Positions 1 through 64,000 of a stretch of DNA of 64,000 bases are shown here, one piece after another. A model generated the notes under the pieces. It did not search any database and was not told where the DNA came from. It worked only from the letters and a program-made list of their open reading frames with translations. The stretch spans positions 271,965-335,964 of the forward strand of contig CAVUGQ010000005.1 in assembly GCA_963741005.1 (NCBI GenBank). Direction: 5' to 3'. Both the position numbers and the translations under genes were made by a program. Origin of the DNA: Candidatus Bathyarchaeota archaeon (GTDB lineage: Archaea; Thermoproteota; Bathyarchaeia; Bathyarchaeales; Bathycorpusculaceae). Within the stretch, counting starts at the first letter, position 1; the number at the start of each line of letters is the position of its first letter.

Positions 1-312
1 TGTAAGTAATGTTGAAATGAGAGCCACGGCAGACACTTTTCTTTTCATATATTCCGACCCATGCGGTGGTTCTTGAAGTAAACTATTGAGATTGAAACAA
101 CAACCACAATTACCATCACAACAACTATTGCAGTTAGAAACGTTGAATTTGTCAACAAATAAGTCACAGTTGGATTTGCCGTTGGCAACGGGGCTTCTGA
201 TGGCGATGAATAGAGTGTTTGAGTGGGGGTAGCTGTTGGGTTGTTGGTCTGGTTTGAATGATTAATTTGTCCGTTATTTTCTGATACAGTAAAGTAGACT
301 TGGGAGTAGCCA

Positions 313-1179
313 TCAATTAGGAAAAAAGTTATTGAAATCGTAAGAGCCTCCTTGTGCCCTAATTTTTAGGCTGTGGTTGCCTTCAGGGAGAGTGGGCGCT
401 GTTATGGAAGTACTATATTGACTAATGCTGGGACCTTGAGTAAGAGTCCAATGCTCATACGGAATACTAACAGTTGTGTTATCTATGGTATACCATATAT
501 TAGCTATAACAGTACTTTTGAAGTATTGAGGCTGTTTAACACTAAAGCTGATGTTGAATGTGCCTGAGTAGTCAGTGCTGTTTTGGGGGCTACTTATTGA
601 AATGATTGGTGGCTTAGCATCTGATGGAGCATCCATCTGTTTAGCCAACCCAAAGGGATTAGCACTAGCTACACCAATTACTTGTGTTCCAACCAATACA
701 GAGATTGTTAGAAGTACAGCAAAGATAACTTGCCTTCCAGTGTTTGCTTCAAGGTGGCTTCTTGGATTAGGCATGGATGTTCTATTTTCCCATGTGTCCG
801 TTGAGGGGTCATAAACCTCGTTGACATTAGTAACATAGCCATCACTTTTAATGGTGGTTGCTCCGCCTATGCAGTAAATCTTGTTTTGGACGACCGCTAT
901 GCCAAACGAGCATCTGTGAGTAGGCATAGGTGTCTTGGAAGACCATGTGTTAGTTTCTGGGTCATAGACTTCATTGGTGCCAAGGATGTTTTGAGTACCG
1001 CTAATACCACCAATAGCGTAGATTTTTCCATCTACCACGGCTACGCCTAACATGCTTCTAGCGGTAGGCATAGGAGTCACCGACATCCAAGAATCCTCAG
1101 CAACGGCAGACACAGTTTTAACCTCCACCACACATAATCCCATAAGCAAGAAGAGAAGCAGAACAATGCTTTTTCTCAT
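313..1179 (-). pseudogene. Mosaic ORF. N-terminal signal peptide and about 3 Kelch-type blades (GKIYAIGG, NKIYCIGG) are fused in frame to a surface-family paralog lacking its own start (VIFAVLLTISVLVGTQVIGVASANP...). The expected C-terminal anchor (SISIVYFKNHRMGRN) is out of frame at about 40-100.
   Basis: Signal MRKSIVLLLFLLMGLCVVEV. The 3' half is about 60% identical to the 51965..52552 product (PPIISxxSPQNS, YTIDN). Reverse-complement translation of 41-100 gives a TM plus basic tail in another frame. Confidence 0.45.
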
Positions 1180-1772
1180 GCTTTACCTCCTAATTTCTGA
1201 CCACGTTTTTTGAAGTAAATCAACGAGATTGAAGCAACAGCTACTATTACAATCACGAAGGCTATTGCGATAAGATAAGTTGGGTTTAGCATTTCAGAAA
1301 ATAGAGTTTGATTTGAAGTTGGAGAGGGTGTTGGGGAACTGGGAGTATTAACGGCAAATGTCACTGAATTAGAAGAGTTTGTATAAAGCATTTTAGAGCC
1401 TTGGGAATAAGATGCTTGTGCAAGAACAGTTATGTTATGATTACCTTCTCCCAATGGAGGTAAAGTAACTGACCCATGTATTTCTGCAACATATGGATCC
1501 CATGAATCGCTGGCTGAAATCTGATATTCCAGTATGCTACTATTACCTCCATCCAAACTGTAAGTTGCAAAATAGTTAATATTATAATTATACCAAGCTG
1601 TAAAGTTAAAAACAATACTGAGGTTAGTACCTTGCTCATATATCATTTTTTGAGGTTCGACACTAATGTTAATAACAGAAGTGAATGGATAGCTTGCTTT
1701 TGAATAAGGAAGAACAGCTAAACATAGAGTAGTTAGGAGAATTAATAAGAGCAAAATCCCTTCACGCTTCAA
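1176..1772 (-). CDS. Secreted surface-family protein with C-terminal TM plus basic tail (IAIAFVIVIVAVASISLIYFKKRGQK)
   Basis: Signal peptide MKREGILLLLILLTTLCLAV, many N-x-S/T sequons, PTPSPT linker, C-terminal anchor. Stop overlaps the next start. Confidence 0.7.
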   Translation of the reverse strand: MKREGILLLLILLTTLCLAVLPYSKASYPFTSVINISVEPQKMIYEQGTNLSIVFNFTAWYNYNINYFATYSLDGGNSSILEYQISASDSWDPYVAEIHGSVTLPPLGEGNHNITVLAQASYSQGSKMLYTNSSNSVTFAVNTPSSPTPSPTSNQTLFSEMLNPTYLIAIAFVIVIVAVASISLIYFKKRGQKLGGKA

Positions 1773-1820
1773 TCTATTTCATCCCTGTTAGCAAGTGTAT
1801 TAGCTATAATTTAGCTCTCC

Positions 1821-2540
1821 TTAGAGAACAGTCTTTTCCTCTAAGAGAACAGCTACACCTCTCTTAGACTTACGCCTCTTAAAGTAAACCAATGAGATAG
1901 AAGCAACAACTAACAGAGTTATGACACTCAGGAATGGTAACTCTGGAGTTGTAGGAGTTGGAGTTGGATTCACTGCACTAGTGAAATAGATAGTGTCAGA
2001 GACAATAATTGGGTATTCATAGATTGGTTGCCCATCATAAATTGCCCCAGCCTTCTCATTTGAACCTGGATAATGTGAAAGGCTGTAGGTATGAGACGTT
2101 ACAGTTACGTTTAATGTATGCATGCCTGGGGTTGTTTGGTTTATCCAATCACAAATGCTATTTAATGAAAATTGGCCTCTTGGGTCATCAGGGTGAGTCG
2201 TAGTTTTGTTTCCATTAAAGTATTTGTCTATATGATATGCAGAGTAGTGAGCTGAAAGATTATCATCCAAACTAACTTCAACAGAATTTACTTCACCTAT
2301 ATAACGCCAAGGCCAATGGGTAGCATTCCAAGAATCTGGTTGTTTTACTGTAAAGTTTAGTGGTATGTTGGGTGTGTTGTATGTTGAATAATTTTGTGGT
2401 GCCATAATTGTGAGGCAAGGTTTTTCAAGGTTGGGGGTTTGTGTAAAAGGAACTGGATTAGCCTCTACCTCAACAACCTGTAGCCCAGCAAGTGCAAAAA
2501 TTACAAGCGTTACAGCAAATAAAGTATATTTTCTGTTCAT
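1821..2540 (-). CDS. Secreted surface-family protein, PEL-TM-RRK C-terminal sorting signal
   Basis: MNRKYTLFAVTLVIFALAGLQVVEVEANP signal. C-terminus TPTPTTPELPFLSVITLLVVASISLVYFKRRKSKR. Confidence 0.7.
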   Translation of the reverse strand: MNRKYTLFAVTLVIFALAGLQVVEVEANPVPFTQTPNLEKPCLTIMAPQNYSTYNTPNIPLNFTVKQPDSWNATHWPWRYIGEVNSVEVSLDDNLSAHYSAYHIDKYFNGNKTTTHPDDPRGQFSLNSICDWINQTTPGMHTLNVTVTSHTYSLSHYPGSNEKAGAIYDGQPIYEYPIIVSDTIYFTSAVNPTPTPTTPELPFLSVITLLVVASISLVYFKRRKSKRGVAVLLEEKTVL

Positions 2541-3129
2541 GGCTTCCCCTTTCTTCTCTTGAAGTAAAGTGACACACCAAGTAATGCAATGAAACTTATG
2601 CCAAAAGCAAATAAGAGTAACTCTTGCATTGGAAATTTGGTAGATGAGATAAAATAGAACTGCGCTGTCTGGGATAAGTAATTGGCATTCAGTATTCTAC
2701 TGCTTGAAAGCTGTACTCCCCAATAGATTGTTAGGGTATGATACCCTTCTGCCAAGTTAGCTATATAAAACTGACCAGTAAAGATGTGTCTTAAACTATC
2801 ATCTTCCCTCATCTGAACATTTTCAATCTTAATCCCTTGATTAGTCATATTTTTGCCATCTAACACATAGAAGAAGTCTCCATTCCAATACGTATCTTAT
2901 CTTGGTTAGCCTCTGAAAGGTAGAAGAAGCTGTTAGCAGTTGCATTAAACACAACATGGATTGATGAACTGCTGAAACTTGAAGAATTAGAAGGAGATTG
3001 GATAGTTATAGCTATCCCACCTACATATGGAGGAGGAAGAGGATTAGCTTCTACTTTCCCTATGGGTAACATCCCAACCAATATAGAGATAAGAAGTATT
3101 AATGCAAAGATGCTTATTCTTCTCTTCAT
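2537..3129 (-). pseudogene. Frameshifted surface-family gene, paralog of 53960..54655. Split into ORFs 2860..3129 (signal peptide half) and 2537..2866 (anchor half).
   Basis: N-terminus MKRRISIFALILLISILVGMLPIGKVEANP matches MKRRIALFAFILLMSVLIGVLPIGKVEANP of 53960..54655. The two ORFs overlap by 7 nt in different frames. Downstream half ends LYFKRRKGKP. Confidence 0.6.
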
Positions 3130-3803
3130 GCCTTCCCCTTTCTTCTTCTAAAGTAAAATAGAACACCTAATCCTATGACAACTGCAACGGATAATATGCC
3201 TATAGTGTAGCTTTGTTGGATAGCTATTAGTTTTTCTTGGAAAGCCTTTTGACTAGGGTTTACTGTTGACCATTGTGTTGGCTTTGTGCTTGGTGATGTT
3301 GAAGGTGCAGGTATATTATTTGGTATATCGCTTGAAAACTCTACGTAGAATTCAATTATTGTAGAGCCTACTGTTAAGTTATGCCAGCCTTTGGTTAAGT
3401 TTGGCAAAACAACGCTACCTTTTAGGGAATAAACGGCATATGGCAAATAATAGGGGTAATTTGTAATGGGAGAGGAAGGGTTAATTTCATCTCTAATCTC
3501 TTTGTATTTGATAACTTCTATTTCTGAGATTCTCTGTGACTCTCCGCCATCTATTTTGTAGTAAATATTATGATTAGCAGGGCTACTCTGAGAAATATAG
3601 GATGTTCTATGTTCTGCTGTGAAGTTAAAAATGACAGGGTTTGAGTAGTGGCTGTTGTTTTTTGGTGATTGAATGGTTACAGTGGTATAGCTTGGTTTCA
3701 TGCCCATAGGATTGGCTTTGGTAATTTCAATAACTTGTATTTCAACAACTAACGCTAAGATTGTTATTAGGATGATTGTTGTTGCCAATAGTTTCTTTGG
3801 CAT
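3126..3803 (-). CDS. Operon-leading surface-family protein (MPKKLLATT class) with C-terminal TM plus RRRKGKA
   Basis: MPKKLLATTIILITILALV signal. C-terminus VLFYFRRRKGKA. Conserved promoter block lies upstream at 3804-3877. Confidence 0.7.
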   Translation of the reverse strand: MPKKLLATTIILITILALVVEIQVIEITKANPMGMKPSYTTVTIQSPKNNSHYSNPVIFNFTAEHRTSYISQSSPANHNIYYKIDGGESQRISEIEVIKYKEIRDEINPSSPITNYPYYLPYAVYSLKGSVVLPNLTKGWHNLTVGSTIIEFYVEFSSDIPNNIPAPSTSPSTKPTQWSTVNPSQKAFQEKLIAIQQSYTIGILSVAVVIGLGVLFYFRRRKGKA

Positions 3804-3877
3804 ATATCGTTCCTGTTATATTATGTGAGTGAGTTTGCTTAAGTGGTTTTTTGTCAAACTTTCTTGTCTGGGGTTTG
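3804..3877 (-). promoter_or_regulatory. Conserved promoter/operator block of MPKKLLATT operons (palindrome GTCAAG-N4-CTTGAC, TTTGACAAAAAACCACTTAAGC, TAATATA box, leaderless ATG)
   Basis: Reverse complement is near-identical to 60661-60740, 62216-62304 and 51311-51365. Confidence 0.6.
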
Positions 3878-4510
3878 TCAAGTTTTCTTGACTTGGCGGT
3901 ACTTATGGATTAGAGCTACGGTAAGTATTGAGGCTAAAAGAGGCAGTATTATATACCAAGAAAACTCTGGAACAGAAGGAGTTGGGGTTGAATTAGCAGA
4001 TGAAGTGGGAGTTGGATTCATTTGGTATACAGATATAGGAGCACTTCTTCCTGTGTGACCATTTCCGTCGTTTACATAAACTACTATATCAGAGCCAGCC
4101 TCACTCATATTTATAAAACCTCTCCAACTGCCTTCAGTAAATGCACCTGACATGGATGGGCTGATTGTACCTTTACTTGCACTAAAGCTAACATAACCTG
4201 TAAAATTTCTGTCCCAATAACCATTAGCATAAAGTGCAAACAGTCCTACTTCAAAGGTTCTCCCCAAAGTGACATTACTTGGAACCAGAACACTAAAACC
4301 CCCAACTCCAGGGTCCTCTGGAACTGACAGTTCAGTTGTTTGAGGAAATGAAGGTGTAATGGTTACATTTGATGTAGATTGAATAGTGGTAGCCATAATA
4401 GCCATACTATGGTGGTGAAGGGGATTAGCATCTACTAACTCAACTGCTTGTATCCCAATCAACATTGACACAACAAGGATTAAAGCAAATACGGCATATC
4501 TTCTCTTCAT
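3878..4510 (-). CDS. Surface-family protein with HHH motif and PEF-CTERM-like tail (VPEFSWYIILPLLASILTVALIHKYRQVKKT)
   Basis: About 97% identical over most of its length to the 61598..62230 product, in inverted orientation. Signal MKRRYAVFALILVVSMLIGIQAVELVDANP. Confidence 0.75.
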   Translation of the reverse strand: MKRRYAVFALILVVSMLIGIQAVELVDANPLHHHSMAIMATTIQSTSNVTITPSFPQTTELSVPEDPGVGGFSVLVPSNVTLGRTFEVGLFALYANGYWDRNFTGYVSFSASKGTISPSMSGAFTEGSWRGFINMSEAGSDIVVYVNDGNGHTGRSAPISVYQMNPTPTSSANSTPTPSVPEFSWYIILPLLASILTVALIHKYRQVKKT

Positions 4511-5871
4511 TGTTTCCCCTTTCTTCTCCTAAAGTAAACCAAGGAGATTGAAGTGACAGCTATAACCACAATCACAGAAGCAATTGCAATAAGAGCAATT
4601 GAATTTACCCAATAATTAGAATCTATGCCTTGACTTGGAGTTGGAGAATCAAATAGTGGGTTTGTGGTTGGAGTTTCTGTAGTCTCAGTTGGTTTCATTG
4701 TAACAGTTGGAAAGGGTTTTCGTGTTGCGCTTGGTGGTGATTTGGCTGAGTCGGTGCTCATAATTTCTTGCTCTTCACTGCTAACAGAAAAAGTGAATTC
4801 GCCGTCACCGGTTTGAACAACTGAGCATACAATTCCGTTAATCGTGATGTTCCATTGTGGATTTCCAGCAAAATCAAGTTTAATCAAATTTCCAGGGAAT
4901 GACGGGTTAGGAAAGCCGCTTCCCAATGCGTATCCACCATCATTTGTTTGGATGGCAGAGTAGACTAAACCCTCAAATCCGAATTGACTATACGTTTGGT
5001 TCCACACTAAAGCGCCATTCAAATCAGTTTTAAGGATGCAAAGGCTACCGTTCAACACTGACGCTAAGATGTAGCCTCCATCGATTGTTTGAATAAATGA
5101 TTTAGGCTCAAAAAAAGCGCGATCCCAACTGTAGGTTTGTTTCCATAACATTTTTCCTGAGGCGTCAGTTTTGATCATCCAAATGCTTGCATTTGTCTTA
5201 TAAGGGTTAATTAATCCTAAGATTGCGTATCCGCCATCAATTGTTTGTACAACTGACACGCCTTCGCTCGCCTCCTGATTGGCGTACGTTTGATTCCATT
5301 CGGTATAGCCATTTGAATTTAGCTTCCCCAGCCAGCATGCTTTGCCAGTGGAGCTAACCATTGCGAAGCCACCATCACTGGTCACAATTAACGCTTTTCC
5401 GCCATTTAGGTTATTGTAAGTTTGATTCCACAAAATATTGCCCATGCTATCAGTCTTTATAATACCGACCCCCTTGTTGAAGTTGCCTGCAAGCGCATAT
5501 CCTCCATCTGGAGTTTGCACAAGCGAGGTCACATCACCCGAGATTAGGCTGTTCCAATCATTGTTTTTCATTTGGCTAAAGTAGGGTTGAATCCATTGCT
5601 GGTTACCCGCATAGTCCAGCTTAACAAGCCAAGGACCTATGTTTGCAAGGCTAAGTACCGCAGATTTGCCAGCTAATGCGTAGCCTCCATCGCTGGTTTG
5701 AATCATACAATTACCTGAGTACGAATTGGCAAAATCACCCAATTTGAGCGTTTTCTGCCATACAATCGCAGGAGCCGAAGAAGCTGAATCAGCCAAAACC
5801 AAGCACGCTTGAGCTGAAATCGTTATGCATAGAAGTGCGAAAACAATGATTGCTACATGTCTGATTCGCAT
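4507..5871 (-). CDS. Secreted beta-propeller-like repeat protein (about 7 repeats containing QT-DGGYALAG / W-QTY) with T/P linker and C-terminal TM-RRRKGKQ anchor
   Basis: Repeats QTSDGGYALAG, QTPDGGYALAG, VTSDGGFAMVSS, QTIDGGYAILG, QTIDGGYILAS, QTNDGGYALGS. C-terminus SISLVYFRRRKGKQ. Confidence 0.7.
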   Translation of the reverse strand: MRIRHVAIIVFALLCITISAQACLVLADSASSAPAIVWQKTLKLGDFANSYSGNCMIQTSDGGYALAGKSAVLSLANIGPWLVKLDYAGNQQWIQPYFSQMKNNDWNSLISGDVTSLVQTPDGGYALAGNFNKGVGIIKTDSMGNILWNQTYNNLNGGKALIVTSDGGFAMVSSTGKACWLGKLNSNGYTEWNQTYANQEASEGVSVVQTIDGGYAILGLINPYKTNASIWMIKTDASGKMLWKQTYSWDRAFFEPKSFIQTIDGGYILASVLNGSLCILKTDLNGALVWNQTYSQFGFEGLVYSAIQTNDGGYALGSGFPNPSFPGNLIKLDFAGNPQWNITINGIVCSVVQTGDGEFTFSVSSEEQEIMSTDSAKSPPSATRKPFPTVTMKPTETTETPTTNPLFDSPTPSQGIDSNYWVNSIALIAIASVIVVIAVTSISLVYFRRRKGKQ

Positions 5872-5934
5872 GATTACTACTTGAGATAGGTCGCTATAAA
5901 AGACTTTTTGTAAAAGTCTTCTTGATTGGGTTTG

Positions 5935-7167
5935 TCAAGGTTTCTGCACATTAGCAGTCTTTCTACGCCTAATTACAAGAGCAATGGTAAGCGTTACGGC
6001 AAACATGGGTAAAATAGCTGACCAAGATAGCTCTGGAACAGGAGTGGGACTTGGTGTAGTGACAGATGGTGCAGTGGTGCTGGCTATCCAACCCTCGCCA
6101 GGAGAAGTTATGGATCTTGAACCGGCAAGTACATAATCGTTACCATTTTGAATTACGGCGTATGTTCCATCATATGGCAGGAACCATTGTATTTTTCCAG
6201 AAGCTTCAATCTTTGTTATGCCTGATTCAACAGCTACCGCGTAGCTGCCGTCGTTTGTTTTGATGATAGAATGAACTGAAGTTTCGTTAACCTGATTGTA
6301 GGTTTGATTCCAAACAATGGCACCGGTAGAGTCAAACTTAACCAAACATAAAGTCTGGTCTACTATACCTGCTATAATGTAGTCGTTATCTTCTGCCTGA
6401 ATTACTCCAGTTCCTTGGTCATCTTTGGGGGTGCCATAAGTTCGGTTCCACAGCATTGTTCCCGAGGAGTCAGTTTTAACTAGCCACATATCCCACGTGT
6501 CTGTAACATGGGAATACGTTGAACCTGCAATCACATAGCCGCTGTCAACAGTTTGAACCAATGAACCAGCCAGTTCATCGTTTGAGCCACCATAAGTTTG
6601 GACCCACTTTGTATCACCTTTGGAATTGATTTTAGCTAACCAAAAACCTCCTCCATGGAGGCTTCCGGACATTGCATATTCGTTATCGGATGTTTTTATT
6701 ATGGTTCTCAATGATACGTTGTTGTATGAGTGTTTCCACTGAACATTGCCTAAAGCATCCGTCTTAACTAGATCAGCACAAATAAAAATGTAACCGCTAT
6801 CGTTAGCTTGAATAATAGAAGTTACTTGTCCCAAGTTTAGGTAAGCATCGCTTAAGCCCTGTTCCCACACTTTGTTGCCTGAGGAGTCAAGTTTGAGGAG
6901 CCAAGAATTACTTGTAGTTTGCCCAGGTATTCCCAATTCAACTACATATCCACCTAACACATAGCCGCCATCAACGGTGGCGGTCATTGCCTCAATTCCA
7001 CAATAGGTGCCATAAGTATAGGTTTTACTCGACTCAATTGTTGGCAAAGCAACAGATTGGGCTAAAACAAAATTCGAAGAGTGCAGAACGGTTGATGCTA
7101 ATGTGAGAGTTAAAATTAAAACAAACAAGAAAATGCTGCGATTTGCCATGTTTAAAAGATGGGACAA
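5935..7167 (-). CDS. Secreted beta-propeller-like repeat protein, paralog of 4507..5871, PEL-TM-RRRK tail
   Basis: Repeats VDGGYVLGGY, QANDSGYIF, QTVDSGYVIAGS, KTNDGSYAVAV. C-terminus VPELSWSAILPMFAVTLTIALVIRRRKT. Confidence 0.7.
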   Translation of the reverse strand: MSHLLNMANRSIFLFVLILTLTLASTVLHSSNFVLAQSVALPTIESSKTYTYGTYCGIEAMTATVDGGYVLGGYVVELGIPGQTTSNSWLLKLDSSGNKVWEQGLSDAYLNLGQVTSIIQANDSGYIFICADLVKTDALGNVQWKHSYNNVSLRTIIKTSDNEYAMSGSLHGGGFWLAKINSKGDTKWVQTYGGSNDELAGSLVQTVDSGYVIAGSTYSHVTDTWDMWLVKTDSSGTMLWNRTYGTPKDDQGTGVIQAEDNDYIIAGIVDQTLCLVKFDSTGAIVWNQTYNQVNETSVHSIIKTNDGSYAVAVESGITKIEASGKIQWFLPYDGTYAVIQNGNDYVLAGSRSITSPGEGWIASTTAPSVTTPSPTPVPELSWSAILPMFAVTLTIALVIRRRKTANVQKP

Positions 7168-7204
7168 GCAGTCTATTGAGTTTTTTGATTGATTTTATTC
7201 AGAG

Positions 7205-7335
7205 GTTGTGTTACCGTCGTGTTTACGACAATAAGCCATTAGTGTAGTTTGTTCTTATCTAATTGAGCATGTCTTGTGGTGGCAGTCGGCATGCTGATTT
7301 CGAGAAGATACACTCAGCTTTCTTGTCCCCTTATA
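7205..7335 (+). repeat. Direct repeat R1 (about 88% identical to 13605-13740). Contains hairpin TGTCGTgtttACGACA and the start of a conserved small ORF.
   Basis: By-eye alignment with 13605-13740; identical blocks cgtgtttacgacaataagccattagtg and ggtggcagtcggcatgctgatttcgag. Confidence 0.8.
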
Positions 7336-7433
7336 GCAAAGACACTAAGCTTGGCGATTCTCGGTATGCTGATTGGGTAAAGTTTTCTGGTCTGGATGAA
7401 ACTCAAAGTTATTATCTTCAGGGTAGAAGATAA
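7269..7433 (+). CDS. Conserved small ORF (54 aa, MSCGGSRHADFEKIHSAFLSPYSKDTKLGDS...), paralog of 13672..13794
   Basis: Not in the ORF track (under 60 aa). Both copies keep the reading frame, with synonymous differences (tat/tac, gac/gat, ggc/gga, tct/tcg). Confidence 0.45.
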   Translation: MSCGGSRHADFEKIHSAFLSPYSKDTKLGDSRYADWVKFSGLDETQSYYLQGRR

Positions 7434-7677
7434 AAGAAAATGAGTGAATCTAACCATAACGAGGACTCGAAGCAAAGGAAGCAGAGCAAATGAAGTCGGC
7501 TGAGAAAAAGCAAATTATGAAGGAAGTAAGCGAGGTTTTCTTGAGACATCATCTTGTTCTTGAAGAGTCTAAGGAAGTTTGTGAGGCAGTCTTAGTCAAT
7601 CTCGTAACCGCTAAATATGTGAGGGCTGAGGCGTCTGGCGTTCCAATGAATAGAAAAACTCGGAGAGGACTTAATTT

Positions 7678-8241
7678 ATGAGTGAGAAGAAAACGACTTT
7701 GAGTGTTCCGGCTGCTTATGTGCCGTTGCTGGAAGATATTAGGTTCTTGAAGAGTGATGAGCAAAATCCGAATAGGATGACAATTAAGCAGTTGGAAGAG
7801 GTTTGGTGTAGCCTTAAGAAGCATGGGTGGGCTTTTCCAATTGTTACGGATATGGCTGGTGTTTTTGTGGATGGTGAGCAGCGGGCTCAAGTTTGCAGGG
7901 AGCATGGGGAGTTTTTTGCTCCGGTATTGCGGTTGTCTATTTCTGATGTTGATCGCAGGGTGCTTCGGCAGAGGCTTAACAAACTTAAGGGGAAACATAA
8001 CAAAGAGTTGGATGTTGCTGAGTTTAAGCGGATCGCTGAGCTGGGCGAGAAAGAGGATCTTAAACTGTTGTTGCTGTCTGTTGGGGAGCGGTTGCCGGAT
8101 GATTTTGATGGTAAAAGGGATTCGGTGACTATTCCTGAGACTTACGAGCTCATTATTGTATGTAAAGATGAGACGGAGCAGCAGCGTCTTTATGAGAAAT
8201 TTAAAGCGGAGGGATATACGGTACGGATTTTGACATTGTAA
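7678..8241 (+). CDS. ParB N-terminal-like nuclease domain protein
   Basis: ParB/Srx-like motif region AFPIVTDMAGVFVDGEQRAQVCREHG. 187 aa. Start overlaps the stop of the upstream small ORF. Confidence 0.5.
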   Translation: MSEKKTTLSVPAAYVPLLEDIRFLKSDEQNPNRMTIKQLEEVWCSLKKHGWAFPIVTDMAGVFVDGEQRAQVCREHGEFFAPVLRLSISDVDRRVLRQRLNKLKGKHNKELDVAEFKRIAELGEKEDLKLLLLSVGERLPDDFDGKRDSVTIPETYELIIVCKDETEQQRLYEKFKAEGYTVRILTL

Positions 8242-8279
8242 AATCTTGGAGTCAAGCAGACAGTTTCAGGGCTCAAAGC

Positions 8280-8903
8280 GTGGTTGGCTCATTTACGCTC
8301 CTGGATGTGAAGTTGGAGAAGCGCATTAAGGGTTCACTTCCGATTGAAGAATCGCCTTGGCAGGTAGGCGTGATCGTTGGGCGCAGCGGATCCGGCAAGA
8401 GCAGCATCGCTAAAGAGCTGTTTGCTGAAGCGTACATTCGGGCTTTTGATTATCGCAGTAAGAGTATCCTGGATGATTTTCCAGCTGGCCTGCAGACAGG
8501 TGAGATTACTAAGGCGCTTTCAAGCGTGGGCTTCGCGTCGCCTCCGGATTGGCTCAAAAGCTATGATTGCCTTAGCCAGGGGGAGAAGATGCGTGTTGAC
8601 ATTGCACGTGCGTTATGCTTGGACAAGGACTTGATTGTCTTTGATGAATTCACGTCTGTTGTTGATCGGGAGATTGCTAAGGTTTCTGCGTTTGCCATCG
8701 CAAAAGCTGTTCGGCGTTCTAAAAAGCAGTTCATTGCTGTCACTTGCCATTATGATGTGGTTGATTGGCTTGAACCCGATTGGGTACTCTGTACAGATAC
8801 AATGGAGTTTACCCGAAAAAAAGAAGCAGGCCGCCCGTTAACATCCAAGTTTATCGGTGCGGCTCTAATCTGTGGGAAATGTTTCGGCAGTATCACTATC
8901 TAA
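8280..8903 (+). CDS. Compact ABC-type ATPase (Walker A GRSGSGKSS, signature LSQGEKMRV, Walker B LIVFDEF, H-loop TCHYD). Possibly fused by a -1 frameshift to the downstream GNAT ORF.
   Basis: Motifs read directly. 124-nt overlap with the 8780..9298 ORF in another frame. An A7 run lies at about 8814-8820. Confidence 0.6.
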   Translation: MVGSFTLLDVKLEKRIKGSLPIEESPWQVGVIVGRSGSGKSSIAKELFAEAYIRAFDYRSKSILDDFPAGLQTGEITKALSSVGFASPPDWLKSYDCLSQGEKMRVDIARALCLDKDLIVFDEFTSVVDREIAKVSAFAIAKAVRRSKKQFIAVTCHYDVVDWLEPDWVLCTDTMEFTRKKEAGRPLTSKFIGAALICGKCFGSITI

Positions 8904-9298
8904 GCGGATCTATTGCTAAGGGTTCCAGGTGCTACGTTGCAATGTACCAGGATAAGCCAGTTGGGTTCATCGCGGTTATGCATATTCACATGAAGGCCAG
9001 GTATTACAGGGTGCATCGATTAGTGATTTTGCCTGATTACCAGGGCATAGGCTTAGGCAAAAGATTATTGAATTTTATAGCGGAGCTCTACACTTCACAA
9101 ACGAAAGCGCCCTTCTACATTGTTACCAGCAATCCTCAGATTGTCCGCGGCAACTTGGATCGTTGGAGTGTGAAGCGGTATGGGCATGTGAAGCGGTCTG
9201 ATAAGCAAGATACCAGGATGAACAATGAAATTAAGGCGAGTGTTAGTGCCAAGCGTATTAGCATAACTTTAGAGTACAAACCTGTGAGGGCGCCTTAA
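8780..9298 (+). CDS. GNAT-like acetyltransferase domain ORF (Q-x-x-G-x-G motif YQGIGLGKRLL). True start uncertain; likely entered by frameshift from the ATPase ORF.
   Basis: ILPDYQGIGLGKRLLNFIAELY resembles the GNAT acetyl-CoA-binding motif. Overlap with the upstream ORF. Confidence 0.4.
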   Translation: MGTLYRYNGVYPKKRSRPPVNIQVYRCGSNLWEMFRQYHYLSGSIAKGSRCYVAMYQDKPVGFIAVMHIHMKARYYRVHRLVILPDYQGIGLGKRLLNFIAELYTSQTKAPFYIVTSNPQIVRGNLDRWSVKRYGHVKRSDKQDTRMNNEIKASVSAKRISITLEYKPVRAP

Positions 9299-9339
9299 AA
9301 ATTGTTTTTCAAATTTTTGTTTGAAAAAGCGGGGGTATA

Positions 9340-9852
9340 TTGTTGAAGGAGGTTCTTTTTCGTCGGCGTTTAAGGATGTCTCGTATGTTGGCGATGAATA
9401 ATTCGCTTCATGTTGTAGTTGAGACTTTAAGTAAAGAGTTTGATGTTACACCTCAAGCGATTTACCATGACCACGCTAACATGCATGTTTGGTCTCATGA
9501 AATTGAGCAGGATAAGCAGTTGACTGCTATTTTGCGGGCTCGTTTAGGGCTTCTTAGTCGTGAGGCGTTGACGTTGGCGATGGAGACTAAGAAGGATCAG
9601 AATGTTAAGGATAAGTTTGTGAAGATTGGGGCGATTAATTCTGCTTTGAAGGTTACTGATCGTGAGATTTCGTTGGCTCAGGAGTTGGGGTTGGTTGAGC
9701 GTAAGCCTTTGGAGGTTGAGTCGACAAATAGGAATTTGACTGTTATTCGAATGTGGCAGCCAACTGATGAGACAGTAAACGGAGAGCTTTCTAAGGTATT
9801 GCCGTTTGCAAAGCTAAGAAGCTTAGAGGTGGTAAGTGCATCGAAAATTTGA
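9340..9852 (+). CDS. Hypothetical protein with N-terminal HTH-like segment. Possible small terminase or DNA-binding protein.
   Basis: 170 aa. SKEFDVTPQAIYHDHANM resembles an HTH. Position after the ParB/ATPase genes. Confidence 0.3.
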   Translation: MLKEVLFRRRLRMSRMLAMNNSLHVVVETLSKEFDVTPQAIYHDHANMHVWSHEIEQDKQLTAILRARLGLLSREALTLAMETKKDQNVKDKFVKIGAINSALKVTDREISLAQELGLVERKPLEVESTNRNLTVIRMWQPTDETVNGELSKVLPFAKLRSLEVVSASKI

Positions 9853-10375
9853 AGGATGGGGAATGAAGCTGATGGGGTCTCATGAGCGGAAGCGTGCTAA
9901 GAAACGTAGGCAACAGGCGCGGGATTTGTTGAAGAGTTTGGAGGGTAATTTAGTTTAGGGGTCATCGGCGCCGTGTAGCAGTGGTGTGCGAGATTCTTGT
10001 TTGTTGTAGAGTTGGTCCTGTTTTGGCTTCTGTGATTACTCGAAGGTGTAACCTTTGTAATGATACTTTTCATTTTTTCGGTGACGAGTTGGTGCGCTGC
10101 GGTTTCTTGTCTAAGAGCATTAATTATGAGCAGATGTTTTATGGTACGACGCGGTTGGGGCTTGATTTTCTGCACAAGTTTGATGAATTGCAGGAGTTAG
10201 TGGCGCCGCTTGAGAGATCTTTTGGGAAACTGTTATTGTAGCATAGTTAGGTTTATGCGACTATTCAGTAATTAACAACAGAAAAACAACAAAAATAAGA
10301 AATCTTAAAACAAGACCTTGATAAAGTTAAGTTTATCAAGCTTTTCATTGTAAATTTAGTTTATGCTTTTACTTT

Positions 10376-11359
10376 TTAAACGTTCGGTTTGTTTTGAAAG
10401 ATAGTTTTTCGATGCCTTCTATAAATTAACAAAACAAAACTTAAGGCAACAACTACCGCTATAAGAGCAATTATTAGAATTTGTTCGTTAACGGTTATCA
10501 TGGTCGGGGCTGGTGTAGGACTTGGCAAAGGTGTCGGTAACGGACTTTGTGACGGCAAAGGCAAAAACGCAGCAGTTTTCATTAAGTAAATAAAACCCCA
10601 ATATCCTTGATTCAAATAAGAGTTTGCAATGCCCAGACATGCAAGTGCTCCATCCGATGTTTCAATGATGGAAAATATTTTAAAAGGAAAAGTGATGGTA
10701 CCATTATAATAATTGGCAGGACCTGAATAAGTAAAATTCTCAATCCATTGCGTATCGTTATTTGAATCTGTTTTCACAAGAGTAGGAAAAGAAACAAAGG
10801 TAGGAAAAAGATTTACATTTGCTGGTTCAAAGTAAACGAACCCGCCATCGCTGGTTTGAATATTGGGTGAGGCAATGGCTAAGTTTAAGACCGTACTTGT
10901 ATTTTCATACCATTGAATACCCCCTTTTGAATCCAATTTTATCAGTGTAGGCGTAAACTGAAGGGGTATGCCTTGTGCGTTGCCATAATTGCTCCATTCT
11001 CCTGCTATTTCATATCCGCCATCGCTGGTCTGAATGAGGTTTGATGCATGAAATAAATTGATAGTTTTATTCCATTGCATGCTACCTAAAGAATCAAGCC
11101 TGTAAAGAGTTGAAGGAATAAAAAGGGATTGTTGGTAGGATTTGCCGCAATCTAAAAATGCGTATCCACCATCAATTGTTTGAATCAAGTTAGAAACTGA
11201 CTCAGTACTTCCCGACCCATATAATTTTTGCCATTGAGTGGCAGGAGGTGATGTGCTGCTTGAGGTTTGGGCTGAAACTAAAGTAAATTGAAGAATTATT
11301 AAGGACATTATGAAAACAGCGACAAGAAATGAATCGAAACTCTTACCTAAACTACGCAT
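10376..11359 (-). CDS. Secreted beta-propeller-like repeat protein (QT-DGGY repeats) with PT-rich linker and C-terminal TM plus basic tail
   Basis: QTIDGGYAFLDCG, QTSDGGYEIAGE, QTSDGGFVYFEP. C-terminus ILIIALIAVVVALSFVLLIYRRHRK. Confidence 0.65.
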   Translation of the reverse strand: MRSLGKSFDSFLVAVFIMSLIILQFTLVSAQTSSSTSPPATQWQKLYGSGSTESVSNLIQTIDGGYAFLDCGKSYQQSLFIPSTLYRLDSLGSMQWNKTINLFHASNLIQTSDGGYEIAGEWSNYGNAQGIPLQFTPTLIKLDSKGGIQWYENTSTVLNLAIASPNIQTSDGGFVYFEPANVNLFPTFVSFPTLVKTDSNNDTQWIENFTYSGPANYYNGTITFPFKIFSIIETSDGALACLGIANSYLNQGYWGFIYLMKTAAFLPLPSQSPLPTPLPSPTPAPTMITVNEQILIIALIAVVVALSFVLLIYRRHRKTIFQNKPNV

Positions 11360-11944
11360 AATTACACTAAAGAAACATATGCAATAAAAGCCTGTTCGTA
11401 AAGAAATCTGGACTAATCCAAGTCAACATTTCTTGACAAAAAAAGAAAGGTGGGTACACCCTACAGTGGGAAACGGTCATTGAATTAAGTTAGTCTTCTT
11501 TCTATGCCTAACTCTGGACAAAAAATACCTTTTCAAAATGAAGCTCTATATATTCACTTCTGGACCTCTTCTCTTTTGAGGCTTCTTTATCTATTTTGTC
11601 TAATACACGATTTGATAGGGCTATGCTTACTGGGTGTTTGCGCACTGTAACCTGAGCCTCTGAGTATTTGCCGCTTGTAAATATTCAAAAAATATAATTA
11701 AAAACTGCTAAAGAGTGACTTCTGCTGGTTTTTTTAATTTTTAAAAACCGTTGATTGAGCATAATTTTTGTGTTGATGAGGTTGATAGGGAGATTTTGCA
11801 GTTACTCTTCGAAGTAGGAAGCGTTGGATTATTCCCTAAGGACTTGGCCGGAAGGCTTGAGCGATTTAAAGTTAGTCGCCAACAGGTTAGTCGCCGATGA
11901 GATGGTGCATTCGCCGGGTTCTTTTCAGGAAATCGCAAAGATGT

Positions 11945-12286
11945 TTAAGTGAGTTTTTGGAAACGTACTTTTCCAACGTGTTCAAGAATCCATTTAACTA
12001 GTTGGTCGTAGGTTTCAGCGCCCAATTTTGTAAGCACAACATCATCGTTTGAATCAAACTCGATAAACCCTTTCTTTGCCATCCAATCTAAGTATTTGAT
12101 TAATCGGTCGTAAGATAAGCCAGTGGAGGTGGCAAGAGCAGTCTTGTTTGGTCTATTTTTTTCTCTTAGAGTCTTAATGACCCTTGCCAACACATACAGG
12201 TCAGGCTTTGAAATCGGCTCTCCTGAAGTCATTTTCAAACCACCGAAGCTCCCAAAGAAGCGAATCAAGACGCCCAACCTGTTCAT
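11945..12286 (-). CDS. Winged-helix transcriptional regulator
   Basis: 113 aa. Helix-turn-helix-like segment TALATSTGLSYDRLIKYLDWMAKKGFIEF. Confidence 0.5.
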   Translation of the reverse strand: MNRLGVLIRFFGSFGGLKMTSGEPISKPDLYVLARVIKTLREKNRPNKTALATSTGLSYDRLIKYLDWMAKKGFIEFDSNDDVVLTKLGAETYDQLVKWILEHVGKVRFQKLT

Positions 12287-12301
12287 AACGATAACGAAAG
12301 G

Positions 12302-12877
12302 TCATTTCATGCTTAGGGCCAGAACAAGAACCAGAGGAATCACAACCCACGAAATTGGGTCAAAGCTGAGATGAAGAGTATTTTGTATGATTCCTGACAA
12401 AACGCCAAAGAAAAAGAAGGCTACTGTCCACCAAGCGATTATCTTCACTGCTCCATAAAGCCCAAATCCAAGTTTTGCGAACCTTATGTCATTAAAGGTT
12501 TTTTCCCAGTTTGTTTCTTGCAAAAGCTTTAATGCGCCAGGTGTTCCTTCGCCCAATGTGCTTTTCCATTTCCCCTGCATTGTTGTTACGAGATTCAATT
12601 TCCGTCGAACCCATAAAAAGCCTGCAATCACTCCAAACAAAAGAATTATGGCGCTGTAAGAAGGAAGCACAAATGAAATTCCTATATAATCAATGTTATA
12701 CCCATAAAAAACAATCAGTAAGTTAACGATAATGTTTACTGTTTCTAAAGCTACTACCGAAGCTACAACTATTATTACAAAATCCGCCATAGCGTTGGCG
12801 AGTTCTCGGTATGCTTTAACCTGATCTAACGCGGTCATGAACTCAGTCATTTTGACTGTAAGGTTCTCTTCTGTCAA
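12302..12877 (-). CDS. Integral membrane protein (about 4 TM)
   Basis: Hydrophobic segments. Operonic with 11945..12286 and 12874..13371 (4-nt overlaps). Confidence 0.5.
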   Translation of the reverse strand: MTEENLTVKMTEFMTALDQVKAYRELANAMADFVIIVVASVVALETVNIIVNLLIVFYGYNIDYIGISFVLPSYSAIILLFGVIAGFLWVRRKLNLVTTMQGKWKSTLGEGTPGALKLLQETNWEKTFNDIRFAKLGFGLYGAVKIIAWWTVAFFFFGVLSGIIQNTLHLSFDPISWVVIPLVLVLALSMK

Positions 12878-13371
12878 AGTGCCACACCGTACCCTTGAAT
12901 GTTTACTTGGGCGTTTCCTTTAACAAGAAACCAGTAGACTGAAATTCCTGACGATAATCCTGGGTAAGTTTGATATTGAGAAAGGATCTGTTGGAAGGTG
13001 GTGCTGTTGTTTGATACGAACTCTACATCTATTGGATGATTATTTGAAATGTTAATCCCTTCAGTTTGAAGAGCAAAGCTTCCTGTATTTGACCCAGTGC
13101 TTGGTAGGATAACGGAGAATTTGTAGTGCGTCATTGCAGGTATATTAGTTGAGGTTCCGTTTGGAAATATCAGCGTCGTATTAGATTGTTTATCGACTTG
13201 GGCGGATATGTCAATTTCAACCCTAATATGAGCGTAAGCTGCCTTTGAAATCACCACGGTAGTTGAGTCACCTGCCCAAGTGTTAACATCAAGAGAGTGA
13301 AATGAAGATAGAACGGCAACTTGGCTGGACACAATAATAATTAATGCCAAGAGCACCCAGAGTTTTTTCAT
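12874..13371 (-). CDS. Secreted protein (signal peptide, beta-rich)
   Basis: MKKLWVLLALIIIVSSQVAVL signal. N-x-S/T sequons. Confidence 0.5.
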   Translation of the reverse strand: MKKLWVLLALIIIVSSQVAVLSSFHSLDVNTWAGDSTTVVISKAAYAHIRVEIDISAQVDKQSNTTLIFPNGTSTNIPAMTHYKFSVILPSTGSNTGSFALQTEGINISNNHPIDVEFVSNNSTTFQQILSQYQTYPGLSSGISVYWFLVKGNAQVNIQGYGVAL

Positions 13372-13604
13372 GAATCCTATTAAGGGAACTATGAATATAA
13401 GGCAAACTCACTGCCAAAGAGTATGGAGATTACCGTTCGAGGTAAACTGATTCTATGAGTTCGCTAGCCCTATGCCCCTTAGATTAGAATTGATCTGTGT
13501 ACATTAAAAGTCATTGTTTACCTGTTTTTCTTTTTGCGGTGCATTTTGCCTTCATAAACTCGAGTGTACGCATGGAACCTTTGCTGTTTATGTACTCGTG
13601 GCTT

Positions 13605-13740
13605 ACTGGTTTGTGTACTGTCGTGTTTACGACAATAAGCCATTAGTGCAGTCTGTTCCCAACTAATTAAACATGTCTCGCGGTGGCAGTCGGCATGCTG
13701 ATTTCGAGAAAATTGACTCAGCTTTCTTGACACACTACAA
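13605..13740 (+). repeat. Direct repeat R2 (partner of 7205-7335)
   Basis: See R1. Confidence 0.8.
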
Positions 13741-13794
13741 TAAAGATCCTAACCTTGGAGATTCGCTGGAGGCTGCTTTGTTTGGCTTTGACTG
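13672..13794 (+). CDS. Conserved small ORF (40 aa, MSRGGSRHADFEKIDSAFLTHYNKDPNLGDS...), paralog of 7269..7433
   Basis: Frame conserved with the R1 copy. Confidence 0.45.
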
Positions 13795-13924
13795 AGCGTG
13801 AGAAGAGAATTCTACAATTTGCATTCTGATGGCTTGAATGATTATAGAATTGCCAAGAAGCTAAAGATGGAAACACCCGAACTCTTTTTTGTGTTTTTTG
13901 CCAGCATGGGAGTTTTGAGGGAAT

Positions 13925-14539
13925 CTATTCAGCACTTTCCCCGATGGGGATAATCATGTCTATGGTTGTATGAGCACGAAGCCCTGTTAGCTGAATTGGT
14001 GCTACAAGATGAAAACATAAATCAATGGTGAGCTGCAGGTCGTTGGGTCTATCCTTTTGCACATTATGAAGGATAAATCGAAATTCTGCGTCGCCTCTTC
14101 CTGCTTTGCCTAGCCAACGGAAATCTTCAACGTTGAAATTGATGCCATCTAATTCCCTATTAAAACTGTATTGAACATTGCTCGGGTCAGATTTGAGATA
14201 GATGCTTCCCATGGCTGCGGACTCAAACTTAAAAACCATCGAATCAACTTCGATATCGTCTGCGTGGTTTATGATTAGCAGAGCCTCAGCAGAGGGTAAT
14301 GGGGTGAATGCATTTTGGAGAAAAAACTGAACTCTAGCGATAGTGATGTTGTTAGCATCGGTGAAGTTGCCGATGTATCCGCTTCCGTTGGGGTGGTTCT
14401 CAAGCAATAACGTTGTTTCGGTGAGTTCTTCGTAGTATAGAAAACGTTCGCTTGCTGAAAGCACGATTAAAGCAGAAAAAGTAATTATTAAAATCAGAAT
14501 AAAACCAATTATTGTTTTTCGTTTAACCAAACCTCTCAC
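13925..14539 (-). CDS. N-terminally anchored or secreted hypothetical protein
   Basis: TM/signal IIGFILILIITFSALIVLSA. 204 aa. Confidence 0.45.
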   Translation of the reverse strand: MRGLVKRKTIIGFILILIITFSALIVLSASERFLYYEELTETTLLLENHPNGSGYIGNFTDANNITIARVQFFLQNAFTPLPSAEALLIINHADDIEVDSMVFKFESAAMGSIYLKSDPSNVQYSFNRELDGINFNVEDFRWLGKAGRGDAEFRFILHNVQKDRPNDLQLTIDLCFHLVAPIQLTGLRAHTTIDMIIPIGESAE

Positions 14540-14711
14540 TCCCTCGGTTTAACCTTAGTTGCAACAGTATATTGTAAAATAAGATGTTAAACAAAAAGCA
14601 TTTGCTTAAACTGCTTAGGCATAGCAATCAGTCTTTCTATTTGTTTTGACCTTGCTTAAAAAATTTTAATTCTATGAGGTGTAGGGTATGCACCTAGTCG
14701 TGGGAAAAGGT

Positions 14712-15584
14712 CTACTTACTCAAGTCAGCGGTTTTTCGATGACTTCTAAAAAGTAGTAATGACAGAGCAACAATAATAGCTAGGAAGACTGCAACAACCG
14801 CAATTAATGTATTCAAAGGTACAGAAATTGGATTGCCAGTTGAGTTAGTTGTAGTTGGTGTTGAAGTAGGTGTTATGGCTGGATTCGACGATGACGTTGG
14901 GCTTGGTGAATTGGCACTTAACGGAGTGTTAGCAGGTATGTTTATTGTTTGTGTGTTGCTCCAATCGCTTGCTTTACCGGAAAAAAAATATGGAAAAAAT
15001 GGAGGATCACTGCCATTTCGACCGATTTGACCTATCATTGCTTGAACGTGGATATCGGTTTGTGTTCCTGCAAGACTCCCCACGCCCATTTGACCTTCTA
15101 TGTTGATTGTTGTAGTTGTATACTCAGAATTAGAGGGCACAAGGTACCCGTAATATGCATTGTAAATATCGGTCCACTGATCGGATAAATGCGGCTTAAC
15201 TTGAATGTTGTAGTAGAAGCCAAAAGCACCGATAAGATGTGCGTTGCTGTAATCAAATACAAGTGGTTGATTCTTAATTGTTAATTCTACCGCGCTGTAT
15301 TCATTACTGTAGCCAATGTTAGCTACAATCTGTCCTGTATTTTGGTCTAACTGGTAAGTTGTAGGTTGAGTGTAAGGAGGACCGACAAGCTGTACGGTGA
15401 ATGTTGGAACAGAAGGTCTAGGTATAGGAACAGGGGAAGCTGTAGGTGTCTGAGCACTTGCAGGGTTAACCATTATTATGCAAGAGACTGCCAAGATGAC
15501 CACAAGAAGTAACGAGACCCCCTTGCTTGTACTGCCCATGCTTAATCTTAGGAATGGTTTGCAGATAAAAGACTTCTCGTACAA
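14712..15584 (-). CDS. Secreted surface protein with C-terminal TM plus basic tail, paralog of 15660..16337
   Basis: Shared SDWSNTQTINIP and VQAMIG blocks. C-terminus LIAVVAVFLAIIVALSLLLFRSHRKTADLSK. Conserved promoter GAAGTCTTTTATC lies upstream. Confidence 0.65.
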   Translation of the reverse strand: MYEKSFICKPFLRLSMGSTSKGVSLLLVVILAVSCIIMVNPASAQTPTASPVPIPRPSVPTFTVQLVGPPYTQPTTYQLDQNTGQIVANIGYSNEYSAVELTIKNQPLVFDYSNAHLIGAFGFYYNIQVKPHLSDQWTDIYNAYYGYLVPSNSEYTTTTINIEGQMGVGSLAGTQTDIHVQAMIGQIGRNGSDPPFFPYFFSGKASDWSNTQTINIPANTPLSANSPSPTSSSNPAITPTSTPTTTNSTGNPISVPLNTLIAVVAVFLAIIVALSLLLFRSHRKTADLSK

Positions 15585-15659
15585 GACTCTTAACTAAAGT
15601 CAGTTAAAGTTTTTTGACTAACAAACAGAGGGTAGGTATACGCTTGCTTGGGAAAAGGT

Positions 15660-16337
15660 CTACTTACTCAATGAAGCGGTTTTTCGATGCTTAAGTATCA
15701 CGGCAATAGCGCATACCCCAAATATCAAAGGTATAACCACTAAAGATGATATCTCAGGAACTGTAGGGGTTGGTGTTGGATTTGGTGAGGGTGAGATTGT
15801 AGGGATAGTTTCAGGTATGTTTATTGTTTGTGTGTTGCTCCAATCGCTTGTTTCGCCCACAAACACATAGGGCATGAACCCGTTTTTGAAGGCGCCTCTG
15901 TCGCGGTGCCCAATCATAGCTTGAACCTGAAACGCGACTTCGCCAGACTTAGGGATAACGCCTACTCCTTGGCTGGTGTCCCTTGGATAATAAATCGTTT
16001 CCCCAGCAACATATGTCAACACTGTAGTGGAGGAGTTTGACTGCTGCGGATACCAGTCTTCTGCGTCTTCCACGTGGTAGAGTTCACTCCAGTTTTTGCC
16101 GTCGACACTTATGGCTACGTTGTAGAAGAATCCGTCGGGGTATTGGCTTGCGGCGTCGAAGGGTTGGTTTCTTATTGTTAGGGTTATGGTGGTTGTGTTG
16201 GCTTGGGTTTGTATGGTGAATTCTGGTATGGATGGTTTAGGTACTGACTGAGCATATGCAGTTTTAACTATAATTATGCTTGTGACTGCTAAGATAACAA
16301 CAAAAAGTAACGAGAACCCTTTGGTTATACTGCCCAT
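15660..16337 (-). CDS. Secreted surface protein with PEI-TM-KHRK tail, paralog of 14712..15584
   Basis: C-terminus VPEISSLVVIPLIFGVCAIAVILKHRKTASLSK. Same promoter motif at 16338-16395. Confidence 0.65.
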   Translation of the reverse strand: MGSITKGFSLLFVVILAVTSIIIVKTAYAQSVPKPSIPEFTIQTQANTTTITLTIRNQPFDAASQYPDGFFYNVAISVDGKNWSELYHVEDAEDWYPQQSNSSTTVLTYVAGETIYYPRDTSQGVGVIPKSGEVAFQVQAMIGHRDRGAFKNGFMPYVFVGETSDWSNTQTINIPETIPTISPSPNPTPTPTVPEISSLVVIPLIFGVCAIAVILKHRKTASLSK

Positions 16338-16613
16338 GAATAGTCTTAGAATGAATTGTAGATAAAAGACTTCTCGTACAAGACTCTTGACTGATTTTCG
16401 TAAAGGTTTATTGACTAAACTGTTTTGGCTTTTCTATTGAAATTTAGTTTATGCGTCGATTTTATATGTACGTGCTTGCTGACTTGCTACTAATTATATT
16501 CATGATTAACGTCCAGTCTGAAAGATTGAACGTCTGCTCTCCTGCGTAAGCGGGGTGAAAACGAGCAAAGAGCATCTTAAATTTTATGCAACTAACCAAG
16601 AGGGTGTTAACTG

Positions 16614-16889
16614 TTGAGTCGTGCACAATCTAAAAAACTGAAAGATGAACAACGTTTCAAACAATACTATGGAGAGGAAAGCCTGGAGTTTCGTAATGCA
16701 ATGTTTTTCTGTTTTTGCAATAGCAAGTTTGACCCTGCGAAGCAGGAGTCTGTTTTTGTTGGGTGTCCTGAGGACCTAAAAATCTTTGTGGAATCGACTG
16801 TTCTAGATGCTTCTGTAGCTGATATTCCTGATTGCCCCGAAGGCTTAGTACTCTCAAATAATCGTGGGTTGGGCGCCTTCGATTTTTGA
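16614..16889 (+). CDS. Small Cys-containing hypothetical protein. First gene of the virus-like cluster.
   Basis: 91 aa. CFCNSK...GCPED...DCPEG. Confidence 0.35.
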   Translation: MSRAQSKKLKDEQRFKQYYGEESLEFRNAMFFCFCNSKFDPAKQESVFVGCPEDLKIFVESTVLDASVADIPDCPEGLVLSNNRGLGAFDF

Positions 16890-16900
16890 TGTAAGTAGAG

Positions 16901-17308
16901 TTGTGTAGAGAGGAAGGTGCATTACAAACGCCTGATAATAAAATAGAAATTACTATTGAAATGTGTGAAGCGTATAGAGCTAATTTTGTTAATCAGTTAT
17001 TGTCGATTGAGAGACAGGTCAATACACAAATTACTTCTCTCAAGGATGCTACTACCCTTGCTAAGTTTGAAATGGATAAAAGACTTGAGGGAATGAATGA
17101 ATTTAGAAATCAGTTGAAAGACCAAGCTAACATGTATTTTACTAAATCTGAGCATGAACAGTTTGGTAAAAGAATAGAGGATGACATAAGAAGTCTAAGG
17201 GAGTCAAGAGCCACTTTAGAGGGTAAAGCAAGCCAAAACTCAGTGCTTATAGCTTATGCGATTGCAGGTTTTTCAATGGTTATTTCAATATTTCAGCATT
17301 TTTGGTAG
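16901..17308 (+). CDS. Coiled-coil protein with C-terminal TM (tail-anchored). Small-terminase-like position.
   Basis: 135 aa. Immediately upstream of TerL. Confidence 0.3.
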   Translation: MCREEGALQTPDNKIEITIEMCEAYRANFVNQLLSIERQVNTQITSLKDATTLAKFEMDKRLEGMNEFRNQLKDQANMYFTKSEHEQFGKRIEDDIRSLRESRATLEGKASQNSVLIAYAIAGFSMVISIFQHFW

Positions 17309-17378
17309 CTGTGGTTTTGGTCATCCGAGCTGAATTTGAGCAGTAAAGGAATTATAATTATTTGAATGTGGCAGTTTA

Positions 17379-18644
17379 ATGACTCAGACCCAACAGGAAC
17401 AGGAAGTAACGTTGAGGTATTACCCGTTTCCCAAGCAAATGTTGTTTCACCGAGACCGCTACAAAATAAGGCACCGCGCAGTCTTTAGCGGAGTAGGAGG
17501 CGGCAAAACAATTTGCGGCTGCTTCGAAATCTTATCTATGCTCTTAGAAAACAAGAATAGCGTCGGATACATTTTTGAGCCAACCTACAAAATGGTGAGA
17601 CGAATTCTTATTCCCACTTTAGAATCAAAATGGCTGCTTGGGCATCCAATCGATAGTAACCCCATAGTTGAATCTTACAACAAAAGCGAAAACCTCATTC
17701 AATTCATAGATGGTCAATCTTTGTGGTTTGGTGGATTGGAGGAGCCGCAGTTTGCTGAAGGCGCAAACGTCAACGTCGTCTTGTTGGATGAAGCTCAGTA
17801 TATATCGCATTTTGCTGAGAGCCAAGATGTCGTATTACGTAGATTAAGAGGCAGCGGCAAAACCGATAGGGACATTACCAGTAGCATTGTTACTACGTCG
17901 CCGCCTCCGCTGATACCTGATTGTCGCCTCTACGATTTCTATGAGAACCCAGAAAAACGCAACCCTGACAGCCGAGTTTACCGTTGGTCAATGTTGGATA
18001 ACTCGTTTTTGCCTGAGAAGTACAAGCAAGAAATCATTGCAACTCACCATGGCAACTTAGCGAAACGTTTCATAGATGGCTTGTTTGCTCCAGTTGGCAT
18101 AGGAAGTTTTGATTATGATAGCGTTATTCACGAGCGCAAGTACGTCGAGCTCAGTACCCTGCAAAGTGTTGTGTACGGTGTCAACTTCGGATGGACAAAT
18201 CCCTCCGCTATCGTGGCAGTTGGCTTCGACAGCGACGGACGCGCCTACGTGCTTGACGAGTTCTATCAGAACCGAACGCAGACCGAGACGCTTATCTCGG
18301 AACTTAAAGAGATGCTTGCGCAATTTGGGCAGGGTCGCATAATTTGTGATCGCAGTTCACCCGCAACAATCGATATGCTTCACACTGCAGGCCTTAACGC
18401 TGTAGCCGACGAAAGCAAACGTGATGATGGCATACGTGAACTTGGCGGGCGCTTTATTGTGCAAGGCAATGGTAAACCACGCATTTTTATCGCGTCTAAA
18501 TGTGTGAATTTGATTCATGAAGTTATGGTTTACAACTCTGAAATTAAAGAGAATGACCACGCGATCGACGCTCTACGTTATGCCATCATGAGTGTTGTGA
18601 TGGCTAAGCCTGATGTTGAGCCTGCTTGGGTGTTTGGAGACTAA
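17379..18644 (+). CDS. terL: Terminase large subunit
   Basis: Walker A SGVGGGKT, Walker B VVLLDEAQY. C-terminal RNaseH-like nuclease with HAIDALRYAIMS. Confidence 0.85.
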   Translation: MTQTQQEQEVTLRYYPFPKQMLFHRDRYKIRHRAVFSGVGGGKTICGCFEILSMLLENKNSVGYIFEPTYKMVRRILIPTLESKWLLGHPIDSNPIVESYNKSENLIQFIDGQSLWFGGLEEPQFAEGANVNVVLLDEAQYISHFAESQDVVLRRLRGSGKTDRDITSSIVTTSPPPLIPDCRLYDFYENPEKRNPDSRVYRWSMLDNSFLPEKYKQEIIATHHGNLAKRFIDGLFAPVGIGSFDYDSVIHERKYVELSTLQSVVYGVNFGWTNPSAIVAVGFDSDGRAYVLDEFYQNRTQTETLISELKEMLAQFGQGRIICDRSSPATIDMLHTAGLNAVADESKRDDGIRELGGRFIVQGNGKPRIFIASKCVNLIHEVMVYNSEIKENDHAIDALRYAIMSVVMAKPDVEPAWVFGD

Positions 18645-20416
18645 AATTTATGGCGAGTAATCCTGAGAATCCAGTTACTTTACTGCGTGATGGCGGTATG
18701 GTAGTGTATCCTACGCAGCAAGAGGATGCTATAGCAGGCAGTAGTATACGGATTCCCTCTGTTTCTACGGCAATGGGCGCGGAGTTTGGGGAAGCAATCA
18801 CAGATGACAACCGCATATTCGCTGCGACTCGTGAGCCTATTGCAGGGTTCTTAACTGGCGGCTCCGATGGGCAACGGGGTTTTCCTAAAGACATCGTGGA
18901 AAAATGGTTCACCATAAACGATGTAACAACTAAAGATCCTGATCCAGAGCTTGATCGGGCACTGCAAAAAGAGTTTAGGCGCCTCAAATACAAAAGAGTT
19001 TTGACAGGTTTTGTTGGAGCCAAATTTCTTTATGGCAACACCTTAGTTGTCGGCTCATACGACGACGTCACTAAGCTTTCAGTGTTAGAGACTGAGAAGC
19101 CGCAGTCAGCTGCTTTGATGCAGCTTGAAGTTTACCCAAAAAATAGCTATAGCGTTTTTAGCAAAGAAACAAACCAGGAGAATTTGCGTTACGGTTTGCC
19201 ATTGATTTATCAGGTTAGTGATGGTTCAAGAACTTTCCATGTGCACTGGACCCGATGTTTTGAGTATGTTGGAGTTAGTATTCTTGATTTGATTTGGGAT
19301 GACCTCACCTGCGGTCGTAATATTCGGTGGGGTGTGGGGCAATGGGTTTATCGCACTGGCGGCGGCTTTGCGGTCATAAAGTTTCCAAAAGAAATCGCTG
19401 GAGTTCCAACTACTAAAGAGAAGTTGAGTGCGTGGGCAAATAGTAAAGAATGGAGCAACATCACACATCGCACCTCAATCTGCATTTTAGAGGGGATGGA
19501 GTTTGATTTTAAAGGTGCCTTGGGCGCAGCGCTTAACCCAGAGCCGTTTTTTGACACTAACACAAAACAGATTGCGAAAGCCACTGGTATCCCAAAAAGC
19601 ATCTTGGAGGGTGCTGAAGCTGGGGCGCTTACTGGGTCGGAGAAGAATGATCAGCAATACTACAAGAAAATTAGCGGGGAACAAAGTGAACTAGATGATT
19701 TGAACCGCTGGGTAATAGATCAACTTGAACCTGTACGTCAAACGGTGACTGTTAACGTGGATTCAGCTAAGTCTGTGGGGTCAATTTTGAAGCGTATGTT
19801 CCATAAAGCATTGGCTGTTACAGTGAAAGATCAACCTGACCCTGTTGTAGTTGATTACGATATAGTTTGGAATAGCGGGTTTGAATTATCCAAGCTTGAT
19901 GAAGCTCGGGCAGATTTGATTGAGGAGCAAGCAAACCAAACAAGGCTGCAGTATAAAACTGTGGATGAGGTTCGAAGCGACAATAATCTGAATCCTTTGC
20001 CGTTGGGTGCTGGTGAAGTTGTTATTTCTTTAAGTAAATCGCCGTCTTCAGGTCAATTTCCAAGTAGCTTGTCTGGTATCACGGCGTCAAATTCGACTGG
20101 AACTGTAAATGCTGACGATGCAGGTTCGCAGTTGCCTAATATGCGCAATTTGCTCAAGCCTATTATTAAGCAGGTTTTTGATGGGCATATGACACATGAT
20201 TTAGCGCTGCAGCAAGGCCTCACACTGGTAGAGTTCTATTGCAACACCGAAAAAGAACGTGCCCTCGATTACGTCCGCGGCAAATTCCAAAACCCCACTT
20301 TGCAGATTAGCCCAGAGCAAGAATGCGCATTTCAACGCCAAAAAACACGCTATACAAAAGACTTCACATCCATCTTGAAGAAAGCTGAGCGATTAGCGAA
20401 GGCTAAACTTCCATGA
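18626..20416 (+). CDS. Portal protein (putative)
   Basis: 596 aa. Immediately after TerL, with overlapping stop and start. Confidence 0.6.
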   Translation: MGVWRLKFMASNPENPVTLLRDGGMVVYPTQQEDAIAGSSIRIPSVSTAMGAEFGEAITDDNRIFAATREPIAGFLTGGSDGQRGFPKDIVEKWFTINDVTTKDPDPELDRALQKEFRRLKYKRVLTGFVGAKFLYGNTLVVGSYDDVTKLSVLETEKPQSAALMQLEVYPKNSYSVFSKETNQENLRYGLPLIYQVSDGSRTFHVHWTRCFEYVGVSILDLIWDDLTCGRNIRWGVGQWVYRTGGGFAVIKFPKEIAGVPTTKEKLSAWANSKEWSNITHRTSICILEGMEFDFKGALGAALNPEPFFDTNTKQIAKATGIPKSILEGAEAGALTGSEKNDQQYYKKISGEQSELDDLNRWVIDQLEPVRQTVTVNVDSAKSVGSILKRMFHKALAVTVKDQPDPVVVDYDIVWNSGFELSKLDEARADLIEEQANQTRLQYKTVDEVRSDNNLNPLPLGAGEVVISLSKSPSSGQFPSSLSGITASNSTGTVNADDAGSQLPNMRNLLKPIIKQVFDGHMTHDLALQQGLTLVEFYCNTEKERALDYVRGKFQNPTLQISPEQECAFQRQKTRYTKDFTSILKKAERLAKAKLP

Positions 20417-20766
20417 GTTTTGAATCGTTGTTTGATGCGGCTGTGCCTTTCTGGAATTCTGAGCAAGGCCTTCTGGAACGAATTGGATTATTAGCGGATC
20501 AGGTGCAGTTTGGCACTTATAATGGCTCCTTAAAAGTTATTGCTATCTCCGTTGGCGCTACTGATTTACGGATTAGCGGAGACATCACACGCAATACTTG
20601 CGAGTGGTGTGCGTTGCATGTAGGCCAAGTTTACCATCGAGGACAGTTTACGCCTGAATTGCCTAAGCATCCAAAGTGCCCTCACTATTATGAGATAGAA
20701 CGTACTGGCGCTGAACCTGTGGATCCTGACTCTGCGTTTGCAGCATTCTGGAATCTTACCTTCTAA
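20413..20766 (+). CDS. Minor head protein, Mu-F-like C-terminal domain (CxxC...HPxCxH)
   Basis: CEWCALHVGQVY...PKHPKCPHYYE resembles the conserved Cys/His motif of phage Mu F / SPP1 gp7 C-terminal domains. Coupled to the portal gene. Confidence 0.45.
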   Translation: MSFESLFDAAVPFWNSEQGLLERIGLLADQVQFGTYNGSLKVIAISVGATDLRISGDITRNTCEWCALHVGQVYHRGQFTPELPKHPKCPHYYEIERTGAEPVDPDSAFAAFWNLTF

Positions 20767-20936
20767 ATTCATGATGAACCAAATTGATTAGTGCGTGTGT
20801 GAACAGTTAGCTACATCAAATAGAGGAAGCCTTTGACTCGTGCACTCATCAATGCGTGCGTACCAAACCTAAATTGAGTTTGACAATTATTATTATCAAA
20901 AGACCCTAAATCCGCGAACCACCCTAATCACCACTC

Positions 20937-21641
20937 ATGAACACAGGTTTAACTTCCCTGCATAAAATTCTGAAAGATGAAACGAGAAGACAAATCATAC
21001 TACTGCTAAATGAGAAAAGCAGCCTTACCTACACCGAACTCTTGGATAGCTTGGAAGTTGTCAGCACAGGGCTTCTGAATTATCACCTGAAGGTTTTAGG
21101 TGACCTCTTATCGAAAAACGAAGAGGAAAAATATGTACTGGCAGAAAAGGGTAAACTTGCTTCCAGATTGCTTTCGGAGTTCCCAGAGGACAACAACCTT
21201 AAGAAGAAACCTGCATGGTGGCAAAAATTCTGGGTAGCGGAAGCCATCGTTACCCCCATTTACTTAGCGATCAATATAGCATTGTACTTCATAGGCTATA
21301 TCGACGCGACTACATTTTACAACCTTACACTCGGAATTTTTGCATTCATTGGAATCGGCTACATGATTACACACATAAAAAAAGACATACTCTCAGCCGA
21401 AGGCTTACTAAAACTCAACAAAGCGCTGTATCTGCTTGTCGGACTCTTAGTGGGAGGATTCATCATATGGATCGGCTTGACGGTTGCCATGAATGTTACA
21501 GGCGTAAGATTATTGCTAGCCAGCATCATAGGAGACGGCGCTCTTGCCATAGCAACTATGATCCCTTGCTACATTATCGGCGGCTTACTCGGCGATTGGA
21601 TAGGCAAAAAAACAAACTACTACCTCCCACACTACCCATAA
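20937..21641 (+). CDS. Membrane-anchored ArsR-like winged-HTH protein (N-terminal wHTH, C-terminal about 4 TM)
   Basis: LTYTELLDSLEVVSTGLLNYHLKVL (wHTH). Hydrophobic C-terminal half. Confidence 0.55.
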   Translation: MNTGLTSLHKILKDETRRQIILLLNEKSSLTYTELLDSLEVVSTGLLNYHLKVLGDLLSKNEEEKYVLAEKGKLASRLLSEFPEDNNLKKKPAWWQKFWVAEAIVTPIYLAINIALYFIGYIDATTFYNLTLGIFAFIGIGYMITHIKKDILSAEGLLKLNKALYLLVGLLVGGFIIWIGLTVAMNVTGVRLLLASIIGDGALAIATMIPCYIIGGLLGDWIGKKTNYYLPHYP

Positions 21642-21926
21642 ACAACTGTGTAAGAGTGTTGGCGTAGGAATGCCTTTTTAGAAGCTTCCGATGATTTGAC
21701 TTAATTTAAGCAAGCTGTCGAGCAAATATTTAGTATGAACAACTATTCAGCGGGTCGCACCCTTTTGGGTCTGAGACCCAGCGACCCACGATATCGTGTT
21801 TGTCCTTTGATTGTATTGGATTAGCTTAAAACATTAAACGAATCCCAACGGACCCAATATCAAGTATTTGGGTTTCAAATTTTGCATGTCCCTTCTAAAA
21901 TAGTCACAATTTTGTGGTGATGTAAT

Positions 21927-22283
21927 TTGATTAGGCAAATTGTTGTAGACTTCGCCGTTTTGGAGGATAGTAAAATCATCCAGGATGACAATAAATTCCT
22001 CGTTGTTAAGGCAGTGATAGCCAGCGAAATTGTGCATAAATACAAAGATGGCATGGCGTACAAGCTTGCGGACGAGTTGGAAAAGGCAGCCTGGACTGCG
22101 GATTGCAGATGGGTTAAGTTGTTGGCTCATCCGAAATCCAGCAGCCTTGACTGTGTAGAGGATGTTAACGGGAAAATGATGAATCCTGTTTTTCGTAAGG
22201 ACCTGGGACGTGTGGTTTCCATGGGAAGAAAAATCAGAGTTTGCATCATTCTGGAACCAACACACCCAACTTTAAACAGTTGA
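21927..22283 (+). pseudogene. Fragment (5' part) of the protease/scaffold gene duplicated from 29259-29600
   Basis: IASEIVHKYKDGMAYKLADELEKAAWTADCRWVK versus IASEIVHKYKDGMAYKPADELEKAAWTAEGRWVK of 29358..30413. Upstream nucleotide block 21916-22030 is near-identical to 29258-29393. Confidence 0.7.
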
Positions 22284-22479
22284 GACAAATTCACATATAA
22301 ATTGATCGATTTGGCTGTTGCAAGTTTTTTTAATTGTGTTTCTAGTTGAGACAGGCTGTTTTCATGTATTCATAATTCATAAGTGACTTATTACCCGTTC
22401 ATTGACTAGTTGAGTTGGGGTAATTCTAATACAGTATCTCGATCAGAATGGTATAGTTGTAGAAGTATCTGATTTGGCG
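22244..22479 (+). repeat. Promoter-region direct repeat, copy 1 (near-identical to 25231-25464). Contains a 2x CTAGTTGAG motif.
   Basis: About 235-bp near-identical block read directly. Confidence 0.85.
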
Positions 22480-22989
22480 CATTCATCCAAAAAAGGCGCT
22501 ATTCGTGTTTTGTATGTAGACGACGACCCTTATAGTATAGAGATTTCCAAGCAGATCCTAATGGACATCGATGCCCGCTTTGAGATTAGCGACGCTTGTT
22601 GTGTGGATGTAGCCTTCAAAAAACTGGAAACTGGGCAATATGATGTTGTTGTTTCTGATTATGAATTGCCTCTTAAAAATGGCTTAGAATTTCTAAAGGA
22701 GTTGCGTAAAAATAAAAATGAAATTCCGTATATTTTGTTTACGGGTAAGGGCAGAGAAGAAGTTGCGGTTAAAGCTTTGAATTTAGGTGCTGACAGTTAC
22801 ATAAGCAAGATCGGTTCTACAAAAACAGTTTTTTTCGAGTTGGCGGATGCAATAAACAAAGCAATTCAACGCAAGAAATCAAAAGAGCTGCTTGCCGGAT
22901 CAGAGACAAAATATCGCACTAGTAGAGAAATCACTTCAAGGAATATTAGTTACAAAAGTAGGTCCACTCAGGCTAGTTTTTGCAAATAA
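22474..22989 (+). CDS. Response-regulator receiver (REC) domain. N-terminal part of sensor 1, separated from the kinase ORF by a frameshift or overlap.
   Basis: VLYVDDDPYSIEISKQIL...VVVSDYELPLKNGLEFLK...FTGKGRE. The paralog 25460..28480 has REC-PAS-HK in one frame. Confidence 0.75.
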   Translation: MAHSSKKGAIRVLYVDDDPYSIEISKQILMDIDARFEISDACCVDVAFKKLETGQYDVVVSDYELPLKNGLEFLKELRKNKNEIPYILFTGKGREEVAVKALNLGADSYISKIGSTKTVFFELADAINKAIQRKKSKELLAGSETKYRTSREITSRNISYKSRSTQASFCK

Positions 22990-24796
22990 TGCTATGGGAA
23001 AAATCCTGGGTTACTCTTCGCAGGAATTACTGTCCTTATCGCCCCAAGGAATTATGGGCTTGATTTATCCTGAAGACAGGGCTATTTTCTTTAAACGAAT
23101 GGAAAATCGCTTGCAAGGTGAAGAGCCAGAGTCATTCCACGAGTTTCGTGCAGTGAGAAAAGACGGCTCAATAATCTGGATGAACGCGCTTGCAAATCGA
23201 ATTGAGTTTGAAGAGCAACCTGCAGTACAGGGCGTTTTCTTAGATATTGACGAACGCAAGAAACTAGAAGCTACAGTTAAAGAAAAACTGGATATGCTTG
23301 AAGCCCTCACAGAAAACATCGGCGCGGGCTTTGTAACCATAAGCAAAGATTATCGTGTAATGTACGCGAATAAATTCGTAAAAAACAATTTAGGCAACGT
23401 AGAGGGAAAATTGTGCTATGCAACCCTTAACACTTTGGACCACATTTGCCCTGATTGCGGAGTAAAAAAAGTCTTCAAAGAGGGAGTCGCTAAAGACTCT
23501 CACGAATATTCTCAAATAGGATTAGATGGCAAGCGGTTTTTCGTTGACATTATTGCCACTCCCCTTAAAGATAAAGATGGAAATGTGACTGCAGCATTAG
23601 AGTTTATTGTAGACATAGGTGAAAAAAAACGCTTACAGCAAAAACTGCAGACAAACGAGGCAAAGTTTAGAGCTATAAGTGATTCTGCAATTGACGCTAT
23701 TTTCATGTTTGATGAAGAAGACAAAATCACTTACTGGAATCCTGCCTCTGAAAGAATTTTTGGATTTACTGAAGAAGAAGTAGTTGGCGAGAAAGTAAAC
23801 GCGACACTCGTGCCTTCTCGCTTTCGCGCAGAGCACCTGAAAATCACTTCGGAATTGGGCAAAGTCAAGAACAAGGAAAATGCTGGTGAGACTCGCGAGT
23901 TGCCTGCTCTGCGAAAAGATGGTGAAGAATTTTCAATGGAGCTTTCTATGGCGCCACTGCAGCTAGAAAATAAAGGGTACTTCGTAGCTATAGCAAGAGA
24001 TGTGACTGAGCGCAAAAAAGCTGAAGAGCTCCGAAAAGTTTTGGAGAGAAAAGTAAACGACTATTCAAAACACTTGAAATGCATGGTTGAATTGAGAACT
24101 GTCCAGTTAAGGGATGCTAATGAACGACTCGTCAAGTCTGAACGCCTAGCCGCTATAGGCGAATTAGCTGGCATGGTCGGTCATGACCTGCGTAACCCGC
24201 TTGCAGGAATCAAAAACGCTGCCTACTACTTGAAGAAGAAAGGCACAGACATTTCTGAAACTAAATCTAAAGAAATGCTTGAAATAATCGATAAAGCCAT
24301 TGGCCACTCAGATAGCATCATCAACGACTTGCTAGACTACTCAAGAGAGATGCATCTGGAACTAACAAAATATCTAGCAAACAATCTTGTAGATGAGGCT
24401 ATTGGCATGATTCAGGTTCCAGAGCGAATACAAATTATAAATAACGTTCCGGATACGATTTGGATTTGGGTCAATGCTGATAAGATGATGCGAGTTTTCA
24501 TAAATTTTATCAATAATGGAATTGACGCAATTCCTGAGAAAGGAACACTCATAATGACAAGTTGCCAAACAAGAAACTATATGAAAATCAAGTTTTCTGA
24601 CACAGGCAAAGGCATACCTGAAGAAACTTTCAAAAAGCTTTTCACGCCTCTGTTCACCACTAAAGCACAGGGTATGGGTTTTGGCTTAGCAATATGCAAA
24701 CGAATCGTAGAAGCGCATGGAGGCGCCATAACCGTGAAAACAGCCGTAAAAAAGGGAACAATATTCACAATAGCTTTACCCCTAAGGAATAGTTAA
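22892..24796 (+). CDS. Sensor histidine kinase 1 (3 PAS, HisKA, HATPase_c). One PAS carries the Cys triad C-x9-C-x2-C.
   Basis: H-box AGMVGHDLRNPLAGI. G2 box KAQGMGFGLAICKRIVEAHGG. PAS-linked RDVTERKKAEE segments. CYATLNTLDHICPDCG. Confidence 0.8.
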   Translation: MPDQRQNIALVEKSLQGILVTKVGPLRLVFANNAMGKILGYSSQELLSLSPQGIMGLIYPEDRAIFFKRMENRLQGEEPESFHEFRAVRKDGSIIWMNALANRIEFEEQPAVQGVFLDIDERKKLEATVKEKLDMLEALTENIGAGFVTISKDYRVMYANKFVKNNLGNVEGKLCYATLNTLDHICPDCGVKKVFKEGVAKDSHEYSQIGLDGKRFFVDIIATPLKDKDGNVTAALEFIVDIGEKKRLQQKLQTNEAKFRAISDSAIDAIFMFDEEDKITYWNPASERIFGFTEEEVVGEKVNATLVPSRFRAEHLKITSELGKVKNKENAGETRELPALRKDGEEFSMELSMAPLQLENKGYFVAIARDVTERKKAEELRKVLERKVNDYSKHLKCMVELRTVQLRDANERLVKSERLAAIGELAGMVGHDLRNPLAGIKNAAYYLKKKGTDISETKSKEMLEIIDKAIGHSDSIINDLLDYSREMHLELTKYLANNLVDEAIGMIQVPERIQIINNVPDTIWIWVNADKMMRVFINFINNGIDAIPEKGTLIMTSCQTRNYMKIKFSDTGKGIPEETFKKLFTPLFTTKAQGMGFGLAICKRIVEAHGGAITVKTAVKKGTIFTIALPLRNS

Positions 24797-24827
24797 AATG
24801 TACCTATAAGATGAACATAAACTAATA

Positions 24828-25049
24828 GTGGCATTAGTTTTAGGTACTGTAGGTTTTTTTGTTGGTCGCGCGGCGGTACATGGTTTTATTTTGAAGGATC
24901 GCTCATTTTTAAAAGAGTTTACTCTTTCCATTGACTCGCCAGGAGAGTTTCATTGGCAAAAATACGATTACGTGCAGCGGAACATCTGCATAGACCAATT
25001 GGCAGCGCCATCAACACAGGATCCTATACTAATGCACTTCAATTGTTAG
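24828..25049 (+). pseudogene. Internal fragment of the protease/scaffold gene (matches aa about 110-150 of 29358..30413)
   Basis: SPGEFHWQKYDYVQRNICIDQLAAP versus TPGEFQGQKYDYVQRNICIDHLAAP. Confidence 0.65.
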
Positions 25050-25230
25050 CACCCGCATAAGGTGTTCAGTACTTCAAGCTGGCTGGTCCGCAACCAAAAT
25101 GCGAATATTGCATCAAGTATTATGGGTGCATCTATCGGCAAGGCATGTATATAGCCCGAGTTTCCTGCACACCCAAATTGTTCTCACACCTGGGATATTT
25201 GGTTTCAACGGGGAAAAAAATCAGATTTCG

Positions 25231-25464
25231 CATCATTCTTGAACCAACACACCCCAACTTTAAACAGTTGAGGCAAACTCACCTATATTGATCGCCTTGG
25301 CTGTTGCATGTTTTTTTAATTGTGTTTCTAGTTGAGGCAGGCTGTTTTCATGTATTCATAATTCATAAGTGACTTATTACCCGTTCATTGACTAGTTGAG
25401 TTGGGGTAATTCTAATACAGTATCTCGATCAGAATGGTATAGTTGTAGAAGTATCTGATTTGGC
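25231..25464 (+). repeat. Promoter-region direct repeat, copy 2
   Basis: Near-identical to 22244-22479. Confidence 0.85.
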
Positions 25465-28400
25465 GGTTTCAAACAAAAAGAGTGCTATTCATGTTCTGCA
25501 TGTTGATGACGACCCGTCCATTCAAGAGATAACAAAACTAATGCTAACTGATATGGATAGCTGCTTTGAGATTGATCAGGCTTGCTGTGTTGATGAAGCT
25601 TTCAAGAAGCTTGCAGCCAAAAACTATGATGTTGTGGTTTCTGATTATGAGATGCCCCAAAAAGACGGCTTACAGTTTCTAAAAGAGTTGCGTGAGGCAA
25701 AAAACGCTGTTCCTTTCATATTGTTTACTGGGAAGGGTAGGGAAGAAGTATCCATCAAAGCGTTGAATCTGGGCGCGGATGGTTACTTCCACAAGCAAGG
25801 CCTACCCGAAACCGTCTACGGCGAACTCGCACACGGCATAACTCTTGTTACTGAAAAAGCAAAAGCAAAAACAGCCTTAGAGGCGAGCGAAAAACGATAC
25901 CACACGCTTATGGATAATGCAGCAGAAGCAATTTTTATTCACGATATAAAAGGGAAATTATTAGATGTTAATCTGCAAGCATGCAAAAATCTACAGTATA
26001 CAAGAGAAGAACTGCTCTCAAAAAGTATTAAAGACATATCCATTACCGCAGAAGATGGAAAACAAATAGGTGAAATATGGTCCAAAGTGCTTACAGGGCA
26101 CACCATCAATCTACAGAGCATCCAAATACGTAAAGACAAAAGCATATTTCCAATAGAGGTAACTTTGAGCACTATATCTCTTGATAAAGAAAAATTAGTA
26201 ATTGCTTTGGTGCGAGATATCACCGAACGCAAAAAAGCTGAAGATGTTCTGCGAAGAAGTGAGCAGAGGTATCGAGAGCTATCTAATTCTTTGCCGGAGT
26301 TGGTTTTTGAAACTGACTTAACCGGAAAAATTATCTATATTAGTCAACGAGCTACCGATTTCACTGGCTTCACTAATGAGGAGCTTAAAGGAAGGAACAT
26401 GTTGGAGTTCGTTATTCCTGAAGAACGAAAAAGAGCAATAGAGAACATGAAGAGATCCTTAACTGGTGAAAATTTGGGTTCGACTGAGTATACCCTTTTC
26501 AAGAGAGATGGTTCAACTTATCCCACCTTCATTCGAACCGCTCCCATCATTTCCGAAAGCAAAGTAACTGGACTCCGAGGACTAGTCATCGAAATAACTG
26601 AACGCAAGAAAGCTGAAGATGATTTGAAGTTTTCCAAGGAGTTTAGTGAGAGCGTAATTAACTCGGTAGATGAGGTGCTTCTTGTAATTGACGTTAATGA
26701 TTTCAGGATAGTTGATGCCAATTCTGCAGCTTTAAAGCAAACAGGCTGCAGTAAAGCAGAATTGACTAAGAAAACATGCTACGCCATGACGCATCATAAA
26801 CCTGTCTCTTGCCAGCCTCCAAATGATATTTGCCCCATTCATGAAATGCTACAAACCGGTAAACCAGTCAAGGTTGAACACAAACACTTTGACAAAAATA
26901 ACAATGAACTATCAGTGGAAGTTTCGGTTTACCCAATTAGAAACGTTGAAGGCAAAATAATTCAAGCAACCCACATTTCAAGAGATATAACGGAAATCAA
27001 AACGGATAGAGTGATGTCAAAGAGTGCTTGTAATCAGCTTAATTCCTTGTTTTTGGCAATGAATGAAGGATTTTGCCTACATGAATTAGTTTATAATAAG
27101 TTTGGCAAAGCAGTTGACTACACGATTCTAAACGCCAACCCGGCTTATGAAGAAATATTGAGATTAAAGAAGAACGAGGTTATCGGGAGAAGAGGGTCTG
27201 AAATTTATGGTTCAAATCAGGCACCCTATCTGGAATTATATGTAAAGGTTGCTGAAACCAAAGAACCAATCATTTTTGAAACATATTTTGACCCTCTAAA
27301 AAAACACTTCAGTATCTCTGTTTTTTCACCAAACAAAGATCAATTTGCAACAGTATTCACAGACATTACTGACCGCAAAAACGCTGAAGAAAAATTGAAA
27401 AATTTAAAGGCGTTTGATGAAAGAATAATTAGCTCTCTTAGTGAAGCTCTTTTAGTAATTGATCCTGATAACTATAAGATTATCACCGTCAATGACGAAG
27501 CACTAAAACAAATGAAGATGAAAAAGGACGACGTTATTGGAAAAACATGCTATGAAATGACGCACCACAGAACAACCCGTTGCCAACCTCCAAATGATAT
27601 TTGTCCAATTCAAGAAGTGATAGAAACTGGCAATTCCGTAACGGTTGAGCATGTCCATCTTGACGAAAACAACAATCAACGAATTGTAGAAGTCTGGGCT
27701 CGTCCTGTAATAAATCCAGAAGGCAAAAACGTGATTATTCACGTAGCCAAAGACATCACTGAACGTAAAAGAGCTGAAGAATCAATGAACCGGATGATGG
27801 ACCAGTTGGTGTTGGTTAATGAGAAGTTGGGTGTCGTTGGCAGCTTGACTAGACATGATGTCCGTAACAAGCTTTCAACTGTGACTGGTTATGCGTATTT
27901 GCTTAGGAAAAAGCATTCTGATCAAGCAGATATCATTGAAGGGCTTGGCAAAATGGAGCAAGCTGTTGGGGAGTCGATGAAGATGTTTGATTTCGCTAAA
28001 ATGTATGAACAGTTAGGGGTAGAAGAACTGACATTTATAGACGTTGAAGCTAAACTAACTGAAGCAATTACATTGTTTTCAGGTTTGCTGCCAAAGATAA
28101 TAAATAAATGCCACGGATTAACGGTCTTAGCTGATTCATTTCTTAGGCAAATGTTCTACAATTTCATTGATAATACGAGAAAATACGGCACAAAAACCAC
28201 AACTATAAAAGTGCACTATGAAAAGGCGGACCACGATAGTTTAAGGTTGGTTTATGAAGATGATGGTGTAGGTATATCTTTAGAGAATAAAATGCGTCTT
28301 TTCAGGGAAGGTTTCAGCACAGGCGGCAGCACAGGCTTTGGACTATTCCTCACCAAAAAGATGATAGATGTTTATGGCTGGGCAATTGAAGAGAATGGTG

Positions 28401-28480
28401 AACCAGGCATAGGCGCCAAATTCATCATAACCATTCCAAAACTAAACAAAAATGGAAAAGAAAACTATCAAATTACCTAG
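25460..28480 (+). CDS. Hybrid sensor 2: REC plus multiple PAS plus HisKA-like plus HATPase_c (1006 aa). Two tandem PAS copies each carry the Cys triad C-x10-C-x6-C-P-I-H.
   Basis: REC VLHVDDDPSIQEITK...VVVSDYEMPQKDG. TCYAMTHHKPVSCQPPNDICPIHE and TCYEMTHHRTTRCQPPNDICPIQE. H-box LTRHDVRNKL. G2 GSTGFGLFLTKKMIDVYGW. Confidence 0.8.
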   Translation: MAVSNKKSAIHVLHVDDDPSIQEITKLMLTDMDSCFEIDQACCVDEAFKKLAAKNYDVVVSDYEMPQKDGLQFLKELREAKNAVPFILFTGKGREEVSIKALNLGADGYFHKQGLPETVYGELAHGITLVTEKAKAKTALEASEKRYHTLMDNAAEAIFIHDIKGKLLDVNLQACKNLQYTREELLSKSIKDISITAEDGKQIGEIWSKVLTGHTINLQSIQIRKDKSIFPIEVTLSTISLDKEKLVIALVRDITERKKAEDVLRRSEQRYRELSNSLPELVFETDLTGKIIYISQRATDFTGFTNEELKGRNMLEFVIPEERKRAIENMKRSLTGENLGSTEYTLFKRDGSTYPTFIRTAPIISESKVTGLRGLVIEITERKKAEDDLKFSKEFSESVINSVDEVLLVIDVNDFRIVDANSAALKQTGCSKAELTKKTCYAMTHHKPVSCQPPNDICPIHEMLQTGKPVKVEHKHFDKNNNELSVEVSVYPIRNVEGKIIQATHISRDITEIKTDRVMSKSACNQLNSLFLAMNEGFCLHELVYNKFGKAVDYTILNANPAYEEILRLKKNEVIGRRGSEIYGSNQAPYLELYVKVAETKEPIIFETYFDPLKKHFSISVFSPNKDQFATVFTDITDRKNAEEKLKNLKAFDERIISSLSEALLVIDPDNYKIITVNDEALKQMKMKKDDVIGKTCYEMTHHRTTRCQPPNDICPIQEVIETGNSVTVEHVHLDENNNQRIVEVWARPVINPEGKNVIIHVAKDITERKRAEESMNRMMDQLVLVNEKLGVVGSLTRHDVRNKLSTVTGYAYLLRKKHSDQADIIEGLGKMEQAVGESMKMFDFAKMYEQLGVEELTFIDVEAKLTEAITLFSGLLPKIINKCHGLTVLADSFLRQMFYNFIDNTRKYGTKTTTIKVHYEKADHDSLRLVYEDDGVGISLENKMRLFREGFSTGGSTGFGLFLTKKMIDVYGWAIEENGEPGIGAKFIITIPKLNKNGKENYQIT

Positions 28481-28553
28481 TAAAATACCTTATTCTAAAC
28501 CTTTCTAGAGAGAGCGATAGAAGCCAACAAAAGAAGAGTTTCTGCCTACTTCC

Positions 28554-29114
28554 TCAAAACAAGGCCATAATGGTAGGTTTGAGGGCGAATTCTTTCTCAA
28601 TAATAAACTCGACAGATTCTGCCCATCTTCTGCATTGTTCAGGTCTGGGTCTAATCTCCATTGGCGGCCCTCTGGGTGTTGTGGAGTCATAGTTCCAATG
28701 AATAATGCCAACTTTACCGCCAAGTTTCAAAATACGGTAAGATTCTCTTAACAGCTGTTCAGGTTTTTCAAGATGGAGAATATTAAAGAGAAAAACAAAA
28801 TCAACACTCGCATCTTCTAATCCTGAACCCTCTGAAATGAAATCACATAGCACCGCCTCCACATTGCCAAGGTTGAGCTCTTTTGCCTTTTGCTCCACTG
28901 TCTTTATCATTTCGGGCTCCATGTCAAAAGCGTAAATTTTACCCGTGATTATTTTTGCTGCAGGTATGGTGAATGTTCCATAGCCACAGCCAAAATCCGC
29001 CACATCGATTACATGGCAACTTAGACCTAATTGGTTAAGTGCCTGACTTGGATCGAAAAACTGTATCCACTCTTCCTCTTTAGGCATGCCGCTTTCCCGG
29101 ATCTTCAACTGCAA
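28554..29114 (-). CDS. Class I SAM-dependent methyltransferase
   Basis: Motif I VIDVADFGCGYGTFTIPAA. 186 aa. Confidence 0.7.
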   Translation of the reverse strand: MQLKIRESGMPKEEEWIQFFDPSQALNQLGLSCHVIDVADFGCGYGTFTIPAAKIITGKIYAFDMEPEMIKTVEQKAKELNLGNVEAVLCDFISEGSGLEDASVDFVFLFNILHLEKPEQLLRESYRILKLGGKVGIIHWNYDSTTPRGPPMEIRPRPEQCRRWAESVEFIIEKEFALKPTIMALF

Positions 29115-29257
29115 TTCTCCAATTTAATTCCATTAACCCTTCGTAATTAACTTTCATGAAAAATCAGAAAAATAGCACAATAAATCCTACTTTAATTTTG
29201 TTTTCCAAACTCCTCTTTTAACTTAATCGTAGCTTCAAAAATATTTGACGGACTCAT

Positions 29258-29393
29258 GGTGATGTAATTTGATTAGGCAATTTGTTGTAGACTTCGCTGT
29301 TTTGGAAGATAGCAAAATCATCCTGGATGATGATAAATTCCTTGTTGTTAAGGCAGGGTGATAGCCTCCGAAATTGTGCATAAGTACAAAGAT
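29258..29393 (+). repeat. Upstream and 5' block of the protease gene, repeated at 21916-22030
   Basis: Near-identical nucleotide block. A 2-nt indel puts the N-terminal extension out of frame here. Confidence 0.8.
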
Positions 29394-30413
29394 GGCATGG
29401 CATACAAGCCTGCTGATGAGCTTGAGAAGGCTGCTTGGACTGCTGAGGGCAGATGGGTAAAAGCATTAAGTCACCCTGTAAGTGACCAAATCAGAAGTGT
29501 AAACGACATAAATGGGCGCATGGAAAACCCCCGCTTCAGAAAAGATCTCAATGATCCCAAAACTAATAGGCCTTGTAGACGGGGCATAGAGGTAGATATA
29601 CGTTTTTTTAAGGACCGCACCGGCAAAGACGTACTTGATAAAATCAAGAGTGGGCAGTTGAAAGATAATAGTATAGGGTTTAGCTGCGATAAGGATGTGA
29701 CGCCTGGCGAATTTCAGGGGCAAAAATACGATTACGTGCAGCGCAACATTTGCATTGACCATTTGGCTGCGCCTATTGAGCAGGGACGTTGCCCTTCGCC
29801 TTACTGTGGCATAAACGTGGATTCTGATGAAGAGGATAAGCCGATCGTTGAAGTTCAAGATGCAAACTTGGGTATAAATTACCGTTTTGATTCAGCCAAA
29901 TTCACTTCCGAAAAAGCTGCGGAGTGGGTGCAGAAGCGAACATACAAAGACTGTCCCGTATGCACGCGCATCGAAGAAGTTGGTTTGTTAACTGCAGCTC
30001 AACGACTCTACAAGCAGTATGGCGCTGATGTTTTGGAAGTTGTTGAAGGTCACGCTTTGCCGCCTGTTGTACCTCAGAAGGTACTTGTTAATTTTAGAGA
30101 TGTTTCTGACGCTATGACTCCGGTGCAGATAGACGCGAAAATTCAGGAACTACATAGCCAATATGATGCTTTGCGTGTGAAGGAAAAAGCGTTCTATGAA
30201 ACTCAGAAACTTGAGCCTTCTCCACAGCTGCAGAAGTTGTATCAGCAAATGGGCGACATCGACAACGAAATTAAAGCGTTCACTGAACTTAAAGCTAAGA
30301 AAATAGTTGAAGCCAACACTGATTCAGCCGTAGCCGATGGCAAAGACGATGTTATCTTGAAGAATCGGCAGGCTCTCAAAGACCTCTATAGCTTAACAGA
30401 GATTTTTACTTAA
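29358..30413 (+). CDS. Putative head-maturation protease fused to a coiled-coil scaffold-like C-terminus
   Basis: Positioned between portal/MuF and capsid. C-terminal 100 aa are coiled-coil-like (KIQELHSQYDALRVKEKAFYETQKLE...). The family assignment is by position only. Confidence 0.4.
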   Translation: MIASEIVHKYKDGMAYKPADELEKAAWTAEGRWVKALSHPVSDQIRSVNDINGRMENPRFRKDLNDPKTNRPCRRGIEVDIRFFKDRTGKDVLDKIKSGQLKDNSIGFSCDKDVTPGEFQGQKYDYVQRNICIDHLAAPIEQGRCPSPYCGINVDSDEEDKPIVEVQDANLGINYRFDSAKFTSEKAAEWVQKRTYKDCPVCTRIEEVGLLTAAQRLYKQYGADVLEVVEGHALPPVVPQKVLVNFRDVSDAMTPVQIDAKIQELHSQYDALRVKEKAFYETQKLEPSPQLQKLYQQMGDIDNEIKAFTELKAKKIVEANTDSAVADGKDDVILKNRQALKDLYSLTEIFT

Positions 30414-30577
30414 GTTTTTTTCTGAAATTTCTATTCACGCCGTGTGATTCTCTTCCTTCAGTGCAGAGACTAAACAGCGCTGTTCACGCAGCCAAAGCGT
30501 GACGAAATGCCTCAAAGGGGCACTCCAAAAAGGAGCAAGAGAGGAAAAAAGAAGTAAATATGTAGGAGAAAAAAACT

Positions 30578-30997
30578 ATGTCTACACCAGAAAAGAAAAC
30601 TGTTTTACTAGACGAAGACGAATACAAAGGGTTGCTTGCTAAAAACATAGCTCAAGCCACCGAAATTAGTCAAGTTAAAGCGCAACTAAAAGATTCAACT
30701 GATGCCTTAGTTCTAATCAAAACAAAGATTGATTCTGCAGAAAAAGAAGAGAAAGAAGCTGTAATCACTGATTTAGTACGTGATAGCCAGGGCAAATTAA
30801 CCGTTGAAACCCTCAAAGACCATAGCCTTAACGAACTGTATTTTCTTAAAGATACTTTGTATAAGGCTGAGCCGAAAACTTTTGTATCCGTTATGAAGCA
30901 ACGTGAAGCAGACCAAATTAAACCTAAACCCCAGGAGACAAGCGTTGGAATCTATGATTCTGTCGCTCACAAATTTGTAGGAGGTCAAGAGCAGTAG
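30578..30997 (+). CDS. Scaffold-like coiled-coil protein
   Basis: 139 aa. Charged, K/E-rich. Confidence 0.35.
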   Translation: MSTPEKKTVLLDEDEYKGLLAKNIAQATEISQVKAQLKDSTDALVLIKTKIDSAEKEEKEAVITDLVRDSQGKLTVETLKDHSLNELYFLKDTLYKAEPKTFVSVMKQREADQIKPKPQETSVGIYDSVAHKFVGGQEQ

Positions 30998-31566
30998 TGA
31001 CTACTCCAGTAGTTTATGGCAGTGCAAGCGCTGATCCAGGTGTTGGTCCACAACCAAACGGCTCGATCGTTGTTGATGGTCAACCTGACGTTCAATACCT
31101 CAACTTAGAAACTGCCGCTGACTGTTATCCAGGTAGACTTGTCACAAAGGGTACCCATGACAATGATGTTGCAGTTTGTGGAGCTGGCGGAGTTCCAGTT
31201 GGCGTCTTAGGTTATGAGCAGGCGTCAAAGAAGGATCGTCCAGCAACCAGAGCAACCATCTATGTTGTAGATGCTCAAGTGCCAGTTCTCAAAAGAGGCA
31301 AAGGCGCAACCGTTATGCTGTACCTTTCAGCTGATGCAGCGACTATTGTGAAGGGCGATAAACTTGTTTGTGCAGCCGCAGGATGCGTCACTAAAGCGTC
31401 AGCCGCGAAATTTGAAACTTCAACCGCAGCAGCAGTCCTTGGCGACTCAGCTTCACCAACCATCGTAGGCAGCATACCCACAGAAGGATTGCCAGTAGCA
31501 ACTGCAGAGGAATCAGCAACCGTCGTAGACGTTGGCGGATGGATCATGGCGACATTGGAGAGATAA
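30997..31566 (+). CDS. Ala/Gly/Val-rich head protein (possible decoration or cement)
   Basis: 189 aa. Directly upstream of the capsid gene; start overlaps the preceding stop. Confidence 0.3.
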   Translation: MTTPVVYGSASADPGVGPQPNGSIVVDGQPDVQYLNLETAADCYPGRLVTKGTHDNDVAVCGAGGVPVGVLGYEQASKKDRPATRATIYVVDAQVPVLKRGKGATVMLYLSADAATIVKGDKLVCAAAGCVTKASAAKFETSTAAAVLGDSASPTIVGSIPTEGLPVATAEESATVVDVGGWIMATLER

Positions 31567-32432
31567 AAATGAAACCCCTACAATTTGTTGGAAAAGACGA
31601 ACCATTAAACACGATGCAAGGCTTAACCCTTAGACCTTCAGCCATAGCAATTGCACGCAGAACCTTTGTTGGACGTAAACTCTTTGGTCGAGCAGTCACC
31701 TTTGTGCCTCCGGAAACACAGACTTACCAATACAGTAAATTAGCTGAAATGAGCCATGCACGAACCGATCCTAAGTACCCGGGCAAAGAGAACCTTGACA
31801 TACTCAGCGAAGAGGTAACTCCAGTAAACATACCAATTCACCACAAAGAATTCGTCATACCCAAAGCTGATCTTGACGCTTCACGCATGACAGGCATCCC
31901 ATTGAACACAAAATATAGTGATGCGGCAACCTACCAAGTGGGTCTGCAAGAAGACGACATAATCATCAACGGCAACGCAGTTATTCCAGGTCTCTATAAT
32001 GGCGCCGGAAACAGGGAAGCCTCAAACCTTCATTGGAGTACTGCAACAAACATTCCACTGAGCATCAAAGCTGCAAAGATTCTGTTGGCAGCTGATCACA
32101 TGTACAAGCCCTATAATTTGCTGATTAATCCTCAGGAAGACGAATCTTTAGATGCGTTTGTTGCGAATACTGCGATTCGTTGGCGCGAGAAAGTGTTGGA
32201 TAGCATTGGCGGCGAAATCTTTGTTTCTGAAGCAATCGCAGTTGGCACAGGCTTGATGATGAAGTCTGAACCGATTAATATGGCTGAACTAGTTATTGCA
32301 CGTGACTTAACCATTGAAACTGAGGAAGAGACTCTGCGGGATGGCGGCGGCTTGTTTGGTCGATGCTTCATTCGAGATTTGCCAGTGATTATACAGTCTA
32401 ACGTGATCTGCCAAATGACAGATATCGAATAA
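31539..32432 (+). CDS. Putative major capsid protein (HK97-fold size class)
   Basis: 297 aa. Follows protease/scaffold. Followed by an oligo-T terminator. Confidence 0.45.
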   Translation: MDHGDIGEIKMKPLQFVGKDEPLNTMQGLTLRPSAIAIARRTFVGRKLFGRAVTFVPPETQTYQYSKLAEMSHARTDPKYPGKENLDILSEEVTPVNIPIHHKEFVIPKADLDASRMTGIPLNTKYSDAATYQVGLQEDDIIINGNAVIPGLYNGAGNREASNLHWSTATNIPLSIKAAKILLAADHMYKPYNLLINPQEDESLDAFVANTAIRWREKVLDSIGGEIFVSEAIAVGTGLMMKSEPINMAELVIARDLTIETEEETLRDGGGLFGRCFIRDLPVIIQSNVICQMTDIE

Positions 32433-32443
32433 AAAAAATATAA

Positions 32444-32468
32444 TTTTTCCTTTTTCTTTTTTTGTTCT
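32444..32468 (+). terminator. Oligo-T archaeal-type terminator after the capsid gene
   Basis: ttttcctttttctttttttgttctc. Confidence 0.45.
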
Positions 32469-32501
32469 CTATAATCAAATCAATTTAATGGTTGATTAAC
32501 T

Positions 32502-33242
32502 ATGTCACAAATTTCTAATACATCAAAAAAACCTGTTGCTAAAAAAACAGTTGTAACGGCGGAACCTACAGTTGAAGGCCCTAAAATCAGGATTTTGGTT
32601 GCTGTTCCAGCTTGCCACGTTGATCACGTAAAATATCGGGAGCAAGTTGTGGATGCAATTCAAGCTAATTTATCATTGAACCCAAATGTTGAGGCTACTT
32701 TGTGTGTCTGTGAGGAAGCAGATAACAGTGTGGCAGAAACAAACACCTGGAATGTTGTGGTTCAGAAGTTTCAAGAGTTGTCGGATCGTGTGGTTGCAGA
32801 GGGCTTCGATTACCTCTGGCTAGTGGAAGCCGACGTAGTTGTTCCAACAAACGCGCTTTCTCATTTGCTTAGCGATAATGTGGATGTTGCCTGCGGAGTT
32901 ATTCCCTATCACTTTTTTGCTCAGTACCCGCAGTTTCCAGTTTACAAAGACCTTATGACGACAGGCTACATCATGCTGGATAAGCAGGGGCAGCCAACCT
33001 TTGATATCGTGAACCTCTATTTACGCGAGATCCAAGACAAACTGTTGTTTGGCAGCAAAGAGCACCCGATCTTCAATGGTACAAGCTGCATTCTCATAAA
33101 GAAAGCAGTGCTTGAAAAAGTCCGGTGGCACTGGGATAACAAGGTTTCTGGGTTCGATGTGTACTTCTGGAAAGATTGCCAACTGCAAGGCTTCACTGTT
33201 GTTACTGACGGGTTTGTGGTTTGCGATCACTTAGGAATTTAG
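32502..33242 (+). CDS. Hypothetical protein, weak GT-A glycosyltransferase-like features. Moron-like, with its own AT-rich promoter.
   Basis: KIRILVAVPACH... and LWLVEADVVVPT. Assignment is weak. Confidence 0.25.
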   Translation: MSQISNTSKKPVAKKTVVTAEPTVEGPKIRILVAVPACHVDHVKYREQVVDAIQANLSLNPNVEATLCVCEEADNSVAETNTWNVVVQKFQELSDRVVAEGFDYLWLVEADVVVPTNALSHLLSDNVDVACGVIPYHFFAQYPQFPVYKDLMTTGYIMLDKQGQPTFDIVNLYLREIQDKLLFGSKEHPIFNGTSCILIKKAVLEKVRWHWDNKVSGFDVYFWKDCQLQGFTVVTDGFVVCDHLGI

Positions 33243-33285
33243 GTTCCTGAGGCTTTCAAATCACTAGTTTAGGAGTTTAAAAAAA

Positions 33286-33618
33286 TTGACGTATGGTGTA
33301 GCAGCTACTGTGAAAGATATTTTGGTAATTGCGTCAGCTGTGACAACTTTTGATGCTGAAATTTCTGCGTGCATAACAAGCAGTGATTCTTTAGTTGAAG
33401 GAATGCTGGCTCGGCAGGGCTTAACAGTTCCTTTATCGACTCCTCAAAATATCATAGATGCTTCGAATTATTTTGCTGCCTGGATTTTTCGCAAAAGGCG
33501 CGATGTTCCCTCATCATGGATATTCTTTGTGGATGCAGAGAAATTTTTGAATGCTTATTGTGATAGCCAACAAGCAGCTGCAGATTTGCCAATTGCAATA
33601 GGGCAAGATACAAGTTGA
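33286..33618 (+). CDS. Head-tail connector/adaptor-like small protein
   Basis: 110 aa, gp6-like size and position. Confidence 0.35.
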   Translation: MTYGVAATVKDILVIASAVTTFDAEISACITSSDSLVEGMLARQGLTVPLSTPQNIIDASNYFAAWIFRKRRDVPSSWIFFVDAEKFLNAYCDSQQAAADLPIAIGQDTS

Positions 33619-34055
33619 CTGGGCGGATTGATTGTATGATTGAGTTTTCGGTTTCTACGTCTGGCTTGGAGTTTGTTGAGGTTGCCCAAAAAATTAGTGG
33701 GACGCTTCGGCAAAAGTTGATTGATCGGTTGACGGATGTTGTGTTTGCTGCGGCTTTTTGGGGTGCTCCTGTTAAGTCGGGGTATTTGGCGAGTACTGTT
33801 TACAAGGATGAAGGTAAGGTAGGGGCGGCTGCTTCTTATGCGGCTGCTGTGGAGTATGGGACTGCTCCTCATGAGATTAGGCCTATAAACGGATCTGTTT
33901 TGGCGTTTGAGGTTGCAGGCAAAATGATCTTTACGCCTTTGGTGCATCATCCTGGTACTCGTGCTAATCCGTTTATGCAGAGGGCTTTGGATGAGGCGTT
34001 GGGTAAGGTTGATTTGGTTTTTGCTGATTTGTGGCTTGAGTTGGTGGGCGACTAA
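33615..34055 (+). CDS. Head-closure or tail-completion-like protein
   Basis: 146 aa. Coupled to neighbours. Confidence 0.3.
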   Translation: MTGRIDCMIEFSVSTSGLEFVEVAQKISGTLRQKLIDRLTDVVFAAAFWGAPVKSGYLASTVYKDEGKVGAAASYAAAVEYGTAPHEIRPINGSVLAFEVAGKMIFTPLVHHPGTRANPFMQRALDEALGKVDLVFADLWLELVGD

Positions 34056-34559
34056 ATGACATTCTATAGCAGTTATAAGGCAGTTTTTGACGCAATTAAG
34101 GCTGTTTTAGTTTATGTTCCTGCGGCGCCGTATTCTCCTGCAATACCCGCGCATGATGATGTTCCTGAAGTGCCCGAAGTGCCTGCGGTGCCAGCGCATG
34201 GCGTATCATCAATTAAAACTGTGATTGTTGGGGAACAGTTTTCGTATGGTTTGTTGCCTAAAGCGATTATTAATGCGGAGCCTGCGCCGATTGCCCCTGC
34301 AGAAATGGGTGGAATGCTGGATGTCTCGGTTTTTTTTAGTGTAGTTCTTGTAGTCCAGGAGTATGAGCCTAAAGATTGGTTTGCAGACGTCATTGCGCCG
34401 ATGGGGGATGTGGTTGACGCTGTTTTGGCTGATCGTACTTTAGGCCGTGTTGTGCGTGATGTTGTTCCGGTGGGGTTTGCTCCTGGCGAAATCAAATTCG
34501 CCGATAATAAGGTGCTTTTTGGCGGAATTGTCCGGTTTAAAGCGGTGCTTTGGTTTTGA
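34056..34559 (+). CDS. Neck/tail-completion-like protein with Pro-rich repeat (VPEVPEVPAVPAHG)
   Basis: 167 aa. Confidence 0.3.
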   Translation: MTFYSSYKAVFDAIKAVLVYVPAAPYSPAIPAHDDVPEVPEVPAVPAHGVSSIKTVIVGEQFSYGLLPKAIINAEPAPIAPAEMGGMLDVSVFFSVVLVVQEYEPKDWFADVIAPMGDVVDAVLADRTLGRVVRDVVPVGFAPGEIKFADNKVLFGGIVRFKAVLWF

Positions 34560-35041
34560 ATCGTGAGTTCAAGATGTGGTTTCTTAAGTTGCTTGTGAAT
34601 TTGCCGATGCGTTTTTTTGATCTGTTCCTCAAGTTTCCCGCTAAAACAGAATTTCCCCAGTCGAAAATGCTTCTAGATGTTTATGGGAAGATGATGAAGA
34701 CGTATCAGCTGGATTGTATCCAGGGCGTTTTCGGCGCTGTGCCTGATGGGAATTTTGAGCGGTTGCTTCGTGTATCTGCGAAGGTGTTGACGAGTCTTAG
34801 TGAGTCTGATAGGTATTATCGGGCTTGGTTGGGTTTGGCGTTTGTGTTGGCTCATGAAGAATATTTAGCAGAGTTGGCAAAGTCTGATCCTGCTAAATTG
34901 GTTTTTGAGATTCGTCGGCAGTGGCTAAGTGACCTTTCTTTTCTAAAGGAGAGTCAGATTGAGTCTGATTTGGAAGGATTTTACGAGTACGCTATCTGCA
35001 ATTATCTTGGTAACCTTGCCCATAAATACTCATTGAATTAG
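34550..35041 (+). CDS. Hypothetical virion-associated protein
   Basis: 163 aa. Confidence 0.3.
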   Translation: MVLNREFKMWFLKLLVNLPMRFFDLFLKFPAKTEFPQSKMLLDVYGKMMKTYQLDCIQGVFGAVPDGNFERLLRVSAKVLTSLSESDRYYRAWLGLAFVLAHEEYLAELAKSDPAKLVFEIRRQWLSDLSFLKESQIESDLEGFYEYAICNYLGNLAHKYSLN

Positions 35042-35099
35042 AAATGAGGCGAACCGTTAAAACATGCGCTCATAAGGTCGCTATTTAGTTCAGGACAAT

Positions 35100-35810
35100 T
35101 CAAGAAACTACCATTCCCGATTCAAGACCAAGCAGAACCAGTTCAAAGTTTTTGTCAAGAACCACGATTTGGTCAACCTTCACAAAAAAAGCAGCTACTG
35201 GAGCATAGATTTCAGAGTAACCCAGTTTCATCTCGACAACATAACAGTCTGAGAAGTTGAAGTCATAGTCCCACTTTGTCATCTGGTATCCAGATTGGTT
35301 TTTGTAAAAGAATTGCATATTGCCTGAATTAAACGCAGTCGAGCCATTAGGGGTAGACATCACAACTGTGATATTATGCCAGGACACACCTTCAGGTGCT
35401 GGGCTATTGTAGATTCGGAATTGGGAATATTTCGTCACATTTGCTCCATAGGTTAGCTCTATCTGTTTGGGGAATTCTTTTATCCGCTGATTGTCATACC
35501 TTGTTTCATAGTAGTTTATGACTTCTGTGTCGATATAGTTGGAAGACGTATACTCAAGGTACGTGCCTGGATTAAGATAGGCATCGGGATCACTTGATCC
35601 AACAAAACGTTCTAATGAAACAATAGCCGAGTAGTTAATTGATTCAGCTCTTGTGAGTGCGTTTTCTTCTTCTTGGCTATCAAAGTTTCGAGTGATTGTT
35701 TTCTCGTATTTGTGAGGAATTTGTGGATACCACAGGTTCCATATCATTAAAGAAGAGCCAACTAAAGCCACAATGCATACCAGAAGTATGAGGATTGTTT
35801 TTTTACGCAC
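35100..35810 (-). CDS. N-terminally anchored secreted protein (moron, opposite strand)
   Basis: MRKKTILILLVCIVALVGSSLMIW. 236 aa. Confidence 0.5.
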   Translation of the reverse strand: MRKKTILILLVCIVALVGSSLMIWNLWYPQIPHKYEKTITRNFDSQEEENALTRAESINYSAIVSLERFVGSSDPDAYLNPGTYLEYTSSNYIDTEVINYYETRYDNQRIKEFPKQIELTYGANVTKYSQFRIYNSPAPEGVSWHNITVVMSTPNGSTAFNSGNMQFFYKNQSGYQMTKWDYDFNFSDCYVVEMKLGYSEIYAPVAAFFVKVDQIVVLDKNFELVLLGLESGMVVS

Positions 35811-36092
35811 TTCGCTTGAGCCTCACCCCTTCTATAATACACTTTTACTCTTAAAACTTGACTTAGAGCTAATCCAGAAGCAGGTTCCCAAAGCCAAAAA
35901 AAGTGACCCTGACTGCATTGCCTTAAGGCAGTATCTTGGTAACCTTGCCCGCAAAACAGTTGTTGAACGAGTGTTTGATGGATAGATTAGTTTCTGATAA
36001 AGGGTAAATTCATGAAGTCCCAGAAACTTGATTTATGCTTAGTCGAGAAGTGTTGACCAAAAAACCCTTTTAGGCGAAATAACCTATCATGA

Positions 36093-36563
36093 TTGGTGTT
36101 TATGAAGAGAACAGCGTTAGCATTAACGCTTATTGTGTTAATCCTAATCACAGCAGTAGTAGCTGGGATTCTATTGGTTGATTTAGCAGGGGATAAAGAA
36201 GCAGAAATCAAATTGTACACTTATCCTGTTTCAGTTGGAGAGAAGACCTACATTATAACTGTTAGCACTAATTGGACTTCATCACCAAAGGTTGAGTTAT
36301 CACTTGAAACTGACCCATTGAAGTATGTTTCAGTTGTCTTTTCAGATTGGAGTGAAGAAACTGTCTTCTTTAATGTAACTATTCCAACTGACTTGCTTTG
36401 GGGAAATATCTCTCTGGTATGGAAATACTATGAGCAAAGTCCTGACCGATATACTCTATCTAATAATGGAACACATAATTCTGTAGCGATGAATTGCATA
36501 ATCAAACCTTACTTTTCGGGGATGGGTTATTTTATGATACGTGGAACAGAAGGAGCTTGGTGA
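36093..36563 (+). CDS. N-terminally anchored secreted protein
   Basis: TALALTLIVLILITAVVAGILLV. Confidence 0.45.
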   Translation: MVFMKRTALALTLIVLILITAVVAGILLVDLAGDKEAEIKLYTYPVSVGEKTYIITVSTNWTSSPKVELSLETDPLKYVSVVFSDWSEETVFFNVTIPTDLLWGNISLVWKYYEQSPDRYTLSNNGTHNSVAMNCIIKPYFSGMGYFMIRGTEGAW

Positions 36564-36646
36564 GTGATGGTTGTTTTCTTAGCGCTTGAGATTAAGGCAG
36601 GGTTAGTGAAGAAATCTTTATTGGAGACGATTCCTAATAGTAAAGT

Positions 36647-37715
36647 ATGAGAAAAAGCCTCGCTTCACTGCTGATTCTTCTGTTCTTAACCTCTTTGGTT
36701 GCTTTGCCATCTGCTACAGTGAAGGCTGAATCTAAAACAATAGTCGTACCAGACGATTCTCCCACTATTCAGGAAGCCATCAACGCTGCCGACGCTGGAG
36801 ACACAATATTCGTTAAGAGAGGCACTTATGTGGAAAATCCAGTGGTTAACAAATCGGTCTCATTGATTGGAGAGGACAGGGATTCAACCGTTATTGATGT
36901 GACGGCAGGGTTAAAGGTGCAAAGCAACAACGTGACCATAGCAGGCTTAACTATTTTATGACGGGTATGACGGGATATCATTAGCTACAAACTACTGCAA
37001 TATTTCAGGAAACAAGATTACAAATACAACTCATGGGATAGTAGTATTCGGTTACGAGAATTATATATCAGGAAACATTTTTGAATCAATCGGGCTTTCA
37101 TCAGCAATCCAACTGAACTTTGCAAACAGGAATTTGATAAATAATAACTATATTGACTCATGTGTTGAGGGAATTCAGATTTGGCAAAACAGCAATAACA
37201 ACACAGTTGCAGAAAACACTATCACTAACATTAAAGCTACAGCCATTGGTTTTCAGTACTCAAACTATAATAAAATAACTGGAAATAATATTTCCTATTC
37301 AGACCTTGGAACAGCAATCTATGGCTCTAGCTGGAACACCATATCTAACAACAACTACTTTTATAATAAAGTCCAGTTTGGAGCTAATGAATGGTACTAC
37401 CTAACTTGGGGAGGTAATCGTTCTATAAACACCATTAATGAAAACTATTGGAGCGACTACAACGGAACGGATGCCAATAGAGATGGCATCGGTGATACAC
37501 CCTACATCATAGACGCATACAACCAAGATAATAATCCAATTATGTTGCCGATTTTGGTTACATTGCCCAATTCTGGGCCAACTTCATCTCCAACTTCTTC
37601 ACCTTCAATCCCAGAGTTCCCATCATGGATAATTCTATCGATGCTTAGCATAATAGTGGCAATTGTTGGCTTGTTGGTTTACTTCAAGAAACGCAAATCC
37701 TATTATGGCAAATAG
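36647..37715 (+). pseudogene. Right-handed beta-helix (NosD/pectate-lyase-like repeats) surface protein with PEF-CTERM tail, disrupted by a +1 frameshift at about 36950-36962 within a tandem TATGACGGG TATGACGGG
   Basis: ORF 36647..36961 (signal plus first beta-helix turns) and an open frame 36951..37715 (NNTVAENTITNIKATAIGF... IPEFPSWIILSMLSIIVAIVGLLVYFKKRK). Confidence 0.6.
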
Positions 37716-38836
37716 ATAGTTCCATTCCAAAAGAAGTATTGCTTGTAGGTATTATCCAATTTTAATCCATCATCATAAATAATATCCAGCTTGGAACCGT
37801 ATTCCTCAAGCAAAGCCCCTAAATTCTCGCTGATCTCTAAAGATAATTCATCGTTCTCCCACACCCCCCAAATCTTATCCTCGGGACCCCTAAAGCCATA
37901 ACCATAATCCTTAGGAAGAACAAAAGCAACCCTGCCAGCCAACAAATCAGCGGATCTAGGATGATCCTTAGTGTATTGCCAAAACCTCTCCAAAGCATCC
38001 AAATGCTCTTGTGAAAGAGTACTCTGGGTGTAGGTCTCATCGCTATCAAACACTAAGGCATATTTTGCTCCATTCTCGTAAGCTAAAACAAGATCGTTAA
38101 ATAACTCTTGATCCGACCCCAGATATGGAGGCTTAGTATAAGTCCAAGTAACTATGACTCCCCAATCCTTATTATGAACAGTGGCGGCGCCTCTGCAAAG
38201 AGCAATGTTTAGCTGTCTGCTATAGTTCCAGCCCAGTTGAGCCAGCACAACGTCGTATCCGCCATTATAATCAAACCAGTAAAGTGCATAGTCAGAGGTA
38301 AACAGTCTAAAAGATGAAGGAACAATAAATGAGTATGAATTGTTTAGGTAAAATTCAGCATTTAGTCTATGGCGAATATTGTTGATGAATTGGGATGCAG
38401 CATCCGAATAGTTATCGGCGCTAAAGACGCTTCGATAATCATCTAAATCTAGTTGGCGGCCTCCATGCTCATCATCATAATAGACACCAGCAAAGCCATC
38501 GTTGTAGGAAGCTACAGACTCATTAATTGACACTAGTCTATTTGCACCTGCAGCAAAAACAACGTACGATAAATCCTTGCCTTTTAAGTAGAGAATTGTT
38601 TGGTTGAGTTTGTATTGGTCGTATGTTATTCCTGTGCTTCCAATAATTACTATGTTTGTATAATCTGCTATTTGATCAACTAAGTTTGTGATTTTGTCAA
38701 GATCGTCATAAGCTACATCTACTCCAACATAGAATTCCTCAAACTCGTTCTCATATTTGATATTGAAAAAACTGACGACTAAAAGTGATGAAAGTAGAAT
38801 GCAAGCTATGATGGCAAATGTATGCTTGGAATTCAT
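37703..38836 (-). CDS. N-terminally anchored secreted protein, possibly a TIM-barrel glycosidase-like enzyme
   Basis: 377 aa. Signal/TM FAIIACILLSSLLVVSFF. Catalytic assignment is weak. Confidence 0.3.
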   Translation of the reverse strand: MNSKHTFAIIACILLSSLLVVSFFNIKYENEFEEFYVGVDVAYDDLDKITNLVDQIADYTNIVIIGSTGITYDQYKLNQTILYLKGKDLSYVVFAAGANRLVSINESVASYNDGFAGVYYDDEHGGRQLDLDDYRSVFSADNYSDAASQFINNIRHRLNAEFYLNNSYSFIVPSSFRLFTSDYALYWFDYNGGYDVVLAQLGWNYSRQLNIALCRGAATVHNKDWGVIVTWTYTKPPYLGSDQELFNDLVLAYENGAKYALVFDSDETYTQSTLSQEHLDALERFWQYTKDHPRSADLLAGRVAFVLPKDYGYGFRGPEDKIWGVWENDELSLEISENLGALLEEYGSKLDIIYDDGLKLDNTYKQYFFWNGTIYLP

Positions 38837-39307
38837 GTTGTCTAAGAATGATCTTAAAGTTAAAATAAGGCTTTGGGAAAGACTCTAAAATTAACGAAGA
38901 TCCAAAGCAGTTTAGTCAAGAAAGTTTGAATGAAGTCAAGAAAGCGTTGTTTGGTATTATTTCTTATTTAGGCGTAGTGGCTTGTTTGCTTCTTTCTTGG
39001 CTATTTTTAGCGCTTCAGATGGGTCAAATTTCTTGGAGTTTATGCAGAATTTGGCTTTGCATTCTTGGAAGTGGATTTCTCCATCCGAAGATTCTAACTT
39101 AACCAGTTTTGTTGTTTTGCTCAAGAATCAAACCTCCAATTATAACAATGTTATATAATCGATTTAAGGATATCGATCAAACTTCAATAAAACTTGAAAT
39201 TGAGCCTTTTTTGAGTCGTTTTGCGAAGTATTCCTTTTGCAACTATCTCAGTAATCTTGCCTGTAAGCAAGTTACAATATAAAACGAAAAAATGGAGGTA
39301 AAAAAAA

Positions 39308-39700
39308 ATGAGTGCAAGTCCCGTATTGGGTAGAAATGCTCGCTTGCTGAAAAGTGGCGTAGCGATTGGTTATGGCAAAAACATTATTGTTGGAGCAACT
39401 GCCGAAGTCATAAAAGTGTATAGCATGGATTCTTTGACGCCTGCTGTTACTGGCTCTGGGAAACAATCTTTCACGTGGAGTATGGATCGGTTGTTTACTG
39501 ATGAAACATACCTTGCTTTGCTTATGGCTGGAACACAGTTTGATTTGATTTTTGCGCCAGAAGGCACACCACTGGATAGTTCAGCGTATGAAACTTGGAA
39601 AAACTGTACCATACTGAAGTGTGAGCGCAGCGCAAGTGAAGACGGTGGTTTGCTCGAAAAGATCAGCGGCGAAGCGGACGACGTAGAGTTCCCAGCGTAG
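39308..39700 (+). CDS. Major tail protein (putative)
   Basis: 130 aa. First gene of the tail module, before chaperone and TMP. Confidence 0.4.
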   Translation: MSASPVLGRNARLLKSGVAIGYGKNIIVGATAEVIKVYSMDSLTPAVTGSGKQSFTWSMDRLFTDETYLALLMAGTQFDLIFAPEGTPLDSSAYETWKNCTILKCERSASEDGGLLEKISGEADDVEFPA

Positions 39701-39714
39701 AAGGTTAATGTTGA

Positions 39715-40188
39715 ATGCCTAAAAAAGAGTCTATTTCCCCTAATTCTTTGGAAGTGTTGAATACTCCTGAGAACAAGGAGCGTTTTGCTAAATTTCAAGC
39801 GCAAGCTGACGCATGCGACCAGAAAAAGGTTGATGCCGCTAAAATCTTTGATCCCGTAGCCTTGCTTAAACGAGCTTCTACGATTCATGAGTTTAATCAT
39901 CCAACTCTTGGCATAGTCAGGTTTGGGGAGTTGGTTTTAAACGACTCTGCGATCCTTGAGAAATGCATAACGCCCGCTGCAAAAACAGCAATGACTCTGT
40001 ACTTGATGCTTAAGAAAGCGCATCCGGGTCTCCCCGAATATACACCTGAAAACATCCTTGATTTCTACAATATGTTTCCGTTAGCTGAAGGTGCAGCTCT
40101 TTTGCAATTCATTAGTGAGCAACCCAGTTTTTTACCCAAAAAAAGCTCGAAGAATGGATTAGCGTCCACGGTGGAGCCCAAGACTTAG
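39715..40188 (+). CDS. Tail assembly chaperone-like protein
   Basis: 157 aa. Between major tail protein and TMP. Confidence 0.35.
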   Translation: MPKKESISPNSLEVLNTPENKERFAKFQAQADACDQKKVDAAKIFDPVALLKRASTIHEFNHPTLGIVRFGELVLNDSAILEKCITPAAKTAMTLYLMLKKAHPGLPEYTPENILDFYNMFPLAEGAALLQFISEQPSFLPKKSSKNGLASTVEPKT

Positions 40189-40306
40189 GCTATGTGATGA
40201 GTACGTTTCCACGGTATGGATCCTTTGAAGCCGTTGGGAAACTAAGCATTACTCGTTTCAAGTTTTTGGTAGCTTGGGCAAGATGGAGCAGAAAAGAGGC
40301 GCGTAA

Positions 40307-41632
40307 GTGAAGGATTTAGAAATTAGGTTAACTGCTGTTGATCAGGCAAGTGCTACAGTAGCGGAAGCTTCAAAACGTATCAGTGATAGTTTACGTGAGG
40401 TTTCTGATAGCCAAAATGGTTTAGCTGCGGCAACACAGCAAACTGTAGCTCCGTTAACTCAGGAAGAGCAAGTTCAGCTTGAAACAGCTGGCACAGCTCT
40501 TCAGTTAAAGACAGCTCAACAGGATCTTAGTGATGCTCAAAACAACCTTAATGTTGCTATACGAGGGTATGGAACTAACAGTGCGGAAGCTGCAGCTGCT
40601 CTTAGAGATCTAAATTCTGTTCAATCAAACGTTTCATCGTTGCAGGCTCAAGTGGGAGCGACTACGAAGCAGAATACGGTTTCTATGCGTGATTTTACCA
40701 CGGGGATCTCTGGGGTTGCGACGGCTTCTTTTAGTTTGTATGGTGCCTATGACCGAATTAATGCAGCGGAGATTAGTCTTGACCGTTCTAACTTGATGGT
40801 TAAGTCAAGTACTAAGTCGGTTGAGGATGCGCAGCGGACTCTTTCTAAAGCGATTTCTGAGCATGGCGTTAGTAGTCAGGAGGCGAAGTCTGCTTCTGAT
40901 GCGTTAAGTATTGCTCAGGATCGGTTGGCTTTGGCGGATGAGCGTGCCCTGCAAGCTCAGGAAAACGTGAATAAGTCAATTATGTCGGCTGCCTTGCAGA
41001 TTATCCCGACGTCAATAACTATGGTTGATAGTTTAAGTCGTGCCTGGAAGAATTTTCCTGACGTCAGCGCATTGTTGACCAAGATTAGTAGTGGTGTTGC
41101 TAACGTGGGGATCTCGGCTAAGACTGCGGCTATTGGGGTTGCGGCTTTTATGGGCGGTTTCTTAATTGCTGATACTTTGTTGAGTGCTATTCCTGAGGAT
41201 ATGCGTCAGATCGCTGGAGTATTAACTGCTTCTATTGCTGCGATTGTGGCTGCTACGATTGCGTGGATGGCTTTTCAGGGAACTATGACGATGGGTGTTG
41301 CTGTCCCCATTATTCTCGCGGCAGTTGGCATCGGGATTGCTGGAGTGAAAGCCGCTGTTGCTATGGCTGAAGGCGGCGTTGTTGAACGTCCAACTTATGC
41401 GTTAATCGGTGAAGCTGGTCCAGAAATCGTTATGCCTCTTAGCCAATATGAATCAATGCATCCTCAGCACTCAGCAACGGTGACAAGCAATAACTCACCC
41501 CAGGAAGTCACCGTAATTAATCTTACACAGAACCTTTACGGCGACATCAAAAGTGAAGCAGATGAGGATAGAGTTGCTCAGAAAGCGGTTGAGTTGCTCG
41601 ATTCGCGTAGTGTGCATAGGAGAAATATGTAG
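40307..41632 (+). CDS. Tail tape measure protein
   Basis: N-terminal A/Q/S-rich coiled coil, central TM helices, 441 aa. Confidence 0.7.
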   Translation: MKDLEIRLTAVDQASATVAEASKRISDSLREVSDSQNGLAAATQQTVAPLTQEEQVQLETAGTALQLKTAQQDLSDAQNNLNVAIRGYGTNSAEAAAALRDLNSVQSNVSSLQAQVGATTKQNTVSMRDFTTGISGVATASFSLYGAYDRINAAEISLDRSNLMVKSSTKSVEDAQRTLSKAISEHGVSSQEAKSASDALSIAQDRLALADERALQAQENVNKSIMSAALQIIPTSITMVDSLSRAWKNFPDVSALLTKISSGVANVGISAKTAAIGVAAFMGGFLIADTLLSAIPEDMRQIAGVLTASIAAIVAATIAWMAFQGTMTMGVAVPIILAAVGIGIAGVKAAVAMAEGGVVERPTYALIGEAGPEIVMPLSQYESMHPQHSATVTSNNSPQEVTVINLTQNLYGDIKSEADEDRVAQKAVELLDSRSVHRRNM

Positions 41633-41985
41633 TGACGTGGACTATTGAATCAGTAACTATTCCAGTGCCCTCAAAATGTAGAATCACTTGCAGAGCAAAC
41701 AAAGAAGAAATGCCTGTTTCCGGCGATTACCCTGCGCAGACAGTTGACGGTCTAAAATTAATGGTTGTGCTTGAAGGCGCGTTTGTAGGTGTTATGGCAA
41801 CTGTGTATGCTGCAACTGTTGCTCCGCTTCTATTGTTGGTTGGCACGCAAGTTACACTTTCAGCTGACGGCGTATTGGATGGTGAATGGATGCTTGATGA
41901 CTTCATACCCAACCGTGACAACCCTTCACTGTGGACGTACACCATGACATTGAGCAAAGGAAGCTCTAACTACACTTTTGGGTGA
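41632..41985 (+). CDS. Distal tail/baseplate small protein
   Basis: Coupled between TMP and the tail fiber gene. Confidence 0.3.
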   Translation: MTWTIESVTIPVPSKCRITCRANKEEMPVSGDYPAQTVDGLKLMVVLEGAFVGVMATVYAATVAPLLLLVGTQVTLSADGVLDGEWMLDDFIPNRDNPSLWTYTMTLSKGSSNYTFG

Positions 41986-44318
41986 GCGTTATGGGTAAAT
42001 GGGAAATTGAATACTACGATGACGGCGAAAGTGGCTTCATGCCGTTTTTGCCCTCTGAGATTGATCAAATTTATTTTGAGCATGAAGGCGAACCCTACGC
42101 AACCTTCTACATCAATAACACGACTGCAAATCAGACTTTGATTCAACAGGATCTCCTAGTCAACATCTACTTTGACAGCGTGCTGCAGTTCACTGGAATA
42201 CTGCAGGGTGGAGATCTTGAAGCTAAACCTACAAGGATTCTTGTCACAGTAGTCGATGATTTATTCATTACGCTTGATAAAGCAACTCCAATATCAGGTG
42301 CGTTTTCTGAGCGTCACGGTGCAAAAGCGATTCTTGACGTGATTCTTGCCGGTACAGGGTACACTTCTCATGCAAGCGTGCCGACAACTGTGATTCCTGT
42401 TGTTTTCTACCATGCGAACCGCTTAGACTGCATGGCTTTTCTACGCAAAGCACTAAACATGGATTTTTGGCATGAAGGTACAGTGGTTCATTTTGGCGCT
42501 GAAGGTGACACTGTAACTCTAACCCCTGCAGCAACTGACCTAACTATTTCTAAACGTGCCCTTAGCCGCAGAAAACAATATGACAAAGTTGAGGTGCGAG
42601 GTGTAGATGGTTATGGCTATCACATTATTGGAACTGCAGGCACCGGCTCAAAGGTGAAAGTAATCAATGAAACAGAGGTTGCAGACGCAACAACCTTGAA
42701 CACTATTGCTGCACGCAAACTTGCAGATTTAACCACTGACTCTGCAGGATTGCCAATCAGCGTGCCTATTTGGATTGGAAAAAGCTATGCTCTTGGGAAC
42801 AACGTTACAATTGTTGCACCACGCTATCTATTAAATGGCACTTACAAAATTAAGCAGTTGACTAAGACAAAAACTAAAGTCAGCATGCAACTTGACAACT
42901 TCAGAAAACCACTTGATGCAACAGTTGATGAACTCAAAAATTGGGAAGATCGCGGCATCTATGTACCTGGATCTACGTCTTGGAGTTTGAATCTGCAGGG
43001 GTTGATCGGGCTATTCCATTTGAATGAAGGTGAAGGCACTGATGCTAAGAACAAAGCGCCTGTTGATGCTCCTATTGACGGCGTGATCACTGATGGCAGC
43101 TGGGCAGATGGTCCTGTAACAAAAATACTTGAATTTAATGGTTCAAGTTCAATGGTTAGTTTGGGAGATGCAAGTAAATCTGGAATTAGCCTTACTGGCA
43201 AATTAAGTTTTGGTGGGTGGTTTAGTCCTTCAGCCGCAGATGCAACAGAAAGAAATGTGTGTCATAAAAGTGGTCAATTTGGTTTGCATTATCACTCAAA
43301 CACAGGAGTAGTCACTGCAACTCTAACTATAGGCACAACGGTGTATAGTTTTGATACAGATGCAGGTGTGGCAACTGTTGGTGCACGATTGTTTGTCATG
43401 GTAACCTACGACGGCGCTCATGTGCGCATGTACGTGAATGGTTATCTGCACAAAGAATGGACTCAAACAGGTAACCCTGATTCATCTGCCAATACAGTGT
43501 ATCTTGGCGTTTTCTTGCAGGGTGTTTTAGCTGAAGTCATGCTTTGGCAGCGAGCGTTGGTTGATCAGGAGGTGCTTGAGCTCTACTTTTTTCCCCTGCT
43601 ACGAGTTGTAGGCGGCAGCGGCGATGGCGGTGAGCCTGAACCTCCAGAGCAAAACGCCCTAAACAAAAGCGGCGTGGCAACATCACTAGCGGAAACCCAA
43701 TCTGCCTATCAAATATCAGAGGAGCTTGAAGTCATCAATGATCCAGGCTGCATGGAAACCATAGCTGAATCTATTGTTGTTGCCAAAGGGTCAACTATGC
43801 AGTCCATTAGCGAGGACATCGAGGTCACTCTCAATCCTCCTGACTGGACGCTCAACATCGGGGTTTCGCCCCCGCTTGTAGGACGCTCCATGTCCCCATC
43901 TGAAGGCGCCAACGGTGTACCAAGCGGATTGTCCCAAGTGGTGAGATGCACCGAAGCTCAATATTGGGCTGTTAAGAGTTGGATGGTGAACCACAATTCA
44001 GTCGCCGGCACAGATTTCAACGGATACTCTGAGGTCACTGTGGGACCTTACCTTGGCGGCTTGACAGCCGAAGCGATCGTCATAATCTACGCTGGCTGGG
44101 AGCTTTCTGTAAGCGGATCAACCAACAACGGTACCGATCAGATTCCTTACGATGAGAACAGCATGAGCTACACCCGCAGAGCCTACGACTCAGACGTTGA
44201 GGTTTACGATGGAGCATACCTCGACGGCATTAGGAAGACCACTTCCGCTTCGTATGCAGCCCCAGCCCAAGACGCCAACACCAGTCACACCTTAGAGTTT
44301 AAGTTCCACCCCAAGTAG
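41982..44318 (+). CDS. Tail fiber/baseplate protein with LamG (concanavalin-like lectin) domain
   Basis: LamG_3-like segment LSFGGWFSPS...ARLFVMVTYDGAHVRMYVNGYLH...VYLGVF...MLWQRAL. 778 aa. Confidence 0.65.
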   Translation: MSVMGKWEIEYYDDGESGFMPFLPSEIDQIYFEHEGEPYATFYINNTTANQTLIQQDLLVNIYFDSVLQFTGILQGGDLEAKPTRILVTVVDDLFITLDKATPISGAFSERHGAKAILDVILAGTGYTSHASVPTTVIPVVFYHANRLDCMAFLRKALNMDFWHEGTVVHFGAEGDTVTLTPAATDLTISKRALSRRKQYDKVEVRGVDGYGYHIIGTAGTGSKVKVINETEVADATTLNTIAARKLADLTTDSAGLPISVPIWIGKSYALGNNVTIVAPRYLLNGTYKIKQLTKTKTKVSMQLDNFRKPLDATVDELKNWEDRGIYVPGSTSWSLNLQGLIGLFHLNEGEGTDAKNKAPVDAPIDGVITDGSWADGPVTKILEFNGSSSMVSLGDASKSGISLTGKLSFGGWFSPSAADATERNVCHKSGQFGLHYHSNTGVVTATLTIGTTVYSFDTDAGVATVGARLFVMVTYDGAHVRMYVNGYLHKEWTQTGNPDSSANTVYLGVFLQGVLAEVMLWQRALVDQEVLELYFFPLLRVVGGSGDGGEPEPPEQNALNKSGVATSLAETQSAYQISEELEVINDPGCMETIAESIVVAKGSTMQSISEDIEVTLNPPDWTLNIGVSPPLVGRSMSPSEGANGVPSGLSQVVRCTEAQYWAVKSWMVNHNSVAGTDFNGYSEVTVGPYLGGLTAEAIVIIYAGWELSVSGSTNNGTDQIPYDENSMSYTRRAYDSDVEVYDGAYLDGIRKTTSASYAAPAQDANTSHTLEFKFHPK

Positions 44319-44328
44319 GTGAAAAAAG

Positions 44329-45030
44329 ATGGAAAGCATTACAAACGGAGTAAAAGAAATCGATTTCCAGAGCAGGTCATGGCGTGACCAACTCAGGGGC
44401 GCCGCCTTCAGCCAGAAACTATCCATCAAGATAGCAAAGGCTCGCATCGCCGAAGCACAAAGAAACCGCCTGCGCTTCCCAGAGTTGGGGATGGTAGCCG
44501 CCCTCAACCGCGAGGGCGTCATAAAGGAGGTCGGGTTCAACAGTGAAGGCGATTTATTTCTTGATAACTTTGGTCAATGGCTCGCTGGCATCGTAGTGTG
44601 CAAGAGCAATCAAGTAAAAGTTCTCAAGGACATTACTGGAACCAATCGCACCCTCCGATTTACCCACATAGGCGACGACAATCGATGGAATAAACAAATC
44701 AACGCTACACCTGGAATGTATTTTCAGCTTGGGAGCGGTACAACAGCTCCAGCAAGGTCAAACTATTGCATCGAAACCGCCTTTGCAGGCGCCCCCGAAA
44801 ACGCCAAATTCGAGGCGAGTTGGGGAATGCACACTAGCGGGTTTTGCGTGAATGCTGGCGCCATATCAGCCGGCGGAAGTGGCACCGTCAACGAGTCGAT
44901 TGCTATAACATATTGGGCTACTGACCTCAATAATGAGTATTTTTTCGCTATTGTGAGGGATGCTATTTGCCCAGGAGTTAGCTTCGTGCCTTCTGATGTT
45001 TTGTGTGCTACCTTAACATTCACATTTTAG
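44329..45030 (+). CDS. Tail-tip paralog 1 of 4 (GDLxLDNFG / F-x-G-S-G-T-x-P-x-R-S / FHD motifs)
   Basis: Shared motifs with 45042, 45731 and 46387. Confidence 0.6.
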   Translation: MESITNGVKEIDFQSRSWRDQLRGAAFSQKLSIKIAKARIAEAQRNRLRFPELGMVAALNREGVIKEVGFNSEGDLFLDNFGQWLAGIVVCKSNQVKVLKDITGTNRTLRFTHIGDDNRWNKQINATPGMYFQLGSGTTAPARSNYCIETAFAGAPENAKFEASWGMHTSGFCVNAGAISAGGSGTVNESIAITYWATDLNNEYFFAIVRDAICPGVSFVPSDVLCATLTFTF

Positions 45031-45041
45031 GACTTGAGTAA

Positions 45042-45731
45042 ATGGTTCGATTAAACGGAGAGCATTGGAAGGAGAACTTGATAGGGGAGACGCTTGATTA
45101 CCGCCTAAAGAAAGCCATTATCGAGCGACAGTGCAGGGAGAACGCTCAACTCATCAACCACATTAACGAATCAGCTTTTGTCGTTGTCACTGACCCTAAA
45201 ACTAGAAGGATAAAGGATATTGGGTTCAACAAGCCCGATGACTTGATACTCGACAATTTCGGATTGTTCCTCAATGCTCTAATGTGTCCCCCAATCAGTT
45301 ACACTGTAGCCCATAGCTCCGCCCCGATGGTTGACACCGATGGCGTCTCCCGTACAGTTGGCGTTTATTATTTTGTCCTAAATCAAGCCTACGAGTATAA
45401 CGAAATCTCGTCCTCTTACACCTACATCAAGTTTGGCAGTGGCAGCACCACGCCGGCGAGGTCAGACTGCAATATTGAGACAGCCCTTGGAGCTTCACCA
45501 GAGAACGGTGAGATCAAGATTAGTAATGGTCAGTATGGCAGCGGTCGAGTTGCTTTTGGCGGAGCAGTAATAGCTGCCGGTTCAGATACTTTGAGTGAAG
45601 TGGGGTTTTTTATTTATTGTAAGGCACTAAGCGCCCTATGCCACTTTATGTGGTTTCATGACCTTTTGTCCACCCCTGTCTCTTTTGTGGCAGGTGATAA
45701 GTTGACTGGAGTGTACTCGGTGGGGATCTGA
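45042..45731 (+). CDS. Tail-tip paralog 2 of 4
   Basis: DIGFNKPDDLILDNFG, FGSGSTTPARSD, MWFHDLLSTPVSF. Confidence 0.6.
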   Translation: MVRLNGEHWKENLIGETLDYRLKKAIIERQCRENAQLINHINESAFVVVTDPKTRRIKDIGFNKPDDLILDNFGLFLNALMCPPISYTVAHSSAPMVDTDGVSRTVGVYYFVLNQAYEYNEISSSYTYIKFGSGSTTPARSDCNIETALGASPENGEIKISNGQYGSGRVAFGGAVIAAGSDTLSEVGFFIYCKALSALCHFMWFHDLLSTPVSFVAGDKLTGVYSVGI

Positions 45732-46390
45732 TGGTTGATATAGACTTTCTAAGCAAAAGCTGGCAGAGTCAAGTGCTTGGATCCAAAGCTGACCGACATC
45801 TCGCCCTGGAAATGGTGAAGGCTCATGCTAAATGCTCGCGTCGGGCTGGCAACTTGCTTAGCGAGTCAGTGGTGTGCTTTGTCACGGATAGGGACAGGCG
45901 GATCTCTGATGTGGGGGTGAATTGCCCTGGCGATTTGATGCTTGACAACTTTGGCAAAATATTGGCTGGGTTCTTCACTTATCAGAGGACTTCTGCAAGA
46001 TCTGTTTCACTCGCCCGCTCTGACACGGGCGCACTTTACTCGGTTAATGTGTGGTGGACTTCATACTCATCGATGACTCTTGGCGGCACCTGCATTAAGA
46101 TAGGCGGGGGCAACATGGCTCCTAACAGGGCTGATTGGAATTTGACTTCTCCCTTAGACTCTCCAGTCGGCGATTCCTATTACCCAAGCGAAGGCAGTTA
46201 TACTGGGGGCATAGTGGCTTCGATAGTGTCGATCGCCTGCCCTTTTAGCGGAGTGTGCAGAGAGGTGGGCTTGTTTTACGACCCGCAAGCCTACAACTAT
46301 GACTTCATGATCTTCCATGACCTCCTCCAGCAGCCTGTCTCATTTTCTGAGGGGCAAGCTGTCCATGTAGTGTATGGGGTGAACTTGTGA
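45731..46390 (+). CDS. Tail-tip paralog 3 of 4
   Basis: DVGVNCPGDLMLDNFG, MIFHDLLQQPVSF. Confidence 0.6.
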   Translation: MVDIDFLSKSWQSQVLGSKADRHLALEMVKAHAKCSRRAGNLLSESVVCFVTDRDRRISDVGVNCPGDLMLDNFGKILAGFFTYQRTSARSVSLARSDTGALYSVNVWWTSYSSMTLGGTCIKIGGGNMAPNRADWNLTSPLDSPVGDSYYPSEGSYTGGIVASIVSIACPFSGVCREVGLFYDPQAYNYDFMIFHDLLQQPVSFSEGQAVHVVYGVNL

Positions 46391-47085
46391 GCGAGCTAAT
46401 CAAAGCCACCGATGAACATTGGAAGGACAACCTCATCGGCTTGACCCTCGGCAATCGTCTCAATTCTGCCATTGCAGCAAGGAGGCTTAAGGAGGTAAGA
46501 GCGGAGGTTCTATGTGGCTTAACCGACTTCACTCATGTTGCCTCCATTGACCCCAAGGGAAGAATTAGGGACATTGGGTTTAGCTCTGCAGGAGATCTTA
46601 TCCTTGATAACTTTGGGCAGTTTCTGTCTGGGTGGTTTGGTTCCCCAGGGGCCTATACCAGCAACATCGTCGTCCGCACCCTCTACGATACGACCAACGC
46701 CGCCCGTTCGGTCTATGTGAGGGGTTGCGCGAGCAGCTCTAGCACTAACTGGAGCTACTGCTCTAGCAGCTCAGGCATCGTTTTCCAGTTGGGTTCAGGT
46801 TCAACAGTCCCCGTCCGCTCGGATTACAAGATCCTAACTAACCTCGGCACCGCCCCCGAAAACGCTGCCTTCCTTCCAGCTGATTCCTCTTATGCTTCTG
46901 GGTTATTAACTGAGGCTGGAGTTGTGGTTGCTGGGGGGTCTGGCACGGTGAGGGAGGCTGGTGTGTTCATGCGTGTTAGGGCTCCGAGCACTCTGTACTA
47001 TTTCATGCTGTTTCATGATCAGGTGACCCCAGTCGCCTACGTGGCTGGAGACCGCCTCACCCAGACTCTTTCATTGGGGATATAG
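46387..47085 (+). CDS. Tail-tip paralog 4 of 4
   Basis: DIGFSSAGDLILDNFG, FQLGSGSTVPVRSD, FMLFHDQVTPVAY. Confidence 0.6.
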   Translation: MSELIKATDEHWKDNLIGLTLGNRLNSAIAARRLKEVRAEVLCGLTDFTHVASIDPKGRIRDIGFSSAGDLILDNFGQFLSGWFGSPGAYTSNIVVRTLYDTTNAARSVYVRGCASSSSTNWSYCSSSSGIVFQLGSGSTVPVRSDYKILTNLGTAPENAAFLPADSSYASGLLTEAGVVVAGGSGTVREAGVFMRVRAPSTLYYFMLFHDQVTPVAYVAGDRLTQTLSLGI

Positions 47086-47098
47086 GAGGTGAACTTGA

Positions 47099-47389
47099 AT
47101 GGTAACTAAGACAGTGAAGCTCGGGGAACTCTTGAAGCTTGAGCCGTTAGTGAATGTCGACCTCAAAGGTTTGAGGGATGGCAAATGCCATATGACCTTT
47201 AGCCCAGATGAATCCACCATCCTTGAACTGGCTTTTGACAACCAGAGCACCGAGTTGCTGAAGCAGAATGTGGCAGCTATCCGCGCTATCCTAGAGGAGG
47301 AGTTGTTTTTGACGGCTTCGGTGACTAAAAAGTTAATCTTGCAGGACGTCGCTGTCACCGAGAAGCAATGGGTTGAGACCCCCATTTAA
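47099..47389 (+). CDS. Small hypothetical protein, last gene of the virus-like cluster
   Basis: 96 aa. Confidence 0.3.
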   Translation: MVTKTVKLGELLKLEPLVNVDLKGLRDGKCHMTFSPDESTILELAFDNQSTELLKQNVAAIRAILEEELFLTASVTKKLILQDVAVTEKQWVETPI

Positions 47390-47762
47390 TAGCAACCCAA
47401 TAAACCCCCTTTTTCCTGCTATAGTCAAAAAACTTGGCGTTACATCTAAACACCTAAAACACGTTTGTTATACGTTTTCTTAACCCTTGAAAGCAATGTT
47501 TTCCACGTTTAGCTAGAAAATGGGATGCTATTTTCAGTAAATAATTCAGAGAGAGGTGATGTTTATTGTTGAAAAGTGAACGAATGTTTCTAAAACGTGT
47601 ATGTGCGCTTCCAAACGATTTGGCTTCAGCTTACTTGGAAGATTTAGAGCGACTGCTAAAGAGCGTCTTTTGTTTTTTGAGCGCCTAAAACTTCAACGCA
47701 AACAGGCAGGTCCCTGAAAAAAATTAGTTGGAAAAGAAATTTTAGGGTTGGAATAGTGTGCG

Positions 47763-48137
47763 TTACTTCTTTGTTAATGCTAACGCAGCACCTATTACTC
47801 CAAGAAGTAAACCTATCAAACTAAGTACTCCAAAAGTCAAGATACTTAGTAATGAGAACACCAGCACAATTAAGCCGCCTACAGTTACTTTGCGAAGCTT
47901 GTATAGCAAAATTGCGCCAACTATTATTATAATTGCGAACACGATAGCGATTGCTCCGACTATGTGTAGTGCAATGCCTGCGAGAATCCGACGTCTGATT
48001 TCATCTTCAAATCCTGAAATTTCCAGTGCTCTACCTTGTAGTGCTCGAAATATGCCCTGTATAAAAATTAATATACCTCCAGTGATAGATAGGGCAAATG
48101 CTGCAGTCAGTTTGCTTTTCTTTGTAGTTGACTCCAT
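47763..48137 (-). CDS. Small integral membrane protein (about 4 TM)
   Basis: 124 aa. Hydrophobic helices. Confidence 0.45.
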   Translation of the reverse strand: MESTTKKSKLTAAFALSITGGILIFIQGIFRALQGRALEISGFEDEIRRRILAGIALHIVGAIAIVFAIIIIVGAILLYKLRKVTVGGLIVLVFSLLSILTFGVLSLIGLLLGVIGAALALTKK

Positions 48138-48641
48138 TTTTTTAACCTCCTTTTTGCTCTCCTGCTTCCTAATTATTTACTGGAATACAGAAGGTAATAA
48201 GGAAATCGTACTTTTGATGTACACCAAAGATTAACCACGTTTTGCCGTGCCTTTTTTCGATAAATCATTCCTTCCCAAAATACCAAGATTCTTTTAGATA
48301 GAAAATTGAAGAATGTCGAAAGCAACAGCCCAACGAGGTGATTGCTTTGGCTTGACTTGTAGGATCCCTGTTTTCCAAGTGACTCTTGCAGGCGCTGTAA
48401 TCCGCACGGCTTATGGTTTTCTGGCAAAGATCGCTACAACACCAACAAGTGAGTTGCTGTTTGATGTGAAGTACTGGGCTGCGATGGTTATGAGCATAAT
48501 TATCAGTTTTGTAGGTTCAACCGGAAAGGTTCAACCGGAACATTCGCCATCAACATCTAAGGCTTTTTTAACGTGCCAAAAATCAAGGTTTTTACTGTTT
48601 ACTCTGTGTTTTTTATGTTAATTCTTGGGAGGTGATTTTGT

Positions 48642-48938
48642 TTGGATGTTGCTTTAGTTGTCTTAGCATGCGTTGTTTTGGGTGCGTTAGCTCAGACACT
48701 TGTGCGGTTTCTATCAAAAATCATACAGTCTTCAAGCCCAGTATCGTTTGATGTGAAGTATTGGGCTACCATGGCGCTCTCAATTATTCTAACTTTGATT
48801 GCTGCCTTAGGTGTCTTTATGGTTTTTCCGATTCCTGAAGGTTTGCCGCTTGTGTATATCGCTGTTTCTGCGTTGTTAGCTGGTTTTGCTTCTAACGTTG
48901 TTGTAAACTTAACTGTGGATACCGCGGCCAAGCAGTAG
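48642..48938 (+). CDS. Small membrane protein (3 TM). The partial paralog 48313..48621 shares FDVKYWA-M.
   Basis: FDVKYWATMALSIIL versus FDVKYWAAMVMSIII. Confidence 0.4.
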   Translation: MDVALVVLACVVLGALAQTLVRFLSKIIQSSSPVSFDVKYWATMALSIILTLIAALGVFMVFPIPEGLPLVYIAVSALLAGFASNVVVNLTVDTAAKQ

Positions 48939-49006
48939 TTGAGCGCGTGCGGCAACCTGACCAACTCCACATCAATCTTACCCAGCTTAAAGGTGCTTCA
49001 AATTGA

Positions 49007-49543
49007 TTATGCGTTTTGTGCTGTGACTGTTACTGTTGCTGTTGTTGGTTGGTCTGCGCTAACTGATTTTGCAGTTGTAGTAACTTCAAAATCAAAACTC
49101 CATGTTCCCAACTTATCAAGAGTAACAGAAGTCGGGTTCGCATCAAGAAGAGTCATAGTGCACGCAACATCTCCTACTATATGTGTAGAATCTGTTCCAA
49201 TTGCTGCAAATTTAACAACAATCTCATACGTCGAATAGTACGTAGCTAATACTTCTGTGTCACTTAAGGCAAAATTCAAATAGACTCCATCTTTAGTTGT
49301 GGTTAAACTTACAATGTCGCCTAAAGATGCAGTACCTGCCTTTGTATAAATTATCGTTGCCCCTTCCTCAATGTCGCCAAGAGCAGAGGTACTAACGGTG
49401 AGTGTTGCAATGTTTGTAATAGTTTGAGTCACTTGAACCTGGCCCGTTTCATAAACGTAGGCTGAGACAGCCGCAATGGACATAAAGCACAGCAAAAGTG
49501 CCGCTATTTTGTATTTTTTATTTATTATTTTCAAATAATTCAT
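49007..49543 (-). CDS. Secreted Thr-rich beta protein
   Basis: Signal KIAALLLCFMSIAAVSA. 178 aa. Confidence 0.45.
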   Translation of the reverse strand: MNYLKIINKKYKIAALLLCFMSIAAVSAYVYETGQVQVTQTITNIATLTVSTSALGDIEEGATIIYTKAGTASLGDIVSLTTTKDGVYLNFALSDTEVLATYYSTYEIVVKFAAIGTDSTHIVGDVACTMTLLDANPTSVTLDKLGTWSFDFEVTTTAKSVSADQPTTATVTVTAQNA

Positions 49544-49748
49544 CTCAAAAATTCAATTATGGTTTTCTAAAAATTCCCATAGTAACTTAGCATCATTGGT
49601 AATATATTATAGTTATGAATTTTGAGTACATAATTGGGCAACAATGTTTCATTTGTCAATTTGAACATTTTCAAGTCGTTTTTTAGTTAAAAGCCATAAA
49701 GTTTAGATACTAACCAACAATTATATAATATGTTCTTAAATTTATCTA

Positions 49749-50501
49749 GTGAATCTTCTCATGCGCAAAAAACTGTTTTTCACGTTGCTTTTTAGCATAA
49801 TTTTTTTGGTGTCAAGCTTCGCCTCCGCCTACATATACACTCAACAAACCCAAACAATCACCCAAACCATAAGAAAGCACAGTCCAACGCTTGTACCTCT
49901 TGGTACGGCTGCCTACTTCTCAGTTTTAGCAGGCTCCGGGATAACCAACACCGGTTCAACCACGATTACAGCAGACACCGGCACTTATCCGACTGCTTCA
50001 GAGACAGGATTTATTACTGTAACTTTTGTATACGGGATTAACCACGCCGGCGACGCTGTCACGCAGGAGGCCAAAATAGACTTGTTAACTGCGTATAACA
50101 ATGCTTCAGGACAAGCAACTACTCAGACAATATATACTGACCTTGGTGGACAAACCCTAACTGCAGGCGTCTACACTGGAGCGCCTTCGTTTGGATTAAC
50201 TGGAACTCTTACTCTCGACGGGCAAAACAATCCTAGCTCAAGCTTCATCTTTCAGGCTCCCGCGAGCACAGTTATCACAACACCAAATAGTGTAGTGCGT
50301 CTCATCAATGGTGCTCAATCTCGCAACGTATTTTGGCAAGTTGGTAGCTCCGCAACTATTGGAGCTGACTCTGTTTTCGTTGGAACTATTCTAGCTTGGA
50401 CATCAATATCACTGAGTGCAAGCGCAACAGTGGATGGAAGAGCGCTGGCAATCAACGGCGCAGTTACATTAAACAATAACACTATCAACACGCCAGATTA
50501 G
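49749..50501 (+). CDS. Secreted DUF3494 (ice-binding-protein-like) domain protein
   Basis: AAYFSVLAGSGITNTG, LGGQTLTAGVYT, LTGTLTLDG, IFQAPASTV, LINGAQSRNVFWQVGSSATIG, GRALAINGAVTLNNNTI all match the IBP/DUF3494 beta-helix consensus. Confidence 0.8.
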   Translation: MNLLMRKKLFFTLLFSIIFLVSSFASAYIYTQQTQTITQTIRKHSPTLVPLGTAAYFSVLAGSGITNTGSTTITADTGTYPTASETGFITVTFVYGINHAGDAVTQEAKIDLLTAYNNASGQATTQTIYTDLGGQTLTAGVYTGAPSFGLTGTLTLDGQNNPSSSFIFQAPASTVITTPNSVVRLINGAQSRNVFWQVGSSATIGADSVFVGTILAWTSISLSASATVDGRALAINGAVTLNNNTINTPD

Positions 50502-50526
50502 AATAGTATAAGCTTTAGTACCTGGC

Positions 50527-50889
50527 TTGAATGTTACTTTTAATGTTGTTTCAAGTCTTACTTCAGGAGTAACTGTTTGGGACACAACTGATAGCAACGG
50601 GCAAGCATCATTGAACACTATTTCCTGGGGTGAAGTGGCGCCTGGATCTTCAATCATTGTTTCAATCTACGTGAAGAACACAGGCAACGTGCCTATGACA
50701 TTGGCGATAGCGACTGCAAACTGGGTTCCAGCAACATACGGCCAATACCTAACGATTTCATGGAATTACCTGGGGCAAGCAGTGCAAGCGGGTAATCTGC
50801 AGAAAATCGATGTGCCTTTAGCATCCGTAACTAATTCGCCTGGCGGAAGTTTTAGCGCAAACATAATCATCACAGGAACTTCGCAGTGA
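50527..50889 (+). CDS. CARDB-like or Ig-like beta-sandwich protein
   Basis: SIYVKNTGNVPMTLAIATANW pattern. Co-oriented with the IBP gene. Confidence 0.3.
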   Translation: MNVTFNVVSSLTSGVTVWDTTDSNGQASLNTISWGEVAPGSSIIVSIYVKNTGNVPMTLAIATANWVPATYGQYLTISWNYLGQAVQAGNLQKIDVPLASVTNSPGGSFSANIIITGTSQ

Positions 50890-51310
50890 GAGGTGAACTA
50901 GGCATGGAAGTTGAACGTAATAAGTTGGGTAAAACAGTTTCGGATTACCGTTGCAGCTGTGGGCATCTGCATGTTTCTTTGTTTGTTAATAGTTACGTGT
51001 TGAAGCGGTGTTACAGGTGCGGCAAAAAAGACAGCTGGAAATAAGTTTTTAGGCTTCTCTTTTTTTATTCATTTTATCTTATGCCTTAGCGGATAGCTTT
51101 TTCGTTGTCTTTCTCTACTAAAATAAACTCGTAAACTGTAACGATTGTGTATGGGTTATTGCATTTGATTATCTATTTTTTGGTATATGCCCAAATACTC
51201 TCATTGTCATTAGGAATTAGTTTAGGAGGTGTCCTTTTCCAGCGATGTGGGTACCAACTTTCTACTTATTTTCTGGTATTTAAGAAACTTTACTAACTTT
51301 AGACAAGATA

Positions 51311-51365
51311 GTTTGACAAAAACCACTTAAGCAAACTCAATCTCATAATATAGCAGGAATGGTAT
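51311..51365 (+). promoter_or_regulatory. Conserved MPKKLLATT-operon promoter block
   Basis: gtttgacaaaaaccacttaagcaaactcaatctcataatatagcagg. Confidence 0.6.
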
Positions 51366-51968
51366 ATGCCAAAGAAACTTTTGGCAACAACAGTCATCTT
51401 GGCTCTAATATTTGTTTATTGCCAAGTTCCATTGTCTACTGCAAACTTTATCCCAACAAAAGCTGAAATTGATATTTTCTCTCTATTATTCTATCCAATG
51501 CCTTCAAACATGAGTGATTATGACCTGAGCATTTACCAAACCCTGTTTGCAACAGTAAGAGTCCCATTAAATGCCCCACAGAATTATCAAGAAATATACC
51601 ATATTTACTACTGTTTAGATGGTCATCCAGCAATAGAGTTTTCCAATGTAAGTAAGTCTGAAAAAGAGTGGTTTAGCGGCAGTGCTATGCATTATTTTGC
51701 AAATGCAAGTTTAAGTAATTTGGAAAAAGGGAACCATACAATAAGGGTTTATACTCAAGGAACTAAAGAAGGATTGTCAGCTTCAAGGGAGTTTACATTA
51801 AACACTTCTCTGGTTTCTATCTCTGCATCTCCAAATTCAAATCAAAATCAAGCATCTACCATCCTGTCTAATCCAATATTGCCCACTGCAATAGCTACTG
51901 TGATTGTGATAGTAGCTGTTGTTTTAGTTTCGTTGGTTTACTTTAGGAGAAGAAGGGGAAAACCATGA
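51366..51968 (+). CDS. Operon-leading surface-family protein (MPKKLLATT), C-terminal TM plus RRRRGKP
   Basis: C-terminus TVIVIVAVVLVSLVYFRRRRGKP. Confidence 0.7.
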   Translation: MPKKLLATTVILALIFVYCQVPLSTANFIPTKAEIDIFSLLFYPMPSNMSDYDLSIYQTLFATVRVPLNAPQNYQEIYHIYYCLDGHPAIEFSNVSKSEKEWFSGSAMHYFANASLSNLEKGNHTIRVYTQGTKEGLSASREFTLNTSLVSISASPNSNQNQASTILSNPILPTAIATVIVIVAVVLVSLVYFRRRRGKP

Positions 51969-52552
51969 TAAGAAAATTTGCCGTATTTGCTGTAGTGTTT
52001 GTAGTTTCAATATTGATTGGGATACAAGCAGTTGAAGTAGTAGATGCTAATCCCTTCACATTATGGAAAAAGACTGACACTCCACCAGATGCCATACCGC
52101 CAATAATTTCTGTCACCAGTCCACAAAACAGCAGTATCTATCCAAGTTCATTCAACATCAATTTTACTATAAATAAGCCGCAATATGGCGAATACGATTC
52201 CAGCATCATTAAGGTAAGCTATACAATAGATAATGTAACTGTGCGTCCTTATTCTATTTGGAGCTCTAATACTAATGGAATTCCTCAGTTTGAAACTGTC
52301 TTCAGAGAACCTTCCTTAAGTGAGGGCAACCATACTCTGATAGTTGAGGCAGAAGGGGTTGTCTACCTTCCAAACTTCCAACTCTTCTTTGAAAATAGCA
52401 CTGCAATAGTCTTCTTTACCGTCCACAATCAAACATTTGTTAACTATCTATTCAACCAAACAGTTCTTACTCCAATAGTGATAATAAGTATAATAGTTGT
52501 TGTTGCTTCTGTCACTCTGGTTTACTTTAGAAGACGGAAGGTACAACCATGA
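51965..52552 (+). CDS. Surface-family protein
   Basis: MIRKFAVFAVVFVVSILIGIQAVEVVDANP ... LVYFRRRKVQP. Confidence 0.7.
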   Translation: MIRKFAVFAVVFVVSILIGIQAVEVVDANPFTLWKKTDTPPDAIPPIISVTSPQNSSIYPSSFNINFTINKPQYGEYDSSIIKVSYTIDNVTVRPYSIWSSNTNGIPQFETVFREPSLSEGNHTLIVEAEGVVYLPNFQLFFENSTAIVFFTVHNQTFVNYLFNQTVLTPIVIISIIVVVASVTLVYFRRRKVQP

Positions 52553-53253
52553 AGAGAAGATATGCTGTATTTGCTGTAATCTTTGCAGTCTCAGTATTGA
52601 TTGGGATACAAGCAGTTGAGGTAGTCAAGGCTAATCCTATGACTTTTCCCACAAGCACCTCTCCCCCAGATAGCGTTACTCTTACCATTACCGTTGATTC
52701 TCCCAAGCAAAACACATCGTACTCTAATGGAACAATTAACGTTTGCTTCAATAAAACAATCAACAGCCCCAACGGCATTTCAACGAGTACAAATATCATC
52801 AGCACTTATCAGGGAGATTGGATGAAAGACAGCCGATGGTGCCCTTTTCCCGCTGACGTTGACCGCTTCGCAACATACCATTTCCTGCAGTATAACTTTA
52901 ACATCACCGACATACCAGTTGGCGAGCATACACTAAACATAACAGCACAAGGACAAGGCGGCTTTAACAAAAATAATACCGAATATTCTTTTACCTTTCA
53001 AAAAACAGTATCAATAAAATTCTCAATCATCAGTTCAAATCAACCCTCAGGAACATCACCACCAACAACAACTATACTCTCTTCAACCACTACGACTCCA
53101 GAACTTCCTTCGCCAACTCCAAATCAAAAAATAGGTTCTGATTATTGGATAAATCCAACAGCCCTTGCAACTACAGTTATCGTGATTGTAATAGTGGCTG
53201 TTGCTTCAATCTCACTGGTTTACTTCAAGAAGCATGGAGGTCGCAACAAATGA
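52549..53253 (+). CDS. Surface-family protein
   Basis: MKRRYAVFAVIFAVSVLIGIQAVEVVKANP ... TPELPSPTP...SLVYFKKHGGRNK. Confidence 0.7.
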   Translation: MKRRYAVFAVIFAVSVLIGIQAVEVVKANPMTFPTSTSPPDSVTLTITVDSPKQNTSYSNGTINVCFNKTINSPNGISTSTNIISTYQGDWMKDSRWCPFPADVDRFATYHFLQYNFNITDIPVGEHTLNITAQGQGGFNKNNTEYSFTFQKTVSIKFSIISSNQPSGTSPPTTTILSSTTTTPELPSPTPNQKIGSDYWINPTALATTVIVIVIVAVASISLVYFKKHGGRNK

Positions 53254-53963
53254 AGAGAGCGTCGCAGGCATTAACAATTTTATTGGCACTCTCAGTCCCA
53301 ATGTTATCTGCTAGTTTGTTTGTTCACGTTGTAAGCGCGAACCCATTTATGCCAAGCGGTTCTTGGTCCGATGAGCCTATCCCACCTTCAATCAGCATTC
53401 AATCGCCTACTGAGTCACTTAATTATTGGAATGGAAGTGATGTATGGCTTAATTTCACAGTAGCAGAACCTCTAACAAACTGGTACAGTACTGGATCAAT
53501 TAGTTATCCTGACTACTATGCAACTACTTTGGGAAATTTAACTCAGGTCTCATTTTCCATAGACGGCAAACAGGAGAACAATGTAAGCAAAATTTCTGAA
53601 TCACCGCTGAAAAGTTACAAAGTATACAATCCTATGAGTGGGTTATTGCATTTTTCAGTCAATTTGGGGCGGTTACCTGTCGGGCAGCATAAAATAAACA
53701 TTACAGCAGATGGGTCAGCGTATTATGGCAATCTAACGCATAGTGCTTTTTCTGATTCCTTTCCAATTGACACTGATAAAAGTGACAAAACCAAGTTTCT
53801 CAGTAGCTCATTGCAGAGAAACTTTGTCATAGATGATTTTGCCCCAATTACTTTCATGGCGCCTTTTCCAACTGCATCTGTGGCAATTGTTTCATCTGTT
53901 GGGGTAGCGGTTGTAGGTGTTGGTTTGTTGGTTTACTTTAAGAGAAAGAGAGGTAAACAATGA
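53252..53963 (+). CDS. Surface-family protein. Start taken at MKRASQALTILLALS; the ORF-track start at 53145 overlaps the previous gene.
   Basis: Signal plus ANP. C-terminus FPTASVAIVSSVGVAVVGVGLLVYFKRKRGKQ. Confidence 0.65.
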
Positions 53964-54655
53964 AGAGAAGGATAGCTCTTTTTGCGTTTATACTTCTAAT
54001 GTCTGTATTGATTGGGGTATTGCCAATTGGGAAAGTGGAAGCTAATCCAATTAATCAAAAAGCTGGATATGAAGTTATCACAATAGATAGCCCTCAGGGT
54101 CTGACTTTTTCATCCTCAAACAGTGTAACCTTAACTTTTAAGTGTCATACTAACTTTGTTGCCAACTACCTTTCATATTGCTATACTATGGATGGGTCTG
54201 GAGCTACCCTTTATGGTAATGTTTGGCACCAAATGCTCAAGGTTGCACAAAAAATTATCAATCAAACTGTGATATCTAATGACACTTCAAATTCTAGAAC
54301 TGAACCCTACCTGCCGTACACAGATTATGAAATTGAGATTAAAGCAATATTATCCTCTCTTAGAGATGGGAATCACAGGATGAGCCTTTACAGGGGACCT
54401 AACTATGACTTCTCTGGAGCTGTTTATTCTCCTGTCCTTAATGTTTCCTTTACTGTTAATACTTCTGCTGATGGAACAAAAAACTTGAGGCTATCCAAAA
54501 TATCGCCAGACACAACTCCAACTCCCTCTCAATCATTGCCCTCAAATTTCCCAACCCCAACAGTCTCAGAATTCCCATTAGGAGGGGTTATTTCCATCTT
54601 AGTTGTTGCTTCTGTCTCATTGGTTTACTTTAAGAGAAGTAAGGGGAAGCCATGA
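53960..54655 (+). CDS. Surface-family protein
   Basis: MKRRIALFAF... VSEFPLGGVISILVVASVSLVYFKRSKGKP. Confidence 0.7.
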   Translation: MKRRIALFAFILLMSVLIGVLPIGKVEANPINQKAGYEVITIDSPQGLTFSSSNSVTLTFKCHTNFVANYLSYCYTMDGSGATLYGNVWHQMLKVAQKIINQTVISNDTSNSRTEPYLPYTDYEIEIKAILSSLRDGNHRMSLYRGPNYDFSGAVYSPVLNVSFTVNTSADGTKNLRLSKISPDTTPTPSQSLPSNFPTPTVSEFPLGGVISILVVASVSLVYFKRSKGKP

Positions 54656-55491
54656 TTCGAAGATATGCTGTATTTGCTGTAATCTTTGCAGTCTCAGCAT
54701 TAATTGGGATACAAGCAGTTGAGGTGGCAGATGCTAATCCTACTTGGGGAACCTCTGCAACTCCAATACCTCCTATCACTGACCCTCCACAAATAATCAT
54801 AACCTCCCCAAACTCAATAGAATACGATAATCCTGTTCCTTTAAACATAACAATAATTCAACCAGACTCATGGATATCAAAAACCAATATGCATTATCCA
54901 CCAAATTCATATGTGGATAATTCGGATAGCGTAGTTGTTGGACAAAACAAATTAAAATCAATAACTTGCATTATTGATGGACAATCAATTATCCTCTGGA
55001 ATGGTACACCAATAGGTAGTTCTGCAGTTAATAATGCAGTTACCTATTATATGCCAAGAATAACACAGTTTTCAGCAATCATGAATCTAAGCAAAGGGCA
55101 ACATAACTTGCAAGTAAATGTTATTGCAGTATCAGACTATGTTACAGAAGGCATCATCCCATTTGCACAAAAGGAGTACATTATTTCAGCTAACCAAAGT
55201 ACAACATTTAATGTCAATAGTAATTCAGATTCTATCTTTTCTCCAACAATAGATAGCATAAAAAGTTCATATGCAATTTGGCAAACTTCAGACTCAACAC
55301 CTTCACCAACTCCAAACCCTACTCCAACAGCAAGCACACTCACACCAACACCTACAGGTATTGAAGTAGATACTGGTGATTCAAGAATGTTAAACCAAAC
55401 AACTCTTACTGCAATAGCTTTTGTGATTGCAATAGTGGCTGTTGCCTTTGTTTCATTGGTTTACTTTAAGAGAAGAAAGGGGAAGCCATGA
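54652..55491 (+). CDS. Surface-family protein
   Basis: MIRRYAVFAVIFAVSALIGIQAVEVADANP ... VYFKRRKGKP. Confidence 0.7.
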   Translation: MIRRYAVFAVIFAVSALIGIQAVEVADANPTWGTSATPIPPITDPPQIIITSPNSIEYDNPVPLNITIIQPDSWISKTNMHYPPNSYVDNSDSVVVGQNKLKSITCIIDGQSIILWNGTPIGSSAVNNAVTYYMPRITQFSAIMNLSKGQHNLQVNVIAVSDYVTEGIIPFAQKEYIISANQSTTFNVNSNSDSIFSPTIDSIKSSYAIWQTSDSTPSPTPNPTPTASTLTPTPTGIEVDTGDSRMLNQTTLTAIAFVIAIVAVAFVSLVYFKRRKGKP

Positions 55492-56297
55492 AGAGAAGCT
55501 ATGTTGAATTTGCAGGAGTCTTTGCTCTTCTTTTAGTTGTTGGGATTCAAGTTGTTGAGGCCCAAACGGTACAATCATCATCGGTTTTGGCTAGCCACTT
55601 TGATGTTGACTTAGTCTATGCATATACTACAGGCACCTACGCTGCAATGGCTATCGTTAATTTCACGCGTATTCCTAACCAAACGATTTCTACAGACGGC
55701 GTAAGTGATGTGTACACATTAGAGCTTTATTCCAACGGTCAAATTATAGGTAGCCGTTTAATCGGATGCACAATTGGCGATGGTCCGTCTTTGGATTATA
55801 TGATGGGTATAAGTATGAGTGTCGGTCATTTCGGTTTACAGTCAGTAAGATCTGCAGAGGATCGATTGGGGTTAACAACATGGGATATTCCTTATGATCC
55901 ACCTTATCCTAGCTTTGTTGAACCGCTAGATGTGAAGTTGATTAAAACAGGTTGGGTTGTAGTTGAGGGAAATTACACTTGGTCTAGTTTGAATCGCCAT
56001 GAAGTGATCGAGGAGGTACATCTGGTTCAGTTCCAGGACGGCTACTTATACAACAATCTTGTGCCTCAGGAACAGCTAAATGACCCAAAACATCCACCGA
56101 TACCAACTAGTCAAATTTCACCCACCCCAAGCAGTATGCCTACTTCAAATGTGTCTCCAACCCCAAAAACAGTTTCTTTACTCGCGTTAACACCTGTTTT
56201 AAAAATAGCCATAGTCATAATATCCATAGTATTAATGGCTGTCATAGGTGCAAGTTTACTGGTTTACTTTAAGAAACGCAGACGTGAAGCTTTATGA
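55488..56297 (+). CDS. Surface-family protein
   Basis: Signal plus C-terminus LLVYFKKRRREAL. Confidence 0.65.
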   Translation: MKRSYVEFAGVFALLLVVGIQVVEAQTVQSSSVLASHFDVDLVYAYTTGTYAAMAIVNFTRIPNQTISTDGVSDVYTLELYSNGQIIGSRLIGCTIGDGPSLDYMMGISMSVGHFGLQSVRSAEDRLGLTTWDIPYDPPYPSFVEPLDVKLIKTGWVVVEGNYTWSSLNRHEVIEEVHLVQFQDGYLYNNLVPQEQLNDPKHPPIPTSQISPTPSSMPTSNVSPTPKTVSLLALTPVLKIAIVIISIVLMAVIGASLLVYFKKRRREAL

Positions 56298-57145
56298 AAA
56301 GAAAAGCGTTGGCATTAACGCTAATCTTTATGCTTTTAGCTTTAGCGTTGGTTGAATTAGGGTCAATTAAGGTGGCATGTGCAACTTCTGATGAATCATT
56401 TCCTGTTCTTGCAATGCCTATAGAATACGTTAACTACACTATTACAACAATTAATGGGTCTTTGTGGGCTAAGATTGATGGAGACTACCCAATTTATCTT
56501 CTAAAGCAAATGGACTATAGCTTCACTGGTGATTTACCAATGGTTTATCCCATGCCTCCACAAACAACCAACATAAGCATAAGCTTAGATAACAAGGAAG
56601 TAAGCTGGAGCAATTACACCCAAAGTTATCCTGAGGCACTGCACCATACAGCCATTGGTGACTGGTGGATGATTTACTGTAATCTTGAAAATGTTTCAGG
56701 TTATTTTGAACTTAAAATTCACTATGAGCATCCACTTGAAATGGTCAATGGGTCTTATCTTTTCCTCTATGACCTAAACATTAGTCCATACCTGTCATTA
56801 CAGAGTAATAACTCAACAGCATACTTCACAATAAAGATGAAGACTAACTTTTCAAGCCTAAATATTTACTCCACACAGACTGGTTCCAAATGGAATCCAA
56901 TAAATTTCACTTTAACAGAAAATGCCTCAACAGAGGTTGTTTCAGTGCAGATGTATTCTGAATATGGAAAGCCTTTGTTGGGAGATTTGGTGGTTGAATT
57001 TTCATCTCCATCACCCTCACAAACGTCTTTGTTAACTTATGAGTACTTTCCAACTGCATCTGTGGCAATTGTTTCATCTGTTGGGGTAGCGGTTGTAGGT
57101 GTTGGTTTGTTGGTTTACTTTAAGAGAAGAAAGGATAAGCCATGA
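56294..57145 (+). CDS. Surface-family protein (C-terminus identical to 53252..53963)
   Basis: YFPTASVAIVSSVGVAVVGVGLLVYFKRRKDKP. Confidence 0.7.
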   Translation: MKRKALALTLIFMLLALALVELGSIKVACATSDESFPVLAMPIEYVNYTITTINGSLWAKIDGDYPIYLLKQMDYSFTGDLPMVYPMPPQTTNISISLDNKEVSWSNYTQSYPEALHHTAIGDWWMIYCNLENVSGYFELKIHYEHPLEMVNGSYLFLYDLNISPYLSLQSNNSTAYFTIKMKTNFSSLNIYSTQTGSKWNPINFTLTENASTEVVSVQMYSEYGKPLLGDLVVEFSSPSPSQTSLLTYEYFPTASVAIVSSVGVAVVGVGLLVYFKRRKDKP

Positions 57146-57618
57146 AGAGAAGATATGCTGTATTTGCCGTAATCTTTGCAGTCTCAATATTGATTGGGAT
57201 ACAAACAGTTGAGGTAGTGGATGCTGATCCAGTTCCTTTAGGTGGTTACCCAAAACTATCCACAGCCCCACAGGTATTAGTTTTGTCTTCAGGCAACAAA
57301 ACGTACAACACCGCCGATGTACCGTTACAATTCAATGTTAATGAATCAGAATCGCAATACAGTTATTGTTTGGATGGGCAGCCAGCAACAATTGTTAAAG
57401 GAAACAGCACTCTAACCAACCTTTCCAATGGGAACCATAACCTTACGGTCTATGCAGTTGACGCGGCAAGAAACGTTGGCACTTCAGAAACAGTCAGTTT
57501 TGAAGTAGATGTGCCCTTCCCAACCATTCAAGTCACCGTAGCTGTGGCAATACTTTCAGCTGTCGTTATCCTTTTGCCAATCCTTCTCTTCAAGAGGCGC
57601 AAGTCTAAAACTGCTTAG
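57142..57618 (+). CDS. Surface-family protein
   Basis: MKRRYAVFAVIFAVSILIGIQTVEVVDADP ... LLFKRRKSKTA. Confidence 0.7.
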   Translation: MKRRYAVFAVIFAVSILIGIQTVEVVDADPVPLGGYPKLSTAPQVLVLSSGNKTYNTADVPLQFNVNESESQYSYCLDGQPATIVKGNSTLTNLSNGNHNLTVYAVDAARNVGTSETVSFEVDVPFPTIQVTVAVAILSAVVILLPILLFKRRKSKTA

Positions 57619-57619
57619 C

Positions 57620-57712
57620 CGATAATGCAAACCGTTTGCTGTTGTTCTTTAGTTATGGTTTTGGAGTAGCATCTTTTTTATGGCAAGTTTTGCTGCATGT
57701 CTCTTTCATCAG
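57620..57712 (+). repeat. About 90-bp direct repeat (partner 58438-58534)
   Basis: cgataatgc...agcatcttttttatgg..caag.tttgctgc..gtctctttcatcag in both. Confidence 0.7.
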
Positions 57713-57805
57713 AAAACCTGCCCTAGTCTTCGGTTTGAAGATGCATTACTCACATTTTTTCCGCAAACAATAATACAGCAGTTAAACGATAGTGCTCCGA
57801 CCGCT

Positions 57806-58393
57806 ATGGACAACAAAACGCTGCTTGGAGCATTCGCCTTCATGGTTATTGTTGTTTTGGCAGCCACGTTTTTGCAGGCGGTGTCGGCCACTGCGGAGAA
57901 TCCCGACTGGGTCTACATAAAAACTATAACGGGAAAAGGAACTGAAAGCCAAAACATCGACGTAGACGCCTTTGTTCCAAGCGGATACCATTGGGGTGTT
58001 AGGGGTAGGTACACGGCTACTGGCACTGCGTCGTTAGCATTGTTTTACGCTGGGAGTAACCCTCAAGATTACACAGAGGGTGGAAAAGGAATCGGCACCT
58101 ACATAGTTAACTTGGACCCATCCAGAAGCAGAGACCATGGGCAGGGCTCGCTGAAAGTTACAGCGGTAAACACAATAAGCTACGAATTGAACTTTTACTA
58201 TGACGAAAATTTAGGCAACCAAACCCAAAGTGCTACTCCAACAGCTTTACCTACGCCAACACCCACCTCTAATCCAGCGTTTCCCTTTAACCAGTCAGCC
58301 GAGCTCCTCGCTGTTGCCGTATTTGTGGTTGTTGTAGCAGTCGTTTCTGCAGTGTTGGTTCGGAGAAGAACATCGTCGAGGGATAGTAAATGA
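57806..58393 (+). CDS. Secreted protein with C-terminal TM plus RRRTSSR tail. Start taken at MDNKTLLGAFAF.
   Basis: Signal at the internal Met. The ORF-track N-terminal extension lies in the repeat. Confidence 0.55.
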   Translation: MDNKTLLGAFAFMVIVVLAATFLQAVSATAENPDWVYIKTITGKGTESQNIDVDAFVPSGYHWGVRGRYTATGTASLALFYAGSNPQDYTEGGKGIGTYIVNLDPSRSRDHGQGSLKVTAVNTISYELNFYYDENLGNQTQSATPTALPTPTPTSNPAFPFNQSAELLAVAVFVVVVAVVSAVLVRRRTSSRDSK

Positions 58394-59042
58394 GGAATCA
58401 CCTGGTTCAAACGATATATGTGGTCTTGATGCCTAGTCGATAATGCCCGCACATCGTTTGATGTTGTTTTTTAGATGTGGTTTTAGGTAGCATCTTTTTT
58501 ATGGGCAAGCTTTGCTGCGGGGTCTCTTTCATCAGGATGCCCTCACTAATGAACTGAAAGATGAATCTGCTTTACCCCAAAATGACTTTTCCTGTTAATG
58601 CTTCTTGGAGGTGATTTGTTTGGTTGATGAGATAGAGGTATCTGAGAATAAGGAAGCCCTGATCGTTTGGCTGGCACTGTTGCGGGCGCTGCTACTACGT
58701 TTGTTGCTTCTTTGCCGATTCCTCTGGAGATTAAGACTCCGGCAGCTGCGTTAGCATCCACTGTGACGGGCGCGATTCTGCTTTACTGGAAGAACAAAGT
58801 CAACAAGCAGTAAGCAACCTTTTCTTTTTTTATTCGGGGAAATTTAGCTGTTTTAGCCTAAAGTGCGTGTTATTTAGGAGACGGCGCTAAGAAGCTTTCC
58901 CCATTTACAACTGCTGCTTGGAGGACAAAAAAGATTGTGGGTAAATCCAGAAGTGTGAGTTCAATGAAGGCAAAGACAGAATTGTGTGTTTTTAGGCACA
59001 ACGTTTTTGTATGCAAATGGTATCTATTGTATACGGTGATGT

Positions 59043-59366
59043 GTGTTGACTCTTAAACCATTAGCCGTGCGCGTCCCAGCTGAACTGGACGAAGAAATTT
59101 CCACTATCATAAAGAAAGAAAAACTAGACAAAGCAACAGTTGTCAGAAATCTTCTTGAAACAGGCATCACCGAGTGGAGAAAACAAACCGCCCTTGATCT
59201 CTTAGGCAAAGGGAAAGCAACTTTTGCTCAAGCCGCAGAGATCGCAAAGCTTTCTCTTTGGGAGTTTGCCGATTTAGTGAAACATTGCAACGTTGAATGG
59301 GTCCGATTTGAACCTGAAGACGTTGAAAAAGAATTTAAAGAAGCATCGGCGGTCAAACGCGATTGA
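59043..59366 (+). CDS. UPF0175-family antitoxin-like protein
   Basis: LLGKGKATFAQAAEIAKLSLWEFADLV. Coupled to the downstream PIN-like gene. Confidence 0.6.
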   Translation: MLTLKPLAVRVPAELDEEISTIIKKEKLDKATVVRNLLETGITEWRKQTALDLLGKGKATFAQAAEIAKLSLWEFADLVKHCNVEWVRFEPEDVEKEFKEASAVKRD

Positions 59367-59875
59367 AACCGTTAGTTTTCAATTCCACCCCTCTGATTTA
59401 CTTGTCTAAGGTGGGATTGAGTGGGATTATTGAAGGCCTGCAAGATGAAAAGTTGACTTCTCCGCTGGTTAAAAATGAAGTGGTGGATAAAGGCAAACAA
59501 AAAGGCGTCCCAGAGGCTGTTGCCTTGGAAAAACTGTTTGAAAACGGCGTTTTTAAACTCTGCAGCCCCAAAGATCAACTGTTCCTTTCACGGTTGTCCA
59601 AGACACGGGGACTCCATGCTGCGGATGCGGAGGTTTTAGCACTTGCCAAGGAACAAGCGGGTTTGGCTGTTATTGATGACGAGGTGGCGAGGAAAACCGC
59701 TAAAGTTTATAAAATTAGTTACGTGGGCACACCATATATTTTGGCAAGGGCAGTTTCTGAAGAATTCCTGTCAAAAGAGCAAGCCAAAGCCGCTGTTAAG
59801 GACATGGTTTCTTCAGGTTGGCGCTGTAACGTGGAAACCTACGCCAAGATAATGGAGTTAATAGACAAAATTTAA
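59363..59875 (+). CDS. PIN-domain (DUF3368-like) toxin-like protein
   Basis: HAADAEVLALAKEQAGLAVIDDEVARKTA...GTPYILARAV. Confidence 0.6.
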   Translation: MKPLVFNSTPLIYLSKVGLSGIIEGLQDEKLTSPLVKNEVVDKGKQKGVPEAVALEKLFENGVFKLCSPKDQLFLSRLSKTRGLHAADAEVLALAKEQAGLAVIDDEVARKTAKVYKISYVGTPYILARAVSEEFLSKEQAKAAVKDMVSSGWRCNVETYAKIMELIDKI

Positions 59876-60660
59876 GGTGTGGTCTTGGGCAAATCGTCTG
59901 TTTTTCTTTTTTTCCCTGAAAATGGGTTAATATCTTAAACGTTATTTTTTCAGCAGCTTTTCAAAATGTAAAAACATGGAAACGACGAGTTTGTTAGGAT
60001 AATTGGGGATAAAGTAGGGGCATTTAAATATCTGTGGAAAAAGTAGACATGCGACCCCTAATCCTAGTACTCCCATCCCACAAGTGCGGGCATCATTGCC
60101 TCGGATAGACCTTACTCGCAGTTAATCATTAAGAGTGGAAAGTCATTAAAAAGTTTGTGGTAGCCTACCCAATACACACAACATTCTCTGACCATTCTGT
60201 TTTTTAGGCAGTTATTTTTGTTTCAGTCAATAAATTATATTAACCCCATAGCCTGTCCTTAATCAAAGGAAAAAGTCGAAAAAAAAGAGGAAATCAGAAA
60301 CGCAAAACAATAAGAACGGCAAGTTGATTGCGTCTCTTTTTGTTGTGATACTTGTTGCAAGAATTTTGTTGTTGGAAACTACATCAAAGCTCGCTTTGTG
60401 CTTCACATAAAAACTCCTGACTCATATAATCAACAATCTCTTGAAATCAACATTGATGGCGTAGCTAAGAAACAAAGAGATGTGCACTTGCCAGCTGATA
60501 CTTGGTGCCGTCTCTCCTATAACATGCCAGTGAATAAAACAACCCTTGTCAGAGTACACAGCCAAACTTACTCAGGCGCAGTAGTTATTGATGAGGTTTG
60601 GGTTATAGCAAAGTAGCGATGGGAAAAAAGCCTAAAACCAAAATAATTGCGTTCAAGAAA

Positions 60661-60740
60661 CCTTGACAAATCCCAGTCAAGGAAGTTTGACAAAAAACCA
60701 CTTAAGCAAACTCACTCACATAACATAACAGGAACGTCAC
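60661..60740 (+). promoter_or_regulatory. Conserved MPKKLLATT-operon promoter block with palindrome CCTTGAC-N8-GTCAAGG
   Basis: Read directly. Confidence 0.6.
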
Positions 60741-61601
60741 ATGCCAAAGAAACTCTTGGCAACAACAATCATCCTAACAATAATCTTAGCGTTTGTTGTT
60801 GGGATACAAGCAGTTGAATTAGTAGGTGCTAATCCTTATGGCGTTATTTGGCCCACGGAGATAGCTGCGCCTCCAAGTGTGAAGCTTGATGTCAAAATAT
60901 CCTCGCCGGTGGATGGTGCAGTATACACCAATGGGACACTCGATGTTTGCTTCAACGTAACATTGATTGACCCAAACTCGTTGGCTGATTCGCTTTATAT
61001 GAGCTTTTACAAAGGCGATTGGATGAAGGATGCCGTATGGTGCCCCTTTATGGTCAAATCGAACGTTTGGCATAGCACGGATTTTTTGCCGTTCAACTTT
61101 ACTATAATTGAAGTACCTTATGGTCGCCACAGTTTAGAAATTTCACCAACAGCCCAAGGAACTTTCATCCGTAATGGTACCGCCTATCATTTTCACCTTA
61201 ATAAAACAATATCGGTAAATTTCTTTATGCGCTCTAATCCTGTGATTGCTTTCCTAACCACCCAAAATACTACTTCTACAAATTCGACCTTTCCCTTGAA
61301 CTTCACAATTGACCATCCTGTTACAGAAATGGCTTACCGCTTAGATGGGCAAGAATCCGTTCCAATCACCGGAAATATCACCTTAAGCGACCTACCTAAT
61401 GGTCAACATAACGTTACTGTTTACGCAACAGACGAGTTTGGCTATACTGGCAAATCAAACACTCTCCTCTTCAACGTTAACTCTCCAGAGGTTGGAGAAT
61501 TTTCATTGGTGCCCTCGGTGGCTCCTTTCACGATTGCAGCCATCGCCTTAACTGCTGCCGGCTTGTTGGTTTACTCTAGGAGAAGAAAGGGTAAGGCATG
61601 A
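60741..61601 (+). CDS. Operon-leading surface-family protein (MPKKLLATT)
   Basis: Similar to the 52549 product (KGDWMKDAVWCPF). C-terminus LLVYSRRRKGKA. Confidence 0.7.
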   Translation: MPKKLLATTIILTIILAFVVGIQAVELVGANPYGVIWPTEIAAPPSVKLDVKISSPVDGAVYTNGTLDVCFNVTLIDPNSLADSLYMSFYKGDWMKDAVWCPFMVKSNVWHSTDFLPFNFTIIEVPYGRHSLEISPTAQGTFIRNGTAYHFHLNKTISVNFFMRSNPVIAFLTTQNTTSTNSTFPLNFTIDHPVTEMAYRLDGQESVPITGNITLSDLPNGQHNVTVYATDEFGYTGKSNTLLFNVNSPEVGEFSLVPSVAPFTIAAIALTAAGLLVYSRRRKGKA

Positions 61602-62230
61602 AGAGAAGATATACCGTATTTACCGTAGTCTTTGTTATCTCATTTTTTATTGGGATACAAGCAATTGAGGTGGTAGATGCTAATCCCCTTCACCACCATA
61701 GTATTGCTATTATGGCTACCACTATTCAATCTACATCAAATGTAACCATTACACCTTCATTTCCTCAAACAACTGAACTGTCAGTTCCAGAGGACCCTGG
61801 AGTTGGGGGTTTTAGTGTTCTGGTTCCAAGCAATGTCACTTTGGGGAGAACCTTTGAAGTAGGACTGTTTGCACTGTATGCTAATGGTTATTGGGACAGA
61901 AATTTTACAGGTTCTGTTAGCTTTAGTGCAAGTAAAGGTACAATCAGCCCATCCATGTCTGGTGCATTTACTGAAGGCAGTTGGAGAGGTTTTATAAATA
62001 TGAGTGAGGCTGGCTCTGATATAGTAGTTTATGTAAACGACGGAAATGGTCACACAGGAAGGAGTACTCCTATATCTGTATACCAGATAAATCCAACTCC
62101 CACTTCATCTGCTAATTCAACCCCAACTCCTTCCGTTCCAGAGTTTTCTTGGTATATAATACTGCCTCTTTTAGCCTCAATACTTGCCGTAGCTCTAATC
62201 CATAAGTACCGCCAAGTCAAGAAAACTTGA
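61598..62230 (+). CDS. Surface-family protein with HHH motif, near-identical inverted copy of 3878..4510
   Basis: See 3878..4510. Confidence 0.75.
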   Translation: MKRRYTVFTVVFVISFFIGIQAIEVVDANPLHHHSIAIMATTIQSTSNVTITPSFPQTTELSVPEDPGVGGFSVLVPSNVTLGRTFEVGLFALYANGYWDRNFTGSVSFSASKGTISPSMSGAFTEGSWRGFINMSEAGSDIVVYVNDGNGHTGRSTPISVYQINPTPTSSANSTPTPSVPEFSWYIILPLLASILAVALIHKYRQVKKT

Positions 62231-62304
62231 CAAACCCCAGAAAAGAAAGTTTGACAAAAAACCACTTAAGCTAACTCAATCACATAATATAGCAGGAACG
62301 ATAT
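62216..62304 (+). promoter_or_regulatory. Conserved promoter block with GTCAAGaaaaCTTGAC palindrome
   Basis: Read directly. Mirror of 3804-3877. Confidence 0.6.
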
Positions 62305-62916
62305 ATGCCAAAGAAAATCTTGGCGACAACAATTATAATGGTATTAGCAATTGAAATTCTATCATTAATTTCTGTTGTGAGTGCAAATTTTACTCCAGTA
62401 CCTCAAGTTGTAATCGGATCTCCTCGTGAACGCTATAACGCCCCTTGGATAACGTATGAGAAAACTTGCATCCCACTCGAAATCAGGGTTATAGTATCAG
62501 AGGATTCTTTGCCAATTGCCCGTGTTCTCTACAGTATAGACGGAGAAGCCAACATTACACTTACCGATATGACAAATACACATGCGTACTGGATAGACTT
62601 TTATGAAGTTTCAGTGGGTTCAAACCTCACTAACTTAAGGGAAGGCAATCATGCCATAAGTGCCTATTCATTTGACAGCAAAGGCGAAGTAATGGCAGCA
62701 ACAAGAAACTTTGCAGTTAGCAACTCCACTTTCTACAGTCAACCATCGCCATCAACTCATATCCCACATACAACGCCGCCTCCAAAAGGAAGCTTCGACT
62801 ACTATATCCGCACTCTGCCGATATACACGTTTGTTATAATGGGAATATTTATCGTTATCATGGCAGCGGTGGGTTTCTTTGCCCTATTCAAGTGGGCGAA
62901 AGCTAAAACTGCTTAA
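62305..62916 (+). CDS. Operon-leading surface-family protein (MPKKILATT) with C-terminal TM plus KWAKAKTA
   Basis: Signal. C-terminal TM. Confidence 0.65.
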   Translation: MPKKILATTIIMVLAIEILSLISVVSANFTPVPQVVIGSPRERYNAPWITYEKTCIPLEIRVIVSEDSLPIARVLYSIDGEANITLTDMTNTHAYWIDFYEVSVGSNLTNLREGNHAISAYSFDSKGEVMAATRNFAVSNSTFYSQPSPSTHIPHTTPPPKGSFDYYIRTLPIYTFVIMGIFIVIMAAVGFFALFKWAKAKTA

Positions 62917-63195
62917 CAAGGAATGTAAAACCTCATAAGGCAACAGCAACCAATGAGAATGTGTGGATATGAGAGAGCTATTATCTGCCTATGCTTACGT
63001 TCTTCTGTTACCCTCTAACTTTTTGTTAGTCCAGAAACTGTGAAAAATCTCATTTGATGAAATTTACGATAACCTTTATTTTCAGTTGATTAATAAAACA
63101 AGTATAAGGATAGAAATTCAACAATAAAATACCAGTAATAAAACCTTAAAACATTAAGAACCAAATATTAAAATAATGAACCACAGGGAGCAAAT

Positions 63196-64000
63196 TTGCT
63201 TAAAAAAAGAAATGCTTCTATCAAGAGAATTTCGATAGTCATATTCCTATCAATTGTTCTTTTAATTTCAATCGAACTGCAAAGCTCTAATACAGTCAGA
63301 GCAAACCCCATGTATACCCAGATTCCGCCAAAGGTCGGAGTTACTGGAGCGAATATTCATTCTTCAATTTCAAGTTCCAGTGGAGTATTTTGGGCAAATG
63401 TTGATGCAGAATATCATATGCATACCATCTACGGTTTCGGAGATAGTTATGTTGCTCGAAACAGCGGGATGGGCTTGGTGACAGACCCCTCACCTTATGT
63501 AACTGTTACAGTCACACAAAATACATTAGAAGCTCACTATCCAATTCCAACAAATATAACTAACCTATCAGTAAAGATAAATAACCAAGAAATTAAATGG
63601 CAAATAGATAACAAGGGATTTTTCCATATTTTTGATGCCAATCTTGCGGAAGTAAATTGGACAGTTTCTCCAGTTCCAAGCGATTTTCTTGTGACAGTTC
63701 ACTATGAACAACCCATTCCAAAAACCAGTTCATCTTATGGCTATTTGGGAGATTATGCATTAATAATTCCTGTGTATGGACGTTATGGCTGTAGCAGTAT
63801 TTCATATCCTCTCTATTCTTGGTTCGAATATTTACCTGAAAAATTCAACATACAGGTCGAGCCGTTTTCAAATAAGATACAAGCCTATTCTATACATACT
63901 AATGGGACACTAACACCATTAAACTACACTAATTCAAATTCAAATGAATTGGTAATTTCTCAAGAAAATGAAGATTTCCCATTTATTCATGGTGCGGTTA
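63196..64000 (+). CDS. Secreted protein (partial; runs off the window), paralog of 56294..57145
   Basis: TTG start. Signal ISIVIFLSIVLLISIELQSSNTVRANP. Confidence 0.5.
   Translation, partial: MLKKRNASIKRISIVIFLSIVLLISIELQSSNTVRANPMYTQIPPKVGVTGANIHSSISSSSGVFWANVDAEYHMHTIYGFGDSYVARNSGMGLVTDPSPYVTVTVTQNTLEAHYPIPTNITNLSVKINNQEIKWQIDNKGFFHIFDANLAEVNWTVSPVPSDFLVTVHYEQPIPKTSSSYGYLGDYALIIPVYGRYGCSSISYPLYSWFEYLPEKFNIQVEPFSNKIQAYSIHTNGTLTPLNYTNSNSNELVISQENEDFPFIHGAV

Follow-up and report, generated by a model that had tools for sequence, protein, structure and literature searches.

The stretch of Candidatus Bathyarchaeota DNA analysed here (64,000 nucleotides, hereafter the window) carries, on either side of a provirus, two arrays of genes for small secreted proteins, and the question that this locus raises is how these proteins are held at the cell surface. 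According to the first-pass annotation, their C-terminal tails are PEF-CTERM signals that are processed by an archaeosortase. We consider it rather probable that the arrays instead encode type-I surface glycoproteins with a membrane anchor that form a large group specific to Bathyarchaeota; most of these would retain the C-terminal helix, and their bodies would be exchanged as cassettes. The anchor fails the PEF-CTERM test, and hence this would be an undescribed yet fairly ordinary archaeal cell-surface family.

The open reading frame calls yielded 25-27 genes for anchored secreted proteins, the figure depending on how split genes are counted, in agreement with the expanded family of more than 25 genes in two clusters that had been described. 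The arrays lie on opposite strands (1-7149 minus, 51366-64000 plus; Table 1) and share a 771-nt inverted repeat of 95% identity, which bears out their description as mirrored. Between them resides a head-tail provirus that encodes a terminase, a portal and an HK97-like capsid protein and has relatives in IMG/VR; the additional family members reported from this region were recovered as scattered anchored genes outside the arrays. Overlaps of the ATGA type, also noted previously, were found at 14 junctions, and the majority of the array genes are joined to a neighbor in this way.

Table 1. Anchored-protein genes and associated elements in the window
Position	Strand	Feature	Details
1..48	-	Family gene start, leader MKRKVSAVALISTLLT...	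Translation; leaves the window at the left edge; start ATG (48) shares nucleotides with the stop codon that closes the upstream tail frame
45..1179	-	Chimeric frameshifted member	Signal peptide of its own plus Kelch repeats (Kelch_1, 5e-28), then internal family leader (..VGTQVIGVASANP) and Ig-like body (body HMM E = 1e-12); at the end stalk, membrane helix and YFKNHRMGRNI tail in a different reading frame (45-365)
1176..1772	-	Ig-like member, tail ..IYFKKRGQKLGGKA	ATGA overlap with next gene, AGGAGG before
1821..2540	-	Member with Ig-like body (body HMM E = 3e-40)	Leader MNRKYTLFAV..VEANP, tail TPELPF..VYFKRRKSKRG
2537..3129	-	Frameshift-split member	Leader half 2860-3129, anchor half 2537-2866; paralogue of 53960-54655; split could mark a pseudogene or stem from a Nanopore indel
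3126..3803	-	MPKK-class operon-first gene	Tail FYFRRRKGKA
3804..3900	-	Upstream element of MPKK genes	Two TTGACAAA boxes, ACTTAAGCAAAC, CATAATATA, AGGA; repeats D5, I2, I12 and 14-sequence alignment; shares part with the end of gene 3878-4510
3878..4510	-	PEFSW-tail member (VPEFSWYIILPLL..KYRQVKKT)	Inverted near-duplicate of 61598-62230 (repeat I1)
4507..5871	-	DGGY-repeat beta-propeller member	Tail VYFRRRKGKQ; no Pfam match
5935..7149	-	DGGY-repeat beta-propeller member	Tail VPELSW..IRRRK
10376..11359	-	Anchored DGGY-repeat beta-propeller protein	Provirus cargo island; other leader, tail ..YRRHRKT
14712..16337	-	Two anchored paralogues (14712-15539, 15660-16337)	HRKT-type tails, one with VPEISS at helix edge; repeats D15-D17; homologue in related locus L009 has a MKRSYAAF leader and sits in an array
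36647..37715	+	NosD-like beta-helix protein	Signal peptide, tail IPEFPSW..VYFKKRK; frameshift near 36960; unbroken homologue at L002:8104-9189
51278..51365	+	Upstream element of MPKK gene	Repeat D5 and alignment
51366..57618	+	Nine-gene operon, eight ATGA overlaps	Gene starts 51366 (MPKK), 51965, 52549, 53250, 53960, 54652, 55488, 56294, 57142; final gene (57142) with operon-terminal KSKTA tail; junction repeats D1, D2, D4, D6
57806..58393	+	Solitary anchored member	Leader ..LQAVSATAENP, tail VRRRTSSRDSK; no Pfam match
60653..61601	+	Upstream element (60653-60740), then MPKK gene (60741-61601)	Gene with two Ig-like repeats
61598..62230	+	PEFSW-tail gene	ATGA overlap with MPKK gene 60741-61601
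62231..62916	+	Upstream element, then MPKK gene (62305-62916)	Tail FKWAKAKTA
63196..64000	+	Member with ..VRANP leader	Truncated at the window end
61566..62336	.	Inverted-repeat arm	Partner 3772-4542; 771 nt, 95%; repeat I1

In nearly all members, the chain ends in a T/P linker, a helix and, as its very last part, a basic cluster, and in the structural model of one member the linker (215-248) is disordered and followed by a helix (250-275). One or the other of the two leaders that the first-pass annotation had quoted as common opens about 14 of the genes; the rest use other Sec-type leaders. By rule-based assessment, the leaders have the basic n-region, the hydrophobic h-region and the small residues at -3 and -1 that characterize Sec substrates of signal peptidase I: in 225 of the 274 family proteins (82%), A, V, T or S at -3 and A at -1 are followed by N-P, at a median position of 29. 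The heavy decoration with sequons (N-X-S/T) that had been claimed is evident as well, with a density of 2.29 per 100 aa compared to 0.67 in 40 other open reading frames of the window and 2.1 times the value obtained from shuffled sequences of identical composition (z = 9.4). The bodies are variable, as previously stated, yet a single Ig-like domain is common to 17 of the 27, the remainder comprising beta-propellers, a beta-helix and bodies without assignment. The family is covered by no Pfam or NCBIfam model, and the Pfam gathering score of Big_7 (PF17957), 24.1 bits, was not reached; the SBBP-propeller model of NCBIfam matches one member of the set (3e-7), a match that probably belongs to the DGGY-repeat proteins.

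These observations support the interpretation of the arrays as a secreted, C-terminally anchored surface family with variable ectodomains. Each protein would be exported by its Sec-type leader, which signal peptidase I is expected to cut after the near-invariant (A/V)-x-A, directly before N-P; the product would be N-glycosylated at numerous sequons and displayed on a disordered Thr/Pro/Ser stalk. The ectodomain would usually be one Ig-like beta-sandwich, with the same labels placed on beta-propellers, a Kelch domain and a beta-helix. In most members, the C-terminal helix would stay in the membrane, followed by a short basic cytoplasmic stub, and an archaeosortase would then be unnecessary for these proteins.

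The conserved leader and tail turned out to be parts of a single DNA junction module of approximately 190 nt. The codons of RRKGKP (AGA AGA AAG GGG AAG CCA TGA) are also the ribosome-binding site and the ATGA start of the next gene, and would combine the roles of stop-transfer residues, Shine-Dalgarno-like sequence and overlapping start. Where residues are identical, the fraction encoded by the same codon is 0.60 for leaders (0.81 in the MKRRYAVFAV subset), 0.54 for tails and 0.39 for bodies, the expected value being 0.36-0.38; in other words, the junctions conserve their synonymous sites whereas those of the bodies are saturated, a pattern suggestive of recombination that acts at the junctions and shuffles the bodies. 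Furthermore, the repeated DNA units D1 and D2 correspond to junctions rather than bodies, and in the 771-nt inverted copy, where the body is 98.6% and the leader about 83% identical, the copied tract terminates within the flanking junction modules. The 70 orthologues of one body come with at least four leader classes and at least five tail classes, a PEF-type tail being found in 26 of them and a VYFKRR-type tail in 10. Most simply, gene conversion or recombination would keep the paralogue junctions similar, and bodies would be exchanged as cassettes between positions and between arrays; alternatively, the synonymous conservation could reflect a function at the level of RNA or translation. The cytoplasmic end of the tail would be conserved because the next gene begins within it, and leader and tail would look conserved because one junction module, the DNA of which is kept similar, carries the ribosome-binding site and start of that gene. 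Conservation of this kind is poor evidence for a sorting signal.

Within the operons, an RKGKx-stop tail is followed by an ATGA-overlapping gene in 30 of 32 cases, whereas other tails have such a neighbor in 7 of 47 (p = 8e-13), and KSKTA tails are operon-last in all five cases. That MPKK-class genes open the operons, as had been proposed, holds for all four in the window, and across the window and the related loci none of 14 overlaps an upstream gene. The operons thus appear to be translationally coupled, with an MPKK-class gene placed first, after what seems to be a conserved promoter and 5' element, inner genes overlapping by ATGA and a KSKTA-type tail on the last gene. The only structure observed in the RNA of the MPKK 5' region is an invariant 6-bp hairpin across the start codon; no covariation support for this hairpin was found.

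The tails were less uniform than initially described. Of the 26 window tails, 8 show the common PE(F/L/I) feature of the first-pass annotation, as PE[FLI] or xEF where the helix begins, and the others lack it; likewise, the strict VYFKRRKGKP-type end is present in about 10 tails and not in the rest. In the family at large, PE[FLIV] or xEF adjoins the membrane helix in 43 of 193 tails (22%) and is absent from 150 (78%). The outer helix edge of the majority tail carries no conserved signature motif, and its conserved part is the cytoplasmic end, which is linked to the beginning of the following gene; of the motifs that recur ahead of the helix, LPVELNP, YLLNQTxL and NYWVNP could be signature motifs that have escaped recognition. 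When the window tails were compared to curated models of sorting signals, all stayed below the cut-off of TIGR03024 (PEF-CTERM; 23 bits), the best of them, that of 3878-4510, scoring 16.7 bits and the others 10.5-14.6 bits, with several giving no match at all, and homologues that do bear PEF scored 11.3-13.2 bits or did not match. The Loki-CTERM model (NF033507; cut-off 19.9 bits) gave at best 17.6 bits for window tails and 15.5 bits for PEF-bearing homologues. Both models are among the top-ranking, albeit sub-threshold, NCBIfam matches of the window tails. Two tails just reached the cut-off of TIGR01167 (LPXTG; 15.9 bits), at 16.2 and 16.0 bits; these lack an LPXTG motif and match profile positions 11-33, that is, the helix and the basic part. 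The RIFIN and STEVOR models match tails at chance level.

The VPEFSW..ILPL..RKRK minority of the tails displays all three parts of what looks like a sortase-type signal, and archaeosortase-like processing of this subset is possible. A mixed system, in which these tails are true sortase-type signals, the majority are plain anchors, and the two types are swapped on the same ectodomains, has a modest chance of being right. The enzyme for this Bathyarchaeota flavor of PEF-CTERM would be a divergent archaeosortase or another intramembrane protease. PE[FL] is enriched about 20-fold in the tails (4.4 versus 0.2 per 1000 aa), the consensus PT.TP.VPEFSWL.ILPLFL..RKRK is well conserved, and the distribution of PEF-type and VYFKRR-type tails among the 70 orthologues described above fits such swapping. 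Moreover, a PEFSW-type tail occurs on the protein P0002, encoded on a 797,683-bp contig that also carries two proteins seemingly identical to products of the window. A CPBP/Rce1-like protease adjoins one array (L002), and CPBP proteases are sorting enzymes in other systems (10.1101/2023.06.07.544157). However, this adjacency is a single case and no candidate enzyme is linked to PEFSW tails, which themselves fail TIGR03024 and are annotated as PEF-CTERM in no source; a search with a PEFSW-tail profile retrieved mostly short fragments, the named ones from Bathyarchaeota, none of them with that annotation.

The broader claim, that all tails are PEF-CTERM-type signals whose helix an ArtC/ArtE-like archaeosortase would cleave off and replace with a lipid, is unsupported as stated, and we regard it as improbable. 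It would account for the tripartite arrangement of Thr/Pro linker, helix and terminal basic cluster, for the appearance of C-terminal sorting models among the best NCBIfam matches, and for the sharing of one tail by unrelated ectodomain folds, which is typical of sorting-signal systems. Against it stand the scores given above, failure of PEF-CTERM-type models being an outcome that the first-pass annotation itself had named as refuting it, the lack of the motif in most tails and the fact that conservation is strongest in the very part that would be discarded, where the overlapping start of the next gene explains it. Furthermore, a Pfam screen of the polytopic open reading frames of the window and 15 related loci, which include Rce1-like, presenilin-like, DUF996/998 and transporter proteins, identified no exosortase-family protein, nor was an archaeosortase present in the Pfam lists for the genes of L022, L023 and the P0014 contig, the screening having covered approximately 0.4 Mb of related DNA. 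Archaeosortases have been reported solely from a subset of Euryarchaeota (PMC6098224), and a search of the published literature for such an enzyme in Bathyarchaeia, Bathyarchaeota or Thermoproteota found nothing relevant.

It is very improbable that the leaders are of the class III (prepilin) type and the proteins pilin-like fibre subunits: the N-terminus does combine a basic stretch with a long hydrophobic helix, but the MKRRY-AVFAV and MPKKLLATT leaders have no [KR]-[GAS] site ahead of the hydrophobic stretch (RRY-A stands there), the signal peptidase I site lies after this stretch, before N-P, in the 225 of 274 proteins mentioned above, and a second, C-terminal membrane anchor is foreign to pilins, so this reading was rejected. 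Introduction of the family by the provirus was rejected as scarcely credible, even though 4-5 anchored genes lie within the provirus region, because the leader patterns retrieved no relative from IMG/VR, viral contigs with a 74-78% identical terminase contain, up to 10 kb from that gene, no open reading frames with a C-terminal membrane helix and basic tail, tblastn yielded no counterparts of the anchored genes (including 10376..11359) on these contigs, and the arrays are present on many Bathyarchaeota chromosomal contigs.

The membrane-anchored glycoproteins proposed here resemble several known systems. The substrates of archaeosortase C (PEF-CTERM) and archaeosortase A (PGF-CTERM) likewise possess a Sec leader, surface ectodomains that are often Ig-like or of other kinds, a Thr/Ser/Pro linker, and a C-terminal helix with a basic cluster, and one tail is found on many unrelated ectodomains (Haft et al. 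2012, via PMC5244752, PMC6098224); a minority of the tails described here additionally share PEF or PEL at the helix edge. Unlike those substrates, the present proteins do not satisfy the curated HMMs, most of their tails lack the signature motif, the cytoplasmic end is conserved, and there is no cognate enzyme in the DNA screened; moreover, the lineage is Bathyarchaeota, whereas archaeosortases were described from Euryarchaeota. SlaB of Sulfolobales, which is anchored via its C-terminal helix and comes from an archaeal lineage without a known archaeosortase (PMC6098224), has in common with the family a signal peptide, one or more beta-sandwich ectodomains and a retained C-terminal helix, the latter predicted here. 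In contrast to SlaB, the present proteins are far smaller (~160-290 aa), stand on a disordered Thr/Pro stalk rather than a coiled coil and are encoded by dozens of co-transcribed paralogues per genome, and they give no indication of supporting an S-layer. The only PDB sequence matches of the family profile are CD46, beta-dystroglycan and the C-terminal region of the Haloferax volcanii cell surface glycoprotein (E = 0.0065, 0.095 and 0.16), all limited to stalk and helix. These mucin-like type-I and archaeal glycoproteins share the Ser/Thr/Pro stalk, the helix and the basic stub, but the matches are weak and composition-driven and therefore signify analogy rather than homology. Among multigene surface families whose ends are conserved while their middles vary are RIFIN and STEVOR of Plasmodium and the variable lipoproteins of Mycoplasma; similar signal and anchor ends, fast-diverging ectodomains and arrangement of the genes in arrays recur in them. 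The genes analysed here differ in being co-transcribed and translationally coupled, and therefore the whole set is probably expressed together, not singly; no switching mechanism is evident.

The related loci come from MAGs of Candidatus Bathyarchaeota and hold as many as 18 members per 20 kb, and in public data 3,317 cluster representatives (50%-identity clusters) match the family at E <= 1e-3. Bathyarchaeota are among the most abundant archaea of sediments and soils, and to our knowledge very little is known of their cell envelope. Given that no model covers the family, that arrays reach 18 genes in 20 kb and that more than 3,000 clusters exist, it is probably a main component of the cell surface and, as such, probably faces substrates, partners and viruses. 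More doubtful is the notion that Bathyarchaeota possess a C-terminal sorting system of their own, in which VPEFSW..ILPL..RKRK is a new sortase-type signal swapped with plain anchors via the 190-nt junctions; nevertheless, the PEFSW minority tail provides a concrete candidate for a sorting system in a lineage with none known. If such a system exists, the arrays would serve as a cassette system, driven by recombination, through which the cell surface is remodeled, and pressure from viruses like the provirus that lies between them possibly plays a part.

ORF calling revealed small genes in two oppositely oriented arrays that are both transcribed outward from the centre of the window (see the table), and a total of 25-27 family genes in the window. 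Nearly all members have an N-terminus that is first basic and then hydrophobic, a segment rich in Thr, Pro and Ser, and a hydrophobic C-terminal helix followed by basic residues. The first-pass annotation had reported more than 25 genes in two mirrored clusters with ATGA overlaps; the count is about right, the mirror arrangement is borne out by the opposite strands, the outward transcription and an inverted repeat of 771 nt with 95% identity that pairs positions 3772-4542 with 61566-62336, and every gene in the nine-gene run that opens the plus-strand array overlaps the next one by ATGA.

Surface protein arrays, operon-start elements and provirus markers in the window
Feature	Position	Strand	Remarks
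Minus-strand array	left edge to 7149	-	gene start at 48 runs off the window
Minus-array genes	45-1179, 1176-1772, 1821-2540, 2537-3129, 3126-3803, 3878-4510, 4507-5871, 5935-7149	-	ORF calls
Plus-strand array, first part	51366-57618	+	nine genes, successive ATGA overlaps
Later plus-array genes	57806-58393, 60741-61601, 61598-62230, 62305-62916	+	ORF calls
Last plus-array gene	63196-64000	+	truncated at window end
Further anchored genes between the arrays	10376, 14712, 15660, 36647-37715		four or five genes; ORF calls
Element upstream of MPKK genes	51278-51400, 60653-60775, 62217-62339		window copies
Element upstream of MPKK genes	3769-3891	-	window copy
Element upstream of MPKK genes			related loci L003, L004, L007, L011, L012, L015
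Terminase	17379-18644		provirus marker
Portal	18626-20416		provirus marker
DUF2213 protein	29358-30413		provirus marker
HK97-like capsid protein	31539-32432		provirus marker

Three family genes (45-1179, 2537-3129 and 36647-37715) are interrupted by frameshifts and may be either pseudogenes or products of indel errors in long-read assembly. At L023, a related locus from the same sequencing project, uvrA and uvrB are each broken into several pieces. The regions between family operons contain an overlapping pair of UPF0175 and DUF3368 genes (59043-59875), which may be toxin-antitoxin-like, and a spacer (60049-60121, minus strand) that matches the DUF3800-X RNA of Rfam (53.7 bits; gathering score 38.2).

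No family in Pfam or NCBIfam covers these proteins, the only matches being weak ones to Big_7, Big_13 and Ig_J. The AlphaFold model of the 54652-55491 product, built from 92 sequences (mean pLDDT 77.6), consists of an N-terminal helix (residues 3-26), a beta-sandwich (47-205, mostly at pLDDT above 90), a disordered segment (215-248) and a C-terminal helix (250-275); a Foldseek search with this model retrieved no solved structure at E <= 0.001. A body-only HMM detected the Ig-like domain in 17 of the 27 window proteins. Other bodies include DGGY-repeat beta-propellers (genes 4507, 5935 and 10376), a Kelch fragment (45-1179) and a NosD-like beta-helix (36647-37715); the remainder are without an assigned fold. 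Because the bodies differ in fold, membership of the family depends on the address labels to a greater degree than on the body. Of 274 full-length family proteins, 225 carry a hydrophobic stretch and, behind it, A/V/T/S at -3, A at -1 and then N-P; the median position of this site is 29. This pattern fits the classic signal peptidase I rule, and we infer from it that the leaders would be cleaved by this enzyme; no prepilin-type site was found before the hydrophobic stretch. The heavy sequon decoration noted at first pass also stands: the density of N-X-S/T sequons is 2.29 per 100 residues in the 22 array proteins, a 2.1-fold excess over the average of 500 composition-preserving shuffles (z = 9.4), and 0.67 per 100 residues in 40 other window ORFs.

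At E <= 0.001, 141 relatives of the 54652-55491 product were found, the sole named one coming from Candidatus Bathyarchaeota; in sequence data clustered at 50% identity, a profile of 21 members retrieved 3,317 representatives with E <= 0.001, including 1,377 with E <= 1e-10. Scanning a single genome for each species yielded 15 loci, 14 of them from Candidatus Bathyarchaeota MAGs of a single long-read project (isolates MFD...); one of these 15 loci, L004, harbors at least 18 family genes within 20 kb. Two proteins seemingly identical to window products (same length and same printed ends) are encoded on a 797,683-bp NCBI/ENA contig, and a 95% relative of a window protein on a contig of 2,096,218 bp.

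The repeated DNA within the arrays corresponds to junctions rather than genes: a unit of about 190 nt, present in seven copies with 61-81% identity, runs from the tail of a gene into the leader of its downstream neighbour. In the junction sequence (...TTG GTT TAC TTT AAG AGA AGA AAG GGG AAG CCA TGA AGA GAA GA...), the RRKGKP codons form a purine-rich, Shine-Dalgarno-like stretch and include the ATG of the next gene. Across 79 genes from the window and the 15 loci, a downstream gene overlapping by ATGA follows 30 of the 32 RKGKx-stop tails versus 7 of the 47 other tails (Fisher p = 8e-13), KSKTA-type tails are operon-last in 5 of 5 cases, and none of the 14 MPKK leaders (the MPKKLLATT class) follows an overlapping gene, in agreement with the earlier proposal that operons start with a gene of this class. 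Thus, leader class and tail class follow operon position. Furthermore, every MPKK gene is preceded by a conserved ~95-nt element, common to different MAGs, that comprises two TTGACAAA boxes, an invariant ACTTAAGCAAAC, then CATAATATA and AGGA. The first MPKK codons, AUG CCA AAG AAA CUN UUG GCA, fold into an invariant hairpin of 6 bp, UGCCAA(N8)UUGGCA, that includes the start codon (z-score -1.2 to -3.2); no covariation was detected in this hairpin.

Where paralogues share a residue, they also share its codon at 60% of such positions in leaders, 54% in tails and 39% in bodies, against 36-38% expected from codon usage; for five MKRRYAVFAV leaders, the figure is 81%. Synonymous sites are saturated in the bodies and unsaturated in the junctions, which is beyond what protein-level selection alone produces. 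An RNA-level or translation-level cause might also account for the synonymous conservation of the junction. Other observations bear on exchange. The inverted 771-nt copy is 98.6% identical in the body and about 83% in the leader, and its limits lie inside the upstream tail and about 12 codons into the downstream MPKK gene. Among the 70 full-length orthologues of the body ANPTWG..., no fewer than four leader classes occur, and the tails fall into five classes or more (PEF-type in 26, VYFKRR-type in 10, HRKT-type in 6, VYFNKHK-type in 4 and other in 20). In gene 45-1179, a Kelch gene is fused in frame to a family leader at an internal position. The inverted copy, the mixed ends and the Kelch fusion agree with recombination or gene conversion acting at the junction modules, a process in which bodies would move as cassettes.

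The first-pass annotation had described the tails as PEF-CTERM-like and taken the variable bodies to point to a surface coat processed by an archaeosortase. When ten representative window tails were scanned against NCBIfam, the top scores were 16.7 bits for PEF-CTERM (TIGR03024; cut-off 23) and 17.6 bits for Loki-CTERM (cut-off 19.9), and several tails had no match whatever; eight full-length PEF-tail homologues and two hybrid tails reached at most 13.2 bits. Two tails barely attained the LPXTG cut-off, with matches limited to the helix and the basic end, and both lack the LPXTG motif. By the test that the first-pass annotation had itself named, failure of the tails in PEF-CTERM-type models, these scores thus speak against the PEF-CTERM assignment for the family as a whole. 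What survives is a genuine PEF-like minority: PE[FLIV] or xEF lies at the helix edge in 43 of 193 family proteins (22%) and is absent from the other 150, PE[FL] is enriched about 20-fold (4.4 per 1000 aa in tails versus 0.2 in the rest of the proteins), and the PEF-class consensus, PT.TP.VPEFSWL.ILPLFL..RKRK, is sharp. For these PEFSW tails, archaeosortase-type processing is plausible, though less likely than not; for the majority of the tails, we regard it as quite unlikely. No protein of the exosortase family was found in the polytopic ORFs of the window and of the 15 loci, in the Pfam annotations of genes on two related loci (L022 and L023) or in the Pfam gene list of the contig carrying the database protein P0014. 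The polytopic-ORF screen did detect a presenilin-like protease (L014:5674-6585) and a CPBP/Rce1-like intramembrane protease (L002:19603-20454). In a related MAG, the gene for the latter sits immediately downstream of one for a 995-aa surface protein with an anchor, where a family array ends; this arrangement is a single case. According to reviews, archaeosortases occur in a subset of Euryarchaeota, and in Sulfolobales, which have no archaeosortase, SlaB is anchored by a membrane helix (PMC6098224); the partner enzyme of PEF-CTERM is ArtC (PMC5244752, after Haft et al. 2012). Our literature search found no paper linking Bathyarchaeota with archaeosortases.

The arrays flank a head-tail provirus (7600-47100) whose terminase is 74-78% identical to those on IMG/VR contigs. 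Comparison with the related contigs left three blocks unmatched (9.3-16.9, 20.4-29.3 and 35.1-39.3 kb), which on this evidence look like cargo islands; the further members previously placed in the virus region are indeed present, and all of them fall within these blocks. A viral origin of the family was rejected, given that IMG/VR holds no relative bearing the family leader and that, around the terminase, the related viral contigs lack ORFs ending in a C-terminal helix plus basic tail, which argues that the family is cellular and that the provirus acquired similar genes as cargo. The provirus also contains an island (20937-29461) that holds one HTH gene of ArsR-like type and two large genes for PAS histidine kinases, of which one includes a receiver domain. 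Direct repeats some 200 nt long, sharing 85-92% identity, bracket this island (21915-22117 and 29257-29461); the second copy extends into the start of the DUF2213 gene. Another direct repeat (163 nt, 82% identical) has one copy near the left end of the provirus (7212-7374) and one inside the first cargo island (13616-13778). Four tandem paralogues of 219-233 aa (44329-47085), the first without a Pfam match, follow a large Laminin_G_3-containing gene of the tail region.

Collectively, the first-pass observation is confirmed and its interpretation holds only in part, the PEF-CTERM models having failed. It appears fairly probable that these genes represent a very large and so far undescribed family of N-glycosylated surface proteins in Bathyarchaeota, Ig-like and membrane-anchored in type-I fashion, whose translationally coupled arrays have junction modules that favour cassette exchange: with the modules conserved between coupled genes, the bodies would be exchanged as cassettes.

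Follow-up and report, generated by a model that had tools for sequence, protein, structure and literature searches.

Background

Families of surface-protein genes in which the ends are conserved and the core varies are known from Mycoplasma (Vlp/Vsa), Neisseria (pilE/pilS) and Plasmodium (RIFIN/STEVOR), and all of them are diversified by recombination. Inverted duplications at the ends of a chromosomal segment can also have a different origin, as in Drosophila, where the staggered breaks that accompany inversions leave such duplications at the breakpoints. In Archaea, two oppositely oriented copies of ISH3C lie 55.8 kb apart in Halobacterium salinarum 91-R6, and both orientations have been seen in PacBio reads (PMC7002104). 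Site-specific invertible DNA, which includes invertons, shufflons and the Hin/Gin systems, has been surveyed elsewhere (PMC5903667).

Here we analyse a 64-kb stretch of DNA (hereafter the window) from a soil Bathyarchaeota metagenome-assembled genome (MAG), in which roughly 22 ORFs of one surface-protein family form two divergent arrays that flank a provirus. The literature that we searched deals neither with this family nor with inversions in Bathyarchaeia. An earlier reading, made from the sequence only, had drawn attention to a pair of inverted repeats near the two ends of the window. We have delimited these repeats, compared them with their relatives in the window and in other genomes, and weighed several explanations of their origin. 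In our opinion, the two arms are probably paralogous cassettes that have been shuffled by homologous recombination at conserved junction modules.

Results

The left arm of the inverted repeat (3772..4542, minus strand) and the right arm (61566..62336, plus strand), each of 771 nt, align without gaps and, by a separate register count, with 38 mismatches, i.e. with 95.1% identity; in the repeat search of the 64-kb window itself they were reported as 95% complementary and spaced by 57,023 nt. The next-longest inverted pairs within the window are at most 185 nt long and 72-91% identical. The two arms share perfect-identity runs of 125, 101, 55 and 51 nt. An inverted repeat at the nucleotide level, far beyond chance, is confirmed. 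This bears out the earlier claim that near-identical inverted repeats bracket a 57-kb segment, and the alignment of both copies, which had been proposed as a check, reveals similarity at the DNA level and not at the protein level alone. The extent given for the arms (about 700 bp, at 3803-4510 and 61598-62305) was too short, as they reach 31-32 nt further at both ends: one arm end enters the C-terminal tail of the gene upstream of the HHH gene, and the other takes in the 32 nt with which the downstream gene begins.

Two genes encoding proteins with an HHH motif occupy most of the arms, namely HHH_L (3878..4510, minus strand; an ORF of 210 aa, database protein P0033) and HHH_R (61598..62230, plus strand; 210 aa). 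Both reading frames are intact, and each gene is joined by an ATGA overlap to its upstream neighbour, which is the gene of a 454-aa beta-propeller-repeat surface protein (4507..5871, minus strand) at the inner flank of the left arm, and the gene at 60741..61601 (plus strand) in the case of HHH_R. HHH_L is composed of a signal peptide, the HHH motif, an Ig-like beta-sandwich, a Pro/Thr linker, a PEF motif, a transmembrane helix and a basic tail. A Pfam search gave no family match for the HHH proteins. The fold model of HHH_L has a mean pLDDT of 61 (around 75 in the core) and its best PDB matches are domains of the S-layer protein SbsC, cohesin and filamin; at this modest confidence, the predicted fold can be described as an Ig-like beta-sandwich and nothing finer. 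The C-termini, with their Pro/Thr linker, PEF motif, transmembrane helix and basic tail, resemble those of archaeosortase substrates with PEF-CTERM (NCBIfam TIGR03024). However, the HHH proteins score only 13.6 and 16.1 bits with this model, under its 23-bit cut-off, no archaeosortase gene was found within the 64-kb window, and most members of the surface-protein family lack the PEF motif.

Similarity between the two HHH genes is distributed unevenly. The protein identity of about 97% that had been reported holds for residues 31-210 (175/180, 97.2%) but not for the whole proteins, which agree at 195 of 210 positions (92.9%). At the nucleotide level, identity amounts to 81.3% over codons 1-25, i.e. 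the signal-peptide part (4436..4510, minus strand, in HHH_L, with its partner at 61598-61672), 98.0% over the mature part with the stop codon and 94.6% over the intergenic block within the arms, with a clear difference between the signal peptide and the mature part (Fisher's exact test, p = 5e-8). The signal-peptide part of HHH_L has 88% identity to the gene at 52549 and 87% to that at 57142, against 81% to HHH_R, and the identity of the HHH pair in this region is at the background level of the family. The tract of high identity between the copies has an abrupt 5' edge at the signal-peptide boundary.

The 74-nt intergenic block follows 3' of each HHH stop codon and precedes the next gene, whose start is of the MPKK type. 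It is located at 3804..3877 (minus strand), upstream of gene D (3126..3803), and at 62231..62304 (plus strand), upstream of gene G (62305..62916, plus strand; 203 aa), which forms the outer flank of the right arm. It contains two GTCAAG-N4-CTTGAC-like palindromes and an A/T-rich box; 14 palindromes of this kind were observed versus 2.8 expected. The description of the two blocks as mirror-image, near-identical promoters is right as to their similarity, but the block lies downstream of HHH and belongs to the next gene. The repeated unit is thus not a gene plus its own promoter; the block is a family-wide module of the downstream gene, with at least four copies in the window, and the same promoter-like module is also present at many related loci. 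A third copy, together with an MPKK-type gene start, is found at 60653..60772 (plus strand; module proper 60667-60740), a fourth, likewise with an MPKK-type start, at 51278..51397 (plus strand; module proper 51292-51365) at the head of the right array, and an alignment of five copies includes a partial one at 5872-5934. The third copy matches 3726-3891 in the inverted orientation with 90% identity, and with 62217-62336 it forms a direct repeat of 120 nt, 88% identical, at a spacing of 1564 nt. The unit composed of the gene at 60741..61601, HHH_R and the module is bounded by these 120-nt direct repeats, which fits its absence from the sister strain described below.

The left array (313..7167, minus strand) comprises 9 family ORFs, is transcribed away from the centre and probably continues past the start of the window; the right array (51366..62916, plus strand) comprises 13 family ORFs and is interrupted by non-family DNA at 58394-60740. 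Three further genes used as landmarks below are A (48642..48938), B (53250..53963) and F (1821..2540). Members of the family share conserved ends, i.e. N-terminal signal peptides and C-terminal anchors of the 'LVYFKRRKGK' type, with ATGA overlaps between genes. The junction modules exhibit 60-88% nucleotide identity, whereas the ectodomains are only about 30% identical or unrelated, and one such module, about 190 nt long, recurs at least seven times in the window. All array genes appear to be intact, co-transcribed members of operons.

Between the arms lies a head-tailed provirus-like region with a minimum extent of 7678..44318 (plus strand), in agreement with the earlier placement of a virus-like cluster inside the bracketed segment. 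It contains Pfam matches to terminase (17379), portal (18626), DUF2213 (29358), an HK97-fold capsid protein (31539) and Laminin_G_3 (41982), as well as a tape-measure-like protein (40307), and it has genes in common with the IMG/VR genome L024. The window contains no tRNA genes, and an Rfam scan found only the DUF3800-X RNA. GC skew in the window tracks the gene strand and is uninformative on inversion.

In a sister strain, the 454-aa protein is identical at 453 of 454 positions and G and A are 100% identical, while no member with at least 90% identity was found for D, the genes at 60741, 51366 and 57680, or the terminase; thus 4 of the 6 array genes checked other than HHH have no such member there. 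Gene F has an internal MKRR-type signal peptide in the window, whereas an MPKK-type one is found on the F orthologues of five relatives, the sister strain among them, and this difference argues for junction swapping at the strain level. In the comparison with the MAG L007, the homology of F starts 58 nt after the ATG and ends 55 nt before the stop codon, and that of HHH ends in the anchor tail; in such alignments of orthologues, the cassette boundaries fall on those of the modules. Identity to L007 is 98% (A), 86% (B) and 89% (F) at the amino acid level, with 95.9% at the nucleotide level for F. In the same comparison, dS is much lower for HHH (0.056) and F (0.061) than for A (0.37) and B (0.23).

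Gene order also varies among the relatives. L007 has orthologues of A, B and F, all co-oriented around a single HHH gene. L015 and L016 have an orthologue of the 454-aa protein gene followed by non-family genes, without an HHH gene. L001 and L020 retain the right-side context, and in L020 the orthologue of G (94.5% nucleotide identity) is preceded by a different family gene, not HHH. HHH relatives were found at six loci in genome contigs, with never more than one close copy (>80% amino acid identity) per assembly; only distant members of the HHH subfamily were found in JGI metagenome contigs, and no HHH relatives in IMG/VR.

Discussion

The near-identity of the two HHH copies had been ascribed to recent gene conversion. 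It is true that a neighbour-joining tree of the mature part pairs both copies, with 97.8% mutual nucleotide identity against at most 97.0% to the orthologues, and that the high-identity tract starts sharply at the signal-peptide boundary, so that there is a bounded tract with a sudden shift in identity at its edge (81.3% vs 98.0%), as would be expected of concerted evolution. However, dS between the mature parts of the copies (0.055) equals dS between HHH_L and its orthologues in L007 (0.056) and L001 (0.060), with only 6-8 synonymous differences per comparison, and the paralogues (97.8% vs 97.0%) are not clearly closer to each other than to the orthologues when synonymous sites are included. 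Over 558 nt there are 11 differences, intermingled along the sequence and each private to one copy, with no long converted patch visible; the same pattern holds for the 25 coding differences in total, of which about 16 are derived in HHH_R and 9 in HHH_L. The signal peptides stand at the background level, and over residues 31-210 the copies differ from each other by 5 amino acids, against 2 from the sister strain. Recent or ongoing intragenomic gene conversion is therefore an improbable source of the similarity, and the high-identity tract is a mosaic, but an old one. The 90% protein cluster holds a single HHH protein from the sister strain, of the left type, so the copies diverged well before the sister-strain split, and the HHH duplication is old relative to strain divergence. 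Should the sister strain have two identical HHH copies, as it may, homogenisation would instead be active in that strain. The tail ALIHKYRQVKKT, common to HHH_L, HHH_R and the sister protein P0001 and absent from the other orthologues, argues for a duplication within the lineage. With dN/dS of 0.21 over the mature part, both copies are kept under purifying selection.

An actual 57-kb inversion, marked and possibly mediated by the repeat, either through recombination between the HHH copies or as a duplicative inversion with staggered breaks, is a genuine possibility, but on balance we consider it unlikely. The arms are physically adequate for homologous recombination, as had been suggested earlier, and identity runs of 125, 101 and 55 nt make them a mechanistically plausible substrate for such an event, for which H. 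salinarum ISH3C provides an archaeal precedent (PMC7002104). The order found in L007, with A, B and F co-oriented around one HHH gene, is that expected from a flipped segment; the junction between the 454-aa gene and HHH_L is derived, since the orthologue in L015 and L016 has no HHH gene after it, and the right-side context is preserved in L001 and L020. On the other hand, L007 is no direct evidence of it, as the low dS of HHH and F (about 0.06) compared with that of A and B shows that these two genes have had another history than A and B, and they may have moved as a block to different sites, which would mimic an inversion. No close orthologue of the 454-aa protein occurs on the 133-kb contig of L007 among the 120 best matches listed, and the reciprocal junction 454-HHH-G is absent from all relatives examined through homologues of the 454-aa protein and G (L015, L016 and L020, with L018 too distant). 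Translocation of a block would explain the changes of gene order at the arm edges equally well. The arrangement of inverted repeats around a virus-like segment with surface-protein genes at its edges is also reminiscent of a programmed invertible element (an inverton- or shufflon-like phase variation system) or of the terminal inverted repeats of a provirus-carrying mobile element. This is highly improbable: the Pfam and PHROGs scans of ORFs of at least 110 aa (which cover part of the ORFs of the window) detected no recombinase of the tyrosine or serine type, no integrase and no transposase, the arms have the length of a gene and differ by 5%, unlike short exact sites, their edges fall inside the coding sequences of paralogous genes, their unrelated outer flanks have no target-site duplication, and a flip would, from the anatomy of the locus, leave all gene-promoter connections as before. 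We have accordingly rejected site-specific inversion, for lack of a recombinase in these scans, and a transposon or terminal-inverted-repeat element, for lack of a target-site duplication and of a transposase. A falsely duplicated or mis-joined repeat would be conceivable in a MAG, but this reading is scarcely credible in view of 38 differences between the arms with zero indels, intact reading frames, synteny elsewhere that backs all four flanks (L001 and L020 for the right side, L015 and L016 for the 454-aa gene, L007 for F), and a repeat length of 0.77 kb, below the typical length of long reads.

The probable explanation, as stated above, is shuffling of paralogous cassettes, a model drawn from the comparison of a handful of MAG contigs. 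A cassette would consist of a mature ectodomain, its membrane anchor and the downstream regulatory module, and the shared ends at which cassettes would recombine are the anchor tail, the ATGA overlap that leads into the signal peptide of the following gene, and the promoter-like block, which includes an MPKK-type start. Non-allelic homologous recombination at these junction modules would copy, swap, insert and delete cassettes within and between arrays, and one such event may have put an HHH cassette into each of the two oppositely oriented arrays, with the 771-nt inverted repeat as a by-product. The repeat might then be used for a RadA-dependent flip of the 57-kb segment with the provirus inside it. 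As such a flip would exchange only the near-identical 3' halves and downstream modules, it would switch no gene on or off. Both this mechanism and the capacity to invert are what we infer from the arrangement of the sequences; the repeat with its mosaic make-up, the layout of the family and the turnover of cassettes between strains and between species are seen directly in the data.

The junction modules may be so highly conserved for functional reasons only (signal peptide, anchor, translational coupling), with no role in recombination, and the low cross-lineage dS of HHH and F could be due in part to constraint at the codon or RNA level, not to exchange. That the arrays as a whole are a cassette-exchange system for surface variation in Bathyarchaeia, with junction modules as recombination handles and HHH- and F-type ectodomains moving within and between genomes, is a speculative proposal that we hold to be rather doubtful. 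If true, it would imply hypervariability of the surface at the strain level, possibly under pressure from viruses that integrate beside the arrays, and the 771-nt repeat would be one visible footprint of it, which also lets the provirus-bearing segment flip. The repeat by itself is an ordinary outcome of paralogy, which inversion may or may not follow, with no obvious regulatory effect, and long-read assemblies of the region could legitimately occur in two orientations. The wider pattern is more useful. The family, so far uncharacterised, consists of anchored surface proteins of Bathyarchaeia, among them Ig-like and beta-propeller ones; its ends are conserved at the DNA level, its ectodomain cassettes are of very different ages (for one and the same pair of genomes, dS runs from 0.06 to 0.37) and its repertoire differs between strains otherwise about 99.8% identical. 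If this pattern holds, it would offer a tractable case of recombination-driven surface variation in uncultured, globally abundant archaea, beside an integrated head-tailed virus.

Comparison with known systems

The locus resembles invertons, shufflons and Hin/Gin systems in having inverted repeats around a segment with surface-protein genes at its edges. It differs from them in that no recombinase gene was found among the ORFs scanned, the arms are 771 nt long and 5% diverged instead of being short exact sites, and a flip would alter no promoter-gene connection. As at the breakpoints of Drosophila inversions, there is an inverted duplicate at each end of the segment and the gene order differs from that of relatives; however, the copies are old and the duplicate edges lie in pre-existing homologous modules, which makes a break-and-fill origin indistinguishable from homologous recombination. 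The ISH3C inversion of H. salinarum shares gene-length inverted repeats at a similar spacing (57 kb here) on an archaeal chromosome, and in the Bathyarchaeota locus, too, the mechanism would be general recombination, with no dedicated invertase. The arms lie in opposite orientation on one replicon, with identity at the DNA level and long uninterrupted runs. Unlike the ISH3C copies, they are diverged paralogous protein genes (95%) without a transposase, and a single orientation is known, from the assembly.

The variable surface families, i.e. Vlp/Vsa, pilE/pilS and RIFIN/STEVOR, provide a further comparison. The likeness is one of architecture and not of homology, as HMM matches to RIFIN/STEVOR were far below the cut-off. 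The arrays belong to an uncultured soil archaeon and, as far as can be read from their sequences, have no recognisable expression site or silent cassettes and give no hint of switching. In common with these families, however, the 22 ORFs are clustered paralogues that share a signal peptide and an anchor at the DNA level while their ectodomains are divergent or unrelated, their repertoire differs between close strains, as the sister strain demonstrates, and the cassette boundaries fall at the conserved ends.

Anatomy of the inverted repeat

The arm at 3772-4542 is the reverse complement of the arm at 61566-62336 over 771 nt, ungapped and with 38 mismatches (95.1% identity), as found concordantly by pairwise alignment, a repeat finder and a base-by-base register count; the arms lie 57,023 nt apart. 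The runner-up inverted matches in the window reach at most 185 nt at 72-91% identity, which excludes a chance origin. The sequence-only reading had proposed a DNA-level inverted repeat, and alignment of the two copies bears it out, with similarity at the nucleotide level and not in the protein only; the 708-nt extent given there falls a little short on either side. Each arm holds one intact 210-aa ORF, HHH_L at 3878..4510 (-) and HHH_R at 61598..62230 (+), and the ~97% protein identity claimed for them holds for residues 31-210 (97.2%) but not for the whole length (92.9%). We reject an assembly artefact, since 38 positions distinguish the arms, both reading frames are uninterrupted and other assemblies corroborate each of the four flanks. 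We likewise reject site-specific inversion and a mobile element: scans of the larger ORFs of the window turned up no domain of a recombinase, integrase or transposase, the arms have no target-site duplication, and their ends fall within coding sequence.

Identity along the repeat is strongly uneven. It amounts to 84% in the last 32 nt of the upstream gene, 81.3% in HHH signal-peptide codons 1-25 (14 mismatches, all ten changed codons being non-synonymous), 98.0% in the mature part with the stop codon (11 mismatches in 558 nt), 94.6% in the intergenic block and 87.5% in the first 32 nt of the next gene, and drops to random level outside the arms; the contrast between signal peptide and mature part is significant (p = 5e-8). 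The signal-peptide part of HHH_L is closer to the genes at 52549 (88%) and 57142 (87%) than to HHH_R (81%), so that similarity above the family background is confined to the mature part, the anchor and the block, and both arm ends are ordinary junction modules of the family.

The surface-protein family and its junction modules

The window comprises two arrays of one gene family, both transcribed outward from the centre, with nine family ORFs on the left (313-7167, -) and thirteen on the right (51366-62916, +). The family N-termini fall into two conserved signal-peptide types: internal genes begin MKRRYAVFAVIF...IGIQAVEVVDANP, their ATG overlapping the preceding stop codon as ATGA, and genes that follow a 74-nt intergenic block begin MPKKLLATTII. 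Nearly all members have a C-terminal transmembrane helix and LVYFKRRKGK, while the ectodomains (Kelch, SBBP-like beta-propeller and Ig-like domains) differ and are mutually about 30% identical or unrelated. The left edge of the window is occupied by a Kelch-repeat member (313-1179, -). Two ORFs on the (-) strand, of which 2860..3129 has only the signal peptide and 2537..2866 only the anchor, resemble one frameshift-split family gene (2537-3129), which would be a pseudogene or the result of a homopolymer error in long reads. An ice-binding-like protein (49749-50501, +; PF11999, E = 1.5e-52) is encoded between the provirus and the right array. A non-family island that breaks the right array contains a match to the Rfam DUF3800-X RNA (RF02984; 60049-60121, -; 53.7 bits vs the gathering score of 38.2), in DNA 95% identical to the related locus L001; an overlapping, toxin-antitoxin-like pair of small genes (107 aa and a 170-aa DUF3368 protein) is found at 59043-59875 (+). 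Every relative found among one-genome-per-species contigs is a 'Candidatus Bathyarchaeota archaeon' MAG whose isolate name starts with MFD, which presumably stands for the Microflora Danica long-read survey. The two HHH proteins of the window, database entries P0033 and P0034, are encoded on the same 797,683-bp contig (NCBI, ENA).

The block that had been taken for a mirrored, near-identical promoter is indeed near-identical between the arms, but it sits 3' of the HHH stop codon and 5' of the next gene. It recurs at 60667-60740, 51292-51365 and, partially, 5872-5934, as well as in many related loci, and carries two GTCAAG-N4-CTTGAC-like palindromes; it is a family-wide, promoter-like regulatory module serving the downstream gene and not the HHH promoter. 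With up to two mismatches allowed, the window has 14 occurrences of the palindrome (2.8 expected), often in pairs 24 nt apart (3853-3892, 5934-5949, 11398-11437, 16400-16415, 36042-36057, 38915-38930, 51302-51317, 60652-60691 and 62216-62231). Its presence both at promoter-like blocks of the arrays and in provirus-side intergenic regions, e.g. upstream of 10376..11359, suggests one DNA-binding regulator common to the arrays and the central region. Another module, at 62917-62954 right after the last stop codon of a sub-operon, has 91-97% identical copies in many related loci (L001, L003, L004, L007, L009 and L020, some with multiple copies) and may be a shared terminator or operon-end element.

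The HHH protein itself matches no Pfam family, and the PEF-CTERM model scores 13.6 and 16.1 bits, under the cut-off of 23. A word-indexed search returned 32 homologues; an AlphaFold model built from 20 homologues (mean pLDDT 61, core 70-78) comprises, in succession, a signal helix, a disordered HHH-motif stretch, a seven- to eight-strand beta-sandwich, a Pro/Thr linker and a transmembrane helix, and in the PDB it is most similar to the Ig-like domains of the S-layer protein SbsC, of cohesins, filamin and intimin. The sequence has several N-X-S/T sequons. Our conclusion on HHH goes no further than a small, anchored and probably glycosylated surface protein.

Age of the duplication and turnover of cassettes

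In a neighbour-joining tree of the mature part HHH_L and HHH_R pair together, but only just: their identity is 97.8%, compared to 97.0% between HHH_L and L007 and 95.7% between HHH_L and L001. Synonymous divergence (dS) between the copies (0.055) practically equals that of HHH_L from its orthologues in L007 (0.056) and L001 (0.060), and that of HHH_R from L007 is 0.075. Among the 25 coding differences polarised with six outgroups, about 16 are derived in HHH_R and 9 in HHH_L, interleaved along the gene; dN/dS is 0.21, indicating that selection maintains both copies. The strain-level time scale is set by a sister strain (2,096,218-bp contig), in which the beta-propeller-repeat surface protein encoded directly upstream of HHH_L (the 454-aa gene, 4507..5871, -) is identical at 453 of 454 residues, and the products of genes G (62305..62916) and A (48642..48938) are identical to those of the window. 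Its single sequence in the 90% HHH cluster, P0001, belongs to the left type and is three residues away from HHH_L. The copies therefore parted well before the split from this near-identical sister strain, and the data speak against recent gene conversion as proposed in the sequence-only reading. A lineage-specific anchor tail (ALIHKYRQVKKT), common to HHH_L, HHH_R and P0001 and lacking in the other orthologues, identifies the copies as within-lineage duplicates and not independent imports.

Several independent observations show that the histories of cassettes and of junction modules are separate. Gene F (1821-2540, -), which in the window has an extended tail, is 95.9% identical to L007 at the nucleotide level in its core, with homology beginning 58 nt past the ATG and stopping 55 nt short of the stop codon; its signal peptide is of the internal type (MNRKY...) in the window and of the MPKK type in all five relatives compared (P0175, P0171, P0172, P0174 and L007:13015-13680), including the near-identical sister strain, a junction-module swap at the strain level. 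HHH orthologues bear at least four different anchor tails. Neighbouring orthologues of the window and L007 (ENA ERZ25039554, contig_33991) exhibit a 4- to 6-fold spread in dS (0.37 for A, 0.23 for B at 53250..53963, 0.061 for F and 0.056 for HHH), which points to cassette-level exchange between Bathyarchaeota lineages. The sister strain has no member at 90% identity or above for D (3126..3803), the genes at 60741, 51366 and 57680, or the terminase. The unit composed of gene 60741, HHH_R and the block is flanked by 120-nt direct repeats (60653-60772 and 62217-62336, 88%), each consisting of the block and an MPKK-type start, an arrangement to be expected if units are gained or lost through unequal homologous recombination. 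Taken together, the observations support a mechanism, which we infer, in which recombination at conserved junction modules would copy, swap, insert and delete cassettes; placing the same cassette in two oppositely oriented arrays would give the 771-nt inverted repeat as a simple outcome. The interest of the repeat comes mainly from the modular, strain-variable family that surrounds it.

The provirus-like central region

Between the arrays lies a head-tailed provirus-like region encoding a terminase, a portal protein, DUF2213, an HK97-fold capsid protein, a tape-measure-like protein and a Laminin_G_3 protein; homologues of genes from 7678 to 44318 occur in an IMG/VR viral genome of 36.5 kb (L024). 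The terminase (17379-18644, +) has 74-78% identical relatives in 30-36 kb IMG/VR viral genomes and members at 90% identity or above on 10-33 kb ENA contigs. Such relatives, together with the lack of a terminase at 90% identity or above in the sister strain, place the provirus in a circulating virus group and make it strain-specific here. Within 21834-30413, inside the morphogenesis module and between the portal and DUF2213 genes, histidine kinases with PAS domains are encoded at 22892..24796 and at 25460..28480, the second also having a receiver domain; the two genes are surrounded by duplicated fragments (21915-22117 vs 29257-29461, 85-92%; 22201-22597 vs 25188-25583, 82-86%; 24937-25009 vs 29701-29773, 86%), some of which duplicate the 5' portion of the DUF2213 gene, and the provirus looks as if host-type sensor genes had entered by duplicative insertion and so rearranged it or set it decaying.

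Copies of a 163-nt direct repeat (82%) occur at 7212-7374, just inside the inner end of the left array, and at 13616-13778, 6.4 kb further in. The former copy matches, at 84% identity, the DNA that precedes the 454-aa orthologue in the relatives L005, L015 and L016, whose retrieved ~20-kb flanks have no matches to provirus genes; the repeat may be an attachment-site remnant or a nested-element boundary. Directly after its 454-aa orthologue L015 carries a ~6-kb insertion (12153-18168) with an integrase fragment (Phage_integr_3) and a DUF772 transposase-like gene, and L016 is otherwise collinear without it, which makes the array end an insertion hot spot in other genomes too.

Possible inversion of the intervening segment

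The view that the repeat forms an inversion substrate around the provirus stands, as perfect identity runs of 125 and 101 nt between the arms are adequate for recombination. That an inversion has occurred or occurs via the two arms we nevertheless regard as rather unlikely. In L007, genes A and B, a single HHH gene and F are all co-oriented, in the order that a flipped segment is predicted to have; in L015 and L016 no HHH gene follows the 454-aa orthologue, and the right-hand context of HHH_R and G is conserved in L001 and L020, so that the inner edge of the left arm is a derived junction. This comparative gene order is suggestive, but the common ancestry of the HHH-F block with L007 is much younger than that of A and B, and inverted translocation of the block explains the pattern equally well. 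Furthermore, no relative was found to have the reciprocal junction 454-HHH-G, and the presence/absence pattern of the sister strain is compatible with 454-HHH-F as well as with 454-HHH-G. Judging from the anatomy of the arms, a flip would swap only near-identical 3' halves and downstream modules of identical type, and would not act as an expression switch.

As a substrate for recombination on both sides of the provirus the repeat is real, and a link between it and an inversion is not demonstrable. Halobacterium salinarum 91-R6 provides an archaeal precedent with comparable geometry: its inverted ISH3C copies lie 55.8 kb apart, and both orientations occur in PacBio reads (PMC7002104). The 771-nt repeat is a further example of a known feature, namely inverted paralogous repeats in a recombining surface-protein family.

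Follow-up and report, generated by a model that had tools for sequence, protein, structure and literature searches.

A conserved slippery run and a predicted hairpin at the ABC-GNAT boundary point to programmed -1 recoding in a ParB-associated gene of a Bathyarchaeia provirus

The locus lies in a 64,000-nt stretch of Bathyarchaeota DNA, the whole of which is hereafter called the window. It carries three plus-strand ORFs encoding a ParB-like protein, an ABC-type ATPase, and a GNAT domain, followed by an ORF with a weak helix-turn-helix match and, further downstream, by the terminase and portal genes of a tailed virus. The coordinates of all features are listed in Table 1. The ABC and GNAT ORFs overlap by 124 nt. 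This layout, with the GNAT ORF in the -1 frame, had been described in an earlier sequence-only reading of the same DNA, and the ORF coordinates proved to be as described there. The four ABC motifs named in that reading (GRSGSGKSS, LSQGEKMRV, LIVFDEF, and TCHYD) are all present in the translation; the A7 tract, which it had placed at 8814-8820, lies two positions further on.

Table 1. Features of the ParB/ABC-GNAT locus and of the downstream packaging genes (positions in the window).
Feature	Position	Strand	Remarks
ParB/Srx N-terminal-domain protein	7678..8241	+	187 aa; conserved partner, immediately 5' of the ABC gene
GGAGGG, Shine-Dalgarno-like motif	8207..8212	+	10 nt 5' of the probable ACG start; also encodes ParB Glu-Gly
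ACG, probable non-canonical start of the ABC(-GNAT) gene	8223..8225	+	overlaps the ParB 3' end by 19 nt
ABC ATPase ORF, mechanical call	8280..8903	+	207 aa; TAA stop 8901-8903
GNAT ORF	8780..9298	+	172 aa; -1 frame relative to the ABC ORF
Slippery heptamer A_AAA_AAA	8816..8822	+	zero-frame codons AAA 8817-8819 and AAA 8820-8822
GNAT-domain coding part, -1 frame	8822..9298	+	first -1 codon AGA 8822-8824; stop 9296-9298
Spacer, 6 nt	8823..8828	+	sequence variable, length constant
Predicted stimulatory hairpin	8829..8864	+	GGCCGCCCG (8829-8837) pairs with CGG (8855-8857) and GCGGCU (8859-8864); U8858 bulged; MFE fold
170-aa ORF, weak HTH	9340..9852	+	holds the small-terminase-subunit position of relatives; sequence not conserved
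Large terminase subunit terL	17379..18644	+	PF03237, phrog_2
Portal	18626..20416	+	PF06381, phrog_146

The ABC ORF matched PF00005, with the Walker A, signature, Walker B, and H-loop elements all present, and the GNAT ORF matched PF13508 and PF00583. The dN/dS values were 0.04 for the ATPase and 0.11 for the GNAT part, the latter indicating purifying selection. The 187-aa ParB-like protein had no Pfam match at E ≤ 0.1, and Pfam and NCBIfam returned nothing specific for it or for the 170-aa ORF. A search against PHROGs assigned it to phrog_498 (1e-14) and phrog_620 (1e-9), both of the ParB/Srx N-terminal domain, and a profile search against solved structures found 7bnk (4e-9) and 5k5d (3e-7). 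Built from 28 homologs, the profile matched solved chains of ParB, Noc, and ParB nuclease with E values between 4e-9 and 1e-5. In the motif VDGEQR, G66 is invariant and R69 nearly so. By this profile similarity, including the conserved Gly and Arg motif, the protein is placed in the ParB/Srx superfamily, in agreement with the ParB-like call made from the letters. Its gene lies directly 5' of the ABC gene in about 70 loci, and also in phages.

The mechanically called start of the ABC ORF, GTG 8280, is unlikely to be the real one. The ACG at 8223 is conserved in 43 loci and aligns with the starts of sister clades, which are ATG (8), TTG (8), or GTG (1). An in-frame stop occurs two codons 5' of the ACG in 28 of the 43 loci, and no canonical start follows within 20 codons in 29 of them. 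Codons 7-17 after the ACG are coding-like in the ABC frame only (pN/pS 0.21 vs about 2 in the other frames). Upstream, GGAGG at -15..-10 is invariant or nearly so in the 43 loci, with the synonymous G of GAG retained in all 43, and the GGAGGG motif may have a role in the initiation of the ABC gene. Judging from this conservation, the gene probably starts at the ACG. A ParB-to-ABC -1 frameshift yielding a polyprotein was considered and rejected: the 7 codons available for it hold no slippery heptamer, and initiation or reinitiation at the ACG is therefore preferred.

The predicted ABC-GNAT product would be 358 aa long from ACG 8223 or 339 aa from GTG 8280. In a profile comparison, its residues 13-333 matched positions 29-348 of the 357 positions of phrog_11143 (E 4.4e-94). 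The sequence-only reading had found that no known system matches; by this profile match, the product belongs to phrog_11143, the known but uncharacterised ABC-GNAT family that accompanies ParB in phages, and represents its form in archaeal viruses. The family shares with the relatives of the window module the same motifs, the ParB gene directly upstream, and the position before terS/terL. The name used for the fusion by the sources is 'ABC-type ATPase with predicted acetyltransferase domain'. The searched literature contained no experimental characterisation of any phrog_11143 member and nothing on this frameshift or on COG2401, and a profile search of the fusion against solved structures gave generic ABC domains only.

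Most members of phrog_11143 are plain in-frame fusions, whereas the window member would require recoding. The fused homologs are 340-380 aa long, 45-73% identical to the query at about 99% query coverage, and align unbroken through TDTMEF.RKK and the R.PP that follows it at the junction, K181 being invariant. Among viral contigs and phages, 78 of 82 copies are in frame. A homolog search thus found the distant ABC-GNAT homologs to be single in-frame fusions colinear across the junction, and the GNAT part of the window is colinear with them from the junction onward. In Firmicutes phages of three groups, too, a -1 junction falls at this domain boundary, with different candidate slip sites: G_GTT_TTT then CCCCCAC in Streptococcus and Lactococcus phages, and A_AAG_GGC in Oenococcus phages. 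These copies likewise have no GNAT start codon upstream.

The zero-frame codons at the A7 run of the window are CGA AAA AAA GAA, i.e., a perfectly phased slippery heptamer. Of 75 archaeal-type loci, 68, the window included, have GNAT in the -1 frame, in assemblies from several independent projects; besides the window, 67 genome loci thus share the run, its phase, and the relation of the frames. Across 67 aligned loci, the heptamer (alignment columns 13-19) does not vary, and the Lys codons K180 and K181 are each AAA in 52/52 sequences, compared with 54% gene-wide. In the -1 copies, the run comprises seven A or more, and its end falls on one codon boundary throughout; where it is A8 or A9, the extension came from substitution of the preceding base, not from insertion, so that the frame is kept. 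Metagenome data were searched with a pattern that tolerated A7 or A8 and 6- or 7-nt spacers, and all 120 matching stretches (102 unique) are in the -1 state. In both data sets, then, the slippery site is conserved, and such recurrence places the arrangement far beyond chance. The in-frame relatives carry the run plus one A (A8 in L082 and L168, A10 in L085 and L169); L002 and L004, from MFD assemblies, are also in frame, and these in-frame exceptions gain one base in the run or the spacer. A zero-frame stop lies 26 codons 3' of the run in all main-clade copies. This stop (TAA or TGA inside the YHYL motif) was considered as a mark of selection for the length of an ATPase-only product and rejected: all 78 in-frame viral homologs share a shifted-frame stop there, and its conservation is therefore not specific.

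The predicted hairpin begins 6 nt 3' of the heptamer. In the window, the free energy of the hairpin is -15.8 kcal/mol (clade median -18.9, range -13 to -22), compared with a gene mean of about -4.5 kcal/mol (sd about 3) for 36-nt segments, the hairpin lying about 5 sd lower. In all 52 sequences compared, the stability maximum of the gene among 36-nt segments falls at the hairpin or a few overlapping segments away. The synonymous diversity has its minimum for the whole gene at codons 176-197 (0.07-0.16 vs a mean of 0.53). Here, P185 is CCG in 52/52 sequences (17% gene-wide), P186 is CCC in 50/52 (21%), R193 is CGG in 51/52 (15%), and G195 is GGC in 52/52. Diversity rises again at codons 197-201, before the zero-frame overlap ends at codon 207, which makes the signal a local one and not a reflection of dual coding of the whole tail. 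Between 87% and 91% of cells in the stem are paired across the aligned sequences. No compensatory covariation was found in the lower and extended stem, the changes being C-to-U in two sequences, giving G.U, and one-sided in the upper stem. RNAalifold gave no consensus structure for all 67 junction sequences, among which are divergent A9 copies without the hairpin. The candidate for the structural signal expected 5-9 nt downstream of a programmed site is this stable hairpin with fixed synonymous sites; it was not borne out by covariation or by RNAalifold, and it rests on stability, spacing, and synonymous-site fixation. An Rfam search over 8600-9100 gave no match. Upstream, GGAG (8804-8807) lies 8 nt 5' of the heptamer, with GAG favoured in 42 of 46 sequences. 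Two long-range pairings, of GGAGTTT (8804-8810) with the hairpin loop and of CCGAAA at the run with TTTCGG at codons 202-203, were rejected, as neither is kept in variants, the window included.

The -1-frame sequence between the run and the zero-frame stop (RPPVEL.VYRCG..W.MF) is conserved and homologous to the in-frame fusions. The junction of the predicted fusion reads ...MEFTRKK-RSRPPVNIQVYRCG...; TRKKRSRPPVNIQVY is the predicted sequence on the fusion side, and EAGRPLTSKF...SITI is the zero-frame tail. In the AlphaFold model of the fusion (pLDDT 81.6), the segment encoded in the -1 frame 3' of the run forms the first strand (189-194) and a helix (198-206) of the GNAT domain.

Programmed frameshifting had been one of the options left by the sequence-only reading, and the comparative evidence strongly supports programmed recoding. 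In the reading that we consider probable, ABC-GNAT is one gene in which hairpin-stimulated ribosomal -1 frameshifting yields an ABC-only and an ABC-GNAT product. A ribosome translating the ATPase frame would meet A_AAA_AAA with the hairpin at its mRNA entrance. A fraction of the ribosomes would slip back one base, continue with AGA AGC AGG CCG CCC..., and translate GNAT to 9298; the others would keep the zero frame, stop at 8901-8903, and release an ATPase with a 26-residue tail. The slip site would probably fix how many subunits are ATPase-only and how many are ATPase-acyltransferases. Since ABC ATPases work as ATP-sandwich dimers, mixed dimers would be possible.

The main rival moves the slip from the ribosome to the polymerase and appears unlikely. 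Archaeal RNA polymerase would stutter on the T-run of the template, turning A7 into A8 in some transcripts, and the resulting fusion (...RKKRSR...) would be identical. The site is a pure homopolymer, and in-frame relatives with exactly one more base (A8, A10) demonstrate that one-base tract changes occur. Known programmed transcriptional slippage takes place on runs of about A9 or longer, and A7 is short for efficient polymerase slippage. A downstream hairpin would be unneeded for such slippage, yet at the nucleotide level nothing in the gene is more strongly conserved in the A7 clade. The hairpin is missing from seven divergent A9 copies in the -1 state (-1 to -4 kcal/mol) and present in the A7 copies; these A9 copies are easier to explain by the polymerase than by the ribosome, while a hairpin at canonical frameshift spacing that is missing exactly where the run reaches A9 speaks for the ribosome in the A7 clade. 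Long A runs as such are an established signal of transcriptional slippage (PMC5009743).

Production of GNAT as a separate protein is improbable and was rejected. It would be made by internal initiation at TTG 8780 or M201 or by reinitiation after the 8901-8903 stop, the overlap being mere gene packing. TTG 8780 does open the GNAT ORF of the window, GNAT is annotated as a gene of its own in phages P335 and 315.4, and the zero-frame stop inside the YHYL motif lies beside possible restart codons. Nevertheless, ATG, GTG, and TTG are all absent from the -1 frame 5' of the run in 64 of 68 copies, and in most -1 copies this frame is open for just 0-3 codons upstream of the run. On this comparison, TTG 8780 is regarded as incidental and not as a GNAT start. 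A start at M201 or later would, according to the structure model, remove the conserved GNAT strand and helix (189-194 and 198-206), and separate translation would leave the fixed heptamer and hairpin without a reason. Homologs with always-separate genes and a different GNAT start would have been expected here; the opposite was found, the close homologs keeping the -1 relation with no GNAT start.

Variation at the DNA level, either a homopolymer sequencing or assembly error hiding a true A8 or a phase-variable tract switching GNAT on and off, is very improbable. Homopolymers are error-prone, and a few relatives (L082, L085, L168, L169, L002, and L004) are in frame by one extra base. Against this, a single -1 state is shared by the 68 genome loci and the 120/120 metagenome stretches, and the longer runs of -1 copies arose by substitution with the frame preserved. 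Random switching would produce a mixture including the +1 state and no selection on the hairpin, whereas one frame state prevails in both data sets (120/120 stretches and 68/75 loci). Decay of a degenerating provirus, in which the frameshift inactivated a former fusion gene, is hardly credible: the distance of the module from terL and extra disruptions in L012, L050, L057, and L072 would fit it, but 57 copies whose amino-acid divergence is 40-70% and whose synonymous sites are saturated keep 150 or more codons of GNAT open, its dN/dS is 0.11, and a single mutation would have had to be fixed and then preserved clade-wide. The shared frame state and this dN/dS thus led us to reject both the sequencing error and the decay that the sequence-only reading had offered beside frameshifting.

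Beyond hairpin-stimulated ribosomal frameshifting in the window gene, it is conceivable, as a tentative proposal, that recoding at the ABC-GNAT linker is a recurrent, selected feature of the family, reached independently several times (A7 with a hairpin and A9 without one in Bathyarchaeia viruses; G_GTT_TTT; A_AAG_GGC) for a mixed assembly in a set ratio, the Bathyarchaeia gene being in addition ACG-started and coupled to the ParB stop. If true, one archaeal virus gene would combine two departures from standard decoding.

The ABC-GNAT gene belongs to a head-tailed Bathyarchaeia provirus. Viral contig L086 has its terL directly after the module, and the terL of the window is 44% identical to it; in that contig, in L168, and at other loci, an ORF of about 170 aa and then terL stand at the equivalent place. 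In relatives and bacterial phages, the module lies directly 5' of terS/terL, while in the window about 7.5 kb of minus-strand genes separate it from terL. The sequence-only reading had suggested a packaging-initiation or defence module. The position beside terS/terL supports packaging, whereas defence found no support, the PADLOC models giving no full-length match and only partial similarity to generic ABC and methyltransferase-ParB proteins. A published account (PMC7824862, citing Iyer et al. 2013) predicts that a GNAT coupled to an ABC ATPase acylates a DNA base. Its position and this family prediction suggest that the enzyme would act together with the ParB-like protein when DNA packaging begins; DNA is its probable substrate, to which it would transfer acyl (acetyl) groups in an ATP-dependent reaction. 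The ParB and ABC-GNAT module occurs widely in tailed viruses of Bacteria and Archaea, next to their packaging genes, and the two isoforms that it apparently needs hint at its mode of action. One complete Bathyarchaeia chromosome has no call for the GNAT part, and 'ABC transporter ATPases' of 206-207 aa number in the hundreds among database entries; automated annotation systematically truncates the ABC-GNAT protein.

Among known enzymes, the TmcA/NAT10-type cytidine acetyltransferases likewise have a P-loop ATPase module followed by GNAT in one chain. TmcA (2zpa) was the only two-domain ATPase and GNAT structure among the top 50 Foldseek matches of the model (ranks 10 and 14, E about 2e-7), with a low TM-score of 0.29-0.30. 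The ATPase of TmcA is a helicase-like module, whereas that of the window protein is an ABC-type nucleotide-binding domain. In Streptococcus phages, the gene next after ABC-GNAT encodes an ASCH domain, and no ASCH gene adjoins the module in the window; ASCH proteins such as YqfB hydrolyse N4-acylcytosines (PMC6972931).

Among recoded viral genes, the G/GT-type tail-assembly chaperone, with a -1 frameshift that is also predicted for tailed viruses of Archaea, haloarchaeal ones among them (PMC8211752), similarly gives short and C-terminally extended forms of one protein. The window gene differs in belonging to a packaging rather than a tail module and in adding a catalytic domain instead of a structural extension.

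A close mechanistic counterpart is dnaX of Escherichia coli, whose cassette comprises A_AAA_AAG, an upstream Shine-Dalgarno-like element, and a downstream hairpin and gives the products tau and gamma. The two sites resemble each other in an A-rich heptamer phased as X_XXY_YYZ, in a stable hairpin that follows at about 6 nt (here a predicted one), and in an SD-like element upstream (here the candidate GGAG), and in both, two products share the ATPase N-terminal part in a set ratio, which for the window gene is a prediction. The dnaX heptamer ends in G and that of the window in A, and the host here is an archaeon or archaeal virus; in E. coli, A_AAA_AAG shifts more readily than A_AAA_AAA, as known from the dnaX literature. 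The shift truncates the dnaX product, whereas in the window it would lengthen the product by a whole enzymatic domain. Details of the dnaX cassette are covered in a review (PMC5009743).

The window site would be a rare case of a well-supported archaeal recoding signal. The alpha-L-fucosidase gene fucA1 of Saccharolobus solfataricus was, as of a 2021 review, the sole experimentally shown archaeal -1 frameshift (PMC8211752); it has an A_AAA_AAT heptamer, a putative downstream stem-loop, and homologs that elsewhere are single ORFs (PMC8211752, PMC1616953). Like the window gene, it is archaeal and consists of two ORFs, the second in the -1 frame, joined at an A-rich heptamer. Unlike fucA1, the window site is part of a provirus, and the two domains connected there are distinct. 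In the accounts cited, the fucA1 signal is described only in S. solfataricus (PMC8211752, PMC1616953), whereas that of the window is conserved in nearly 190 sequences with RNA elements under measurable selection. With nearly 190 natural variants, a canonical heptamer, and a hairpin under selection, the window site is a much better documented candidate for archaeal -1 frameshifting; natural 'controls' exist in the A8 and A10 in-frame relatives and the A9 relatives without a hairpin, and the site is short enough for direct reporter or in vitro testing.

The three open reading frames proposed by the sequence-only reading were confirmed, with the GNAT ORF lying in the −1 frame relative to the ATPase ORF and overlapping it by 124 nt, and the four ABC motifs quoted there were all found in the ATPase translation. 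The 187-aa protein upstream, described as a ParB-like nuclease, gave no match in the Pfam search; its ParB likeness was upheld by PHROGs, where it is a ParB/Srx N-terminal-domain protein, and by a 28-homolog profile, which matched ParB, Noc, and Sulfolobus ParB-domain nuclease structures (4e-9 to 1e-5). Two homolog populations were retrieved with the predicted 339-aa ABC-GNAT fusion. The first comprised the full-length fusions that the sequence-only reading had proposed to look for, with both domains, 340-380 aa, and 45-73% identity across ~99% of the query, named by some sources 'ABC-type ATPase with predicted acetyltransferase domain'; in the alignment, they cross the junction without a break, and the Lys from the last AAA is invariant. 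The second was a large set of ATPase-only proteins (196-227 aa, 74-97% identical), several of which carry a Bathyarchaeia label. Moreover, the fusion matched the phage family phrog_11143 (function unknown) end to end (E 4e-94), and the earlier statement that no known system matches was not sustained. By sequence comparison, the ATPase and GNAT frames are parts of one predicted gene.

Positions of the described features
Sequence	Feature	Positions	Strand	Remarks
window	repeat proteins	4507-7167 and 10376-11359	−	three proteins
window	ParB-like ORF	7678..8241	+	187 aa
window	GGAGGG	8207-8212
window	ACG codon	8223-8225
window	ABC ATPase ORF	8280..8903	+	207 aa; PF00005 match
window	GNAT ORF	8780..9298	+	172 aa; PF13508 and PF00583 matches
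window	A7 run	8816-8822
window	predicted hairpin	8829-8864	+	arms 8829-8837 and 8855-8864
window	second synonymous dip	8882-8903		GNAT codons 202-208
window	large terminase (terL)	17379-18644
window	portal	18626-20416
window	PAS/histidine-kinase genes	22892-24796, 25460-28480
window	prohead protease	29358-30413
window	capsid-like protein	31539-32432
window	tape-measure-like protein	40307-41632
L081 (Bathyarchaeia chromosome)	region with an uncalled GNAT part	10621-11328
L083 (Streptococcus prophage 315.4)	ABC/GNAT junction	5440-5545
L083	ASCH gene	5996-6373
L084 (Lactococcus P335)	ABC/GNAT junction	5500-5610
L165 (Streptococcus phage MismyG)	ABC/GNAT junction	3520-3625
L165	ASCH gene	4057-4425
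L166 (Oenococcus Vinitor-27)	ABC/GNAT junction	1950-2045
L167 (Gordonia phage Jace)	gp87	4047-4472

When one genome per species was scanned, 80 loci were obtained, almost all in Bathyarchaeia MAGs and often several per genome. According to the tblastn frame, GNAT was at −1 in 68 of the 75 archaeal-type copies, including the window; four bacterial homologs were in frame and had no A run. The metagenome scan pattern allowed A7 or an inserted A and a 6- or 7-nt spacer, and all 120 stretches obtained (102 unique) had A7 with the 6-nt spacer, so the proposed check for a conserved slippery site was positive. Judged from these copies, the −1 arrangement is conserved and no accident.

The A7 tract lies two bases to the right of its originally assigned position. 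Since the ATPase-frame codons over it read ACC CGA AAA AAA GAA, the run is an X_XXY_YYZ heptamer in exact phase, A_AAA_AAA. A −1 slip on it would continue the reading as AGA AGC AGG CCG CCC GTT, and the product would have ...MEFTRKK fused to RSRPPVNIQVYRCG... The run was A7 in most copies; in −1 copies with A8 or A9, the added A's substitute for preceding bases, and the 3' edge and phase of the run are therefore constant. The few in-frame archaeal relatives have exactly one extra base, either in the run (A8 in L082 and L168, A10 in L085 and L169) or in the spacer (L002 and L004).

Synonymous diversity was analyzed in 57 codon-aligned copies, and codon fixation was counted in 52 main-clade sequences. 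The mean pairwise synonymous difference was 0.53, and the lowest windows gene-wide were codons 176-183 and 185-197 (0.07-0.16). Main-clade codons at the junction were fixed against the gene's own usage (gene-wide percentages in parentheses): AAA at K180 and K181 in 52/52 each (54%), CCG at P185 in 52/52 (17%), CCC at P186 in 50/52 (21%), CGG at R193 in 51/52 (15%), TGC at C194 in 52/52 (68%), and GGC at G195 in 52/52 (39%). The fixed bases make up both arms of a predicted hairpin starting 6 nt past the heptamer, in which GGCCGCCCG pairs with CGG and GCGGCU, leaving one bulged U. The hairpin has a predicted free energy of −15.8 kcal/mol in the window copy (median −18.9); 36-nt windows across these genes average about −4.5 kcal/mol (sd about 3). 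The hairpin was the most stable 36-nt window or was outdone by few (median 1, at most 9) in 52/52 sequences. Synonymous variation was back up at codons 197-201, before the zero-frame (ATPase-frame) ORF ends at codon 207, so the junction signal is confined to this region and does not reflect dual coding along the entire tail. No compensatory pairs were found in the stem, which hardly varies and has one-sided structure-compatible changes only; RNAalifold returned no structure for the full heterogeneous junction set, and no Rfam family matched. A second synonymous dip ends at the zero-frame stop (TTT 52/52, CGG 46/52, TAT 50/50 among Tyr codons, TAT 52/52, and CTR-A 49/52); the frameshift does not account for this dip, because the shifted-frame stop is shared by 78/78 in-frame viral homologs.

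A heptamer, a 6-nt spacer, and a hairpin form the classical layout of −1 ribosomal frameshifting. Programmed −1 recoding, one of the options in the sequence-only reading, is the best explanation. Recoding of either kind, ribosomal or transcriptional, is very likely, and ribosomal frameshifting at the A7 run and hairpin of the window is probable. The main rival, transcriptional slippage in the window, would yield an identical protein and is considered unlikely there. The hairpin is present in the A7 copies (dG −13 to −22) and in those extended to A8/A9 by upstream substitution; seven divergent −1 copies (L054, L069, L073, L075, L077, L078, and L152) have A9 and no hairpin (dG −1 to −4), which suggests that slipping may also proceed by a second route, independent of the hairpin. 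Because these A9 copies lack the hairpin while the A7 copies have one, the data fit two solutions, hairpin-stimulated ribosomal slippage on a short run and hairpin-independent, probably polymerase, slippage on a long run. The in-frame relatives of the hairpin-less A9 subclade carry A10 (L085 and L169) or A8 (L168).

Separate genes were rejected as an explanation of the −1 frame. Upstream of the run, this frame had no ATG, GTG, or TTG in 64 of the 68 −1 copies, TTG 8780 in the window therefore being incidental, and it was open for just 0-3 codons in most copies. Between the run and the zero-frame stop, the −1 frame encodes RPPVEL.VYRCG..W.MFRQYHY, a stretch with a homologous counterpart at the same place in the in-frame fusions; the AlphaFold model (mean pLDDT 81.6) assigns to it the first strand and helix of GNAT. 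The GNAT is thus predicted to be unable to start on its own. Decay was rejected from pairwise dN/dS values of 0.11 for GNAT and 0.04 for the ATPase, which indicate that GNAT is under selection; synonymous sites were nearly saturated (pS about 0.8). Sequencing error was dismissed, as the 68 −1 copies originate from several independent projects and every metagenome stretch has the same state.

GTG 8280, where the ABC gene was called, is almost certainly downstream of the gene's true start. The ABC-frame segment 8223-8279 encodes TDFDIVKSWSQADSFRAQS, and canonical homologs begin with a homologous N-terminal sequence. Where sister clades start with ATG, TTG, or GTG, the aligned codon is ACG in 43 loci, including the window; an ACG start would lie 57 nt before the called GTG, and the ABC gene would overlap the 3' end of ParB. 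An in-frame stop is found two codons upstream of ACG in 28 of these loci, and 29 have no canonical start in the 20 codons after it. The ACG-to-GTG stretch is coding-like in the ABC frame only (pN/pS 0.21 vs. about 2 in the other frames), and GGAGG is located 9-10 nt upstream of ACG. Together, these observations suggest that translation initiates at ACG or reinitiates in coupling with the ParB stop. Gene callers stop the protein at the zero-frame stop, often without calling the GNAT part (L081; database proteins P0007-P0120); in the complete chromosome L081, one caller left it wholly uncalled. Hundreds of public 206-207-aa entries are therefore named transporter ATPases, and they probably represent a 339-358-aa enzyme.

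The window holds a head-tailed provirus. In the closest viral contig (L086, IMG/VR, 27 kb), whose module is 92-95% identical to that of the window, the gene order is ParB, ABC(−1)GNAT, ~170-aa ORF, and terL, as it is in L168 and several genome loci; in the window, ~7.5 kb of minus-strand genes lie between the module and terL. The suggested resemblance to packaging or defence modules was borne out in part: the module precedes terL in relatives and phages, whereas PADLOC detected no known defence system for it. Several copies per Bathyarchaeia genome were observed (five loci in PLYI01, five in CAVZIW01, and two in OY969706.1); these genomes therefore hold multiple related proviruses or provirus remnants. 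Two large PAS/histidine-kinase genes and an HTH gene are located between portal and protease, an unusual cargo for a morphogenesis block (provirus genes at 17379-47000). Three predicted secreted or anchored 'T(S)DGGYA'-repeat proteins, without a Pfam match, flank the module and occupy part of the gap to terL, and similar proteins occur ~2-5 kb from the module in loci L057, L059, L061, and L071.

Bacterial phages share the module layout: ParB, ABC, GNAT, ASCH, a small ORF in the terS slot, and terL in Streptococcus 315.4 and MismyG; the layout of the Bathyarchaeia viral module in Lactococcus P335; and gp85 ParB, gp86 in-frame ABC-GNAT, and gp87 aspartate decarboxylase in Gordonia phage Jace. 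Of 82 copies from viral contigs and phages, 78 were in frame. Phages of Streptococcus, Lactococcus, and Oenococcus likewise have GNAT at −1 at the same ABC/GNAT domain boundary, and GenBank annotates the two parts as separate genes. In these −1 phages, the conserved N-terminal segment of GNAT is not preceded by a start codon, and the A run is absent; as candidate slip sites, Streptococcus and Lactococcus phages have G_GTT_TTT with CCCCCAC after it, and Oenococcus phages have A_AAG_GGC. A passage in PMC7824862, citing Iyer et al. 2013, describes ABC-ATPase-coupled GNAT as predicted to modify a DNA base with an acyl group in an uncharacterised reaction. TmcA was the sole ATPase and GNAT structure among the best 50 fold matches to the model, with a low TM-score, and ASCH proteins hydrolyse N4-acylcytosines (PMC6972931). 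The TmcA match and the Streptococcus ASCH neighbour are leads that fit an ATP-dependent acyltransferase acting on nucleic acid. The gene right after ABC-GNAT varies by lineage (aspartate decarboxylase in the actinophage, ASCH in Streptococcus phages), and these neighbours may offer clues to which acyl donor is used and to how the modification is read or removed.

A 2021 review (PMC8211752) lists a single demonstrated −1 frameshift for Archaea, and the literature search found no report of this ABC-GNAT frameshift. The protein family and the signal type are both already known; the present case is an unusually well-supported one of archaeal −1 recoding, which its natural variants make directly testable. 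The closest model for the heptamer-spacer-hairpin layout is dnaX, and GGAG, located 8 nt upstream of the heptamer (GAG preferred in 42/46), is a candidate dnaX-like element.
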